A stretch of DNA of 64,000 nucleotides from an uncultured Methanosarcinales archaeon (GCA_963843555.1 CAWJKV010000011.1:1-64000), one strand, 5' to 3'. Shown: positions 1 through 64,000, counted from the first letter of the stretch. Notes: a model not told the origin generated them from the sequence alone. Program-made: numbers and translations.

Positions 1-375
1 CTCCCCACCGAGGAGACTCTGGTCACTGCCACAAAAGATACGGCAATCATCTGGGACTCGAATAAAGCAACTTCTGATGTGCGGTATGCTTACTGCTTGC
101 AGACAGCTCCACAGCCATCTGATCCACCTGAACTGTCTGGCATAGTAGGAACCTGGTCCTGGTTCACTGGTGAAACTGTAGAGATCAGGCCAGATGGCAC
201 TTTCTATTCTGAGAAAAATAATGGCAGGTGGGAACAAACGGATCAATCCAGCAGGCTGTATACTATGCGATGGGTTGAGGGCGGATGGATAGATTCCCTA
301 GAGCTCTCAGCCGACGGAAAAAGCCTAACCGGGCAGAACCAGCATGGGAGTAGTGTGACGGCCACAAAGGTGTAA
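1..375 (+). CDS. C-terminal part of a hypothetical (probably extracellular) protein, 5' end outside window
   Basis: Open frame ending TAA at 375; beta-rich 'IVGTWSWFTG...GRW' lipocalin-like domain. Confidence 0.5.
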   Translation, partial: LPTEETLVTATKDTAIIWDSNKATSDVRYAYCLQTAPQPSDPPELSGIVGTWSWFTGETVEIRPDGTFYSEKNNGRWEQTDQSSRLYTMRWVEGGWIDSLELSADGKSLTGQNQHGSSVTATKV

Positions 376-791
376 ATGCTAATGCACGGAAGGACAATAT
401 CTCCCATCACTCGGCTTATGTACAGGAATAAGCTCATCCGAGCTCATAACAGCAGTGGATAACATGCAATTCATATCCTCTTTTTTCGATATCCATTAAA
501 CAACTGGATATTATAAGAATACTTCTCGACTAAAATCCCCTCTGATGTTACGCGCCGGATTGTAGATTTTCTTTTCGCTTTACTGATATAAGCCTTCTCA
601 AGTTGCCTCCTGTTTTTTAAGCTCATTCCTGGAGAAATTCGTTAGGCCCGGTATCAAGAGACAAACGACAAGCCCGGGGCCCGCTCTTGCGATACCCAAA
701 TTCGAAGGTACCCCAAATTCTGAATCAAATTCCCGAAGATTTAATAGCTTTAAGAATCAAATTATGCAGCTTAGTTCAAAGGAGGTCTAAA

Positions 792-1871
792 ATGCGAATA
801 ATAACGCTAATACTTATGCTGCTGCTCATTTCTTGCACAGCCTGCTCTGCACAGTCCGAAACCTCGGCCAAAATTAATCAGTCGTCCGTTGCCCAAAATT
901 TCACTGTGCTGGTGGGCGGCAACGATTCTGCCTACAATGCCGAGCTTCAGGGCTTTTTCCCCAAGAACATCACAGTCCATGCAGGCGATACGGTGACCTG
1001 GAAGCAGAACACCTTGGACATCCATACCGTTACCTTCACCCCGGGAATGAACAAAACCCCTGATTTTATCATACCGGTGCCAGGAGAGAATGGAAGCCTG
1101 ATGATCAATCCCCTGGTAGCCTTCCCGGCCGAGCCAGAGAACGGCATGTACAACGGCTCAACCTATGCCAACAGCGCCGTCATGGGACCTGGTGAAATGC
1201 AGCCGAAGAACTTCAGCCTGACCTTTACCGAGCCAGGAACCTACAAGTACATCTGCATAGTGCATGCTGGCGAGAACATGACCGGCCTGGTAACCGTTGA
1301 GAACGGGAGCGTATCCATACCCCCTCCGCTGCAGGCCTCTGCCCAGGGCCAGAAGGAGCTGGATGCACTTCGATCGCTGACCAAACCCTTGCATGCCAAA
1401 GCCGTGGCCAGCGAAGAGAAGCCGGAGCAAAATGCGAATGGCACTACCACCTACTACGTCAATGTGGGCTTCGGCCAGGGCAAGGTTCATCTGGAAGCCT
1501 TCTTCCCGGACAGGATCAATGCCCATCCGGGTGACAATGTCGTCTGGACGCTACCCAAAGACGACATGGAGCCGCATACCATCACCTTCCTCAACGGCGC
1601 CGAGGAGCCTGAGCTCTTCCTGCCCGAACCTCAGCCCCAGGGCCAGCCTCTGATCGTCTTCAATCCCGAAGTTCTGTTGCCTCAGAATGCGACCATGCCC
1701 CTGACCGATCAGGGAGTCTACAGCTCCGGATTCATCGACCCCAATATGCCCGGATCGCACACCTTCACCCTGCAGATAGGGAACAACACAACAGGAACTC
1801 TGCCATTCGTCTGCCTGTTGCATGACGACATGAATATGAAAGGAGAGCTGATAGTTTCCACCCGAGCATGA
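792..1871 (+). CDS. Secreted protein with two cupredoxin (plastocyanin-like) domains
   Basis: GGAGG RBS before ATG 792; hydrophobic signal peptide; two HT(V/I)TF ... CxxHxxxxM type-1 Cu motifs. Confidence 0.8.
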   Translation: MRIITLILMLLLISCTACSAQSETSAKINQSSVAQNFTVLVGGNDSAYNAELQGFFPKNITVHAGDTVTWKQNTLDIHTVTFTPGMNKTPDFIIPVPGENGSLMINPLVAFPAEPENGMYNGSTYANSAVMGPGEMQPKNFSLTFTEPGTYKYICIVHAGENMTGLVTVENGSVSIPPPLQASAQGQKELDALRSLTKPLHAKAVASEEKPEQNANGTTTYYVNVGFGQGKVHLEAFFPDRINAHPGDNVVWTLPKDDMEPHTITFLNGAEEPELFLPEPQPQGQPLIVFNPEVLLPQNATMPLTDQGVYSSGFIDPNMPGSHTFTLQIGNNTTGTLPFVCLLHDDMNMKGELIVSTRA

Positions 1872-2042
1872 AGCCGACCGTGTAACGAGCTGTTTAGAGT
1901 AAGAGCTAAATGAATACGAGCAAATGTGGACGAAATGGCTGCCGTCGTTGCCATTAGTCTTTGTTAGCGAGCCGATGCCTCCGGGGGGGCACGGCCAGGG
2001 AATTTTTTAGAAAATATATGACAACTATTTATAATTTCATCG

Positions 2043-2291
2043 TCAGCCGTTCTTCACTCCCACGTACATCATCCAGGCCCCGACTATTACCGTGAATCCG
2101 AAGAGCACAAGGCCCTGAATTGCGAAGCCTCTGGGCAGATCGTACAGGACCACAGCTCCCATGATCACAGTTCCCGCGCCTATGCCTATGACCCCCAGCC
2201 TTGCCGAGAAGGGATAAGCCAGTAAGCCGAGGGCGATCAGGGCAGCGGCTATCAGCAGTGGCGTTGAGTCCAGAGGGATGGATAAGATCAT
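2043..2291 (-). CDS. Small membrane protein (about 3 TM)
   Basis: 82 aa, strongly hydrophobic ORF. Confidence 0.6.
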   Translation of the reverse strand: MILSIPLDSTPLLIAAALIALGLLAYPFSARLGVIGIGAGTVIMGAVVLYDLPRGFAIQGLVLFGFTVIVGAWMMYVGVKNG

Positions 2292-2386
2292 ATTTTGCAG
2301 TCCCCGGCAGCATACTTATAGTTTCCTTATGGTCCTCATGCTATAGTTCGCCACCTATTTACCCCAGCGTCTCACAATTGTCTGCG

Positions 2387-3544
2387 ATGAAGCCAATTTA
2401 CATGGACCACTCCGCCACCACTCCTGTGGCGCCGAAGGTTTTGGAAGCCATGCTGCCATACTTCTCCGAGAAGTTCGGCAACGCCTCCAGCCTGCACAGC
2501 TTTGGCCTGGAGGCAAAGGAGGCTCTGGAAGAGTCCCGGGAGAAAGTGGCTGGGCTCTTGGGCGCAAAGCCGGAGGAGATAATTTTCACCTCCGGTGGCA
2601 CGGAATCGGACAACCTGGCTTTGAAAGGCATCGCCCGCAAAAATCGAGAGAATGGAAAGCATATCATCACTACCGGTATCGAGCATCCTGCTATCCTGGA
2701 GTGCTGCCGCAAGCTGGAGAAGGAGGGCTTTCTGGTTACCTATCTGCCCGTGACCAGTGAGGGCCTGGTCGAACTAGCCACCCTTGAGTCGGCCATACGA
2801 TCCGATACCATCCTCATCTCCGTCATGCATGCCAACAACGAGGTGGGGACCATCCAGCCATTGGAGGAGATCGGCCGCCTTGCTGCCGAGAAGGACATAT
2901 ACCTGCATACCGATGCCGTGCAGAGCGTGGGCAAGATTCCCACGGATGTAAACGCTCTGGGTGTCGATCTGCTCTCCCTTTCCGCCCACAAGCTCTACGG
3001 GCCCAAGGGCGTGGGGGCTCTCTACATTCGCAAGGGAACAAAGCTGGAGAGCATAATCCAGGGCGGGGGCCATGAACGCGGCCTGCGCTCGGGGACGGAG
3101 AACATCGCAGGCATAGTCGGTCTGGCAAAGGCAGTGGAGCTGTCCAGTGAGACCATGAACGCGGAAGCGGAAAGGCTGACTGATTTGCGCGACCGGCTGG
3201 CCGAACTCGTCCTGGGCAGGGTAAAGGAGGCCTGGATAAACGGAACCATGAAGAGAAGGCTTCCCGGAAACCTGAACTTCGGCTTCAGGTATGTCGAAGG
3301 CGAGTCGCTGCTGCTCTTCCTGGACTCTAAGGGCATAAATGTATCCACCGGATCGGCCTGCTCATCCCACAAATTGGAGCCCAGCCACGTGCTCCTCTCC
3401 CTGGGCCTCAAGCCGGAGGAGTGCCACGGCTCTTTGAGAGTCACCCTTGGCAGGTCGAACACCATGGAGGAAGTCGACTACGTGGCAGAGGGCATCGCGG
3501 AGGCAGTGGAGAGGTTCAGGGGAATTTCCGCGCTGGGCAGATGA
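2387..3544 (+). CDS. iscS: Cysteine desulfurase (NifS/IscS)
   Basis: YMDHSATTP, FTSGGTESDN, SAHKLYGPKG (PLP lysine), STGSACSS (catalytic Cys). Confidence 0.95.
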   Translation: MKPIYMDHSATTPVAPKVLEAMLPYFSEKFGNASSLHSFGLEAKEALEESREKVAGLLGAKPEEIIFTSGGTESDNLALKGIARKNRENGKHIITTGIEHPAILECCRKLEKEGFLVTYLPVTSEGLVELATLESAIRSDTILISVMHANNEVGTIQPLEEIGRLAAEKDIYLHTDAVQSVGKIPTDVNALGVDLLSLSAHKLYGPKGVGALYIRKGTKLESIIQGGGHERGLRSGTENIAGIVGLAKAVELSSETMNAEAERLTDLRDRLAELVLGRVKEAWINGTMKRRLPGNLNFGFRYVEGESLLLFLDSKGINVSTGSACSSHKLEPSHVLLSLGLKPEECHGSLRVTLGRSNTMEEVDYVAEGIAEAVERFRGISALGR

Positions 3545-3933
3545 GCCCGCCAGAGGATCGAGGGGAAAATCCCCTCTGCATCGGTCGTTCTGTCTTGGTC
3601 CGCATGTCCTGGTCCGCTGTTCTCATGTTCTTTGAGAGATGCGCATGCTGATGCATATGCTTTTCCCGTCTCCGCCGAAAATCAATGAGATATAATTCTT
3701 AAATATATGACTTTTACTAATTTAGTAATTCGAAATCATGCCTTCGGAAATTCTTCATTACCGTCAACATAAGAACGAAAATATTCTGCTGATCTTGCAA
3801 AAAGTTTTCAAAAGATCGCAAATCCTGATCATTTGAGCTGATCGGACACGCATATATACATGCAGACCGATTCCAAATTAATCCCAAATGGCCCGCATCA
3901 TGCTGCAATGAGGCAAGGGCTCTGGAGCGACTG

Positions 3934-4944
3934 ATGAAGAAGATTGTAGCCGCGACATCTATCATAGCTGTGTTGGTATTGGTGGGATTTGGTGCATGGT
4001 ACCTTATGAATTCCCCGACAGCCTTTCCGGGAACCTCCGAATCAATCACCGTCGGATATTCGCCTTTTGAGTCAGTCGCACTTCTTTGCATTGCCGAAGA
4101 CCAGCACTTTTTCAGCCACAACGGCCTCAATGTAACCTCACAGAAGTACGATACTGGAGTAGGCGCATTGGACGGAATGCTGAAAGGTGAAGCGGACATT
4201 GCTGTGGGGACAAACGAGTTCCCCCTGGTTGGAAGGGCGTTCCAGAAAGAAAAAATTAGCACAATTGGCTGCATCGCTAAGAGCGAGTTCATATATCTCG
4301 TTGGACGGAAGGACCGTGGAATTGAGAACGTAACAGATCTCAAAGGGAAAAGGGTTGGGACTACCTTAAGAACCATAGCACATTTCTATCTCGGCAGGTT
4401 TCTCGAACTTCATGGCATGAGTATGCAAGACATAACCCTCGTTGACGTCAAAACACCCGCAGAATGGGTGAATGCCGTTGTAGATGGAGATATTGATGCA
4501 ATTGCGACAGCTCAACCGTATGCCAATTCAGCCAAAGATCGCCTGGGAGCTAACGCCATTGTCTGGTCTGCACAGAGCAGTCAACCTATGTATGCGCAGG
4601 CGATTTCCACCGATGAATGGATAACAAAACATCCTGAACTGATTAGCAGGTTCCTCAAATCTCTGGCAGAGGCGGAGGAATATGTCAACACCCATCCTGC
4701 CGAAGCCAATGCCATCATTCAGGAACGGCTGAACCTCGATGCCAATTATATGGACACGGTCTGGCGGCAGAACCAGTTCTCGCTCTCGCTTGACCAGTCG
4801 CTTATCACGGCCATGGAGGATGAGGCGCGGTGGATGATAAGCAACAACCTTACCACTGAAAGACAGGTGCCAGATTTCCTTGACTATATATATGAAGATG
4901 GCCTCAAGGCGATAAAGCCCGAATCGGTGAATATCATACGTTGA
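3934..4944 (+). CDS. NitT/TauT (SsuA/NMT1-like) solute-binding protein, paralog 1
   Basis: N-terminal TM anchor; DLKGKRVG motif; SLDQSLITAMEDEARW C-terminus. Confidence 0.85.
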   Translation: MKKIVAATSIIAVLVLVGFGAWYLMNSPTAFPGTSESITVGYSPFESVALLCIAEDQHFFSHNGLNVTSQKYDTGVGALDGMLKGEADIAVGTNEFPLVGRAFQKEKISTIGCIAKSEFIYLVGRKDRGIENVTDLKGKRVGTTLRTIAHFYLGRFLELHGMSMQDITLVDVKTPAEWVNAVVDGDIDAIATAQPYANSAKDRLGANAIVWSAQSSQPMYAQAISTDEWITKHPELISRFLKSLAEAEEYVNTHPAEANAIIQERLNLDANYMDTVWRQNQFSLSLDQSLITAMEDEARWMISNNLTTERQVPDFLDYIYEDGLKAIKPESVNIIR

Positions 4945-4986
4945 TGTGTAGACCATGAAAATCAGCATCGATATCGCGGTAAAACC

Positions 4987-5991
4987 ATGAAAAGAATTGT
5001 AGCCGCAATAGCTGCCATCGCAGCGATAGCGCTGGCAGGAATCATTGCCTGGCACTTCACAAGCTCACCGGAATTCTATTCGGGGCCAACTGAGCCGATC
5101 ATCCTCGGAGGGCTGGTCAGCGATGCAAACACTGTGCTCTTTACCGCCGAAGACCAGCATCTTTTTGCAGCAAATGGGATAAATTTTACCCTTAAGACCT
5201 ATGATACCGGTTTGGAGACGATCGGCGACCTGCTGAACAGCAAAGTAGATATTGCAGGCGCTGCCGAGTATCCCGTTGTTGCAAAAGCGTTCGAAAAAGA
5301 CAACATCAGCATCATAGCAAGTATAGGCAAATCAGACAGTATATACCTCGTCGGGCTGACCGATAGGGGGATTAGAAACATATCAGACCTAAAAGGGAAG
5401 AAGATTGGCATCCCCCGGGGGACTGTACTGGAATTTTATCTAGGTCGATTTCTGGATCTGAATGGTATGAGCATTTGGGATGTCACTCTGATTAATTTGC
5501 CCCAGGGAGAGACTACCGACGCCATTGATGACGGGAGCGTCGATGCAATCGTAACCAGGGAACCATACTTAAGTCAAATACAGAAAAGACATGCAAACGG
5601 AATTATCAATTGGTCGGTACAAAACAACCAGGCCGTTTATAGTGTTTTGATTTGCAGAAATGACTGGATAAAAGAGCATCCAGACCTGCTAAGAAGATTC
5701 TTGAATTCACTTGCAGAGGCAGAAGAATATATAGTGCGGCATCCCTCCGAAGCAAAGGCTATCCTGCAAAAACGATACAATTATGATGACGAGCATATAG
5801 CCAAAATCTGGTCTGAGAACCAATTTTCTCTGTCGCTCGACCAGTCGCTCATTACAGCTATGGAGGACGAAGGACGGTGGATGATAACGAACAACATGAC
5901 GAATGCATCAAATGTCCCCGATCTCAGGAATTACATCTACGAGGATGGCCTCGAGGCAATAAGACCCGGCTCAGTGAACATCATAGGTTAA
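4987..5991 (+). CDS. NitT/TauT solute-binding protein, paralog 2
   Basis: Same motifs as paralog 1 (DLKGKKIG). Confidence 0.85.
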   Translation: MKRIVAAIAAIAAIALAGIIAWHFTSSPEFYSGPTEPIILGGLVSDANTVLFTAEDQHLFAANGINFTLKTYDTGLETIGDLLNSKVDIAGAAEYPVVAKAFEKDNISIIASIGKSDSIYLVGLTDRGIRNISDLKGKKIGIPRGTVLEFYLGRFLDLNGMSIWDVTLINLPQGETTDAIDDGSVDAIVTREPYLSQIQKRHANGIINWSVQNNQAVYSVLICRNDWIKEHPDLLRRFLNSLAEAEEYIVRHPSEAKAILQKRYNYDDEHIAKIWSENQFSLSLDQSLITAMEDEGRWMITNNMTNASNVPDLRNYIYEDGLEAIRPGSVNIIG

Positions 5992-6029
5992 TTGATGGAT
6001 GAAGATCTGAGTCACAAGAGGAATGAACC

Positions 6030-7031
6030 ATGAGAAAAGCTGTAGCTGCAATAATTGCTGCGATAGCGCTATTAGGACTCGGCGCATGGTATCTCATGAA
6101 CTCCTCTGCAACCTTTTCTGGGATGACGGAATCGATCATCATAGGGGAACCGGCCCTCGAACAGTCTGCCCTTATCTATATCGCCGAAGATCAGGGCTTC
6201 TTTGTCCGTAATGGGCTGAATGTAACGATAAGTGATGATTATCCCAGCGGAGTAGGGCCTGTAAAGGATATGGTGCTCGGAAAACTGGACATATCCGTTT
6301 CTGCGGAGTACCCCGTCATCGCACAGATCTTCAATAAGAAAAATATCAGCATAATCGGGGTCATCGATAAGTACCAGAACGAGAAGATCATCGGTCGGAG
6401 AGACCGGGGGATAGAAAATATTTCCGATCTGAAAGGGAAAAAGATAGGTCTACCCAAGAATACAATATGCGAATTCTTCCTGGGCCGGTTCCTCAACTTG
6501 CATGGCATGAGCCTGCAAGACGTCACCCTCGTGGACACTCCGGCATCACAATCTGTGGAGGCTGCAGTCAATGGTAGCCTTGACGCGATCATTTACTATC
6601 AGCCGTACGTCTACGCAATTGAAAATCAATTGGGCGTCAATGGTACGACTTGGCAGGCACAAAACAATCAACTATTGTACGGGGTCATTGCTTGCAGGAA
6701 AGACTGGGCCGCTACTCATCCGGAGCAGATAAACAAGCTCCTGAAATCACTCGCCCTGGCTGAGGAATACTTCACCGATCACCCCAATGAGGCAAAGGCA
6801 ATCCTGCAAGAAAGGCTGAACTACAGCGACGCCTACATGGCGACCACCTGGCCTGATCACCAGTTTTCTCTAGCGCTTGACCAGTCGCTCCTCATTGCCA
6901 TGAACGATGAAGGGCGGTGGATGATCAACAATAACAATACCCACGAGAGGACGATGCCCGATTTTAGAGATTATATATACACGAAGGGCCTGAAAGAAAT
7001 TAAGCCCGAATCGGTGAATATTATCCTGTGA
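6030..7031 (+). CDS. NitT/TauT solute-binding protein, paralog 3
   Basis: Same motifs as paralog 1. Confidence 0.85.
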   Translation: MRKAVAAIIAAIALLGLGAWYLMNSSATFSGMTESIIIGEPALEQSALIYIAEDQGFFVRNGLNVTISDDYPSGVGPVKDMVLGKLDISVSAEYPVIAQIFNKKNISIIGVIDKYQNEKIIGRRDRGIENISDLKGKKIGLPKNTICEFFLGRFLNLHGMSLQDVTLVDTPASQSVEAAVNGSLDAIIYYQPYVYAIENQLGVNGTTWQAQNNQLLYGVIACRKDWAATHPEQINKLLKSLALAEEYFTDHPNEAKAILQERLNYSDAYMATTWPDHQFSLALDQSLLIAMNDEGRWMINNNNTHERTMPDFRDYIYTKGLKEIKPESVNIIL

Positions 7032-7042
7032 AGTGAGAACCC

Positions 7043-10000
7043 ATGAAAATCAGGACCCAATTGATGATCAGCATGGTTTTCTTCGGAGTAGCCGTGCTGA
7101 TGATCTCTGCATTGGTGATGCTCACATATCTGCAGGTGGAGCAGCTGAATAAACAGGAAGATCTTGCGAGAAATATTGAGCTTCAAGCCGGCGAGCTTGG
7201 CTATTTGTCGAATGATTATCTTCTTTACCACGAAAGCCAGCAGGTCGACCGCTGGGAAGCAAAATTTTCATCATTCTCCAATGATCTGTCGAATCTGAGT
7301 GTGGACAATCCCGACAGCCAGGTGCTGGTGAATAATATCAAGGCCAACCGGTTGCGTCTGAAGGAGATCTTCGAGGATGTAGCCAGAAAGACCGCGAATG
7401 AGAACGCGACTCAAACCTCAGATAGCGAAGTTGACACTGCATTTATTCAGGTCTCAGGAAGCCGTATAGGAGTTCAAGTCCAGGGAATAGTATTTGATGC
7501 CGCCCGCCTCACGCAGATGTTACGCCAGCAAGCAGATCAACAGAAACAGAGGAATTACTTCCTCATCTTTGTCTTGATGGGGGCATTCGTCGCCTTTCTG
7601 CTGAGCAATTACATCCTCTTCTACCGCGGGGCATTGAAGTCGATAGCAAATCTCCAGGCCGGGACAAAGGCCGTCGGTTCCGGCAACCTTGACTATTCTC
7701 TGGAAGAGAAGAGGGATGATGAGATCGGCGAACTATCGAGGTCTTTCAACAGGATGGCAATCGACCTGAAAGGGGTCACCGCTTCGAAGACGGATCTGGA
7801 GAAGGAAGTGGCCGTTCGGGAAAGGGCCGAGGATACGCTGCGTTTGAGCGAAGAACGCTACAGATCTCTCTTCAAGGGCATGACGGAGGGCTTCGCATTA
7901 CACGAGATACTCTTAGATGAGAATGGCAAGCCCTACGACTACCGTTTCCTCGATATCAACCCGGCGTTCGAGAGGCTCACAGGACTGCTCCGGGAGGACG
8001 TGGTCGGCAAAACCCACAACGAAGTGCTGCCCAATGACAGCCTCCGCTGGGTTGAGACTTATGGAGCAGTTGCCTTAACCGGTGAGCCGATCCAATTCGA
8101 TAACTATTCTCCTGCCCTGAGGAGACACTACGAGGTGTTTGCCTATCGCCCGGTAGCGGGCCAGTTTGCGACCGTGTTCATGGATGTCACAGAGCGTAAG
8201 CGCCAGGAGCAAAAAATAACCAGGCTGACTCGTCTATACGAGGTACTCAGCAGGGCAAATGAGGCAATAGTCCGAATCCGTGATTCGGCGTCATTGTTTA
8301 CGGAGGTATGCCGTATTGTAGCAGACATTGGAGATTTCCCTCTGGTCTGGATCGGGCAGGTGGAAGAAGAGAAGGTCGTTCCTGCCGCCTGGTCCGGCCC
8401 CGCCGCCGACTACCTGAAAGAGATCAGAGTGGAGGTGCAGGGCGAGTTAGGCAAAGGCCCGACAGGCACCTGTATCCGGGAGAATCGAAGCGTGGTCAAC
8501 GACGACTTTGAGGCAAACCCTGCCATCTCCCCATGGCGCGATTCGGCCATTCGTCACGGATTCCGGGCCTCGGCAGCATTCCCCCTGCGCCGCCGGGGGA
8601 GGGTCATGGGCGCATTCACACTCTACTCCACAGAGCCCAACGCCTTTGATTCCGAGCAGGTCAGCCTGCTCGAATCGCTGAGTTCCGACATATCCTATGC
8701 TCTGGACGCTCTTGAGCAGGAGCAGCTCCGCATCCATGCCGAAGAAGGCCTGCGCGAAACCCGCGACTATCTGGAGAACCTGATAGACTACGCCAACGCA
8801 CCCATCGTCGTCTGGGATCCAACTTTCCGAATCACCAGGTTCAATCATGCCTTCGAGAGGCTGGCTGGTCTGAGAGCAGCGGAAGCTTTGGGAAAACAGC
8901 TCGACATACTGTTCCCCGAAGAAAGCAGGGATCTATCGCTTGATCACATAAGGCGCGCCCTATCTGGAGAACGCCTGGAAGCGGTTGAAATTCCCATCAG
9001 GAAGACTGGCGGATCAGTTCGAACTGTTCTCTGGAACTCGGCCAACATCTACGATAAAGAAGGAAAAACGATTGTGGCAACCATCGCTCAGGGACAGGAT
9101 ATGACGGAGCGCAAGCAGGCCATGAGAGAGATCGAGAGTCTGGCAAAGTTCCCATACGAAAACCCGAGTCCAGTCCTGAGAATAGCGACAGACGGCACCA
9201 TCATCTACGCAAACCGGAGCAGTATTGGCCTGTTGAAGCTGTGGCAGCGTCAGGTGGGTCAGAAGCTGCCCGACGACTTTGGAGACCTCATCCGGGATAC
9301 TCTCAGATCAAGAACTAACCGCGAAATCGAAACAGCATGCGGAGAAGTTACATACTCTCTTGTACTTGCACCAATTACTGACAAGGGTTACATCAACATC
9401 TATGGACGGGACATCACCAAGCGAAAGCTTGCCGAGGAGAATCTGAGAAAAGCGAGGGACGAACTGGATGAGAGAGTCCGGGAGAGGACGAAAGAGCTCT
9501 CCCTGGCCTCAGAGGAGTTGGCTGCCAGAGCCCAGGAACTGGCCAGGAAATCGGAAGACCTCACTCGATCCAATGCAGAACTGGAGCAGTTTGCCTATGT
9601 CGCATCCCATGACCTGCAGGAACCCCTGCGCATGATATCCAGCTACGTGCAGCTACTATCCCGGCGCTACAACAACAAGCTGGACAAGGATGCAGATGAA
9701 TTTATTGCCTATGCGGTAGAAGGTACTAAGCGAATGCAGCAGCTCATCAACGACCTTCTGGCCTATTCCCGCGTCGGCACAAGAGGCAGACCTCCTGAGC
9801 CTACCGACTTTGAGCAGGTCTTCTCAGAGGCAATGGCCAACCTGAAAATAGCAGTTGAAGATAGCGAAGCGATAGTGACACACGACAAGCTGCCAACAGA
9901 AGTAGCCGATAAGATGCAAATGGTCCAGCTCTTCCAGAACCTTATTGGCAATGCCATCAAGTTTAAAGGTCATGATCGCCCGCGAATTCATGTCTCTGCA

Positions 10001-10285
10001 AGACCCGCAGGCGATGAGTGGATCTTTTCTGTGCAGGATAACGGGATAGGCATCGATCCTCAGTTCTTCGATCGAATCTTCACCATATTCCAGCGTCTGC
10101 ATGGCAGAAACGAATACCCTGGCACAGGCATTGGCCTGACCGTCTCCAAGAAGATCGTGGAACGACATGGCGGGCGAATCTGGCTGCAGTCCGAGCCTGG
10201 AAAAGGGACCACGTTTTACTTCACCATTTCCCGGCAGATAGAAGTCAATTCCAAGAGCCTGGGTGAGCAAAATGAGGGCGAGTAA
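7043..10285 (+). CDS. Membrane sensor histidine kinase (2 TM, HAMP, PAS, GAF, PAS, PAS, HisKA, HATPase)
   Basis: [32 protein letters not shown]-box; [21 protein letters not shown] boxes. Confidence 0.93.
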
Positions 10286-10286
10286 T

Positions 10287-10745
10287 ATGAACAGTGCAAT
10301 AAAGTGCGGGCCGATCGAGATCCTCCTGGTTGAGGATAACCCGGGGGATGTGCGTCTGACAATAGAAGCCCTCAATGAAGGGAGATTTGCAAACATCATA
10401 AATGTCGCGGTTGACGGGTTTGAAGCCATGGCATTTCTGCGTCGGGAGGGCAAATACGAGAATGCCCCAAAGCCCGACCTGGTCCTTCTGGACTTGAATC
10501 TGCCGAAGAAGAATGGGCGCGAGGTGCTGGCCGAGATAAAGACGGACCCCAATCTCAAATGCATACCTGTAGTGATCCTGACATCCTCACAGGCAGAGAA
10601 AGATATAGTCGAGACGTACAATCTGCATGCCAACTGCTACATCACAAAACCGGTGGATTTTGAACAATTCATCCGGGTTGTAAGGTCCATTGAGGACTTC
10701 TGGTTTGCCGTTGTAAGGCTCCCGCCCAGAGAGGATTTGAATTGA
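10287..10745 (+). CDS. Single-domain response regulator (Rcp1-like)
   Basis: [24 protein letters not shown]. Confidence 0.92.
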
Positions 10746-12349
10746 CGAATCAGTCTACGCAGATACTTTTGATTGAAGATAACCCGGGAGACGCACGCCT
10801 GATAAAAGAATTCCTGGGTGAGACCGGCGAGGTCTTTGAATTGGACTGGGTCGATAGTCTCTCTAAAGGGCTAGAGCATCTCGATGGAAAGGATGCCGTC
10901 CTCCTGGATCTAGCTCTTCCTGACAGCACAGGGCTTGATACATTCGAGAAGATACACCTGGAGGCGTCAGATCTCCCCATCATTGTTCTCACCGGCAACG
11001 ATGATGATACGCTGTCCTCTCTTGCTTTGCAGGAGGGGGCTCAGGACTATCTGGTAAAAGGCCAGGTGAGCGGCCAGATTCTTGCGCGCTCTATACGATA
11101 TGCCATCGAGCGCAACAGAATAGATAAAGAGCTTAAATCTGAGATTATAAAGCACAAGAAGCTTGAAGCCGATCTTATAATTGCCAAAGAGGCAGCAGAA
11201 GAGGCAGCCAGGGCCAAAGCGGAGTTCCTGGCCAATATGAGCCATGAGCTGCGCACACCCATGAACTCCATAATAGGCTTCACCAGCCTTCTCCTGGATG
11301 ATTCCCTGACTTCTGATCAGAAAGAGTTTCTGGAGGGCATCAGAAACGGTGGCGAGGCTCTCCTGGCCCTCATCAGCGACATTCTGGACTTCTCCCGGAT
11401 GGAGAAGGATAAGATGGAGCTGGAGCGCCAGCCATTCAGCCTCAGGCAATGCATCGAGGAGTCCCTGGACATGGTAGAGGTTCAAGCCGGTCAGAAAGGT
11501 TTGAGGCTCGATTACTGCATCGATAAGGAGACCCCGGACACCATAATTGAAGATCACGGCCGGCTCAGACAGGTACTGGTTAACCTGCTCAGCAATGCGG
11601 TGAAGTTCACGGACGAAGGAGAGGTTTCAGTATCCGTCTCATCGGAAGCGATCAAAGGAGAAATGCGCCAGATCCTCTTCGAAGTTAAGGACACAGGCAT
11701 CGGCATACCTCAGGACAAGATGGACAGGCTTTTCCAGCCCTTTGATCAGCTGGAACGCTCCATAAGCCAGAAGCGGGATGGCATCGGCCTGGGCCTTGCC
11801 ATTAGCCGCAGGCTTGTCGAACTCATGGATGGAGTGATCTGGGCAGAGAGCATTCCTGACCAGGGATCTGTCTTTTGCTTCACAATTCAGGCGGAAGGCA
11901 TTCCCGGCAAGCAACTGAATTTGGGAGAAGGGATGCAGGATGAGGCCATCCCGGGTTCCTCGGAGGAGAAGCCCTTGAGAATTCTCGTGGCTGAAGATAA
12001 TCCCTCCAACCAGAAAGTAATTCTGACAATGTTGAGACGGTTGGGCTATCGGCCAGAAGCAGTGGCAGATGGAAGAGAGGTACTTAGGGCACTCGAAATC
12101 CGGACTTACGACTTGATCCTTATGGATGTTAAGATGCCGGAGATGGACGGCCTTACAACCACACGAATGATACGCAGGCTTCAGCCAAAGAACGGACCCA
12201 AGATCGTAGCTATCACTGCCTACGGCCTAGATGGGGACCGTGTGAAGTGCATGGAAGCCGGCATGGATGACTACATAGCCAAGCCTGTGAAACTGAATGA
12301 ACTGGCAAAGGTGGTCAGCAAATATCAGGCATTTCAGGTTGACTTATAA
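10742..12349 (+). CDS. Hybrid histidine kinase (REC-HisKA-HATPase-REC)
   Basis: [15 protein letters not shown]-box; two receiver domains. Confidence 0.92.
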
Positions 12350-12354
12350 GTGCG

Positions 12355-12807
12355 TCAGTGCTCTGCCGCTTTTCTTGCCTGCACCGCCAGTCCTCGCTTG
12401 ATCTGCAGCATCTCCTCCGGCGCGAGCACGGCCGTGCCTGTGGCCAGCAGCTGATCTTTGCCGTCCACAACCAGCACCTCTTCTCCAGCTCGAATCTCCG
12501 GGTCCAGGCTTACGACGTGCTTGGCAAAGACATTGCCTCCTTTGGCGACAAATGGGGCGGCATCGTCCGAGGCCACAACCCTGAGCCGCGGGCTCTCAAA
12601 TAAAGCATGCAATCTCAAAGCGCCCAGCATGCTGAGCGTCAAAAGGTTGTCACTCGCCCTGACTGTGGCGATCCTCTCCTTTCCAGAGTAGAGATATCTC
12701 AGCCGGCGCGTCTTGGAGAGGCTGTAGGTCGTGTCATCGGGAAAGAGGGCAAAACCCGCACCTCTGCCAAACTGGTAGTCGGCGATGATCCTGGCGCGCT
12801 TTAGCAT
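12355..12807 (-). CDS. PUA-domain RNA-binding protein (archaeosine tRNA-guanine transglycosylase C-terminal-like)
   Basis: ADYQFGRG, GGNVFAKHV, IRAGEEVLVV. Confidence 0.85.
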   Translation of the reverse strand: MLKRARIIADYQFGRGAGFALFPDDTTYSLSKTRRLRYLYSGKERIATVRASDNLLTLSMLGALRLHALFESPRLRVVASDDAAPFVAKGGNVFAKHVVSLDPEIRAGEEVLVVDGKDQLLATGTAVLAPEEMLQIKRGLAVQARKAAEH

Positions 12808-12938
12808 CTTTACACCAATTGAATGGAACTAATAAAGGGTTATGGTTAGGACTGCACAGTTCGGATGGACACCATAATCTATTTTGCCCTCCTCATTACA
12901 TCTCCTCCAATCTCGCTAATTCATACCGGTGATTTGAT

Positions 12939-14183
12939 TTGAAACCATTAAGTGTGGAAGATCCCAAAATCGCAGCCGCAATCCAGGCTGAGCTGGAGCG
13001 GCAGCGAAATAACATCATTCTGATTGCATCAGAGAACTTCGCGAGTAGAGCAGTTATGGAAGCCCAGGGCTGCATCATGACCAACAAGTATGCAGAAGGC
13101 TACCCTGGCAAACGCTACTACCGCGGCACTGGCTGCGTGGATGTGGCCGAGGAGCTGGCACGCGAGCGTTGCAAGAAACTCTTTGGCGCAGAACATGTGA
13201 ATGTCCAGCCGCATAGCGGCACCCAGGCAAACATGGCCGCCTATTTCGCTGTGCTGAAGGTCGGCGATACCATCATGGGCATGAACCTCGCCCATGGCGG
13301 CCACCTCTCTCACGGTAGCCCTGTCAACTTCTCTGGAAAGATGTACAAGATCGTGCCCTATAGCGTTTCAAGGGATACAGAGATGCTGGACTACTCCGAG
13401 ATGGCGGATATTGCCAGAAAGAACAGGCCCCAGCTCATTGTGGTCGGCGCTTCCAGCTATCCCAGAACTATCGACTTCAAAGTCGTCCGCGAGATTGCCG
13501 ATGAGGTAGGGGCGAAAGTTATGGCTGATATCGCCCATATTGCGGGCCTCTGTGCGGTGGGAGCACATCCCTCTCCCGTGCCTTATTCGGATATCATAAC
13601 GACCACCACTCATAAGACCCTGCGCGGGCCGAGAGGCGCTCTGATCATGTGCAAAGAAGAGCTCGCCTCAGCCATTGACCGCTCCGTATTCCCGGGAACG
13701 CAGGGCGGGCCTTTTATGCATGCCATAGCCGCGAAAGCCGTGGCCTTCAAGGAGGCTCTGGCTCCGGAGTTCAAAGATTATCAGTTCCAGGTGGTCAAGA
13801 ATGCCGCCGTTTTGGCGAAGAGGTTGCTGGAAAATAAGTTCGAGCTGGTCTCGGGCGGCACGGACAATCATCTCATGATGGTCAAGCTGCTCAAAGAAGG
13901 CATCACCGGAAAGGTTGCTGATGAGACTCTGGAGAGGGCAGGAATCACTCTCAATAAGAATATGATTCCCTTCGATCCGGCCACGCCTTTTGTCACCAGC
14001 GGCATTCGCATCGGCACTCCCGCCATGACCACCAGAGGCATGCAAGAGCGGCAGATGGTCCAGATTGCCGATATGATCACGACCGTGCTCCGCGACATCG
14101 AGAATGAGGATACAATATCAGCGGTGCGCTCAGAGGCCAGGGAGCTGTGCGATCAGTTCCCGCTCTATACTGATATGGTGTGA
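12939..14183 (+). CDS. glyA: Serine hydroxymethyltransferase
   Basis: [33 protein letters not shown]. Confidence 0.97.
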
Positions 14184-15050
14184 TTGGGCTGACAACGATA
14201 ATTGATGGCAAAGCCCTGGCAGCAGATGTCGAAGCCGAGACGCGGGCGAGAACAAAGATGCTGGCCGGACGGGGAATTGTGCCGGGTCTGGCGACGGTTC
14301 TGGTAGGAGAGAATCCGGCTTCGCAGATGTACATCCGGCTCAAGCATTCCGCCTGTTCCCGGGTGGGTATCCGCTCTGAGAATGTAGCCTTACCCGCAGA
14401 CAGCACAGAAGAGGAGCTCATCGCCAGGATCGAGGAGCTCAACTCAAGGCCGGACATAAACGGCATACTCCTGCAGCTACCTCTGCCTCGGGGCTTAAGC
14501 CCGGCAAAGGCCATGATGACCATTCGACCGGATAAGGATGTGGACGGATTTCATCCCCAGAACATGGGGGCTCTCTTGCTTGGCGCAGAGCGGCTGGTGC
14601 CCTGTACCCCTCTGGGCATCATCTATGCCCTGGAGAGGCTGGGCAAGAAGCTGGAGGGAGCGGAAGCGGTGATTGTGGGTCACAGCAATGTGGTGGGCAA
14701 ACCTCTGGCGGCTATGATGCTCAATCGCAATGCTACAGTGCAGGTCTGTCATGTCTTCACCAGGGATCTCAGCAGAGCACACGCGCGATGCAGAGATATT
14801 GGTGGTGGCGGCAGGAGTTCCGGGGCTCATCAAGAAGGAGATGGTAAAATCCGGGGCTTATGTCTTCGATGTGGGCATCAACCGCGTGGGAGATAAGACC
14901 GTGGGCGATGTGGACTTCGAACCGGGTATGGATGTGGCTGGCGCCATAACGCCCGTTCCAGGAGGAGTCGGGCCGCTCACTGTGGCCATGCTGCTTCGCC
15001 AGACGCTGCAGGCGACTGAGAACCAGAACCAGACCGGTTCATCGGAGTAG
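14180..15050 (+). CDS. folD: Bifunctional methylenetetrahydrofolate dehydrogenase/cyclohydrolase (one frameshift near 14775)
   Basis: [30 protein letters not shown] continues in a shifted frame. Confidence 0.93.
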
Positions 15051-15076
15051 GAATAGCAGATGCAGAAGGCTTTGTT

Positions 15077-15673
15077 ATGTCCCTGGTCATAGCACTGGCA
15101 GGAAGCCGGGAGGCCGTAATCGGAGGCGACCAGCGCTGCATCACTTTTTTGGGCAGCTGCACCCAGCTGGAAGAGGAGCTCTACAGCGGCCGGATCAAGA
15201 ACGACGAGGCGCTGCTGGCCAGAGCCAGAGAGCTCGGAGCCACGCTGCAGGTCTCTGACGGCAGGGTGAAGGTCTGGAGGCGCGGGGATTTGCTGGTGGG
15301 TGAAGTTACAGAGCTGTCCAGCCGGCTGGAGCGGCGCAGGAGGATCTATCTTGCTCCCGGAGCCAGACTGGAGGCGGATATCTGCGGCTGTGAAGCGAGA
15401 ATCAGAGCCCGAGGCGGCGTGGGATGCGTGGTCTTTGGAAACCGGTTCACACAAGAGCTTGCCGGATCCACTGTTGCCCGCGCTGGAGGAAGAGTGAATG
15501 AGGACTTGATCAGGAGCATCTTTGTCGAGGCAGGAGAGAGGACAGCATCTGTCAGTCAACAGCACATAATTTTGAAGAGCAGTAATGTGCCTGCCGATCC
15601 CGGGGCTGCTCTGCAAAGAGCGCTGGAGGAGGACTGCCAGACCAGCGGCTGGATATTATGCGATCCGCAGTGA
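15077..15673 (+). CDS. DUF2121 / connectase (proteasome beta-like Ntn fold)
   Basis: N-terminal M-SLVIA...GGDQR; LEEELYSG; VGEV; RRRIY; FGNRFT; TASVS all match the MJ0548 family. Confidence 0.85.
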   Translation: MSLVIALAGSREAVIGGDQRCITFLGSCTQLEEELYSGRIKNDEALLARARELGATLQVSDGRVKVWRRGDLLVGEVTELSSRLERRRRIYLAPGARLEADICGCEARIRARGGVGCVVFGNRFTQELAGSTVARAGGRVNEDLIRSIFVEAGERTASVSQQHIILKSSNVPADPGAALQRALEEDCQTSGWILCDPQ

Positions 15674-16380
15674 TACTGGCCGGGGGCAATAGCCTTCGCC
15701 TCGGCGTGGAAAAGTCGCTACTGATGTTTGAAGACAGGCCGCTCATCTGCTGGACTCTTGAGACGCTCTTTCAGGCGGCTGATGAAGTGATAATAGTTGC
15801 CCGAGACAAGGGGCATGCCGAGCGCCTGGAGAAGATCATCTCTGCAACAAAAGCAGATGCAGGATTGCAGCCTTCTCCAAAAGCTGTCTTCACCTGGGAC
15901 AGCGTTCCAGGCTTTGGGCCGGTGGCAGGCCTGGAAGCGGGCATGAGCCGGGCGAGAGGCAAATTAGCTTTTGCCACAGGATGTGATTTGCCGTTCTTGA
16001 AACTGGAAGTGATCAATAGGCTCTATGAGCTGAATGATGAAAAGGAAGGCTATGAAGCCGCAGTTCCCGTGCACCCCAATGGATTTTTCGAGCCGCTTCA
16101 CTCAGTTTATAGCCGGGAGAAGATGCGGTCTGCCTGCCGTAGGGCACTGGAAAAAGGTGAAAGGAAAATTCATGTTCCCCTGCAGGAGCTGTGCGTCAAT
16201 CGCGTCTCCATTGATCTCTTTCGGCCACTCGACCCGGAGCTATTCAGCTTCTTCAATCTGAATACGAGAGCTGACCTGGAAAAAGCCCGGGCACTCTGGC
16301 AGGATCAAAGGCAAATGGGCTTTCCAAGCCCCATGAGGAGCGCCCAGGGCCCACGAAGCGGAAACCCAAACCCGCACTAG
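15658..16380 (+). CDS. mobA: Molybdenum cofactor guanylyltransferase
   Basis: AVILAGGNSLRLGVEK, GPVAGL, CDLPFL, EPLHSVY, FFNLNT. Confidence 0.9.
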   Translation: MRSAVILAGGNSLRLGVEKSLLMFEDRPLICWTLETLFQAADEVIIVARDKGHAERLEKIISATKADAGLQPSPKAVFTWDSVPGFGPVAGLEAGMSRARGKLAFATGCDLPFLKLEVINRLYELNDEKEGYEAAVPVHPNGFFEPLHSVYSREKMRSACRRALEKGERKIHVPLQELCVNRVSIDLFRPLDPELFSFFNLNTRADLEKARALWQDQRQMGFPSPMRSAQGPRSGNPNPH

Positions 16381-16428
16381 ATGCAGTCTGCAATGCAATC
16401 TACAGTGCAATCTACAATGCAATCTGCG
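16381..16428 (+). repeat. Four tandem 12-bp units (RTGCARTCTRCR)
   Basis: atgcagtctgca/atgcaatctaca/gtgcaatctaca/atgcaatctgcg. Confidence 0.8.
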
Positions 16429-16457
16429 GCCCCTTGTGGCTGCAATCTTATTCGTGT

Positions 16458-16604
16458 TCAAGCGTAGCGTTTCAGAACCAGATAAATTATGTAGACTATC
16501 ACTACGAAGAGCGCAACCCGCATTAGCCACCAGAATGCATTCCAGAGGATAAGGGCCACAAGAATGGCCATCAGTATCAGCATTAGATTCTTCTCGCGGC
16601 TCAT
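16458..16604 (-). CDS. Small hydrophobic protein (48 aa)
   Basis: Two TM-like stretches. Confidence 0.5.
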   Translation of the reverse strand: MSREKNLMLILMAILVALILWNAFWWLMRVALFVVIVYIIYLVLKRYA

Positions 16605-16749
16605 TGCAGGCTGCGGAAGACTGAAAAACCGACTATGCATTGCAGCCCATAAGTGCAATTGGTATTAATCGCTTTTCCTATCCAGCAGACTTTTCGGAAC
16701 CAAAAGCATTATACATCCTCATTCCTCTTCAGGGGCAGGTGAATTTCCT

Positions 16750-17721
16750 TTGGATAAGCTTGAGCTTGTGATGAGAAATACGGAAGAGATAGTTACAGTG
16801 GATGAACTCAAGGGTTTGCTGGAAAGGACCCAGCGCCCCCGGGCTTATGTGGGTTATGAGACCAGCGGCAAGGTCCATCTGGGCCACATGCTGACCGCCA
16901 ACAAGCTCCTGGACCTGCAGAAGTCGGGATTTGATGTGGTCGTCCTTTTGGCCGATCTGCATGCCTTCCTCAATGAGAAGGGAACTCTGGAAGAGGTACG
17001 CAAGACTGCAGACTACAACCGGGACTGCTTCATGGCTCTGGGGCTGGACCCGGAGAGGACGGAGTTCGTTTACGGCACAGACTATCAGCTCAAGCCTGAA
17101 TATATGCTCAAGATTCTGCAGATGGCCAGGAACACCACCCTCAACAGAGCCAGGCGGAGCATGGATGAGGTCAGCAGAAACGCTGAGAACCCCATGGTCT
17201 CGCAGATGATCTACCCGCTCATGCAGGCCATCGACATTGCCGACCTCAAAATCGACCTGGCTGTAGGCGGCATAGACCAGCGCAAGATCCACATGCTGGC
17301 CCGGGAGGAGCTGCCGCGCCTGGGGCTGCCTGCGCCGGTGTGCATGCATACGCCCCTCATTCCGGGTTTGAACGGCGAGAAGATGTCTTCCTCCAAGGGA
17401 AACAACATCGCTGTGGACGAGCCGGCAGAGGATGTGGAGAAGAAGATCAAGAGCGCCTTTTGCCCGGCCAAGGTAGTGGAGAACAACCCCGTGCTGGCCA
17501 TATGCAAGTACCACGTCTTCCCCAGGATTGAGGCAGGGATGACGATCAAGCGGCCGGAGAAGTTCGGCGGGGATGTGCACTATGAGAATTACGAGAAGCT
17601 GGAGGCGGATTTCGTCTCCGGGGCTATGCACCCGATGGACCTCAAGAAGGCCTGCGCAGAGTGCATGAACGAGATACTGGCGCCGGTGAGGGAGAAGATG
17701 AAAACAGGCCAAGGCTGTTGA
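16750..17721 (+). CDS. tyrS: Tyrosyl-tRNA synthetase (archaeal type)
   Basis: YVGYETSGKVHLGH (HIGH), KMSSS (KMSKS), GGIDQRKIHM. Confidence 0.97.
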   Translation: MDKLELVMRNTEEIVTVDELKGLLERTQRPRAYVGYETSGKVHLGHMLTANKLLDLQKSGFDVVVLLADLHAFLNEKGTLEEVRKTADYNRDCFMALGLDPERTEFVYGTDYQLKPEYMLKILQMARNTTLNRARRSMDEVSRNAENPMVSQMIYPLMQAIDIADLKIDLAVGGIDQRKIHMLAREELPRLGLPAPVCMHTPLIPGLNGEKMSSSKGNNIAVDEPAEDVEKKIKSAFCPAKVVENNPVLAICKYHVFPRIEAGMTIKRPEKFGGDVHYENYEKLEADFVSGAMHPMDLKKACAECMNEILAPVREKMKTGQGC

Positions 17722-17722
17722 G

Positions 17723-20217
17723 ATGAATTTTCTGAACAAAGAGGGGATACCTGAATCAGTAGATGTCGAAGCGATACTTAAGGGTTTAAACATAGCGATA
17801 GAAGAGGATATTGATTTTCTATTCAAAATAGGAGATCTATTTGTTCAAAAGAAGCGCTTTACGAGTGCGAGACGGATATTTCATAAAATCACTGAATTAA
17901 GACCCGAGTCTAGTATTGCTTGGTTTAAAGAAGGCAATGTACTAGACGAGATTTGAAAGATTTGATGACGCAATTTTTTGCTTCGATAAAGCCATAGAGA
18001 TAAACAGAAACTTTTTCGAAGCCTACTCGAATAAAGGAATTACTCTTGCGAAGATGAAGAATTATGAAGATGCATTAAGATGTTATAATAAAGCCACAAG
18101 ACTAAATGAGAATAGTCCTCTTGTATTGTATAACAAAGGCAAAGTATTTAGCGAATTATGTAAATATAGCGAAGCAATAAAATTTTTTGAGAGAGCCATA
18201 GAATTAAGTGATATAAAGTCAGAAGTTTATTTAGAATCACTGTTGTCAATGGGTTTTGTGCTCTCGAGAATCGGAAAATATGATGAAGCTATAGATTCCA
18301 ATGATAGAGCACTCAGAATATATCCCACGAATTGGAGATTATGGACTAATCAGGGAATAGCATTTGGAAAACTAAAGAGATATAACGAAGAAATCAGATG
18401 CTACAATAGAGCGCTTAGAGTAGATAAAAAACTGTTAGCACCTTTATATAACAAAGGAATCGCACTTACAAATTTAGGGAAATTATTTAGAGCTACAAAC
18501 TTTAGAAAATCGCACAAATATTTTAATGTTGCATATAAGTTTCTGACCGAGCTCTAGAATTGAATCCCAATAGTACAAGTGTGCAGCTCAGCATGGGCGT
18601 AATATTAGGTGAGCTCGATAGATTTGATGATGCATTGGAATGCTGTAATAAGGTAATTAGCAAAAATGAGAATTTCCCAGAAGCATATGGGAACAAAGGT
18701 ATCCTTTTTTTAAATGCCCCATAAATATGTTGAGGCTGAACGGGAATTACAGGTAGCTAGTGAGCTTTTTTTAAAAATGGATAGAAAAAATGATGCAAAA
18801 ATAGCAAGTGATTACGCTTCTTCTTGCAGTAAATGCCAACGATTTAATTTGCCAGATGAAACCAATTGATGAACAATTCTTGAGCTGCCTAAATAGTCAA
18901 AGTTTGGCAAAACTAAAAGAAGATATTTCATACGTTTCCAAGCGCATGACTGAAGTAACTAACGATTTTACAAAGAGGAAGTTACCAGGTGATGCCAAAA
19001 AGCTTCTATTTTGCAAAGAGGTGTGTATAAATACGCTATTGAATGCGATAAATTTTCAAGAAATAGATTTTAAACGGCTGGATGAAAGCAAATTGGTATT
19101 TGAAAAATGGGATTTGTATGACTATATCATTGCGGTTAATTCCCTCGATTCATTTATTCGCTATTCACATAAAATTTTTTAAAAAATTTGATAGCATTCC
19201 GAGCGAAGAAGAACCCGTTGTATTATCATTATTGAGGAAGATATATGTATTAGATGGTAATCTTACAAAGATATTTCTGATAAATTCAAGGGCGAATCCT
19301 ATGTCCCAAGGCCAATAGAATTAAACGGTCCAAAAATAATTGAGATCCCAATACCCTATGATATCAAAAATAAGTTTATAAAAATAGGTTTAGTTCAGTT
19401 AAAATTTGCATTAACAAAAACGTATCCATATGAATTAGAAAATAAAGAAATAGTAAAAGACAAAATATTCAGTGCTTTAAAGATTGCGGATAGTGAAGAC
19501 ATAGACATATTATGTTTTCCTGAATTATGTTTTTCTGAAGAATTCATAGAAGAAGCAAGGAAGTATAAGAATCGGATAATTATTGGAGGTACTTTCTACA
19601 GAGATGATTTTAATATTTGTCCAGTTCTGATGGGCGGTGAGGAATATGATGTGTTAAAGATAAACCCATCTCCATATTTTGAAACTGAATTGATTTCAGG
19701 AAAAGGAATGAAATCTGGCAATGACATCAAAATATTCTTTTCGACGAAGAGAGAGTTCAAATTTGCAGTATTAATATGTTGGGACTATATAAAAGAGAGC
19801 AATAGATTATATTTATCTGGCAACGGAGAAAAGCCTATTAATTTGATTATAAATCCACAATATAATTCCGATAAAGATCGATTTCAAAGAAAAGCGGATA
19901 CCGATTGCGAAAATTATCACACAGATATAATACAGATAAACGCATACAAATTTGGTGGTAGCTGCATTTTTGGAATCGAAAATAAAAATGTAATTGATAG
20001 ATTAAAATCAGCTGGATGCAGACAAGAAGATGGTTTTGTCTACAAACTTTGCGAAGCTAGCGGAGAAATGATGATTTTTTCTGACTTAGATCTTGCAGGT
20101 ATCGAAGTTCCATCATCTGTGGACTCCAAACCAAGGATCAAAATCAGGGGATGCTATATATACGAAAAGGATTCTTGGCAAAAAAAAGAAAGCCCATGGT
20201 GGATAGAATCATCATAA
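17723..20217 (+). CDS. Low-GC TPR-repeat plus nitrilase/carbon-nitrogen hydrolase domain protein, split by several frameshifts
   Basis: TPR repeats across 17723-18800; open frame 19261-20217 with IGLVQ, CFPEL, KINPS, VLICWDY (Glu-Lys-Cys triad). Confidence 0.7.
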
Positions 20218-20344
20218 AAAGCCTGTAGATTCACCGGTGCTTAGTCCAACTCGGATGTCCTGCACTTTCAAACTTTTAGAAGATTTTATAATTTCTCTCA
20301 ACTAAATTGAATTATAGATTTAGAAAATAAAATTAAAGAGAAGG

Positions 20345-20612
20345 ACAAAGACAAAGACTGCTATTTTGCGTTCTCTCCTGAGCTGTAGGGCTGCTACTCA
20401 GAGGGTGATACCTAGGAAGAAACCCTGGAAATATCAGGGATAGCCATCCGTCTACATGTAGAGGATCGACTGGAAAGCGGCGAAGAAGTCCCTCAGATGG
20501 AATCCGTCAGCTTGACTTCCCTGGATGTTGCTTTATGACGGATAGGCTTCTCAGGATAGATGCTGCTGATGCCATCCAGGTGCTGGAAAGGCAGGATTCT
20601 TTCTGGCTCGCC
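20345..20612 (+). pseudogene. Degenerate hicB-hicA copy
   Basis: Near-copy of ~28460-28730 with in-frame TAGs and indels. Confidence 0.75.
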
Positions 20613-20713
20613 AGACTTGAAGAATTTCTTGAATTGATGGAATAGCAGAATCATCTATCAGGCTTCAGTGGTATTCTGAACCGCCCGATTGAGGGCACAG
20701 CCACCTGATTACG

Positions 20714-20930
20714 CCACACATGCGAGCGCACGGGCGAGGGCAGGCGCATATGTGCGGGCGGGCCCGGGGACGAGCGGCCCCGCGTCCGAAGGCAGCGCAC
20801 GAGAATGCGAAGCGAGACCGGAAGGACGGCCTTAGCCAGGCAGCCAGTACGAAGCTGACAGCGCAAAAAGACATGCCATCACTTTCGCCCCGGTCACTAC
20901 AAAAAGACTTATATTTAAAGGTTTGATTGT
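20714..20930 (+). repeat. Family-A cassette-boundary repeat, copy 1 (long form with TATA box)
   Basis: gcgagcgcacgggcg...cgagcggccccgcgtccgaaggcagcgcacgaga...gagaccggaaggacgg...catgccatcactttcgccccgg...ttatatttaaag. Confidence 0.9.
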
Positions 20931-20951
20931 ATCACTGCGAGGCGACATGAT

Positions 20952-21776
20952 ATGCTGACAGGTGGAGAAAAGGGCATTCTCTTTCTTTTAATGAATAATA
21001 AAAGTAAAATGTCAAAGCTTCGCCTGGTCAAGCTCATGTTCTTGGTCTCAAATAGAATACCGCTTTATTACTTTGTCCCATACAAATACGGGCCGTTCTC
21101 CTTTCAGCTTTATCATGACCTATCACGTTTAGAAAGAGACGGTTTTGTATCTATTGATGACGATTCTGTGCATTTGGTGAAGACCGATCTTCCCTCGGTC
21201 GATCCCAAGATAAAAAACATAGTTCGCATGAACTCGGAGAGGTTTTCTGCCCTCGATGATAAAATGCTGCTTGATTATATTTATGAGGAGCACCCCGAGT
21301 ACACAATATTCAGCCAATACATGAAAAAAATGGATTACGACCGGAATTCATCAGGCATTGTAACCATAGGCTACGAGGGAAAGACGATCGATAAATTCCT
21401 TTATGAGCTGATAAAAAATAAAATAGGCATAGTTGCAGATGTTAGAAAAAATGCCTACAGCATGAAATTTGGATTTCAGCGAAATAAATTAGAAAGCTAC
21501 TTGGAGAAAATCGGCATCGATTACATCCATATGCCTGAGCTAGGAATTCCCAGCAGTTCACGCAAGGATCTCAATACTTATGAGGACTATCAAGCCCTCT
21601 TTGCCGGCTACAGACAGGACATTGAGACGAAACTTGACTGCCTGGAAAGAATTAAATCAATCAGCCAAAATAAAAAAGTATCGTTGATGTGCTTTGAGAA
21701 AGATGTTAAGTACTGCCATAGAGGGGTAATTGCAGAACGACTCAGGGAAAGCGGAGTCGAGGTAATCGACCTATGA
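20952..21776 (+). CDS. Protein with an N-terminal Panacea/DUF4065-like domain and a C-terminal DUF488 domain
   Basis: KLMFL...YKYGPFS; TIGYEG, DVR, ELGIP, LMCFE...CHR. Confidence 0.8.
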   Translation: MLTGGEKGILFLLMNNKSKMSKLRLVKLMFLVSNRIPLYYFVPYKYGPFSFQLYHDLSRLERDGFVSIDDDSVHLVKTDLPSVDPKIKNIVRMNSERFSALDDKMLLDYIYEEHPEYTIFSQYMKKMDYDRNSSGIVTIGYEGKTIDKFLYELIKNKIGIVADVRKNAYSMKFGFQRNKLESYLEKIGIDYIHMPELGIPSSSRKDLNTYEDYQALFAGYRQDIETKLDCLERIKSISQNKKVSLMCFEKDVKYCHRGVIAERLRESGVEVIDL

Positions 21777-22612
21777 CCTGGGAAAAGAAACGAGTGCTGG
21801 TGACAGTAACCGCCTACCCCGAAAAGAGCAAAAAATACGGCCAGGTCGTTTGCACCATCGGCCTCACAGAAGAAGGGGACTGGATTCGACTCTATCCGGT
21901 GCCTTTCAATGTCTTTTCCGGACCGCAAAAACTCAGAAAATATGATTGGATCGAAGTTGAATGCAAGAGAGCAGAGGAAAAGCTAAGCCGGAAAGAGAGC
22001 TATCGCATCAGAGATGCCTCTTTGAAGATCGTCGACAGAAGCCTCAGTTTGGGGAAGATCAAGGGAAGAGTGGATTGGAATGAACGCAATAAGCTCGTGC
22101 TCAGTCATGTCGCACCGTCTCTTGAAGACCTTCAGGCCAAATTTGATGAAGATAGGACATCGATTGGTCTGATTAAGCCTGCAGAAGTTCTTGAGTTTTA
22201 TAGAAAAGGAAATCTCCAGATATATCAAGATCCAAGAGCATTTCAACAATCCCTTTTCGGGACGAAGATTCCAGAGATAGAAGAAATACCTCACCTCTTC
22301 GGATACAGGTTTAGGTGCAATGGATGCCAGTCAGGAAAAGAGCATAACATTCAATGCGAGGATTGGGAACTACTTGAATCCTATAGACGTTGGGGCAAGT
22401 TATACGGTGATGTGAATTTACTTTGGGAGAAACTGCAAGATAAATATTTTAAATCTATGGTGGGCAGCGACCTTTACTTCTACGTCGGAACATTCTCTCA
22501 ATTTCCTACGTGGCTGATTGTAGGTTTATATTACCCACCCAAGCAAATTGCACTTCCTAGAAAATCTCAAAATCGCACATTAGATGAACTATTTGAAAAA
22601 AACCCTGGATAG
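21773..22612 (+). CDS. Conserved hypothetical protein translationally coupled to DUF488 (OB-fold-like, CxxC)
   Basis: ATGA overlap; VCTIGL...WIRLYPVPF; FRCNGC...CEDWE. Confidence 0.75.
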   Translation: MTWEKKRVLVTVTAYPEKSKKYGQVVCTIGLTEEGDWIRLYPVPFNVFSGPQKLRKYDWIEVECKRAEEKLSRKESYRIRDASLKIVDRSLSLGKIKGRVDWNERNKLVLSHVAPSLEDLQAKFDEDRTSIGLIKPAEVLEFYRKGNLQIYQDPRAFQQSLFGTKIPEIEEIPHLFGYRFRCNGCQSGKEHNIQCEDWELLESYRRWGKLYGDVNLLWEKLQDKYFKSMVGSDLYFYVGTFSQFPTWLIVGLYYPPKQIALPRKSQNRTLDELFEKNPG

Positions 22613-22699
22613 CTGATTTGCCTGAATAAGGCTGGCACGATATCTTCTTGCTCAATACGAAAGCCTGGAGGACTCTAACAGCCCTCTTGCTCGATCCGA

Positions 22700-22870
22700 C
22701 CATCTACCGAGGCCCAGCCGCCCGATGGCCTCCTGCCCACCCGGGCACGCTGGCCCACGTGCGAGCGCACGGGCGCGGGCAGGCGCATGCGTGCGGGCCC
22801 TGGGGCGAGCGGCCCCGCATCCGAAGGCAGCGCACGAGAGTGCGTTGCGAAACCGGAAGGATGACAGGGC
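22700..22870 (+). repeat. Family-A repeat, copy 2
   Basis: Same core; hairpins GGGGC-GAGCG-GCCCC and GCAGCGCAC-GAGA-GTGCGTTGC. Confidence 0.9.
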
Positions 22871-22899
22871 GGAAACTATCAGACTTATCGGTCAGATAA

Positions 22900-23226
22900 T
22901 CACGGAGGTTCGAATCCGCCAAATCGCTCCTTCAATTCTGCCATCTGAGCAGGCGTAAATATTGCGGCTGCGTTATACACCCGATCGTGGTGATCGAAAT
23001 GCAGGAAAACAATTCGGTCTTCGATAATCGCATAAATTATGACAAAAGGATCGACATGCACGCCGCGTAAACCCTTCAGCTCGTTCCTTTTCGGAACTCC
23101 GATCTCGGGATTTTCGATGATGTCCGAGATCTTCCCTAGTACTTGTTCCTCCAATGCCTTATTCTTTCGGATTAGTTTGTGAAACTTCTTATCAAATTGG
23201 CGAGTTGTTGTGTATGAGAAGGTCAT
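22900..23226 (-). CDS. RelE/StbE-family toxin
   Basis: TTRQFDKKFHKL...NPEIG...LRGVHV...HHDRVY. Confidence 0.8.
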   Translation of the reverse strand: MTFSYTTTRQFDKKFHKLIRKNKALEEQVLGKISDIIENPEIGVPKRNELKGLRGVHVDPFVIIYAIIEDRIVFLHFDHHDRVYNAAAIFTPAQMAELKERFGGFEPP

Positions 23227-23253
23227 GCAACGGAATGAAGACAACAGTTTGAA

Positions 23254-23418
23254 CTAAAGGTTCTTGAGATGATCCAGCAGCTCTTCTTTACTCTTGAAAT
23301 CTTTTACTCGGCCAGCTTTGTAGTCTTCAACGCCCTTTAATATTCCTTCAACCAGGTCATCTTCTTTGGAGGCATCCAAGAAGACAACATTCTTTACTCG
23401 CCGATCAGCGCTCGCCAT
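23254..23418 (-). CDS. Small antitoxin upstream of RelE (54 aa, below ORF-track cutoff)
   Basis: Hand translation MASADRRVKNVVFLDASKEDDLVEGILKGVEDYKAGRVKDFKSKEELLDHLKNL. Confidence 0.7.
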   Translation of the reverse strand: MASADRRVKNVVFLDASKEDDLVEGILKGVEDYKAGRVKDFKSKEELLDHLKNL

Positions 23419-23559
23419 TGCACATACCTTACCTTGGTTCGCTAAATAGATTTTGTTCGAGAAACGTTTTCGAGGCTCCGCATATTTCAGCTAGAAATGC
23501 CGCCCGTTCAGGCTAGCGAGCCCAGGCCCATCTGGGCGCTCCATACCTATGTGCTGGGT

Positions 23560-23652
23560 GCATGAGCGCGCCTGGACCACATGCAGGCCACCTACGCGAG
23601 CGGCCCCACATCCGAGGGCAGCGCACGAGAGTGCGTTGCGAGACAGGAAGGA
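23560..23652 (+). repeat. Family-A repeat, copy 3 (degenerate 5' part)
   Basis: gcgagcggccccacatccgagggcagcgcacgagagtgcgttgcgagacaggaagg. Confidence 0.85.
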
Positions 23653-23696
23653 AAGGGTGAAATGCTATGACCTCATCGTCTTTAGAGAGGAAAACT

Positions 23697-23984
23697 ATGA
23701 GCGACCAGATGCAGCCTGTTCGTGAAAAGATAATAGGTATCCTACACAGGAATAATGTAAAGAAGGCATCTTTTTTCGGGTCTATCGTGAGGGGTGAGAT
23801 GACCGAAGAAAGCGATGTAGATCTATTGGTCGAATTTGAAGGCAAAAAGAGCCTTCTCGATCTTGCCCATTTGAAAAATGAGCTGGAAGATGCCATAAAC
23901 AGACGAGTAGATGTTCTGACTTACAAATCGCTGCACCCCCGTCTCAAAGAGAGAATTCTAGCCGAGCAAGTGCCGATAATATGA
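23697..23984 (+). CDS. Minimal nucleotidyltransferase (MNT) antitoxin
   Basis: FGSIVRGE...SDVDLLVEF. Confidence 0.9.
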
Positions 23985-24334
23985 AGAAAGATTCCGGCGT
24001 TTTCCTGGAGCACATCCTGGATAGCATCGAGCTTATCGAGAGCTATTCCAAAGGAAAAACCGAACGGGACTTGATGGAATCGGTCGGCTTGCAGGACCAA
24101 ATCATCAGAAGGATCGAGATAATCGGGGAAGCCGTGAAAAATCTGCCAGAGGATCTGAGAAGAGATCATCCTGAGGTTCCCTGGAGAGATATGGCAGGAA
24201 TGAGGGACATCGTAGTCCATCAGTATTTTGGGGTGGATCTTGAGTTTGTATGGCAGGCGGCAACAAAGGATTTTCCGGAACTGAAGGAGAAGATCCCGAA
24301 GATACAGGAAGATCTTGGCAACGAGGCCAGGTGA
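23981..24334 (+). CDS. HEPN (DUF86) RNase toxin
   Basis: IIGEAVK...RDIVVHQYF (RxxxxH). Confidence 0.9.
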
Positions 24335-24435
24335 ATGAGAGGGCGCCACTGCGGTGGAGGTCTACGACGACCAGATCGAGATCGTAATACCTGGCAAGCT
24401 GCCGGAAGGTACAGGCCTATCTGGGCGAACTTAGC

Positions 24436-24546
24436 CCCACATGCGAGCGCACGGGCGCGGGCAGGCGCATGCGGGCGGGCCCTAGGGCGAGCGGCCCCGC
24501 ATCCGAAGGCAGCGCACGAGAGTGCGATGCGAGACAGGAAGGACGG
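24436..24546 (+). repeat. Family-A repeat, copy 4
   Basis: Full core, nearly identical to copy 2. Confidence 0.92.
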
Positions 24547-24668
24547 AAAGTGCATCAAGCAGAAAAGATCGTTAAGCCGGTCAAGTCTGAGATTTTTATG
24601 ACCAGTCCAAATGTGAGTCTCGCATCATATTTATTTACTATCCGGCCTTTGCTAGATCAGAGGAGAAG

Positions 24669-24962
24669 ATGAAAACCCTTCAAGAGATCGAAAGTATTCT
24701 TAGAGACCAGAAGCCAATCCTCAGGCAAAGGTTCGGGGTTTTAGAGATTGGCATCTTCGGCTCTTTCGTACGAGGCGAACAGAAGGATACCAGCGACCTG
24801 GATTTGCTTATCGATTTTGAGAAGCCAATCGGCCTAATCAGGTATGTGGGATTGCAGAACTATTTGAGCGACAAGGTCGGAGAGCGGGTAGATCTGGTCA
24901 CAAAGTCCGGCCTCAAACCGAGAATAGGCGAGCATATCCTTAAAGAGGTAATTTACGTATGA
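24669..24962 (+). CDS. MNT antitoxin
   Basis: FGSFVRGE...SDLDLLIDF. Confidence 0.9.
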   Translation: MKTLQEIESILRDQKPILRQRFGVLEIGIFGSFVRGEQKDTSDLDLLIDFEKPIGLIRYVGLQNYLSDKVGERVDLVTKSGLKPRIGEHILKEVIYV

Positions 24963-25306
24963 AGGAAAGGGATTACGGGAGTTATATTGAGGATATTATC
25001 GAGCATATGAATTATGCTGAAGAATTTATAAGAGACACAACTTTTGAAGAATTCGCAAACGATAAGAAGACTATTCTTTCAGTGACAAAGTGCATAGAGG
25101 TTGTGGGCGAGGCGACGAAGCATGTTCCAGATTCGATCAGAGAAAAATATCCCGAGATCCCTTGGCGTGACATGGCAGGAATCAGAGATAGGCTCGTCCA
25201 TGGCTACTTCAAAGTGAACCTTGAGATTGTTTGGACGACTGTGACTGTGGAATTTCCTGAACTTCGTCTCATGATGGAAAATGTATTGACCGATGTAGAT
25301 CTATAG
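24959..25306 (+). CDS. HEPN (DUF86) toxin
   Basis: RDRLVHGYF. Confidence 0.9.
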   Translation: MKERDYGSYIEDIIEHMNYAEEFIRDTTFEEFANDKKTILSVTKCIEVVGEATKHVPDSIREKYPEIPWRDMAGIRDRLVHGYFKVNLEIVWTTVTVEFPELRLMMENVLTDVDL

Positions 25307-25345
25307 CGAAAAAGAAAATACAGTTTATATAATTGATATCAGTTT

Positions 25346-25585
25346 TGGCCTTGGCTTAGAAACGATGATGCCAACCCGAGCAGGCGCATGCGGGCGGGCC
25401 CCTCGGGGGGCGATCGGCCCCGCAATCCGAAGGCAGCGCACGAGAGTGCGAGGCAATAACCGGAAGGACGGCGCTGGCCCCGGTCGGCCAGGCAGCCAAG
25501 ATGAACAGATAGCGCCAAATAATCATGCCATCACTTTCGCCCCGGACACCGCATAAGGATTTATATTTAAAAGCTTGATTTTACA
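25346..25585 (+). repeat. Family-A repeat, copy 5 (long form with TATA box)
   Basis: Core plus catgccatcactttcgccccgg and ttatatttaaa, as in copy 1. Confidence 0.9.
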
Positions 25586-25646
25586 TTCATTCGAGGCTGT
25601 GAATAGCCGGACTGATGAAATGGGGTCAAGTTTCAGAGGAAGTGTG

Positions 25647-25958
25647 ATGAAAACAGCGCTGTCCAAGAATGGCGTGCCCATCCGGTTGCCTGATGAGCGA
25701 TGGATACATCTGACTGAGGGTCACTCTGAGATGGCAGGATACTATTCGGAGGTCCTGGTGACAATAGAGGACCCAGATGGAGTCTATGAAGGCCGTTCAG
25801 GAGAACTCCTGGCAGTGAAGGAGATCCAAACTGATAAATATATAGTGGTAGTATATAAGGAAGTGAACGAAAAGGATGGTTTCGTGATCACTGCCTTCTT
25901 GAGCAGCAGGAAAAATCAACTTGAGAGGAGAACAAAGGTATGGCAGCGGCAGAAATAG
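25647..25958 (+). CDS. Putative RNase toxin (BECR-like) paired with DUF2283
   Basis: IRLPDERWIHL..H.EM...FVITAF; overlaps next gene. Confidence 0.65.
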   Translation: MKTALSKNGVPIRLPDERWIHLTEGHSEMAGYYSEVLVTIEDPDGVYEGRSGELLAVKEIQTDKYIVVVYKEVNEKDGFVITAFLSSRKNQLERRTKVWQRQK

Positions 25959-26191
25959 AAGGCATTGAAAAGATTTTGGCATTGGTGCCTCATCTTCTGA
26001 GCATACCCCAAAAGAAGATCTGGGTCGATTACGATGAGACGGCCGATGTGCTCTATGTGAACTTCAAGGAGCACAGCCATGCCGATGATTCCGATCTGAC
26101 GGATGACGACGTCATAATCAGGTACGAGAAAGGGCAGGTCGTGGGAATGACCTTCCTTAATGCCAGCAAGAGGCAGAACCTTCAAGGCTAG
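25940..26191 (+). CDS. DUF2283 family putative antitoxin
   Basis: YDETADVLYV...VVGMTFLNAS. Confidence 0.8.
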   Translation: MAAAEIEGIEKILALVPHLLSIPQKKIWVDYDETADVLYVNFKEHSHADDSDLTDDDVIIRYEKGQVVGMTFLNASKRQNLQG

Positions 26192-26415
26192 CTGCAATCA
26201 TCCATTCAAGGAGAGGTCAGATTCAACTGAGACGCCTTGACAATCTCTTTTGGACCGCGTAAATGTCCTGGATGATCCGCAATGGGCAAGCGGTATCGAT
26301 GAACATTTTTCTATTGAACAATGACGCAAACCAACGGGATGCCAAATCGAAACGCGGTCCGTTCAAGCTTTTCATCGACCTGGGTCCGAAGCGCTCGCCC
26401 AACCGGCCATTTCCA

Positions 26416-26526
26416 GGCCCAAATGCGGGCGCATAGGCGCGGAAAGAAGCATGCGTGCGGAGCCGTGGGGCGAGCGGCCGCCCTCGAGCATCGCATGGGA
26501 ATGCGAGGCGAGACCGGGAGGGGGAG
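26416..26526 (+). repeat. Family-A repeat, copy 6 (diverged)
   Basis: gcatgcgtgcgg...ggggcgagcggcc...gcgagaccggga. Confidence 0.75.
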
Positions 26527-26654
26527 CTCAGCTGAGGTGCACGGCTGCTGACTAATCGGGATACCACTGGGCGAGACTAAAAACCAGTCTGACAGGCCAA
26601 TGATAATGATATAGGGCATAGGTTTATTTTCCAAGAAGACCGCATATCAAATAA

Positions 26655-26870
26655 ATGCAGCAGATAAAGATAATAATAGAAAAGCACATGGACGGTTATA
26701 TTGCCTATCCGATCGGCATTAAAGGTATCGTAGTGGGAGAAGGCGATACATATGAAGAAGCCCTCGCCGATGTGAAATCCGCCATTCAATTCCACATCGA
26801 AACCTTTGGCAGGGAAGCTATTGAGATAGACGGAATCACCGAGACCTTTGTGGCCGAAGTGGTGGTGTGA
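26655..26870 (+). CDS. hicB: HicB-family antitoxin
   Basis: GEGDTYEEALADVKSAI. Confidence 0.85.
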   Translation: MQQIKIIIEKHMDGYIAYPIGIKGIVVGEGDTYEEALADVKSAIQFHIETFGREAIEIDGITETFVAEVVV

Positions 26871-27105
26871 CGAAGTTTCCCAGAGACGCGCCTAAAAGAA
26901 AGGTAATCAAAGCCTTGGGGGCATTGGGCTTCGAGGTAATCCGGGAAGTGAATCACATTTCCATGAGCAGAATCAATCTAGATGGAAGCAGGACGCCTCT
27001 AACCTGCCGAACCACAAAGAAATTAAAGGTTCTACCCTGTTGTTGATCTTAAGGCAGGCCGGAATAACGAAGGAAGAATTTATCGAAGCATTCAACGAGC
27101 TGTGA
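26867..27105 (+). CDS. hicA: HicA-family toxin (one frameshift near 27003)
   Basis: KVIKALGALGFEVIRE.NH ... PNHKEIKGSTL..ILRQAGI. Confidence 0.8.
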
Positions 27106-27130
27106 TTCTCCAGAGCGCCAATTGCTGCTC

Positions 27131-27195
27131 AGCCTTGGCCTTATTAATCCTTATTTTGGATGCCAACCCACTTCAGATGGCAGCGTATGGAGAAA
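27131..27195 (+). repeat. Internally deleted family-A remnant
   Basis: gccttggc...gatgccaaccc matches the left flank of copy 5; cagatggcagcgtatggaga resembles ccgaaggcagcgcacgaga. Confidence 0.5.
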
Positions 27196-27269
27196 ATCCT
27201 AGCATCATGTATGAGCTATACCAAGGAGGCTAAGCTTTGCGGTATTATTTCCACAACTTCCGCATATTG

Positions 27270-27767
27270 CTAAGGTCTCCAGATTTGAAGCCATTTCACA
27301 CCGCTAAAATCTCTGTCATTTGATGCCATTGTGTTTACATCTTCCTGTTTCATAGTTGCCAGATGAAGAGCGTCATTAGATAGGAGTCCGTATTTCTTGG
27401 AGTACCTTAGTGCCAACTCAAAAATGCTTTCATCAATTCCTACAATCGTCAGGTGATTGATCTGCTTTATCTTATCGATTGCAGCCCATGCTTTAGTCGA
27501 ATCCCTCACTAACTCCGGGTCTTCCTTCAGGCATTTCGAAACAGATCCAGGACTTATGCTTTCCCTTTCCACGATTTCCGCTATTAAAGACCTATGAAAG
27601 ACTTCGTTGCACACAAGAACTGAAGTAATACCCTTATATTCGCCATCATTTATGGATTCAAGAAGGCACTTCGATGAAGTGCCAAACTTCCAATGACCGG
27701 ACACTGCATAAAGTAAAATATTTGCATCAATAAAAATAGTTGTACCTGGTTCGATACGACAAGGCAT
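27270..27767 (-). CDS. vapC: PIN-domain (VapC) toxin
   Basis: IFIDANIL...DALHLAT...SNDRDF. Confidence 0.9.
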   Translation of the reverse strand: MPCRIEPGTTIFIDANILLYAVSGHWKFGTSSKCLLESINDGEYKGITSVLVCNEVFHRSLIAEIVERESISPGSVSKCLKEDPELVRDSTKAWAAIDKIKQINHLTIVGIDESIFELALRYSKKYGLLSNDALHLATMKQEDVNTMASNDRDFSGVKWLQIWRP

Positions 27768-27955
27768 CAGATTGGCTCCAAATCAGGGCTCTCAATGATC
27801 TCATCCAGCCATTGTTTGTTCTGAATCTTTATTATGCCGTAAAGTTGGTCGACGGGATTTTTCTTCACCTCAATCTCGACCAAGTCGCCTTCCTTTAAGT
27901 CTAGCTTTTCCAATGGCTTTAGGACGCTATTTTCATAGATCGCTTTGACAAGCAT
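27767..27955 (-). CDS. AF2212/DUF104-like antitoxin
   Basis: KAIYENSVLKPLEKLDLKEG. Confidence 0.88.
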   Translation of the reverse strand: MLVKAIYENSVLKPLEKLDLKEGDLVEIEVKKNPVDQLYGIIKIQNKQWLDEIIESPDLEPI

Positions 27956-28117
27956 CGAACCACCATCAGTATTTTGTCGCTGAAGATTAAAAACCTGCCT
28001 ATTTTAGGTTTTTCAAACAGGAGACTGAGACTGCGCTCAGAGCAGTTCCTGGACATCGAAGGCAAGCTGAAAGAGGCAAAATAACGGCGGATTTGTTTGA
28101 AAATGCTGATCAATCTA

Positions 28118-28285
28118 TCATCTACCAAGGCCCGAACCGAGAGAACCTACCTATCCTGGGGCGCTTGGCCCTCATGCAGGCGCACAGGCGCACGGGCAAG
28201 CGCGTGCGGGCCCTGGGGCGAGCGGCCCAGCAGCCGAAAAGGCAGCCAACGAGAATCGAAGCGAGACCGGGATGATGACAAGGAC
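28118..28285 (+). repeat. Family-A repeat, copy 7
   Basis: Starts catctaccaaggccc (copy 2: catctaccgaggccc); core gggccctggggcgagcggccc; ends gcgagaccgggatgatgaca. Confidence 0.85.
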
Positions 28286-28380
28286 AGGGAGCATTTTGTA
28301 GGGATGTACCTTGCTAATGAAAACGATTCGCCAGAATTGCATGGCAAAGAATATTACTTTTGCGGATAGTATGCTGCTAC

Positions 28381-28656
28381 ATGAATCATGCCGAAGAGAC
28401 AAACCTCTCCAGAGAGCTCGTGAGCAATAAGGCCAGAGTCTACCGTTTTTCAGTGGTTATTGAGAAGGACAGAGATGGCTATTTTGCGTTCTCTCCTGAA
28501 CTGCAGGGATGTTACTCACAAGGCGATACCTATGAAGAAACCCTGGAAAATATCAGGGATGCCATCCGTCTACATGTAGAGGATCGGCTGGAAAACGGCG
28601 AAGAAGTCCCTCAGCCGGAATCCGTCAGCTTGACTTCCCTGGATGTTGCTGTATGA
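28381..28656 (+). CDS. hicB: HicB-family antitoxin
   Basis: PELQGCYSQGDTYEETLENIRDAI. Confidence 0.88.
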   Translation: MNHAEETNLSRELVSNKARVYRFSVVIEKDRDGYFAFSPELQGCYSQGDTYEETLENIRDAIRLHVEDRLENGEEVPQPESVSLTSLDVAV

Positions 28657-28792
28657 CGGATAAGCTTCCCAGGATAATGCTGCTGATGCCATCCGTGTGC
28701 TGGAAAAGGCAGGATTCTTTCTGGCTCGCCAGAGTGGGAGCCACAAGATCTACAAGAATGCAGAAGGAAGAAGAACTACTGTGCCATTTCAT
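28653..28792 (+). pseudogene. hicA: hicA, frameshifted and truncated at a repeat remnant
   Basis: LEKAGFFLARQSGSHKIY...TTVPFH then breaks off. Confidence 0.75.
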
Positions 28793-28809
28793 GCGAGACA
28801 GAAAGGACG
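28791..28809 (+). repeat. 3' tip of a family-A repeat fused into hicA
   Basis: atgcgagacagaaaggacg versus atgcgagacaggaaggacg in copy 4 (one mismatch). Confidence 0.7.
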
Positions 28810-28871
28810 TTGCGGTCATAAATGGCGGCAGCTAATTTTGAACTGGCCACCAACCCAGGAAACGCTGCAAA

Positions 28872-29369
28872 TCAGGGTCTCCAGAGTTCCAGCCAATCTA
28901 CTCTCTCGAAATCCCGATCATTGGATGCCAGAATGTTCAGTCCAACAATTTTCATTGTCGCAGCATGAATAGCATCTGTCGCAAGAAGTCCATACTTCTG
29001 AGAGAATTCTAAAGCCAGATCTAAAGCATCTCTTTCGACCCCTATGATCGTAAGGTTCTCGATCTGGGCAATATCCTCAATGGCAACCCTGGCAGCACTC
29101 AATTTCTTAATCACGTCAGGATTATCTTTGAGATATTTTATGGCAAACTTGGCATCTATGTTGCACTTCTCGAAAAGTTCTGCGATCATGACTCTGTGAA
29201 ACACTTCATTACATACAACAATGGAAGTGACGCCTGAATACTTGCCATAATTGATATCTTTTAAGAATTTGGTGCATGGTTGCACATATTTCCAGTGCTC
29301 CAGGATCTTGTAAAGAAAAATATTGGCGTCAATAAAGACTGCTGTCCCTGGCTGGAGTGCATTATGCAT
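28872..29369 (-). CDS. vapC: PIN-domain (VapC) toxin
   Basis: VFIDANIF...DAIHAAT...SNDRDF. Confidence 0.9.
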   Translation of the reverse strand: MHNALQPGTAVFIDANIFLYKILEHWKYVQPCTKFLKDINYGKYSGVTSIVVCNEVFHRVMIAELFEKCNIDAKFAIKYLKDNPDVIKKLSAARVAIEDIAQIENLTIIGVERDALDLALEFSQKYGLLATDAIHAATMKIVGLNILASNDRDFERVDWLELWRP

Positions 29370-29557
29370 CAGAACGGCCCCAGCTCAGGGCTATCTATGA
29401 TCTCATCGACAATATCTCTCTGAGAGATTTTAACCAGGCCACCTAATCGATCTACCGCATCCTTTTTGACTTCAATTTCGACCATATCACCCTCCTTAAG
29501 GTCGAGCTTTTCTAATGGCCTTAGAACACTATTTTCATAAACTGCCTTGACAAGCAC
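29369..29557 (-). CDS. AF2212/DUF104-like antitoxin
   Basis: Paralog of 27767-27955. Confidence 0.88.
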   Translation of the reverse strand: MLVKAVYENSVLRPLEKLDLKEGDMVEIEVKKDAVDRLGGLVKISQRDIVDEIIDSPELGPF

Positions 29558-29625
29558 GAGATCACCATTATAATTTCAATTTCCTGGATTAAATACCTGC
29601 CTCTCTCAAGCTTCATAGGACAGAG

Positions 29626-29814
29626 TTGGATCTGATGGAATCGATCGGCCTGCAGGACCAGATTATCAGAAGGATCGAGATAATCGGGGAAGCTGTGAAA
29701 AATCTGCCAGACGATTCTGAGAGTGGAACATCCAGAGGTTCCCCGGCGAGACAGGCAGGAATGAGGGAAATCGTAGTCCATCAGTACTTTGGTGTGGATC
29801 TTGAGTTTGTCTGA
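29626..29814 (+). pseudogene. Internal fragment of a HEPN gene
   Basis: Near-copy of ~24066-24250 with indels. Confidence 0.8.
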
Positions 29815-29905
29815 GGACTTTATACTTCTCAGACCTCCTACAAAAGAATAGCGAGGGGCCATGAGTACGGTCCAGATCACGGCTGGCCAGTCGCTTATCA
29901 ATCGC

Positions 29906-30728
29906 TTAAGTTTTGAAGAACGCGAGAAGGTCTTCGTTGACCTGGTCCTTGAGGGTCGTGCACATGCCGTGTGGCGCACCCTTGTAGACCTTCAGCCTGG
30001 CGCCCTTGATGAGCTTGGACGACCGCATGGCCGAGTCTCCGATCGGCACGATCTGGTCGTCGTCGCCGTGGAGGATGAGCGTCGGGACATCGATCTTCTT
30101 GAGGTCCTCAGTGAAATCGGTCTCGGAAAACGCCTTGATGCAGAAGTAGGACGCCGGCAAGCCGGCCATCATCCCCTGGAGCCAGAACGACTCGCGAACG
30201 CCTTCCGAGATCTTTGCTCCCGGCCGGTTATAGCCGTAGAACGGCATGCTGAGATCCTTCCAGAATTGCGATCGGTCGGCAAGAACTGAGGCGCGGATCT
30301 GATCGAATGCTTCGATCGGCGTCCCTCCGGGATTAGCGGCAGTCTTTAGCATCAGAGGCGGCACAGCGCCGATAAGCACTGCCTTAGCAACGCGTTTCGT
30401 GCCATGGTGGCCAATATAGCGGGCGACTTCGCCGCCGCCCGTCGAATGGCCGACATGAATCGCGTTCTGCAGGTCGAGCGTTTCGACAAGCATCGCCAGG
30501 TCGTCGGCGTAGGTGTCCATGTCGTTCCCATTCCAGGGCTGGCTGGATCGGCCATGGCCACGTCGATCGTGGGCGATGCAGCGATATCCTTGAGCGGCCA
30601 GAAAGAACATCTGGTCTTCAAATGCATCCGCAGAGAGCGGCCAACCATGGCTGAAGACTACTGGCTGTCCTCTGCCCAGTCTTTATAGTAGATTTGCGTG
30701 CCATCTTTGGTCGTGATCATGTCCATAT
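29906..30728 (-). CDS. Non-heme chloroperoxidase-like alpha/beta hydrolase (frameshift near 30680)
   Basis: [37 protein letters not shown]. Confidence 0.88.
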
Positions 30729-30757
30729 GAAATACTCCTTTTTGGGTACCAATAGTG

Positions 30758-31567
30758 CTATCCAATAGCCGTGGCGTTTGCTGCATCCATGATCAATTGT
30801 GCAACCTCAGCAGGGTGAGAGACCAGCGAGGCGTGGTCTGACGGTATCGAGACAACCTCCTTGGCTCCTATGCGTTCTGCCATGAAGCGCTGCAAGTCGG
30901 GATTGATTATCCTATCGTTCTCTGATAGCAGATACCAGGAGGGCTTGGACTTCCAGGCTGCCTGGGTGGCTCTTTCGCCGAAAATGCTTGCCGAAAGCGG
31001 CTTTTGTACGGCAGCCATGACGCGGGCTGCAGTAGGATCTATATCCTGAGCGAACGATTCTGGAAAGGCCTTTGGATCGATCCATAGGAATCCGTAAGCA
31101 TCCGGGCGGAGGTTTGCCTGGCCGGGTGCAGCAGGCATTCGTCCATTGAGTTCGCCAAGGACTTCTCCCTCGTCTGGAGCAAACGCTGAAATATAAACCA
31201 GTCCGACAACATTGGATGCATTAGCTCCTGCTTCAGTTATCACCGCGCCTCCATAAGAGTGACCAACGAGAATCGTGGAACCATTTTGCATAGCTAATAT
31301 GCGACGTGTCACTGCAGCATCATCAGCCAGAGATGTCAAGGGGATCTGCACAGCGGTGACGTTGTAACCTTTTTCTTGCAGCAGCGGTATGACATTGCTC
31401 CAGCTTGATCCGTCGGCCCACGCCCCATGAACCAACACGACATTTACGGGTATCATATCTACACCTTGGGAATCGTTGATTGATTGCACCTGTGCTTGAG
31501 CACTAGATCCTATCAGAAATGCCAAAAAAACCAGCACAGGAACGATCGGAAAATATTTGCATATCAT
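30758..31567 (-). CDS. Secreted alpha/beta hydrolase
   Basis: Signal peptide; VLVHGAWADGS, GHSYGG, SDHASL. Confidence 0.88.
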   Translation of the reverse strand: MICKYFPIVPVLVFLAFLIGSSAQAQVQSINDSQGVDMIPVNVVLVHGAWADGSSWSNVIPLLQEKGYNVTAVQIPLTSLADDAAVTRRILAMQNGSTILVGHSYGGAVITEAGANASNVVGLVYISAFAPDEGEVLGELNGRMPAAPGQANLRPDAYGFLWIDPKAFPESFAQDIDPTAARVMAAVQKPLSASIFGERATQAAWKSKPSWYLLSENDRIINPDLQRFMAERIGAKEVVSIPSDHASLVSHPAEVAQLIMDAANATAIG

Positions 31568-31706
31568 TAAAATCCAGCCTCACTATGGTAATAGTATACG
31601 TTTAAGTATAAATAACTTTGAGGATCGAAACATTAGAATATCTTAACCTTGTGATCTTTAAAGAGCATTTTGAGAGATGCCGATCTAACAGTTGAATAAT
31701 TTCTTT

Positions 31707-31822
31707 GAAGGCAGCACAAAAGAATGCGAAGCAAGACTGGAAGGACGGACTTCGCCAGGCAGCAAGGATGAACTTGTTGCCAGAAGCATGCCATCACTTC
31801 GCCGGGAGACTGCAAAAAGGAT
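31707..31822 (+). repeat. Family-A repeat 3' half marking the right border of island 1
   Basis: gaaggcagcac...gactggaaggacgg...gccaggcagc...catgccatcacttcgcc. Confidence 0.8.
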
Positions 31823-31876
31823 CAGATTCAAAAAAAAATGACAGGGAGCAAAAATAAAACCCGGTCAAGAGTTTTT

Positions 31877-33386
31877 CTATCTGATGAGAGTCTTTCCGCT
31901 CATTGCCTCAGGCTGGTGTATATGCATAAGCTGCAGAGCTGTCGGCGCGACATCCGCCAAAATGCCGTCCTGGCGCAGGCCGTACTTTATGCCATCCTCT
32001 ATTATCAGCGAGAAGGGCACTGGATTTGTAGTATGAGCGGTATGCGGCTGGCCAGTGGTCAGATCGGTCATCTTTTCCGCGTTGCCATGGTCCGCGGTGA
32101 GCAGAACTGCGCCCCCTTTTTCCAGGATTTTATCCACGATCGTTCCCACACACTGATCCACAACCTCGACCGCCTGCACAGCCGCGTCGAATACGCCGGT
32201 ATGGCCCACCATATCGGGATTGGCGAAATTGAGGACAATGAAGTCATACTTGCCGGAATCGATGCAGGCCATTAGCTCATCCGTAACCAGGTAGGCGCTC
32301 ATCTCAGGCTGCAGGTCATAGGTGGCAACTTTAGGAGACGGTATGAGAACGCGATCCTCTCCGGGATTGGGCAGTTCTTTGCCGCCATTGAAGAAGTAGG
32401 TGACATGAGCATACTTCTCAGTCTCTGCTATGCGCAGTTGCGAAAGATCGCATCGGCTTATGACCTGGCCCAGGGTGTCGCTCAGGTTCTGCGCCGGGAA
32501 GGCGATGGGCACATCCAGGCTGGCATCGTATTGGGTCATACAGGTGTAATAAACCCGCATCGGTTTTATGGAAAAGTCCTGGAAATCCCCCTCAACAAAG
32601 GTTCTGGTAATCTCGCGCGCTCTGTCGGGCCGGAAATTAAAAAAGATGATGCTGTCTCCGTCCTGCACCAGACCATTGCTATCCACCACAGTCGGCTGGA
32701 GGAACTCATCATTCTCGCCTCGCTCGTAGCCGTTCTCCACTGCGATCTTTGCCGTCTCTGCCCTGCAGCCTAAACCCTCCGTCAGGCAGCGGTAGGCCTT
32801 CTCCACGCGCTCCCAGCGCTTGTCTCTATCCATGGTATAATAGCGGCCGCTGACTGTGGCCACCTTGCCGGTGCCTATCTGCTCGAACTTCTCTTCCAGC
32901 TCCCGGAAGTAGGTCAATGCGCTCCGAGGCGGCACATCCCTGCCATCGAGAATGGCGTGCACATAAACGTTTTTCAGATCCTGTTTTTTGGCCATCTCCA
33001 GAAGCGCATAAAGGTGAGTGTTGTGGCTGTGCACCCCTCCGTCGGAGAGCAGACCGATCAGATGCAGCTTGCCGTCTTTTGCCTTCGACCATGGCTTCCA
33101 GCAGGACAGGGTTCTTGCCAAAGCTGCCATTCTCCACGGCCAGGCTGATCCTGGTATAGTCCTGATAGACGATTCTGCCGCCCCCCAGGTTGAGATGCCC
33201 CACCTCTGAGTTGCCCATCTGGCCTCGCGGCAGGCCTACGGCCAGGCCGGAAGCTGCAAGAGTTGTGGTTGGAAAGTTCTTCCAGAATCGCTCCAGGTTA
33301 GGCTTGCGGGCCCTGGCTATGGCATTGCCCTTCTCGATTGGGCTTATGCCGAAGCCGTCCATGATAATAATAGCTAAGGGCTTCAT
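31877..33386 (-). CDS. gpmI: 2,3-bisphosphoglycerate-independent phosphoglycerate mutase (frameshift near 33090)
   Basis: [33 protein letters not shown]. Confidence 0.95.
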
Positions 33387-33416
33387 CTCACAAGAGTCAT
33401 GATTCGAGCGAATATA

Positions 33417-34067
33417 TTAGATCTGCTGTTCTTTGAATCCCTCTGCTCCTATGAGGGGAACGAAGATTACTCCCATCTTCGCCTCCACTTCAAAGCTGTC
33501 ATCCTTTCTTGTTACCAGGAGCAGCTCCTGGCGGTAGCGGCCCACCGGCAGAACCATCTTGCCGCCCACAATAAGCTGCTGCTTGAGCGATTCTGGAATT
33601 TGCGGGGCTGCTGCCGCCACGCTTATGCGATCGTAGGGAGCATGCTCCGGCAGACCGATGCTTCCGTCGGCTTCAATCATGGATACATTCATGATTTCGG
33701 CCTTTTCCAGATTTTTCCTGGCCTGAACTACCAGTTCCGGCTTGCGCTCTACAGAATAGACGTGTCCCTTGGAACCCACGAGAACTGCCATTACCGCGGC
33801 ATGATAGCCGCTCCCTCCACCCACTTCCAGAACCTTCATTCCCGGCCGGAGGTCCAACAGCTCGCACATTACGGCCACCATGTGCGGCGCGGAGATGGTC
33901 TGGTCAAGTCCGATGGGGAGGGGCGTGTCATCGTATGCCCTCCGTTCAAGATGCTCGGGCACGAAAAGCTCTCTAGGAACCCGGGACAATGCCATGATAA
34001 CCGGTTCGCTGACGAGTCCGCGCAGATCATCGAGAAGGTATTCCTTGTTCAAAGCTCCCGACCCCAT
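33417..34067 (-). CDS. pcm: Protein-L-isoaspartate O-methyltransferase
   Basis: QTISAPHMVA, VLEVGGGSGY, APYDRI. Confidence 0.93.
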   Translation of the reverse strand: MGSGALNKEYLLDDLRGLVSEPVIMALSRVPRELFVPEHLERRAYDDTPLPIGLDQTISAPHMVAVMCELLDLRPGMKVLEVGGGSGYHAAVMAVLVGSKGHVYSVERKPELVVQARKNLEKAEIMNVSMIEADGSIGLPEHAPYDRISVAAAAPQIPESLKQQLIVGGKMVLPVGRYRQELLLVTRKDDSFEVEAKMGVIFVPLIGAEGFKEQQI

Positions 34068-34621
34068 ACCCGGACGATGTCTTTAGCCTCGGCTCTATCG
34101 ACAAAGCCCTCGCCGCGCAGCTTGATCTTGACTATGCGGAATTTGTTTCCTTCAACCTGTCTTACCTCGCCCACCTCCAGGGTTTCATCTCCCTGAACTT
34201 TGATTTTGAGCGAGTGGCTCATGCCGTTTCGAAATACTGATATCTTTAAGGGCACCTCGTCCGTCGCCCTGGCCCAGACCGTCTTTACGGCTTCGGCGGG
34301 AGCGCTGTTTACCCTCCGGTCGGTCTCCAAAGATGCGATCTGCGTCATGACGACATCTGCTGTTGCATCATCCACCAGGAGCTCATCGCCCACCCTCAAT
34401 ATCTCCCTGGCAGGGATATGGATGAAGTACGGCTTTGATATTTCATCTTTGCTTACAATCACCTTCAGATTGACGAGCCGCTCGCGTTCTTTCTGAACTG
34501 AATGGACGGTCTCGCAGTCAATGCATCGCACCAGGTTCTCCTGCCCGGATTTTATCAAAGCATGTTCCGTATTCGCGCCACAGGTGGGGCAGAAGATCTC
34601 GTCTTCAAGCATAGCATACAA
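34049..34621 (-). CDS. HVO_0476-family zinc-finger protein
   Basis: CPTC...CIDC..VH; AKDIVRVW C-terminus. Confidence 0.8.
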   Translation of the reverse strand: MYAMLEDEIFCPTCGANTEHALIKSGQENLVRCIDCETVHSVQKERERLVNLKVIVSKDEISKPYFIHIPAREILRVGDELLVDDATADVVMTQIASLETDRRVNSAPAEAVKTVWARATDEVPLKISVFRNGMSHSLKIKVQGDETLEVGEVRQVEGNKFRIVKIKLRGEGFVDRAEAKDIVRVWGREL

Positions 34622-34836
34622 TTATCCTGCAAGGTAATTAAGTATGACCTAATTGTGACCTGAATATAACTCCGGAATGAGTGCCCGGATGGGGCCGAAG
34701 GATACAGTCGAAAAGCAAAATTTTCTGAATATTCAGAGGTCATGAGATTTGATGAGATCAAAAATTTTTGAATTTTGCATCTCAGTTATTTTCAACAAGG
34801 GAAAAATTTTTTAATGAAGAGTTGTAACTTATACAT

Positions 34837-35043
34837 ATGAAAGAAATGATTGAAGATAATCATACCTTGAACCGTGGAATAGAAGAATGCTGCAACATCG
34901 CCGAGAGCATGATAGATGAGATACATCAGATAGTAATACCAGAGAGCGTGATCTTGCCTGCAGGCGGAAGGCATAAAGGCTCTTTAAAGAAAATGCTCCT
35001 GCGGCAGATAAGACAGGCGAGGAAGATGGCTATGATGGGTTAG
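34837..35043 (+). CDS. Small hypothetical protein
   Basis: 68-aa ORF between AT-rich intergenic stretches. Confidence 0.4.
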   Translation: MKEMIEDNHTLNRGIEECCNIAESMIDEIHQIVIPESVILPAGGRHKGSLKKMLLRQIRQARKMAMMG

Positions 35044-35215
35044 GGCAAGGCATCGAAACACCGAAATACCTTTTTCTCCTTATCGAAATATATTCAGATT
35101 ATATTCGGATTTTGTTTTGCGATTACGAATTCAAAAGTTATTAAAATTATTTTAATTATGTATTATCACGCCCGGCACGAAAACTATATATATTAATTTA
35201 GTAAGTAATTATATT

Positions 35216-35899
35216 GTGAACTCTAAAGTTTGCTCTATCCCTGAATCATGCTCTGAGGTGGAAGTGGACCTTAAGAGATTGGATCGCATGCTCCAGGCAG
35301 CCCACCGGAGTTCCATCGACATAAAAGACAGCTATGACTTTTATGTCTTAGCTTTAAAGGAGTTCAACAAAGAGAATTTATCTGAGTCTTTCCTTTACTG
35401 CGATAGGGCAAAGTACGAGCTCACGGGTGCCATTAATGAGGCCAAGATCAAGATCAAAGGCTCCCGATTTCACAGCTTGAGGACCATATCCTATTTCTTC
35501 AAGCTCTACGGCCTTTACGCCGTTATTTTCGCAATGCTGGCCGTCCTGTTCTTCAGCCTCCTGATCTACAGGTATTCTGAGGTGGTCATCCTCGGAGTTC
35601 CCCTCTGGTCCTCGTTCTTCGCGGGCCTGGGCGCCTCCGCTCAGATCCTGACGGGCGTGGCCGATGACCTGCGCCGCTACGGGCTGGCTTCGCGATACAA
35701 GAGGCTCTGGTACATGGCCATACCGCTTCTCGCCATGGTATTCGGCTACATGGCCTATCTGGTCCTGGGCTCCGGGCTGATCGTGCTGGATGGCGGCTCC
35801 GAGAAAAGAGTCTTCACCATCATGTTCCTGTGCTTCCTGACGGGTTTTCTCACCAAATGGCTGATCAATAGACTGTCGCGAACGTCCAGGGATATTTGA
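35216..35899 (+). CDS. Membrane protein (about 4 TM)
   Basis: Hydrophobic C-terminal half; TATA-like tatatatta upstream. Confidence 0.7.
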   Translation: MNSKVCSIPESCSEVEVDLKRLDRMLQAAHRSSIDIKDSYDFYVLALKEFNKENLSESFLYCDRAKYELTGAINEAKIKIKGSRFHSLRTISYFFKLYGLYAVIFAMLAVLFFSLLIYRYSEVVILGVPLWSSFFAGLGASAQILTGVADDLRRYGLASRYKRLWYMAIPLLAMVFGYMAYLVLGSGLIVLDGGSEKRVFTIMFLCFLTGFLTKWLINRLSRTSRDI

Positions 35900-35959
35900 G
35901 ATCCGTAAATGCAAGCCCTGCAAGCCTCGCGATGAAATGGCAAGCTCTATTAACTAAAA

Positions 35960-36560
35960 TTTTATAGGCACGCGAATCCGACAGGTCGGACATCTCGAGC
36001 AGTCCTGAGGTCGCTATCTTTTTAATATTCTATTTCTAATGCAGTTTCACCTGACGACCTGACCGTTGTTGCAGGCGAAGCCTCAGGAAAGGTGCTTTTC
36101 CTGCGTTTGGAGGGAGTTGGGCCTTCTCCTTGAGATTGCGGCAGACTAAAACACCCGTGAGCTCAGGATAGAGTCATATATGGCGGATGAAAATCGAGAT
36201 ACTTTGACATCATAGACTTGAAAAAATGCGGAAAGTCGTGGGCTACATCCAGAGATTGGAACTCTCGATTAGTCAGCAGCTTACCGTCGTCGCTCGGCCG
36301 GCCGCGGCCTGGAGCGGCGCCCCCGTTAGCGCGGGCGGCCCACAGGGCCGACTCGCGGCACCCCGGAAGAATGCGTGATGCTGTCCTTGCTTGCATCTAC
36401 ATAGTCCAGTCTGCATTTGAATGACATTAGCATATCGTTTACTCAGGCGCAGACGATTATCTCACTTCTTCTTCCGGGGTTCCGCGCGGTTAAACGCGCT
36501 GGGGTAACGGGGCCCACTCCAGGCCGTGGCGGCCCCCCTGACCCCGCGTCCGCGGGGAAC
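35960..36560. ncRNA. Candidate structured non-coding RNA or element; family unknown
   Basis: No convincing ORF; ~70-bp imperfect inverted repeat (36299-36371 with 36469-36533) plus terminal hairpin ccccgcg-tc-cgcgggg. Confidence 0.4.
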
Positions 36561-36646
36561 AATCTATGAAGCTTTGCCCTTTATGTGAAATAATATACAT
36601 CGAGCCAATTCTTTCAATAAATTTTATAATTTTCAAAATTAAAAAT

Positions 36647-37643
36647 CTAGCACGGCACTCCCACATAGATATTATGCTTGTTGCTCACGATTCTCACCCG
36701 CACGCTTCCCTGCTTCACAGGACAGTCCATAACCGAGACTACGCGGTTCCTGGCCACGCCCAATTGTTCACCCTGCACCCAGCCCGGTGCCCTGATCTCC
36801 ACCCAGGCCTTCTCCTTCTTCTCAAAGACCGTCGGGATCGTGGGACGCTTCTCAATCCCGAAGTCCTGGGCCTTGAGCCGCAGCGGTATGGAAAACTGCT
36901 TCTCCCAATCAGGCATGCTGCTGTTATAGAAGTGCCACCAGTTCTCTGCCTTGATCTTGCCCGGAGATCTGCCCAGCCGGTAATGCTCAAACTTCTGGAT
37001 GCCCAGTGGCGGCCACTTTTTTCCTGCACCCACCTTTAAGGCAAACTCGATCAACCCCGGAATCTCGTCGTCGTTGATGCCGGGCATGTACACGGGCGCA
37101 ATCATGAGGTCGATCTTGCTCTCGGCAATATTCCTGGCCACATCCTTGACTTTCTCTATATCAAACCACGGCACGCCTGCCAGATAGGCCGCTTTCGCGG
37201 GCTCCAGGGCATGAATGGAGAGGTTGATGCGGTCCAGTCCCGCCTCTTCCAGCGCTTTGATCGTATCCGGATCGAGCAGAGTGCCGTTGCTCTGCATGCT
37301 GACGACGCTCACATCTCTTATCTGCTTGAGCCTTTCCACCAGAGGCACAATATCCGGATAGAGCATGGGCTCGCCTGGTGAATCGATGTGGCACTCCACC
37401 CCTGGACCCTTGAAGGGAGCGATCTCCTCGACCGCTTCCATGAGATAATCCAGTTCCACCTGGTAATCGGTGACTCGCGACTCGGGATTGAGGTCCGGCA
37501 TCCACGGAGCAGAAGGGGCAATTCAGGTTGCAGCCACAGCTCGGCCTGATCTGCAGAAGGTTGCTGCCCCGGTCGATTACTCCGAAGTAGAGACATCCCA
37601 TCAGCGGAATGTCCGATTGCTGGGTTATGTGAAAGAGCGACAT
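36647..37643 (-). CDS. Radical SAM protein with C-terminal TRAM-like domain (frameshift near 37480)
   Basis: CNLNCPFC motif; GEPMLY; SNGTLL. Confidence 0.85.
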
Positions 37644-37653
37644 CTTGACGGCC

Positions 37654-40600
37654 TCACCCACCTTTGCCTGCACTCAGAAGCTGGGAATAAGTTGAGAGGG
37701 GCTCAGGATATCGGTATATCGTCCATGCACCATTCAATGGCATCAGTATATCGCTCAGGATATCACCATCGTGCCGTTCTCTCTCTTGAGGACGCCCCCG
37801 GGAAGGCTGCCGTCGCTCGAGCTGCTCGGAGCTCTGAACAATGCTGCTTGCAATGCTGCTTGCCCCCCCGGCTTCGAAGGTCCGCGAATCCATATCCCCG
37901 GAGGTCCAGGCAGCATCTTTTCGCTCCAGCTCCACGCCTTCCCGGCTCAATACCAGGTCGACGAGATGCACCCGAGAGATCTCATCCAGCCTGACGAACC
38001 TGGCGGGATCGAACTGCAGAACGATGGTAGTATTGCCGGGAACAAGATTGCTCTTCACAGTCTCCGTTCCCAGCTCTCGTCCGCATCGTCCACAATGGTG
38101 CCGCGAATCATGTAGCTGCCCGGTTTGATCACAGACACATTGACTCCGACGGCGATCAAATCACTGAGCTGTCTGGTTGACAAAGCCGGTTATGTAGGCA
38201 GGTGGCGCCTGGAACTGCTTTGGGGTCTCGATCTACGGTTATGTTCCCCTCGAACCTGTCGATGAAGTTTCCACTTTCGTCGCGCAGGATCAGATTCTCT
38301 ATCTGCATTGGCCCGCACTTGCCCGTCCTCCAGATATCAATACCGCTGATATTGACGCTTATGTTGCCCGTCTTCTCCAAACTCTGGCTCTGGTCGATAA
38401 GCTCAATCCTGCTGCCGCTGCAGTCAAACAGCACTCCTTCCAGTCTGTACTCTCCAGGAGTCGTGATGTTCAGGCCAAAGTCCAGAGAGAGGAGGTCGAA
38501 TTTGCTGTCGTTATCGCTGTCTACAACCTTCTCCGAAGTCAGGCCCTGCAATTTAGGGCCGGCTACGGTCACGCTTACCGGAATCTCAACGGTATCATTA
38601 TCAGAAGAGATCTTTATGTAACCGTCCAGCCTGTGAAGCGATGGATTTTCGGGTATGGTGATATTGGCCTTTACAGTTCCATTGGAGTCGCTCTCTATTC
38701 GCTCCGGGCCGTTGGTCGTGATCCAGGACCACGGCGCCTCTGCATATTCCTTGAGAATGACTTTAAAGGACTCTGCCCTCCATCAGGAACATTGTATCCG
38801 TAGACTTTCAGGGTCCAGTTGCCCAGCTCAGGATTGTTGATCTCCACAGGACCTAAATCGCCCGAACCTAAATCCGCGTTCTCTTCCTTGCCGATGCCCG
38901 CAGGGTTCTCGAAGACAAGTGCAACCTCTGACTCATTGCTACCGCCCACACGAGCTAAACTCTGCAGATATCTTCTTCGTCCCTTCGGTGACATTTACGG
39001 TCTTATTCCAGGTTTCTTTGTATCCCACATGACCCTCAAACTCCTGGAGAGTGGTGTTCTCGATCACCTCTGTATAGCTCAAATTCTCCAGAGCCGGGCC
39101 TCTGTTCTCTACCACGAATTGAGCCTGGGCATTCGTTCCTGGAGATGCCGAATCTATGTTCCACCTCCTGGGCGTCGTCTCAACCATGCTGCGCTCGGCA
39201 TACAGAGTATAGTTAACTGGGATCGATGAATTCTCGCTGTGCACAGCCAGAAGCCATCTTCCTGAAGGCGGGCCCTCAATGCTGATCCTTTTTGCGAATA
39301 ATCTGCGGCTCTCCAACATAGTACTCGCTGGTAGGTGAAAGCAAGAAGAGATCCAGGGTGGAGTTCACATTCCAGCCTAGAGTTGCTTTGAGGCCGCTTG
39401 TGCCCACCGGCATGTCCAGGTAGTAGTAGTCCCATTGGCTTTTATTCAAGACGCCGGCCTTGCTGCCCAGTCCCTTGGAGATGTTGATCGGCTCTGCCAC
39501 CAATACACTGACAGGTATACTCAGGATCTTCTTGCCGGCATCGGTCACGTCGATGGACCCGCTGTAAACTCCGGGTGCAGGCTTCCGCCGGCACCTTCAT
39601 GGATGCAGCAAAGACCTCCTGATCATTGGCCGCAATATGCTTCGGGAAGGTCCTGCAAGCTGATCCAGTCAGATATCTCGCCCGTTGCCGAGATCTTCAG
39701 GTCGTCTATCCCCTGGTTGCTGAAGAATACAAAACGCGTATTCCAGTCCTGATCGCCCGGTGCCAGGGAATAGAGCTTCTTTTGAGGTCTATCTGCACCG
39801 GTATTCAGGCCCACATAAACTCCTGCGCCGGATGGCAGGTAGGCCCAGCGTCCCGCATTCCATTGATCTGGAATGACTCCAACGATGTCGTCGTCTATGA
39901 AGCTGGTACGACCGAAGGGCATCCAGGAGACCTGCACCCTGATAGTACTCTTCATAAGGCTCACCCAAGGTGTTGTTCAGCTTGACAGCACCCCGGGTTA
40001 TAGCCGCCTTGACCCCCGCCGGCGTGAGATTACTATTCGCCTGCAGGAGCAGGGCAGAAAGACCTGCAGCTACCGGTGTAGAGAGGCTGGTGCCCGACTC
40101 GCGAGCATAGTAGACATCGACATAATTCAGCCCTTCCAGACCGGGAGGCACCGGGAAGATGATATCCACGCCGGGAGCGACAACATCGGGTTTAATCCGA
40201 TCGTCCCTGGTGGGCCCGGAGCCCGAAAAGCTGGCCATGCGGCCGTTCGCATCCGTGGCTCCCAGAGTGATGACCTTCACTCCGTCACCTGGGGAGTCGA
40301 TCAGACCGGGGGGCAAGGCCAGAACGATTGGAACAAGGAAGAAATACACATCCTCTTTATTGCCGCTGCCGCCCGCGAGCTGAGATACGTCAACGGGAGT
40401 TCTGCCCCGGCCAGCCTGGAGGGTTGCGGTTCCCGGCCCCTGACCTCCATGTTTCACTGCTATTGCGGTTGCCTGCCGCCACGCAGACCACGACGCCGTT
40501 ATTTGCGGCATTGTCTGCGGCCATGGTTATGGGCGGATTGGTCTCGCCCAGATTTATGCCACCCAGGCTGAGGCTCAGGACATCTGCACCATTGTAAATG

Positions 40601-41305
40601 GCCCACTCAATCCCGGCGATGATATCAGATACTTTGCCGTCTCCCTTGCTGTCGATGACCTTGACATTGAGAAGGCTTGCTCCTGGCGCAATTCCCTTAT
40701 ATTTTCCTTTTGAGGCATTGCCCGATCCCGCAATGATTCCTGCCACCATTGTGCCATGACCCAGAAGATCGTCTGCCGTAACCTCATCGGTCAGGAAGTT
40801 CTTTTCGGCTACCACCTTGCCGATCAGATCCGGGTGATTCTTGTCTATCCCCGAATCGAGTACTGCCACAGTGACCCCCCGGCCGTCGATGCCCTTCTCC
40901 CAGAGCTTATCTGCGTTAATGATCTGGGTCGGAGAGATATACTGGTCCTGCGATGAATTATTGCCCGCGGAGCCGATATTTTTGCTGAGTCGTCAAAATA
41001 GATGCCTGTTTACAGAATCGCTCTCTGCTATCCTTTTAATGGCCTGGGAGCTCGCGTCTCCAGCCAGGCCGTGAATGAGGCTGTACCTGTATCTTGACAG
41101 CAAAATCGTCCATATTGGGATCGCCAACGCCGTTCAGCATCACAATTACAGGTATCTTTTCCTCGCCGGCTTTGAGCCGCTCCGCCAATGCCGGATCTAT
41201 CTTCTGGCTGGCGTCAGCTGGCAATACATCAATTATCTGTGCGGCAGCAGAAGCTGCCAAAATTATGCACGCTGCAGAAATAAGAATGAAAATCCTTCGA
41301 TCCAT
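37654..41305 (-). CDS. Large secreted S8 subtilisin-like protease with C-terminal beta-sandwich domains (many frameshifts)
   Basis: Signal peptide; AVLDSGID, GHGTMVAG, AAGN, SGTSLSTP. Confidence 0.85.
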
Positions 41306-41414
41306 GATCAACCTTACCTGTCGAATGGTTTCCTGGCCCGTCTCAAAATCACAATAGACAATGGATTCAATGTGAGTAGATAATGCTAAATAAACCTGTG
41401 GTATTCTAGGATAG

Positions 41415-42194
41415 ATGATGCTGGAATGGCTGGTTCCCTATCTGCTCTGGATTAGCTTGCTTCTTCTCCTAGCCTCGGCCCTGACCCGAAAGAGCCTCAT
41501 AGCCGTTCCGGGATGGGCTATCTTTGGCATCTTCTGGTTCTCCCAGCTCGGGCATTATCTGGCCATAGAGGACTACTTCAATGTCGTTCTCTTTTTAGCG
41601 GCAGGTCTCATGAGCTTCTACATGGCCTGGGTCGTTATGAAGAAGGGCTTCACATCAAAGGCCTATCTCTGGGCTAGCTATGCGGCCGCAGTCTGCGGAG
41701 TCATCTATTTTCCTTTTGCCGAGATCGAGCCACTTCAATATGCATTGATAAGATTTACCACTCTCATGACTGTATGGACGCTTCAGCTCATTTCCGTTCC
41801 CGTGATAATGGAGAGTTGGAATATGATGACCCTGAACGGTCGATCGGTGGAGATCATCCTTGCTTGCACGTCCATTGAGAGCATCGCACTCTTTGCCGGG
41901 TTGATTCTCTCTGTTCAGGCGCCAATAGGTCGCAGGCTGGCTGCACTGGCAGTAGCCACGGTTTCCATTTACCTCTTAAACATCGTGAGAAACGGATTTG
42001 TAATTATGGCCTACGGCTGGAGCTGGTTTGGCAGCGACAGCTTCGAGATCGCCCACAATATCATCGCCAAGGCAGGGTCGGTGGCAGCCCTTCTGGCAAT
42101 ATCTTACTTAGTATTCCTGCTCTTGCCGGAGCTTCTGACGATCATAGACGAGCTGGTGGCAGAAATAAGAACTCCCAGAGGAGATGCAGTTTGA
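41415..42194 (+). CDS. artA: Archaeosortase A
   Basis: Multi-TM; IILACTSIES, LNIVRN, SFEIAHN. Confidence 0.9.
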   Translation: MMLEWLVPYLLWISLLLLLASALTRKSLIAVPGWAIFGIFWFSQLGHYLAIEDYFNVVLFLAAGLMSFYMAWVVMKKGFTSKAYLWASYAAAVCGVIYFPFAEIEPLQYALIRFTTLMTVWTLQLISVPVIMESWNMMTLNGRSVEIILACTSIESIALFAGLILSVQAPIGRRLAALAVATVSIYLLNIVRNGFVIMAYGWSWFGSDSFEIAHNIIAKAGSVAALLAISYLVFLLLPELLTIIDELVAEIRTPRGDAV

Positions 42195-42793
42195 AGCTAG
42201 CCAGAGATTCCACTGCCTGGATATCGGTGCCCATCTTTCTGACGGCTGCTCTGGCCGTGGCCGGAAGCTGGTACATGTCGGCTATGGCGTTGGCAGGCTT
42301 TATCTTCATGATCTTCTTTCACCGTGACCCTGACCGTTTGCCTCATGGAGATGGCATGGTCTCACCCGCGGACGGAAGAATCATTCAGGCCACACTGGAA
42401 AGAATCACCGTCTTCATGGGTCCGTCTGATGTGCACGTAAACCGTGCGCCCATGGACGGGACGGTTCGCAGCATCGAATACAGGAAGGGCACCCATCTGC
42501 CTGCTTTCCTGAACCAGGCAAGCCACAACCAGCAGAACCGGATAAAGATCGAGACAGTGGATGGTGATATCGAGCTGCGCCAGATAACGGGGACCATGGT
42601 AAGAGAGATTGTGTGTTACGTTCGTCCCGGTGATCATGTGCTCCGAGGAGAGAGAATAGGCATGATTCGCTTCGGCTCGCGGGTGGAGGTAAGCCTTCCC
42701 AAGGGCTACAAATTGCAGGTAGAGCTGGGCGACAAGGTCCGGGCCGGAGAGACAGTGGTTGCCGTGAAGTGTCCGTCAGTGGAGTGCTCATGA
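42191..42793 (+). CDS. psd: Phosphatidylserine/archaetidylserine decarboxylase
   Basis: FFHRDPDR, SPADG, DVHVNRAP, GMIRFGSRV. Confidence 0.93.
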   Translation: MKLARDSTAWISVPIFLTAALAVAGSWYMSAMALAGFIFMIFFHRDPDRLPHGDGMVSPADGRIIQATLERITVFMGPSDVHVNRAPMDGTVRSIEYRKGTHLPAFLNQASHNQQNRIKIETVDGDIELRQITGTMVREIVCYVRPGDHVLRGERIGMIRFGSRVEVSLPKGYKLQVELGDKVRAGETVVAVKCPSVECS

Positions 42794-43461
42794 ATGTCTT
42801 CCGGGTCATGCGGCTAGCCGACTTATTCACGCTCTTGAATGTCATCTTTGGGTTCCTGGCAATTCTTGCAGCAGGCGGCGCTTGGGGCGGGAATTCAATA
42901 AATCTCGCCGTGGTCTTCATACTATTGGCGGCAGCTGCAGACGGCCTGGACGGCTTTGTGGCGAGGAAGACGGGCTCAAGTCCTCTGGGGGCCAACCTGG
43001 ACTCTCTGGCGGACCTGATCTCCTTTGGCACTGCACCGGTCTACCTGGCGATCATGGCGTTTCATCTCGGCCTCTGGTCTGGCCGGTAGGGATTTTTTAT
43101 CTTATCTGCGGAACTCTGCGGCTCGCCAGGTTTAATGTCTCTGGCAAAAGTGATCAATTCTTTGAGGGGCTTCCCATTCCTGCGGCGGGCATATTCTTGT
43201 CCGCCAGTGTTCTTCTGGGCAGGCCGAACTCTGACGATTGTGCTCATGCTGCTCTTGGCGTTGCTCATGGTGAGCAGCATCTCCTACCCCAAGATAAGGG
43301 ACGTCAGAGCCATGGCTCTTTTTGGACTCATCTTTCTTGCCGCAGGATGGTTCATCTTCCGCCAGAACGATATTATTTATGCGGCCCTTCTGGTGATTAT
43401 GCTGATCATGCTGTATCTGGCTAGTCCGGTTGTGATTTCACGCCTACAAAAAAGGAAATAG
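42790..43461 (+). CDS. pssA: Archaetidylserine synthase (frameshifted)
   Basis: DGLDGFVAR...G.NLDSLADLISFG; LRLARFN; FEGLPIP. Confidence 0.9.
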
Positions 43462-43766
43462 CCTCATTCGAGGCCGGCATAAAACTGGGAGCGCTCTACC
43501 ATCAATTCGTTGGCGCGCCCGTAAGTGCAAAGACTGCATCCAGCCTGGAAGAGGCCATGCAGGAGAGCATCTCCCTTCAGCCTTATGTCCGGGAGGTAAG
43601 TGTTAGCATAAACCGAAAGATGTTGAAGGAGAATGTCTTCGGATATGGCGAACTGGAAGGGCGCATGATCACGGCCGAGGTTGAGATAGATTATGATGGC
43701 GTTGTCGTTCGTGCCCGGCTGGAGTACGACGGACAGAAGAACTACCCGCTCATGAGTCTGCTCTAG
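43431..43766 (+). CDS. mptD: Archaeal dihydroneopterin aldolase (start uncertain)
   Basis: FEAGIKLGALYHQFVGAPV...QPYV...YPLM. Confidence 0.85.
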   Translation, partial: CDFTPTKKEIASFEAGIKLGALYHQFVGAPVSAKTASSLEEAMQESISLQPYVREVSVSINRKMLKENVFGYGELEGRMITAEVEIDYDGVVVRARLEYDGQKNYPLMSLL

Positions 43767-43802
43767 GCCCGGAGTTGCTTTTTCACTGAATCGCTAACTC
43801 AC

Positions 43803-44718
43803 TCACTCGAACTCGATTGTGCCCGGCGGTTTGGGAGTCAGGTCGTAAACCACTCTTGAAACCGCAGGAATCTCGCCTGTGATGCGGCTGGATATGCGCC
43901 TCAGAACATCCCAGGGTATTTCCATCACGTCTGCGGTCATGGCATCCCGGGAGGAGACGGAACGAACTGCGACCACGTAGCCGTAGACCCGGTTGTCGCC
44001 CTTGACACCAGTGGCCTTTCCCAGGATGGCAGCAAAGGCCTGCCAGGGAGCAAACTGCTCGACCTCTTCTTCCACTATGGCATTGGCTTTGCGCACTACA
44101 TCCAGCTTTTCGCGCGTGACCTCGCCCACGATCCTGACCGCCAGCCCGGGGCCCGGATAAGGCATTCTCTCGCTGATCTCCTGAGGAAGTCCCAGAGCTC
44201 TGGCCACTACCCGCACCTCGTCCTTATACAGGTCGCGCAGGGGCTCAACTATGGTCTTGAACTCCATGCAGCTGGGCAGCCCGCCCACGTTGTGATGGGC
44301 CTTTATGCCTCCGTCAGACTCGATTCTGTCCGGATAGATGGTGCCCTGCATGAGACAGTCGCCGCCAATCTTGCGGGCCTCCTCCTCAAAGACGCGGATA
44401 AAGGTCTCGCCAACGATCATCCTCTTCTCTTCCGGGTCCGTGACCCCTTTTAAGGCATCGAGAAACCGGTCCTGGGCGTTCACGCGCACGAGGCCGATAT
44501 CCGTGAAAAGCTGCTCAATTCTGTCCGACTCGAACTGCCTCATGAGCCCCGAGTCCACATAAACAGGGACCAGCCGGTCACCCAATGCTCGACTGGGCAA
44601 GCATTGCGCATACCGAGCTGTCCACGCCTCCCGATAAACCAATAATGGCGCGACCCTTAACATCGCGCTTGATTTCTGCGATGGCGTTCTCAATGAAACG
44701 TTCCGCATTCATGGCCAT
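43803..44718 (-). CDS. guaAB: GMP synthase subunit B (frameshifts near the N-terminus)
   Basis: [34 protein letters not shown]. Confidence 0.93.
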
Positions 44719-45135
44719 AATATCAGGCCCGGCTTCCTAGATTTTAGGCTTGCGGTTATGAAATCCGTAACGCTATTACGATCATATGGCAATACAGCGA
44801 TGCTTTCAGATGATCTCAATATGACAATAACATGAAAAATAAGGCTTTAAATTATCATAACAAGAATATATTGGCGGGATAGGAGAGTGGGACTTGCCAT
44901 ATCCTGCAGGGAGGGCTTCCCTCCGCCCTCCCTTAAGACACAACAATACTGGCTCAAAACAGAATTTTGCTTTTAGCATTCCCATCTTTTTAGCTCTACC
45001 ATTGTTGATACCGAAAATACTGGACAATCGAAATGAAGCCCAGCTATTAAGATACTCATTTAAATTCGTTCTCACTGTTCTGAGACTTGCCAACGCATGC
45101 CGCTCCGTGGTCCTTAAATTTCATGAACTCAAAGT

Positions 45136-46414
45136 GTGATGCAAGCCATGACCCGTACCATAGCCGAAATAAACGAGCGAATCAAGAGCCAGGATGCAGT
45201 TGTGCTGACCGCCCAGGAGGTCTGTGATATCGTCAAGGACGGCGGAGAGCTCGCCCTGAAAGACGTTGACGTTGTCACCACTGCCACCCGGGCCATAATG
45301 AGCGGAACCTATGCGGTGCTGTCGTTCCCCGTTGCAGAGCCCGGCACATTTGTCCGTGCCGAAAAGGTCTCGATCAACGGAGTTCCTGCCTGCATCGGGC
45401 CATGCCCAAATGAGCGGTTAGGCGTCATCGACCTGATGGTCTACGGCACGGCACATAGCAAAGCTAAATCCGATTATGGCGGAGGACATCTGTTCCGGGA
45501 GCTGGTCGAGGGCCAGGAGGTTCAGGTTGAGGTTGAAACCTGTGAAGGAGGATCTCTTACAAAGGATATATGCCTGGATGACATCCCCTATGCTCAAATC
45601 CACTCCACTCGCAACGCCTTCAAGAACTATGTGGCCTTTGTAAACCCCAGAACTGCTCCTTTGCCCACGATCTTCAGCGCGCTGCAATTTCCGCCCAATT
45701 TTAGCTGTGCCACGGTGTCCGGATGCGGTCAGCTCAATCCCATCAAGAACGATCCTAACCTGGAGACGATCGGCATAGGCACACGCATCCTCCTGAATGG
45801 CGCCCAGGGGTTTGTGATAGGCACCGGCACTCGCAGCATGCCATCCAGGCCGAACCTTCTCGGGCTGGCTGACATGCACCAGATGAGCCCTGAGTACATG
45901 GGCGGTTTCATCACGTCCGCAGGCCCGGAATGCATAGGCTCCTGGGCGGTGCCTATTCCGGTGCTGAATGAGTCCATCCTGGAGAAGCATACTGTTGCAG
46001 GATAGGGATATCCCCCTCACCATAATGGACGTAAATATTCGCCAGAAGATCGGCAAGACGACCTATGAGGACGTCTGGGGCTCGTCTGATCTGGAGATCG
46101 AGTTCGATCCGGGCAGGTGCACCAGCTGCAGGAGATGTACTGCGGAGCCCGTCTGCCCCATGAGGGCGATCGCAATTGTTGGCGATCGGGTTATGCGCGA
46201 TGAGGGTAAATGCTTCAATTGCGGTCTATGCGTCTCGCAATGCTCCGGCGGGGCGTTCCGTGGGAATCTCGGCGCCATCAACCTTGCGGGCAGGATGATT
46301 CCGATTCAACTCCGCCAATCGGATAGAGCGAGAGCTGTAAAGCTGGCAAAGGAACTGAAATCGCAGATTCTGGATGGATCTTTCAGGATGACAGAGATGG
46401 TGGAAAGATTGTGA
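45136..46414 (+). CDS. Methanogenesis marker 16 metalloprotein (DUF39 family plus ferredoxin domain; frameshift near 46000)
   Basis: RTIAEINE, VDVVTTAT..IMSGT, GPCPNE; CxxCxxC ... CFNCGLC. Confidence 0.85.
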
Positions 46415-46819
46415 GGGTCTCCTTGGGTCAGTAATGTGGAGCTACAATTCCCCAGAGATGGGCATAGCTCGGATCGCCATACCTAATGATAAGATGATTG
46501 ACTTCTTTTTGATTTTGAATGAGAGTCAGAGCTAAACTTTTTGCCATTAGATATGTACAAGTTGATTGTTTAGGCCACAAAGATGCTCACCATAAGACAG
46601 ATTTCTTGATTTCCATCATGGGTCGGCCTGTGCATATCTGCCAGGCTTGAGCCTTATCCGGTAGATCTGAAAATGATCATATAGTGAACTACGCCCTCTC
46701 CTTGTTCCATTCACGTCTTGGTTGCATAGTTGAATAAATATCTCTCGGTGCTAACCCTAGCTGGTCCTAATTGCCTTGGCAGCCCGCGCGAGAGAAGATG
46801 TTGCCCACACATAAGGAGT

Positions 46820-47200
46820 ACGCACGTGTGCGCGTGGGCGCGGGTGCCCGCGTGGGCTTGCCGCCTGAGGGGGCCGGGAGGCCGGTCGGGCCTGGTGTCA
46901 GGGGGGCTTATCTCCTGAAGGGGCAGCTCTTTGGGGACTGGATTTTTGGAAGAAGATGGCAGTTCATCATTATTATTATCAGAAAATTATACCAAACAAC
47001 TAACTGATCGCATCACAGAGGCACAGAGCGCACGGAGACTCGACGACTGAGGTTTCGGGCAGTCTCCGGCTTTGACGATCCTTGCTGGCTGTGGGCCAGC
47101 CTCGCTGGCAGCCCATCGAGCATGCGGCATCCTTGCCTCGGATCCACGGCTCGCGCTCCAGGGTCTGCCGCTGTGGGCTGGGACTGTCCAGGGCTGCATC
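46820..47200 (+). repeat. Family-B repeat, copy 1 (nearly a full ~410-bp unit)
   Basis: gtgcccgcgtgggcttgccgcctg...gggaggccggtcgggcctggtgtcagggggg...gaaaattat...cacagaggcacagagcgcac. Confidence 0.9.
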
Positions 47201-47253
47201 AGTATGGCTGATTGACTGCCGCTAAACTTAAGTGTCCCTAAATCAAGATAGAT

Positions 47254-47727
47254 TTGAGGCATCTAATGCGCGCTAAAGCTCAGTTAGGCAAATCGGATCT
47301 GCCAATAAATATCGGAAGAAAGGCAAGAAGAAAGACCTCACGAGCCGGCTTTCTTCCTGGTGACGCAGCTCATGGCAAGACACCTGAGGTCAAAGATGTC
47401 CTGGAAGTTCTAAAAGCGATGCATGTGATGATTCCAGAGACCTCTGAGGTCAGCGAGTACCTTCTTGCCCATCCGGATTTAAGCTGCCTGATTCCACCGA
47501 TCTGCTGCAAACTGATCAAGACGTTCCCAGAGGATGCAAAGCTCTTTTTGGAGATTTACCGCGATCCCGAGATTCATGATGAGTATCTGACGCTTTACGT
47601 TCGAAAGAATGTGTACGAAGAGCAGATTTTGGACTGTATTGATGAAGCCATGGCAGAGTTCGAGCCGGCCCTGGGATCTGCATCGGGATGGCTCCTGGTG
47701 ACTACAGATTTTCTTTTGCCAAAATAA
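47254..47727 (+). CDS. Hypothetical protein, probable partner (antitoxin) of the downstream HEPN
   Basis: Directly upstream of HEPN; LEIYRDPEI..EYLTLYVR. Confidence 0.6.
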   Translation: MRHLMRAKAQLGKSDLPINIGRKARRKTSRAGFLPGDAAHGKTPEVKDVLEVLKAMHVMIPETSEVSEYLLAHPDLSCLIPPICCKLIKTFPEDAKLFLEIYRDPEIHDEYLTLYVRKNVYEEQILDCIDEAMAEFEPALGSASGWLLVTTDFLLPK

Positions 47728-47742
47728 GGAACTATAAACTCC

Positions 47743-48111
47743 ATGTCCTTTGATTGGCGAGAATACCTCGATCTGGCAGAAGCCCTTATGGGAAGGAATA
47801 GCAAGCCCATAACAATTGAAGCTGCATTCAGATGCTCAATGAGCAGGATCTACTACGCTGCATTCTGTCATGCCAGGAACTACGCACAGAAAAAACAAAG
47901 TTTTGCCGCAAAGTGCAATGCTTCTGACCATGCACGGATTAGAGAGCATTTTCGATCCAGCGGAATGACCAGGATTGCCGGCAACCTGGACAGACTGAGA
48001 CAGTGGAGGAATGCCTGTGATTACGAGGACTCCATCGAGATCTCTGAAAGGTCTTATGATGCCATGACGGCTCAAGCAAAGTATGTTCTTGAGGCTCTTA
48101 GAGACAAATAG
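47743..48111 (+). CDS. HEPN-domain protein
   Basis: FDWREYLDLA...SRIYYAAF...H...RQWRNACDY. Confidence 0.85.
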   Translation: MSFDWREYLDLAEALMGRNSKPITIEAAFRCSMSRIYYAAFCHARNYAQKKQSFAAKCNASDHARIREHFRSSGMTRIAGNLDRLRQWRNACDYEDSIEISERSYDAMTAQAKYVLEALRDK

Positions 48112-48140
48112 GGAAGGAGCAGTCTAAGTCGTCCGTTGAG

Positions 48141-48458
48141 GGGCCGGGCCGTCCGGGCCGCATCGTCGTCTGCCGGTCGGGCGCTCGTGCGTGCTCCCGC
48201 ATGGCTGCGCGCGTGCCCGCGTGGGCTTGCCGCCTGGGGGCCGGGAGGCCGGTCGGGCTTGATGTCAGGAGGGGCTTGTCTCCGGAATGGGTGGCTTTTC
48301 GGGGGCAGGATTTTTGGAAGAAGTGGCAGTTCATCATTATTATTAGCAGAAAATTATAACCGAACAACTACGAATAACACCACAGAGGCGCAGAGCGCAC
48401 AGAGGCTTCACGGCTGAGGCTTCGGGGCCAGCTCCGGCTTGACGATCCTTGTGGGCCT
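48141..48458 (+). repeat. Family-B repeat, copy 2
   Basis: Same core and AT-rich tail as copy 1. Confidence 0.9.
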
Positions 48459-48608
48459 TGGCTCGGCGGGCGGCAGCGCGGGCGCGGGTGTACGCTCGGT
48501 TGGCAGCATGGGGGCGGGAGGAACAATAGTGTGCAGAGGAGCGCGGACAGGTATGCTTTGCTGGCCGTTTCGGTAGGATCTGGCGCAAACGGGATTATTG
48601 GCTTGGAT

Positions 48609-49100
48609 TCATGGTCTCCATAAATTCAAGAAACCGACACGCTCAAAATCAGCATCATTTGTGGCCATCTCCTTTATCCCAAATGCCTTGCAGCAGGCGG
48701 TATGCAAGGCATCCCTGGGAAGAAGACGGTATTCGCTGGCGCATTCCAGCGCGATTTTGGAGATAGAATAGTCAAGGCTCAGGACCTTTAGATGTCCTTT
48801 GGAGATGAGCACGTCGAGATAGTCATGAAACTCATGCACAGGCACAAGGCAATCTTGCCAGGCATGTAGCATCGCTTTTTTCATCGATCTTGCGTCTTTC
48901 GGGCTTCCTGTTCTCCTGGCGGTCTGGACCATCAGGACATAGGAAACCTCATCGATGACCAGAGGCGAGATGAACGCCTCGATAGTTCCTTGTTCAACCT
49001 TTTCCAGAAGCTCCTGGCAGCTTCTGCCGTAGGTGGGGTGGCCTGTCAGAAGGTAGGTGAAGATATTGGCATCAATGAACACTTGTCTCGTAATCTTCAT
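48609..49100 (-). CDS. vapC: PIN-domain (VapC) toxin
   Basis: VFIDANIF...DALHTA...TNDADF. Confidence 0.9.
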   Translation of the reverse strand: MKITRQVFIDANIFTYLLTGHPTYGRSCQELLEKVEQGTIEAFISPLVIDEVSYVLMVQTARRTGSPKDARSMKKAMLHAWQDCLVPVHEFHDYLDVLISKGHLKVLSLDYSISKIALECASEYRLLPRDALHTACCKAFGIKEMATNDADFERVGFLNLWRP

Positions 49101-49260
49101 GTGCTTCCTCTAGCCCTTCCCAACACTTTACGATCCCAAAGATTCTGCTGGTAGCGCTCCTTTGGACGCTTATCTCGACCTCATCACCTTCTTTCAGGTT
49201 CAACTCCCCAAGGGGCTTGAGGACTTTGTCTTCGTATCTAGCCCTGATCACGGCACCCAT
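49072..49260 (-). CDS. AF2212/DUF104-like antitoxin
   Basis: IRARYEDKVLKPLGELNLKEG. Confidence 0.88.
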   Translation of the reverse strand: MGAVIRARYEDKVLKPLGELNLKEGDEVEISVQRSATSRIFGIVKCWEGLEEAHEDYETSVH

Positions 49261-49389
49261 CGTCTCACCAACATCATGATTTGTCTTTCATGGATAAATG
49301 AATATGGCTTTCACGCCTTATAAAGTGATGTCGATGATTCGTCGTGATCCGGTATGGCCCAGCCGCTCGCCGCGTGCCGCGCTGGTACG

Positions 49390-49460
49390 CGGACTCTCGC
49401 ATGGACGCGCTTGCCCGCGTGGGCTTGCCGCCTGAGGGGCCGGGAGGCCGGTCGGGCCTA
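49390..49460 (+). repeat. Family-B repeat, copy 3 (core only)
   Basis: ctctcgcatgg...gcccgcgtgggcttgccgcctgaggggccgggaggccggtcgggcct. Confidence 0.88.
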
Positions 49461-49585
49461 ATCGCACTCACCGCTCCTGCTCTGGGCGCGGAAGGCAGGT
49501 CGAGCCTCAGGCCAGTCCTTTGCAGCTGCAGGTGTCAGTTGTGTAGTTTTCTGGCGATGGGTTACCGTAATGATGACTATCTCAA

Positions 49586-49942
49586 TTACCTTAAGCTCTC
49601 TTCACTGATCGCATCAAGGATCTGCTTCATTTTCTGCTTCAGATCCGGTATATCCCCTTGAACAATCTCCCAGATAATCTGCAGGTCTACATTAAAATAG
49701 GCATGGATCATGCGGTTTCTGAGGCCAATCATCTGGCGCCATGGTATCTGAGGATGCTCATTGCGTAGATCCTCGGAGAGATTCCGGGCTGCTTCTCCCA
49801 TCACCTCTAACTGCCTTATCACTCCATCCTGAAGCAATCTGTTTCTCAAGAACTCTTCATGTGAAACATTATCCATGTAGTGCTCTATCAGCATAAAGGC
49901 ATCTATGATGTGGTGAAGATAGACAGAATCATCCTTCTTCAT
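49586..49942 (-). CDS. HEPN (DUF86) toxin
   Basis: RNRMIHAYF. Confidence 0.9.
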   Translation of the reverse strand: MKKDDSVYLHHIIDAFMLIEHYMDNVSHEEFLRNRLLQDGVIRQLEVMGEAARNLSEDLRNEHPQIPWRQMIGLRNRMIHAYFNVDLQIIWEIVQGDIPDLKQKMKQILDAISEESLR

Positions 49943-50231
49943 ATAACAGAACCAGGTCTTTTTCAGCATAAGGTCGCAAATAAGGGCTTAGCGATCCTTC
50001 TGCAATTAGCTCTACCTCCCTGCCCAGGATGCGGCTGAGTTCATCCTCTAACCCGAACCATCCCAGACCCAATCGGGGACGTTTTTCCGGGTCTTTTAGC
50101 TCCACCAGGATATCAATATCGCTTTCCGGTGTCTCCTCTCCTCTCGCAAAGGAGCCGAAGACGGCAATACGTTTAACATAAGGCCTGAGCATGGGCAATA
50201 CTTTGTCCCTCAGATCTGTATATCGGTTCAT
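49929..50231 (-). CDS. MNT antitoxin
   Basis: FGSFARGE...SDIDILVE. Confidence 0.9.
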   Translation of the reverse strand: MNRYTDLRDKVLPMLRPYVKRIAVFGSFARGEETPESDIDILVELKDPEKRPRLGLGWFGLEDELSRILGREVELIAEGSLSPYLRPYAEKDLVLLYEEG

Positions 50232-50357
50232 TTGGTATCCTTTTCTCGCTATGCCTGTCCATTTGATACATGTTGGAAGTCTGCGTTTAAATAGATAAGG
50301 TCTTTGAGGAGCCCATACCACCCGCGTCCCGGCTGCTCCTCCAGTGTCCGACGCCCG

Positions 50358-50490
50358 TGGCCGGGCCGTCCGGATCGCATCGCCGTCTGCCGGGCGGGCG
50401 CTCGTGCGTGCTCTCGCATGGGCGCGCGTGCCCGCGTGGGCTTGCCGTCTGGGGGCCGGGAGGCCGGTCGGGCCTGGTGTCAGGGGCTTT
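50358..50490 (+). repeat. Family-B repeat, copy 4
   Basis: ggccgggccgtccggatcgcatc...core...ggtgtcaggggc. Confidence 0.9.
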
Positions 50491-50615
50491 TGCATTCTGG
50501 ATAGTTGGCTCTTCAGGCGGGCTGGATGAAAACTGGTGCCTGAAGATCGGATATTTCGATGCGTATAGATCCAAAACCTTATACTTGAGGAAAACGTGTT
50601 CTTAGTGGAGATTGC

Positions 50616-50819
50616 ATGGGAAGAAGAAAGACGATCAAGCCAGCTGGGTCTGCAGCAGGATTGCGCAAGAGCGCCAGCGATTCTGAGACGGAGGATATCC
50701 TTCGGGATCCTGTCGTCATGAAGGTGCTTGAATCCGCAGACAGGCAATACGAAGAGGGAAAGGCTATACCCTTAAGTAAGCTCATGATTGATCTGGGGTT
50801 CGAAGAGGATGAGCTATAA
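50616..50819 (+). CDS. Small antitoxin
   Basis: Acidic C-terminus, overlaps RelE start. Confidence 0.7.
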   Translation: MGRRKTIKPAGSAAGLRKSASDSETEDILRDPVVMKVLESADRQYEEGKAIPLSKLMIDLGFEEDEL

Positions 50820-51093
50820 TGTTCTTCTCTCCGATGCCGTTAGCGATTACCTGAATTCACAAGATCGTGGCCGTCAGAAAGCTATTTTAAAGCACCTCTA
50901 TGAAATGAGGAGTGACCCTTTCAAGGGCGATGTGATCAGGCTCAAGCCGCCTCTCCAGAGGCTTTATCGCAAGAGAATCGGGAACGACCGGGTGCTATTC
51001 AGTATCCGGGGCGAGGACGTTTATTTGGAATTGATGGGTGATCGCAGCTACGTGTATGAGCTGGCAAAGAGATTGGAACGAAATATTGGATGA
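50809..51093 (+). CDS. RelE/ParE-family toxin
   Basis: YNVLLSDA...DPFKGDV..L...YRKRIGNDRVLF...DRSYVY. Confidence 0.85.
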   Translation: MSYNVLLSDAVSDYLNSQDRGRQKAILKHLYEMRSDPFKGDVIRLKPPLQRLYRKRIGNDRVLFSIRGEDVYLELMGDRSYVYELAKRLERNIG

Positions 51094-51130
51094 AATGACG
51101 GCCCCTATTACAATTTGTCCGTAGATCCAA

Positions 51131-52025
51131 GCATCGTGCGTGCTCTCGCATGGGCGCGCGTGCCCGCGTGGGCTTGCCGCCTGTGGGCCGGGAGGCCGGT
51201 CGGGCCTGGTATCAGGGGGGCTTGTCTCCGGGATTGGCGAGCTTTTGGGTGGGCTGGATTTTTGGAAACGAATGGCGGTTTGCTATTTTATTAGCTGAAA
51301 ATTATAACCGAACAACTACCGATCACACCACAGAGCCACAGAGCGCACAGAGGACGCACAGAGACTCTTGGGCGAAGTTTCGGGGCTGTCGTCTCCAGCT
51401 TGCGATTCATTGCGAACTGTGGGCTAGCCTCGCCCGGCAGCCCATCGACCGTGCTGCATCCTTGCCGGGGTCCACGGCTCGCGCTCCTGGGTCCGCCGCC
51501 CATGAGCCGAGCCGTCCGGGCCGCATCGTCGTCTGCCGGGCGGGCGCTCGTGCGTGCTCCCGCATGGGCGCGCGTGCCCGCGTGGGCTTGCTGCCTGGGG
51601 GGCCGGGAGGCCGGTCGGGCCTGATGTCAGGGGGGCTTGTCTCCGAAAGCGGCAGCTTTTCGGGCTGGATTTTTGGAAGCGATAATGTCTCACTTTACTA
51701 TTCACTGAAAATTATGACATAACAATTACGGATCACCACAGAGACACAGAGCGCACAAAGGAAGCACAAAGACTCTTCGGCGAGGATCTTCCTGAACAGT
51801 CTCCATCTTTGCGATCCTTGCGGCTGTGGGCTAGCCTCGCACGGAAGCCCATCGGCGGTGCTGCATCCTTGCCTCGGGTTCCACGGCTCGCGCTCCTGGG
51901 TCCAATGCACGTGGGCCGGGTTGTCCGGGCAGTGTCGCCGTCTGCCGGTCGGCGCTCGTGCGTGCTCTCGCATGGGCGCGCGTGCCCGCGTGGGCTTGCC
52001 GCCTGGGGGCCGGAAGGATGACAGG
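51131..52025 (+). repeat. Family-B repeat in direct tandem (about 2.2 units) ending in a family-A 3' end
   Basis: Core tgggcgcgcgtgcccgcgtgggc at 51151, 51565 and 51973 (periods 414 and 408); ccggaaggatgacagg at 52010-52025. Confidence 0.92.
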
Positions 52026-52162
52026 CAGGAGTACACCCAATTTCAGGGCTGGCTGTAAGGAGCCCTCGTTCGGTGCGACATGACCGAAGTGAAAGGCCAG
52101 TATTGGTGTATGTGTGAAAATCAAGATCAATTGCTTGCAGATAACACTAGCGCAGCAAAGTC

Positions 52163-55100
52163 CTACTCTAAAGAATGCCGACAAATTGAAAATCTTACAT
52201 CAGCCTTAATTTTTGAGATTTCGTCAGTAGGTCCTTCTATTAGATATCTATCCAAAAGAGATAGATCCCGACGGGTACCCTTCACTTTAAGGAATGCAGC
52301 AACAACCAGCAGGCCCCTCAAGCAGCAATTCAGTCCCAACCATTTCTCAATGATTATTTGAGCCCGAGGATCATGTCGCTTTTCAAATTTCTCAACCCAA
52401 TGAGTAAAATGCCACATTAGGCTTTCTGAATCCAAACTCAGATCTGCCGAAAATTTATCCAATTCTTTTAGCAGATCTTCATCGGTAGGGTAGAAGCGTA
52501 TTCGCCATTCTTCAGTAAGCTTGTTGGAAATGTACTCCTTGTTCTCATTCAGGAATTCCTATTCGTTGGCAGAATTCTGCTATATGCCATAGCGTATCGT
52601 CATCAAGATTATCGAAATATGGAACTAATCGTTCCAAGTGCTTCACTGTAAGGTATTGCTGTCTCCTTTCTTCGGAGAACCCAAAAAACCAATGAAGCTG
52701 TTTAAAGATTGGCACCTTGCCTGGACATCCGCGAATACTGGAATCTGCAAGTCTCAGGGTTTTTTCCGTACCAATGTACAGAGCCGCTTGGACAAATCTT
52801 GGAATGCATTTAAGATACTTCCAATATTTCTCCAGTAGCGTTTCTGCATCTTTAGAAGGTATCGTAGTCAAAATTCGTGAAAGATAATACGCTGTATTGT
52901 CAGAGGTTTCATCAGGAATTTTATTCTCTAATGCCTCCATGTAATGTTCAGTAACGGCCATGATCTCATCACACCAAACATTGTGTGTAATGTGGAACAT
53001 GTGCATATCACTTAACAAAAGAGATGCTAATTGCTTTGTAACGCTCATATCACCAAGCTGCGCGCGTCTACGTATTGCCATTCGGTAAAGCGAAGATTCG
53101 GAAGCTATTTCTCTCAGGATGCCAAGTTGTTCTTGTTGAGCGTTATTGCTCCATATTCTAAACGCCTGATATCTCACCTGTCCATCAGCTTCAAGAGAAT
53201 TCCATTGTTTTTTTAGCATTTCCATTGATGGTTGTGACAACATGCGGCCGGCAGGACGAGTTGGATTCCATGTATCTGATAAATACATTGCAAAAAAAGT
53301 CCCTTTTTCTTTAGCGGCAAACTGCACGATGCATTCGATCGCTTCTGGTGTGTCGATGCGTTCAAGTATTATTGCAATTGGCCAGTACAAAGAATCACAT
53401 GAGTTCTGCAAGCCAATAAAATAATTAATGGCTTCATTACTGATGCCTCGCGACATGGCAAAAGTAAGTTCCTCTGAAACCTGAATCCTTGGACTAGGCT
53501 CAAAATTAGATTTATCTTTATCAGATAAGCTTGCCAAATAGTTCATCATCGGCCCGAGAAGTTTATCCGCTCGATCAGTGCAACATCGGGATCCTGCCCA
53601 GATTGCATCTGCCAGGACGTATTCTTTATCGTTTGCGAGATTCCAGCAATCAATAATTTCTTTTTCCAATTCAACAAACCCTAAGAAACCAACTAAAGCC
53701 AAGGAGCCTTTGCGTTCCTTATCCGTAGAACTAAGAGATGTTAATAATCCCCTTAGCTCATTCAATAGTTGTACTTTATGTCGCTTTTTGGCGTGTTCAA
53801 TCATTTGATCTCGCAAATCAGAACCCGTACTGATAGAAACCCGATTACAGTATTCTGCGCCACTTCTTGCACAGCCATTCCGCAAGCGAGATAAAAGAAT
53901 TGGCCAATAATGAGGGAACTTTTCAGTTATATCAAGAACGGCAGTAGAATCCGTATCAATTAGACTCCAGCAGATTGAATTAACGACGGAATCCAGGACG
54001 ACTCCTGTTACTAAATTCTTTTCTACCCAAATATTAATTATATCTATGATTTTTCTATGGTAGTCCGTAGTGGGATTGCCGAGATTTTTGAGGGCTTCAA
54101 AAAGAACCAATGGGTGATTTTCCGCAAAAACTTGAATAATGGTCTCAATTTGGGGTGATAATATAATAGCTTTGCCAATTATTTCGGCATAATAAGGTTC
54201 CTGCAATATCTCTAAATTTAAGAGAGGATCTTCGAGCATCGAAATCATTATATTTACTAGTAATGTCTCTCTGATACGGTCATGGCGGAAAGCTAGTCTA
54301 TTTTCACGATCTGTTAATCGAATAAGCTTTTTATGTCGGATAAGTTCACGCATAACATTCAATGTTTCATGATCTTTCTCAAGCCAATATTGAATCTCTT
54401 CCCAAGAGGGATTAAATCGTCTTTCTCTTAACATATGTGTGCATACACAGGAAAGAGCTTTTAGATATTCATTTGATAGATATCCCCTATCAGAAGCGAC
54501 TTCTTTGATACATTGATCTATGAACCTTTCTACAACCCTATCTGTTATTTCGTTCAAGTCGTTTAAGCTAATCAGATTGGGGCCATTAGGTATTAGCTGA
54601 CAAAATAGGCCTATTAATACAGGATCATTACCCAATTTTGTGGCCAATGTTCGGTTTTCAGCACTGGTAAGGGATATCCCTGCAGCCGAAGTTGCTAGCC
54701 TAATAGCAATTAAGCCCTCTTCAGGTGTCATGGAGCCCACGGAAACCGAGTGTATCCAAGAATTCGTTCTTTGATTACGATCCCAAACCTGAGTCCAAAG
54801 AGGACATATAATAAAATATGCTGAGGATGAATCTCTTATATCATTTGGTGCATCTGATTGAGGAGGACGTGACCAATTGAGAAGTCTATCTATAATTTTC
54901 TTTGGTTCATCAATTCGATTTATATCATCAACAACTAAAATGAACTTCGATCCTCCTCGAATAAATTGACGCATATACTTTTCTGAACCATTTGATAGAT
55001 CCGGATGCAGATCTCGTAAAGTCTTATCAACTACATTTTCAATAGATGTACAATTTTGAATAAGATCAGCCGGCACCCACAAACCGTATCCACCAGATTC

Positions 55101-55841
55101 GATATGATTTTTCAGTGCTGTATACGCAGCAACACTTTTGCCAAAACCAGAATCGCCAACAAGGACTTGAAATGTGCATCTATTATCGAAAATCCCTGCT
55201 CGGATAAAATCATCTATCGTTCGCGGTAGCCAGACCTTTGGATCGGACAATTGATTTTCTTTTCCGTAACGGGCTAGACTCTCTCTGCAAATGTAGCTCA
55301 ATAATGACTCTGACAAAAGTTCAGCCTCAACACCAAGATATTCACGTCGAAGCCAATGACCTTCCGGCTTATTGTCTAGGAAATCAGCCAGAAGAGATTG
55401 ATCCCAAATGCGACAATTAAATTCAAGCTCTTTTGCTTTTTTTAAGGTATCGGACACTAATTTTACGTCGAGACGTTGATTTGTAGCAAGTATTACCGTG
55501 AAATCCGCTTCAGGATTTTTCTCCCTAATCTCATGTGCCAAATTATATGCTTTGATAAGATCTCCATTATCATTATTGAGCCATTTCGTTCTGAGTTTAG
55601 CTCTTTCTATCGTAGTAAATTGCAGAAATAAGAATCTGTCTGGTTTTATTCCAGGAACAAGACAAAATCCGTCTACTGGTGAGCGTATGGTCTCTCCCTG
55701 GGCATTAATACCGGTATGAATTGCCGCTGAGCAATCGTTGTCAGCACAACGCAGAATTGACATAGCCAAGCGTTCAAATTCTCCTCGATCGGTCATTCTT
55801 TCGAGAACTTCAACCGTACTCAATTGCTTATTGACCCCCAA
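52163..55841 (-). CDS. Large low-GC protein: putative N-terminal nuclease-like domain, STAND/NACHT-type P-loop NTPase, long helical repeats (frameshift near 52545)
   Basis: FERLA...PVDG...QFT; Walker A GDSGFGKS; Walker B ILVVDD; FRHDRIRE winged-helix motif; frame continues NKEYISNKLTEEW after one extra base. Confidence 0.75.
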
Positions 55842-55924
55842 TATTTTAGGATTGACTATGCGTTAAGAATATATAATTTATCACTGGCATGCAGATCTTT
55901 AGCTGTTTGATGGATGATACTTAA

Positions 55925-57457
<1,533 letters not shown>

Positions 57458-57459
57458 AA

Positions 57460-57819
57460 ATGAAAGAAGTCCTGGCCATCATCCAGATGAACAAGATGGA
57501 GGCAACGAAAGACGCTCTCGATGTCATCGGCATTCCCTCCATCACCGCCTACAAGGTCACCGGCCGGGGAAAGCAGAAGGGCCTCGTGATCCCTCACCCC
57601 TCAGAGCTTGCTGGAGTCGAATGAAAAGAGCATGAAGTACATTCCCAAGAGGATGATCTCGGTTATGGTGGAAGATGAGTTCGTTCCGGCTGTGGTGGCT
57701 GTGATCACCAAAGTGAACCGCACCGGAAACTTTGGCGACGGCCGGATCTTCGTCTGTCCCGATGGAGGAGTCGGTCCGAATAAGAACCGGCGAGACGAGG
57801 GAGCGTGGCCATATCATGA
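57460..57819 (+). CDS. nifI2: PII-family nitrogenase regulator NifI2 (frameshifted)
   Basis: MKEVLAII, GRGKQKG, PKRMI, GNFGDGRIFV. Confidence 0.9.
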
Positions 57820-59428
57820 GCGGAGTCGAGAGAGAGCCGGTAACCATTGCCAGGAGCCGCCAGACGGTCGAAGGAATGCTGCAAGGCATTCCCAAAAAGA
57901 CGAGCGAGATCAGAAGAAAGCACGTGGTCGTCAAGGACTCCTGCGAGATCGAGCAGAAGATCGAGGCCAACGACCGCAGCATCCCCGGCATCCTGACCAA
58001 CCGCGGCTGCGCCTACGCCGGCTCCAAGGGAGTGGTCTTCGGGCCGATCAAGGATATCCTGCATATCACCCACGGCCCCATCGGCTGCGCCTACTTCACC
58101 TGGGGCAGCGCGCCGCAATCTCATGAAGCCGGAAGAGGGCAGGGACTGCTACTCCGGCTACTGCCTGAGCACGGACGTCAAGGAGACCGATATCGTCTTT
58201 GGAGCAGAGAAGAAGCTGGCGCAGGCCATCCGGGAGGCCTATGCCATCTTCAAGCCGGAATGCATCTCGGTCTTCTGCACCTGCCCCATCGGCCTCATCG
58301 GCGACGATATCGAATCGGTCTGCCGCAAAGCCGAGGAGGACCTCAAGATCAAGGTCATTCCCGTGCGCTGCGAAGGCTACCGGGGCGTCAGCCAATCGGC
58401 CGGCCACCACATCGCCTCCAATGCGCTGATGGAGCATCTGGTGGGCACAGAGGAGCTGGAGAACCCCGGACCCTTCGACGTCAACGTCTTCGGCGAGTAC
58501 AACATCGGCGGAGACTACTGGGTGGTCAAGGATCTGCTGGAGAGGGTCGGCTACCGCATCGTCAGCCCCTTCACAGGCGACGCCTCCTTCCACGATATCG
58601 CCAAAGCCCACCGGGCCAAGCTGAACATCCTGCTCTGCCACCGCTCCATCAACTACACCAACCGCATGATGGAGGAGAAGTACGGCATTCCCTGGCTGAA
58701 GGTCAACTACCTGGGCGTGGAGGACACCGTCAAAACCCTGCGGGATATGGCCGCCTTCTTCGACGATCCGGATCTGACCAAGAGAACAGAGGCTGTTATC
58801 GCCGAGGAGATGGCCAGGGTCCAGCCGGTCATCGATATGTACAGGAAAAGGCTGGCGGGAAAGAGGGTCATGATCCTGGTCGGCGGCTCACGTGCTCACC
58901 ACGTCAGGAACATGTTCGAGACCCTTGGGATGGACGTGGTCGTGGCCGGCTACGAGTTCGCTCACCGGGACGACTACGAAGGGCAGAAAGGTCCTATCCA
59001 GCATCGTCCACACCGGACGCTCCAAGGTCCTGGAGGATATCCACTACGAGCGCGACCCGAACGTCGTTTCGCCCTACGACGATGCCGCCCTCCAGAAGAA
59101 GAAGGAGAAGATTCCGAGGCTCATGGATTACGAGGGCCTGCTGCCCCATATGAAAGACGGCCAGGTCATGATCGACGACTACAGCCATCACGAGTGCGAG
59201 CGGCTGGTAAAGGATCTGGGAGTGGATCTCTTCTGCTCGGGAATCAAGGACAAGTACGTCTTCCAGAAGATGCACATTCCCTCCCGCCAGATGCACTCTT
59301 ACGACTACAGCGGCCCTTACACCGGCTTTGAGGGCTTTGTACAGTTCGCCAAAGACATCGACATGTCCGTGAACAGCCCCACCTGGAAATTCATAAACCC
59401 ACCCTGGAGGCAGATTAGCAATGCTTGA
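57816..59428 (+). CDS. nifD: Nitrogenase MoFe protein alpha chain (2 frameshifts)
   Basis: RGCAYAG, HGPIGC, SQSAGHH, CHRSINY, QMHSYDY. Confidence 0.93.
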
Positions 59429-60780
59429 TTACACACCAAAAGAGATGGCGAAACGGGAGACGCTGGTCATAAACCCGGCCAAGATCTGCCAGCCCATCGG
59501 CGCCATCCTGGCCTACAAAGGCATCCACAACTGCATGCCCATCACCCACGGCTCGCAGGGGTGCAGCTCATACCTGCGCATGGTGCTGGCCCGCCACTAT
59601 CGCGAGCCTACGCTCGCTGCCACCTCCTCCTTCACCGAGGACTCCGTGGTCTTCGGAGGCAGAAACAACCTCAAGGAGGCGGTCAACAATGTCGTGAACA
59701 TCTATCATCCCGATGTTCTGGCCATCAACACCACCTGCTCCTCTGAGACCATAGGCGACGATGTCTCCTCCTTCATGGAAGAGATCAAAGAAGAGGAGTT
59801 CTTCGACCCCAATGTGCGCGTCGTTATTGCCAGCACCCCGAGCTACGTCGGCTCGCACATCACCGGCTACGACAATGCCGTCAAGGCCATCGCCCAGAGC
59901 TTTGCCCGCAAAGGCTAGCCCAATGGCAAATTGAATGTCATACCCGGATTCGTGGACCCGGGAGACATTCGTGAGATCAAGAGGATCCTGGGCATCATGG
60001 GCGTTCGCCATATCATATTCCCTGATACCACGGACGTCTTCGACGCGCCCCTGACACCCGAGTCCGGCGGCCTCTATCCGCCTGGAGGAACTACCATCCC
60101 GGATCTGATGGACGCCGGCAACTCCCGCGCCACCATTGCCCTGGGAAGGACCGCCGGAGCCTCGGGCGCCGTGGTCTTGAAAGGCAAGTTCAGCATCCCT
60201 GCCGTCATCGGCCCCATGCCCATAGGCATTCGCAATACCGATGCCTTTGTGATGAACGTCTCCAGCCTCATGGACGTCCCATTCCCGCAGGAGATGGAGT
60301 ACGAGCGAGGCCGGCTGGTGGACATGATGACCGATGCCCATCCCCACTTCCACGGCAAGAGCGTGGCCATCTTCGGAGATCCGGACACGGTCATCGGCCT
60401 GGTCAGCCTGGCTGTGGAGATGGGCATGAATCCCGTCATATGCTCTCACCGGCACGCCGGACAAGAAGTTCGCCGAGGAGGTGCATAATGTCGCCCCGGA
60501 CTGCGAGGCCATCATCGGCGACACCTTCCTCCTGCACCAGAAGATCAAGAACCATCCTGTGGATATGCTCATCGGCAACACCTTCGGCAAGCTGATCGCC
60601 AGAGCCGAGGACATACCTCTGGTGCGGGTGGGCTTCCCCATCACCGATCGGGCCAATCTGCATTACTTCCCCATCATCGGCTATGCCGGAACGGCACGCC
60701 TGGTGGAGATGATCGGCAACACCTTCCTGGAAAGACGGGACAGAGACTCGGACGACACTCACTTCGAGATGATCCTGTAG
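59421..60780 (+). CDS. nifK: Nitrogenase MoFe protein beta chain (in-frame TAG at 59916-59918, frameshift near 60445)
   Basis: INPAKICQPIG, HGSQGC, TTCSSETIGDD, GFPITDR. Confidence 0.92.
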
Positions 60781-60795
60781 GAAAAGTGAACTACC

Positions 60796-62225
60796 ATGAG
60801 CGTGATCAAGATCTTCGAAGGCAGAGAGGGGCACATCCCCCAGAAAGCGCGGCTCGATCCCATGCCCCTCTCCTGCAGCAACGAGAGCCTGGCCGGAGCC
60901 GTCAGCCAGAGAGCCTGCGTCTACTCCGGAGCCAGGGTGGTGCTCAATCCCCTCACCGATGCTCTTCATCTGGTGCACGGGCCCATAGGCTGCGCCAGCT
61001 ACACCTGGGACATCCGAGGCAGCTCTACCTCCGGCCCGGACCTCTACAGGAACAGCTTCTCTACGGACATGAAGGAGCTGGATGTGGTCTTCGGCGGCGA
61101 GAAGAAGCTGGCAACGGCCATACGGGAGCTGGCGGACAGGTATCATCCGCCGGCCATCTTCGTCTACTCCACCTGCATTGTGGGTATCATCGGAGACGAC
61201 CTGAGAGCCGTCTGCCGCAGAGCGGCAGCAGGAGCTTGGGCATACCCGTCATACCTGTACAGTCGGAGGGCTTTCGAGGGAAACAAGAACGAGGGCTACA
61301 AAGCCGCCTGCAACGCCCTCTTCGAGCTGATCGGAACGGAGGACTATTCAGCCCACGAGCCCCTACCATCAACCTGCTGGGAGAGTACAATGTGGCCGGA
61401 GACCTCTGGGCCATCAAGCCCCTCTTTGAGGAGATGGGAATCGAGGTGGTAGCTACGCTTGACCGGTGACGCCCGGGTAGAGGAGATCCAGAGAGTGCCA
61501 TACAGCTCAGCTTGAATCTGGTGCAGTGCAGCGGCTCCATGACCTATCTTGCCAAGAAGATGGAGGAGAAGTACGGTATTCCATATCAGGCGCATCAGCT
61601 TCTTCGGCTGCGGGGACATGGCCTCAGCCTTGCGCACTGCTGCCGAGTTCTTCGGCGGCCGCTAGGATGATAGCGAAGGCAGAGGAGATAATCGACCGCG
61701 AGACGGCCCGGGTGATGCCCAGAATCGCATACCACCGCTCCAGGGTGCGGGAAAGAAGGCTGCCATCTACATGGGAGGCGCCGCCAAGGCCGTCTCTCTG
61801 GTCAGGGCCTTCGAGGAGCTGGGAATGGAGGTGGTGATCATAGGCACTCAGACCGGAGATCGAGACGACTATCAGAAGATAAGCTACATCGTAAAGGACG
61901 GCACGGTGATCATCGACGATGCCAATCCGCTGGAGCTCAGAGAGCTGCTGCTCAAGCAGAAAGCAGATCTGCTGGTGGCAGGAGTGAAAGAGAGGTTCCT
62001 GGCCTACAAGCTGGGAATCGCCTTCTGTGACTTCAATCACGACCGGACCACGAGCTTCGAGGGCTACGACGGAATGGTCAACTTCGCCAGAGAGGTCGGA
62101 TGTCAGCCTCAACAGTCCGGTCTGGAAGCTGCCCATGCATAGATCAAGCCTCTTGGAGTCCGGAGGTCGGCAATCGAGAGTCCATCGAGAATGTAGCAAA
62201 CGGAGGTGTGAATGCCAATGTCTGA
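60796..62225 (+). CDS. nifE: FeMo-cofactor scaffold NifE (several frameshifts; end approximate)
   Basis: SQRACVYSGA, HGPIGCASYTWDIR, FNHDR. Confidence 0.9.
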
Positions 62226-63530
62226 GAGCTTTTCCACAGTTAACCCCTGCACCATGTGCATGCCCATGGGCAGCGTACTGGTCTTCCGGGGAATCGAAGG
62301 CTGCATGCCTCTCTTCCACGGCTCTCAGGGATGCAGCACCTACATGCGCCTGTACCTGGCCCATCACTTCCGGGAGCCGGTGGATATCGCCTCCTCGGCC
62401 CTGAGCGAGAAGGGGACGGTCTACGGAGGAGCTGCCAATCTCAAGCAGGGGCTGAAGAATGTGATCACCGGCTACAGCCCCAAAGGCCATCGGCATAGCC
62501 ACCACCTGTCTGGCTGAGACCATCGGGGATGATATAGTGCAGATCATCAGGGAGTTCCGGACAGAGGAGGCATCGGCTCCAGTCTACCATCATCCCCGTC
62601 TCGACGCCCAGCTACGCCGCGTCTCATGAGGAGGGATACAGAGTCGCTTCAAGGCGCTGGTTCAGGCCCTGGCCAGGAGGACCGAGCCCAGCGACGGGTC
62701 AACCTGGTGATGGGCTCGGTGATCTCGCCGGCGGATGTTCGCTACCTCAAGGATATGCTGGAGGACTGGGGATTGCAGACGAGTTCATCCTGCTTCCGGA
62801 TATATCCGAGACCTTGGATGCTCCCTCAGTGGAAGATCCGCCCGGCATCCCTGAGGGGGGAACGCCCCTGCGTGATGTGATCGACACTGCCAACTCCCGC
62901 CATACGTTGACAATAGGCGGGCGGTTTCAGAAGTGCCTCGGCCGGGGAACTACCTGGAGAGAGAGTTCGGGGTGCCGCATACTACGATGCCCCTGCCCAT
63001 CGGCCTTGCAGACACCGACCTCTTTGTCTCCAGGATGGAGGAGCTGACGGGCATTGGCCTTGCCCGGAAAGTATGAGACAGGAGAGGGGCAGGCTGCTGG
63101 ATACCCTGGCGGATGTTCACAAGTATCTGGCTGGTGTCAAGAGTGGCGGTCTATGGAGATTCGGATATGCGTCTGGGATTGACTCGTATCCTCTGTGAAG
63201 CGGGAGCCATGAGCCGCCGATTGTGGCCACGGGCTCATGCAGCTCCCGCTTTGAGGCGGAGGTAAGGGCGGCGTCTGAGGATCCACGGATTCTCCTGGGC
63301 GCTGACTTCACCCAGATCCACAGCGAGGTAAGAAAAGGGAAATCGATCTGATGGTGGGCCCCTTCACTGGCAGCCAGATATCCAGAAAAGAGGGAATACC
63401 GCTCTTGCGGGTGGGTCTTCCCAACCACGATCGGGTGGCCGACTCACCAGCTCCTCCTGGGATACGAGGGAGCGGCATTGGTGGAAGGAATGGCCAATGC
63501 GTTGCTGGATGTAAGGGATGGCATGAGCGA
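62212..63530 (+). CDS. nifN: FeMo-cofactor scaffold NifN (many frameshifts; end approximate)
   Basis: VNPCTMCMPMG, HGSQGCSTY, GLPNHDR. Confidence 0.85.
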
Positions 63531-63534
63531 TCGC

Positions 63535-63888
63535 ATGCTGAGCAGTTCCAGAACAAGGAGTACATACGCCTCGAGACCTTCAAGAAGAACGGACAGGTGG
63601 TCCCCACGCCGGTATGGTTCTGTGGATAGCGACGGCATACTTCGTGCCGTATGCCAACAGCGGCAAGGTCAAGGATGCGCAACAACCCCAGGTGCGGTCA
63701 CGCCTCCGACGCCTGGGAAGGCCCCAAGGCGTGACCACTGGAAGGGAGCGGCGAAGCGCGCGAATGGCGACGTGGAGATCAGGATCAGCCAGCTGCTCTA
63801 CCGCAAGTACGGGCTGATGAAGATGTCCTTTGACCTTTGGGGGGCCATCAAGCAGCTGGACTGGGCGGTCTTTGCCATCGAGGTCTAG
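63535..63888 (+). CDS. PPOX-class F420-dependent oxidoreductase (frameshifted)
   Basis: YIRLETFKKNGQVVPTPVWF...SGKVK...KYG. Confidence 0.8.
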   Translation: MLSSSRTRSTYASRPSRRTDRWSPRRYGSVDSDGILRAVCQQRQGQGCATTPGAVTPPTPGKAPRRDHWKGAAKRANGDVEIRISQLLYRKYGLMKMSFDLWGAIKQLDWAVFAIEV

Positions 63889-64000
63889 ATCCGTCCCAGG
63901 TTCTCAGTATTCCGGGCAGATTCGATCCATCCGGCAAGGATTAAATAAGTTTACACAATAACTACTAATTGGCAAAAAGTAAATGCATATGATAATCAAG

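Follow-up and report, generated by a model that had tools for sequence, protein, structure and literature searches.

Our analysis confirmed that the window (the whole 64,000-nt stretch of DNA analysed here) carries a cassette-like array of small modules with a delimiting repeat in Methanothrix, a methane-producing archaeon (table 1). The module list of the initial annotation agrees with the Pfam matches, to which we added a third copy of hicB, a pseudogene with two in-frame stops in tblastn (20344-20650), and the split of the second hicA. In metagenome runs X1 and X15, contigs connect 28792 with 31658, on either side of the block that splits hicA. The DUF488 pair was recognized by PADLOC with E values of 2.8e-79 (PDC-M19A) and 4.7e-61 (PDC-M19B).

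Table 1. Genes, modules and repeat copies at the locus, with positions counted along the window.
Feature	Position	Strand	Evidence
tyrS, conserved proximal anchor of the island	16750..17721	+	Pfam tRNA-synt_1b, E 5.9e-55
Low-GC insert (30-34%)	18000..20340	+	composition
TPR gene in low-GC insert	18054-18557	+	Pfam TPR
Nitrilase-like ORF in low-GC insert	19630-20217	+	PADLOC CARF_nitrilase-type match, E 2e-22
hicBA pseudogene copy	20344..20650	+	repeat families D6, D11, D13, D15; 79-94% identity to 28462-28740
Repeat copy 1, long form	20652..20931	+	nhmmer 20706-20848, 112 bits; sequence; repeat-family D12 extension
DUF488 pair	20952..22612	+	Pfam DUF488; PADLOC candidate defence system PDC-M19A/B
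Repeat copy 2	22650..22880	+	nhmmer 22750-22865, 111 bits
ParE-type toxin (ParE/RelE-type)	22900-23244	-	Pfam ParE_toxin, E 2.6e-10
Small ORF upstream of ParE-type toxin gene	23254-23418	-	
Repeat copy 3, variant	23480..23658	+	nhmmer 23540-23658
MNT-HEPN module a	23667..24334	+	Pfam NTP_transf_2/Polbeta, HepT-like
Repeat copy 4	24400..24558	+	nhmmer 24429-24558, 115 bits
MNT-HEPN module b	24669..25306	+	Pfam
Repeat copy 5, left arm truncated, long right arm with TATA-like box	25347..25583	+	nhmmer 25347-25500; D12
PBECR2 nuclease-like gene + DUF2283 module	25575..26191	+	Pfam
Repeat copy 6	26300..26541	+	nhmmer 26410-26541; left-arm start visible in alignments
HicB-like ORF, weak match	26655-26870	+	tblastn against hicB, 42% identity
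HicA-like ORF, weak match	26867-27046	+	Pfam HicA_toxin partial, E 0.004
Repeat copy 7, degenerate remnant	27131..27170	+	sequence comparison with other copies; below nhmmer threshold
PIN toxin + AF2212-like antitoxin, first module	27270..27955	-	Pfam
hsdM 3' end remnant (~65 nt), then repeat copy 8	28021..28292	+	nhmmer 28164-28292; intact-hsdM-end alignment
hicB	28360-28656	+	tblastn, 90% identity
Split hicA, 5' part, residues 9-48 of 76	28676-28795	+	tblastn
Repeat copy 9, core 3' end alone, fused into hicA	28789..28812	+	sequence
PIN + AF2212-like, second module	28872..29557	-	Pfam; 75% identical to first (D7, D9)
HEPN gene fragment	29626..29814	+	D8, D10: 91-93% identity to 24067-24252; Pfam HepT-like partial
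Two alpha/beta-hydrolase genes, within block splitting hicA	29906..31567	-	Pfam
Split hicA, 3' remnant (region 31625..31705), residues 57-72 with stop	31658-31705	+	tblastn
Repeat copy 10, core + long right arm only	31704..31832	+	nhmmer 31704-31767, model positions 77-140
gpmI, distal flank in own genome only	31877..33130	-	Pfam iPGM_N, E 4.8e-80

About 10 + strand copies of the repeat had been claimed. Eight are clear and were recovered by nhmmer, and two (27131 and 28789) are degenerate remnants; all lie on the + strand between 20.7 and 31.8 kb, each at a boundary of a TA or defence module. With a profile made from these copies, nhmmer was run over the whole assembly of the same genome (18 contigs, 2,683,679 bases, 82% complete) and returned eight copies, every one on the + strand of the window contig, C11, within about 11 kb. 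A blastn search agreed that the repeats are not spread genome-wide and sit at the window locus alone, the sole extra similarity being a weak 37-nt match on contig C5 (E 0.003). The repeats are GC-rich, and three copies (20.7, 25.3 and 31.7 kb) are of a long form, extended at the 3' end by about 100 nt. In the 20.7- and 25.3-kb copies the extension ends in a TATA-like TTATATTTAAA with a + strand gene right after it; in the 31.7-kb copy the TATA-like sequence is degenerate and no + strand gene stands behind it. Copy 1 consists of a left arm, a core (20791-20816) and a right arm with the TATA-like box, copy 2 starts with a degenerate hsdM-end/left-arm stretch (alignment with hsdM ends), copy 7 retains 14 of 20 matches in its core (27146-27165), and copy 10 forms the distal edge of the array.

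The repeat proved specific both to the locus and to Methanothrix as a genus. It was present in 26 of 59 Methanothrix genomes, our own counted, and in none of 16 genomes of relatives outside the genus. All copies were on a single strand in 23 of 23 loci (20 genomes); among 18 metagenome loci this held for 17, and the exception was a palindromic contig. Arrays reach up to 10 repeat copies, mostly with one locus per genome. Wherever tyrS was in view (10 of 10 loci), the array followed it downstream in the same orientation; the window tyrS shares 83-91% nucleotide identity with the array-adjoining tyrS of 10 other loci. The far flank varies among the loci compared, and gpmI found no match in the other array loci. 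Of the 'tyrS-gpmI locus' named in the initial annotation, tyrS therefore stands as the common anchor, while the gpmI flank is limited to our own genome.

Comparison of these loci indicates that cassettes have been re-assorted between Methanothrix genomes. Numbered by family, they run 0-4-2-1-10 in W, 0-6-8-10-3-2-5-4-1-7 in L029, 2-5-6-7 in L031, 0-4-0 in L026 and 1-0 in L033, and at least 15 families reappear as intact small units in new neighbourhoods. The ParE cassette with its downstream repeat was found again in L029, L026 and L038; segments 22881-23652 match L029 and L026 by BLAST and the downstream cassettes differ there, so the left arm of copy 3 goes with the ParE cassette. Contigs of four metagenome runs also join the window cassettes in other orders, and their joint ends lie within repeats: the joint 20745->22783 sits in left arms, and the joint 24527->28792, at copy 9, shares 10 letters.

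We then mapped where linkage changes. Ordered pairs sharing the upstream cassette and differing downstream (168) kept an identity of 0.66-0.84 between positions -220 and +20 relative to the core anchor, which dropped to 0.54 past +20 (background 0.48). Pairs sharing the downstream cassette (126) rose above background only from about -40. Change points fell at +17 to +28 in 6 of 23 cases and at -34 to +3 in 12 of 24, with 8 of 23 inside the left arm. The profiles show that each left arm belongs with the cassette upstream of it and each right arm with the cassette downstream, and linkage switches within a conserved core some 60 nt long. Re-assorted cassettes with breaks in the repeat amount to integron-like behaviour in function, not in membership. 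The idea that the repeat of a cassette-like array serves as its re-assortment site was thereby upheld: linkage changes within a short, well-conserved stretch of the repeat, and neither pattern that the initial annotation named as refuting was seen, since copies are not scattered over the genome and module order is not constant.

Alignments point to the origin of the repeat. In many repeats the left arm continues into 65-250 nt of the 3' coding end of hsdM, and an intact hsdM stands immediately before the first repeat in L025 (Pfam N6_Mtase) and likewise in L036 and L044 (nucleotide similarity). In L036 the stretch separating hsdM from the DUF488 pair is itself the repeat unit. Judged by these alignments, the repeat is an iterated copy of the spacer behind the type I restriction gene hsdM, and the repeats are 230-400 nt long. 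The hsdM fragments also give it a property of gene-3'-end tandem elements, whose repeats copy the 3' end of the anchor gene. Both arms are cut off at family-specific points, and each cassette family has its own left-arm junction. Mean pairwise identity was 0.75 in the core versus 0.47 and 0.33 in the arms. Core identity was nearly equal within (0.77) and between genomes (0.75), so frequent gene conversion is not evident. Homologous recombination alone does not account for a core conserved so far above the arms; a protein-binding or recombinase site would.

Two further features bear on this point. The tyrS of genome G052 is 87% identical to that of the window and the same cassettes occur there at 83-85% identity, separated by a second repeat family (B) whose core differs from that of family A. 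In both G052 and G008, family B lies around cassettes of the types seen with family A, and the two families were never found together; the switch of repeat family in G052 looks like a change of recognition site. In addition, the two repeat ends are enriched in a 7-nt box, G[AG]T[GT]A[AG][CT] (19 and 28 hits, against 8 in the 14 other bins). The box marks the outer end of each arm, which leaves every cassette flanked by direct copies of it, and it could be a true crossover site.

The repeat is not an attC site: it has no R boxes and no conserved hairpin. No integrase is linked to it in the genomes examined. A RYYYAAC and GTTRRRY pair 50-150 nt apart occurred in 0 of 72 copies, in which neither box was enriched over shuffles, and right-arm DNA folds had a mean z of -0.21 (z < -1.5 in 5 of 72). 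No PF00589 integrase was found on C11. The own assembly has three PF00589 matches, on C7 and C16 only, which appear broken or partial. None was found near the arrays of five further genomes (G019, G068, G015, G063, G066) or, across 10 array loci, among the ORFs scanned with Pfam (all of L021-L026 and L135-L137, part of L031), and no intI (tyrosine recombinase) stands beside an array in the genomes examined. Scans of the arrays and of viral contigs revealed neither a free element sharing the site nor an integrase in any array unit. The non-canonical character proposed by the initial annotation is borne out by the missing PF00589, attC boxes and fold.

The best reading of these results is an array that is integron-like yet not an integron, shuffled at portable homology. 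We propose, with a probability of about 0.5, that hsdM-spacer repeats bound the cassettes and that exchange takes place in the ~60-nt core, probably via general homologous recombination and not through an integron-type integrase. General homologous recombination is the favoured candidate for the enzyme, an unlinked site-specific recombinase the other. The left-arm change points (8/23), the left-arm joint and the family-specific joining points argue for homology-driven rather than site-specific events, and we counted the lack of a linked PF00589 gene as a sign in the same direction. With direct repeats on both sides, a cassette would loop out and form a circle bearing one hybrid repeat, and this circle would re-enter any repeat copy through a single crossover. 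New cassettes may arise via deletions that fuse a module to a downstream repeat, and TA modules may persist because they are addictive. Against this explanation we count the core conservation, the repeats being hardly more alike within a genome than between genomes, the family-B swap in G052 and the flanking box, and also that no circle or excision product was observed and that the first arrival of unrelated modules between copies is left unaccounted for. Of the platform acted on in trans that had been suggested, shuffling at the repeat holds; gene capture by a trans-acting enzyme is hypothetical, as neither a linked recombinase nor an excised circle was seen. Our literature search found no description of such an array.

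Tentatively, a dedicated site-specific system could instead be at work, a functional analogue of integrons in which an unlinked recombinase (XerA or another, in trans) would read the core or the 7-nt box, excising cassettes and inserting them as circles. The sharp linkage switch inside a core far better conserved than the arms, the strict co-orientation in genome and metagenome loci, family B with its different core around the same cassette types, exclusive of family A, and the box at both repeat ends are all consistent with it. Integrase-less CALIN arrays, common among archaeal integrons (PMC9668308), point the same way. The absence of a recombinase gene linked to any locus examined speaks against such a system, as do the apparently broken or partial PF00589 matches, a site with neither inverted-repeat architecture nor conserved hairpin, several break points outside the core, and repeats of considerable length that clearly arose by duplication of a native spacer together with the end of a gene. 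It is possible, though doubtful, that Methanothrix has a non-integron cassette system of its own, with a composite site (box-left arm-core-right arm-box) derived from the hsdM spacer, lineage-specific cores (A, B) and an unlinked candidate recombinase reading it. If so, Methanothrix would have a system that captures and shuffles toxin-antitoxin and anti-virus modules.

We consider it unlikely that the locus is a decayed stack of tandem integrative elements with a terminal type I restriction system beside hsdM, in which deletions spared addictive TA modules and att-like junctions. The variable-length hsdM 3' fragments ahead of many repeats, the family-specific truncation of both arms and the deletions and fusions in the window (split hicA, HEPN fragment, hicB pseudogene) would fit. 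Decay in place does not, however, explain the intact cassette families in new neighbourhoods; integrase remnants were absent from the arrays scanned, and when viral contigs were scanned with the core, the one match lay within an ORF and is put down to chance.

A mainly regulatory or RNA role (terminator, insulator, promoter leader or small RNA), with the boundary position unrelated to recombination, is very improbable. It would account for the conserved core and for the TATA-like box some 20-70 nt ahead of a + strand gene in two long copies, but the identical repeat type precedes genes of both orientations and the linkage switch falls within the repeat. We also rejected a structured RNA family: RNAalifold found 0 conserved base pairs in 52 copies, no Rfam family matched at E up to 1, and folds of six single + strand copies were no better than shuffles (z -1.9 to +0.6). 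Finally, the initial annotation had also raised a REP/MITE-like element. A mobile repeat of this kind inserted between pre-existing modules is largely refuted: despite the direct 7-nt box at each end of the unit and IS200-type transposase genes in our own genome and beside tyrS in G019, all copies lie on one strand of one 11-kb stretch with none beyond the locus in 2.68 Mb, terminal inverted repeats, conserved hairpins and pairing are absent, the arms co-segregate with neighbouring cassettes, and the unit is a native spacer duplicate that includes hsdM 3' coding sequence.

Known systems share parts of this picture. Like REP/BIME and MITE sequences, the repeats are short, GC-rich, non-coding and intergenic; unlike them, they are undispersed, non-palindromic and on a single strand, mostly at one locus per genome. 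Sedentary chromosomal integrons and CALINs, including the archaeal ones of Ghaly et al. 2022 (PMC9668308), resemble the array in a co-oriented repeat-cassette-repeat grammar whose cassettes measure 0.6-1.8 kb, in carrying TA and defence modules that may face either way, in that most of the repeat goes with the upstream cassette, and in lineage-specific repeat families with a cassette order that varies among relatives. In contrast to these, the Methanothrix array is without IntI, the R''/R' boxes of attC or a conserved hairpin, its repeats of 230-400 nt come from a gene 3' end and downstream spacer, and its switch lies mid-repeat, not 6 nt from the repeat end.

Integrase-less elements also accrete in tandem at gene 3' ends, as with cis-mobilisable elements at fda in Streptococcus thermophilus and tRNA-anchored archaeal arrays. 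There, too, direct copies of a gene 3' end and its flank separate small modules lacking a recombinase, downstream of a co-oriented anchor gene. In Methanothrix, by contrast, no integrase was found nearby, the anchor is a gene for a restriction-system protein, the units are single TA modules and exchange occurs some 200 nt beyond the gene end. In Neisseria, minimal mobile elements and intergenic mosaic repeats are exchanged by homologous recombination. Natural transformation is not known in the archaeal host Methanothrix. As in the Neisseria elements, accessory modules would be swapped between strains via shared flanking homology and without a dedicated recombinase, whereas in Methanothrix the homology lies within the array itself, as a repeat iterated up to 10 times.

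We found eight copies of the family A repeat, the GC-rich repeat bounding toxin-antitoxin (TA) and defence cassettes, in the draft genome of this Methanothrix archaeon (2.68 Mb, 18 contigs, 82% complete). All lie between 20.7 and 31.8 kb of the window (C11:1-64000) and none elsewhere in the assembly, as shown alike by blastn, an nhmmer profile and a search for direct repeats; the sole further trace is a 37-nt match on contig C5 (E 0.003). The initial annotation had counted about ten copies, all on the + strand. Each of the eight profile matches is on that strand, and the other two copies are real though degenerate, one keeping 14 of 20 core positions and the other only the 3' end of the core, fused into hicA. 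Pfam confirmed the gene modules that had been listed between the copies. The array is flanked by tyrS upstream and gpmI at its far edge.

Positions of features in the window, in the rest of the genome and in loci of relatives
Feature	Position	Basis or remark
DUF488 pair	20952-22612	Pfam; PADLOC candidate defence system PDC-M19A/B
ParE/RelE-type toxin and small partner	between repeat copies	Pfam
MNT-HEPN pairs (two)	between repeat copies	Pfam
PBECR2 and DUF2283	between repeat copies	Pfam
HicB(A) (two)	between repeat copies	Pfam
PIN and AF2212-like antitoxin (two)	between repeat copies	Pfam
Degenerate repeat copy, 14/20 core positions	27131-27170	
Degenerate repeat copy, core 3' end	28789-28812	
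Split hicA, two parts	28676-28795; 31658-31705	
Low-GC stretch	18000-20340	30-34% GC
Tyrosine-recombinase matches, own genome (G000)	C16:88376-89086; C7:225072-225617; C7:116812-117126	PF00589
Further array and flank genes of relatives	L022 8057-8677; L023 9437-10873; L031 1315-3447 and 6738-8309	
Family B loci	L132 (G052:C1:3248000-3249900); L135; L136; L137	
Other direct-repeat families	L134 (G022:C1) 7800-8300 and 14300-15350	45-95 nt

The low-GC stretch between tyrS and the array contains a TPR gene and a 195-aa ORF similar to nitrilase domains found in defence proteins linked to CARF or to reverse transcriptase (PADLOC, E 2e-22), and is probably a piece of a different defence system. At about 27000-29000 the cumulative GC skew reaches its maximum and the coding strand shifts from mostly + to mostly -. 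The DUF488 pair is the commonest cassette family, with 8 segments in the loci compared, and sits at or beside the tyrS-proximal end wherever that end is in view. It was ruled out as a hidden recombinase, with PDC-M19A/B as its PADLOC match and no match in NCBIfam.

The visible core part of the repeat measures 110-130 nt, and the full unit extends about 120 nt further on the upstream side. Conservation is highest over a stretch of about 50-60 nt around GGCAGCGCACGAGAATGCGA, with mean pairwise identities of 0.75 for this core, 0.47 for the left (upstream) arm and 0.33 for the right arm, which is variable and spans 30-110 nt downstream of the core. Three window copies have an extended right arm, which in two of them closes with a TATA-like box immediately ahead of a + strand gene. 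On the left, many copies continue into the final 65-250 nt of the type I restriction gene hsdM, in degenerate form and with the stop codon. In one relative's locus (L025) the first repeat follows immediately on an intact hsdM (Pfam N6_Mtase), and similarity places hsdM likewise in two others (L036 and L044); at L036 the repeat unit is the plain spacer separating hsdM and the DUF488 pair. The family A repeat thus has its origin in a native spacer. For a repeat that stems from the 3' flank of a gene, a parallel is offered by the tandem accretion of integrase-less elements.

The two outer ends of the unit show an excess of a 7-nt box, G[AG]T[GT]A[AG][CT] (19 occurrences at -200 to -140 and 28 at +20 to +80 of the core anchor, versus 8 in the remaining fourteen 20-nt bins), and each cassette is therefore flanked by direct copies of it. 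The left box lies within the hsdM coding end. A reading of the right-arm box as a second copy of the hsdM end was not borne out, as only 5 of 71 right arms exceed the 95th percentile of shuffles. Core identity is 0.77 within and 0.75 between genomes, which gives no sign of strong concerted evolution of the repeats.

Family A was detected in 26 of the 59 genomes of the genus, our own included, and was absent from all 16 genomes searched from elsewhere in the class. We compared 23 loci from 20 genomes, and in all 23 every copy is on one strand, at a spacing of about 0.6-2 kb. Where tyrS was in view in other loci, the array lies downstream of it and co-oriented with it, as in the window (10 of 10). 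The interval between tyrS and the array is variable in content (type I restriction-modification, OLD nuclease, SIR2-TPR, DUF5677, IS200), as is the far flank, where gpmI occurs in the window only. The locus is a general defence island. Genes for a Shedu SduA_C protein, a Schlafen/AlbA_2 ATPase, a SIR2-TPR protein and an adenosine-deaminase-like protein were also seen in the arrays or flanks of relatives.

Among species genomes, the core pattern returned arrays in Methanothrix/Methanotrichaceae records and lone matches in GC-rich bacteria, which we took as chance. The one match of a core 20-mer in viral contigs lies inside a 980-aa ORF with no similarity in its flanks, and so is also chance. 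Of 78 metagenome loci retrieved by the core pattern, 18 contain true repeat copies; the checks made revealed no integrase in these 18, and the copies are co-oriented in 17. The exception, L193, is a palindromic contig with two mirror-image halves, each running from the 3' part of tyrS through a repeat to a PIN cassette, which accounts for the sole case of opposed copies. Two metagenome contigs, L173 and L214, show array cassettes directly against interior tyrS sequence, through two distinct junctions. The cause may be chimeric assembly, or else the tyrS-array region may truly have been rearranged or duplicated.

Clustering of the inter-repeat segments yielded 15 cassette families seen at least twice, the order of which differs from genome to genome. 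The initial annotation had named two outcomes that would speak against its cassette-like array, genome-wide scatter of the copies and a constant module order. The copies are confined to one locus of the assembly and the cassettes are re-ordered, and neither outcome therefore applies. The ParE cassette keeps its own distinctive downstream repeat in three genomes, where it is followed by MNT-HEPN a, MNT-HEPN b or the DUF488 pair.

We then analysed linkage in all junction pairs with members from different loci. When two junctions shared the upstream cassette but not the downstream one (168 ordered pairs), their similarity extended from -220 to about +20 of the core anchor and then dropped to background. 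When they shared the downstream cassette but not the upstream one (126 pairs), similarity exceeded background from about -40 onward and not before. Change-point fits on 23 filtered pairs placed the end of upstream linkage at +17 to +28 (n=6), +49 (n=1), -120 to -42 (n=8) and -170 to -155 (n=8), a last class that may reflect merely the coding/non-coding border. The start of downstream linkage, fitted on 24 pairs, fell at -34 to +3 (n=12), -98 to -52 (n=4), -173 (n=1) and +78 to +119 (n=7). This analysis revealed a narrow main exchange zone within the conserved core. Contigs from four metagenome runs link the window cassettes in different orders, with joint ends inside repeats: 22816 is joined to 28257 with just a core separating both sides, and further joints connect 24527 to 28792 and 22850 to 25524. 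Signs of excised circles were sought in assembled contigs, where joints that lead backwards along the array can be explained by different cassette orders or paralogues.

The array also undergoes decay. One hicB copy is a pseudogene, and the two parts of the split hicA are separated by 2.86 kb (28,796-31,657) containing a PIN module, two alpha/beta-hydrolase genes and a HEPN fragment that duplicates a portion of MNT-HEPN module a; two of the four metagenome runs (X1 and X15) yielded contigs in which 28792 is joined to 31658. The point at which the left arm meets the cassette is specific to the cassette family (about -180 for ParE, -120 for MNT-HEPN b, -105 for MNT-HEPN a and -75 for HicBA), and other families carry long hsdM fragments. 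These family-specific junctions suggest that cassettes are born by independent fusion events, the fused unit then spreading.

An Rfam scan of 18-34 kb gave no match at E up to 1, and a scan of the window revealed no tRNA, so the repeats are not copies of tRNA ends. RNAalifold predicted no conserved pairs across 52 copies from 20 genomes, single-copy folds were not better than dinucleotide shuffles, and right-arm hairpins were not more stable than shuffles (mean z -0.21; 5 of 72 below -1.5). As the initial annotation had stated, the copies lack attC ends (RYYYAAC and GTTRRRY boxes at attC spacing in 0 of 72) and the window has no integrase. PF00589 matches in our genome are limited to C7 and C16, and all three look broken or partial (a frameshifted end, an in-frame stop, a fragment); since the assembly is 82% complete, an intact XerA is perhaps merely missing from it. 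The proposed check for a recombinase linked to the repeat revealed no PF00589-type gene near the arrays of five further genomes, only IS-type transposases in Pfam scans of ORFs from ten array loci (nine in full, one in part), and Y1/IS200 copies of our own genome on C2 and C5, away from the array. Taken together, the fold, attC, Rfam, tRNA and integrase results indicate that the repeat is not an integron, an attC-defined CALIN, a MITE/REP or an RNA gene.

A second repeat appears in genome G052, whose tyrS is 87% identical to that of the window and whose sequence downstream of tyrS contains the window's PIN-AF2212 (85% identity) and PBECR2-DUF2283 (83%) cassettes. Here the cassettes are set apart by family B, with a left arm recognisably akin to that of family A and a different conserved core. 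Family B occurs in 2 of the 59 genomes, and no genome has both families. Its arrays carry HicBA, PDC-M19, MNT-HEPN and PIN modules and no recombinase; in G052 it is found at two chromosomal loci. Genome G005 has no array after tyrS, and G022, which carries neither family, has other direct-repeat families downstream of tyrS.

We favour, with a probability of roughly one half, an exchange of cassettes by general homologous recombination on the portable homology of the repeat, because no recombinase is linked to it at any locus examined, because the site is long and without recombinase-type architecture, and because some exchanges fall outside the core. A cassette would leave as a loop formed between two direct repeats and be inserted again at any repeat copy by a single crossover, which would keep all copies in one orientation. 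A dedicated recombinase acting in trans is a serious rival, possible if distinctly less probable: conservation is higher in the core than in its arms, there is little gene conversion (0.77 within versus 0.75 between genomes), cores differ across lineages that have cassettes in common, and a direct box stands on both sides of every cassette. A stack of larger elements that has since decayed fits more poorly and is unlikely, and a purely regulatory element is very improbable. The REP/MITE-like element suggested initially did not hold up, with no copies elsewhere in the assembly and no conserved pairing, and a MITE is the least credible reading.

Among methane producers that consume acetate, Methanothrix is one of the most important in wetlands, sediments and digesters, and to our knowledge little is known of its gene exchange. 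We found no description of its array in the literature, nor by way of DUF488. Were a dedicated enzyme at work, a cassette platform would have been invented a second time, independently; should ordinary homologous recombination be enough, the locus would show how portable homology can grow out of a duplicated spacer and make a shuffling array of a defence island. Either reading provides a testable model with a defined site, 15 catalogued cassette families and two comparable site families. Integrons are known in archaea (PMC9668308); Methanothrix is absent from the main text of that study, and its supplements may include a Methanothrix CALIN. The array matches sedentary integrons and CALINs in grammar and content but lacks the defining integron features tested. 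An archaeon can thus maintain a modular and rapidly changing repertoire of TA and defence genes that follows integron grammar without integron parts.
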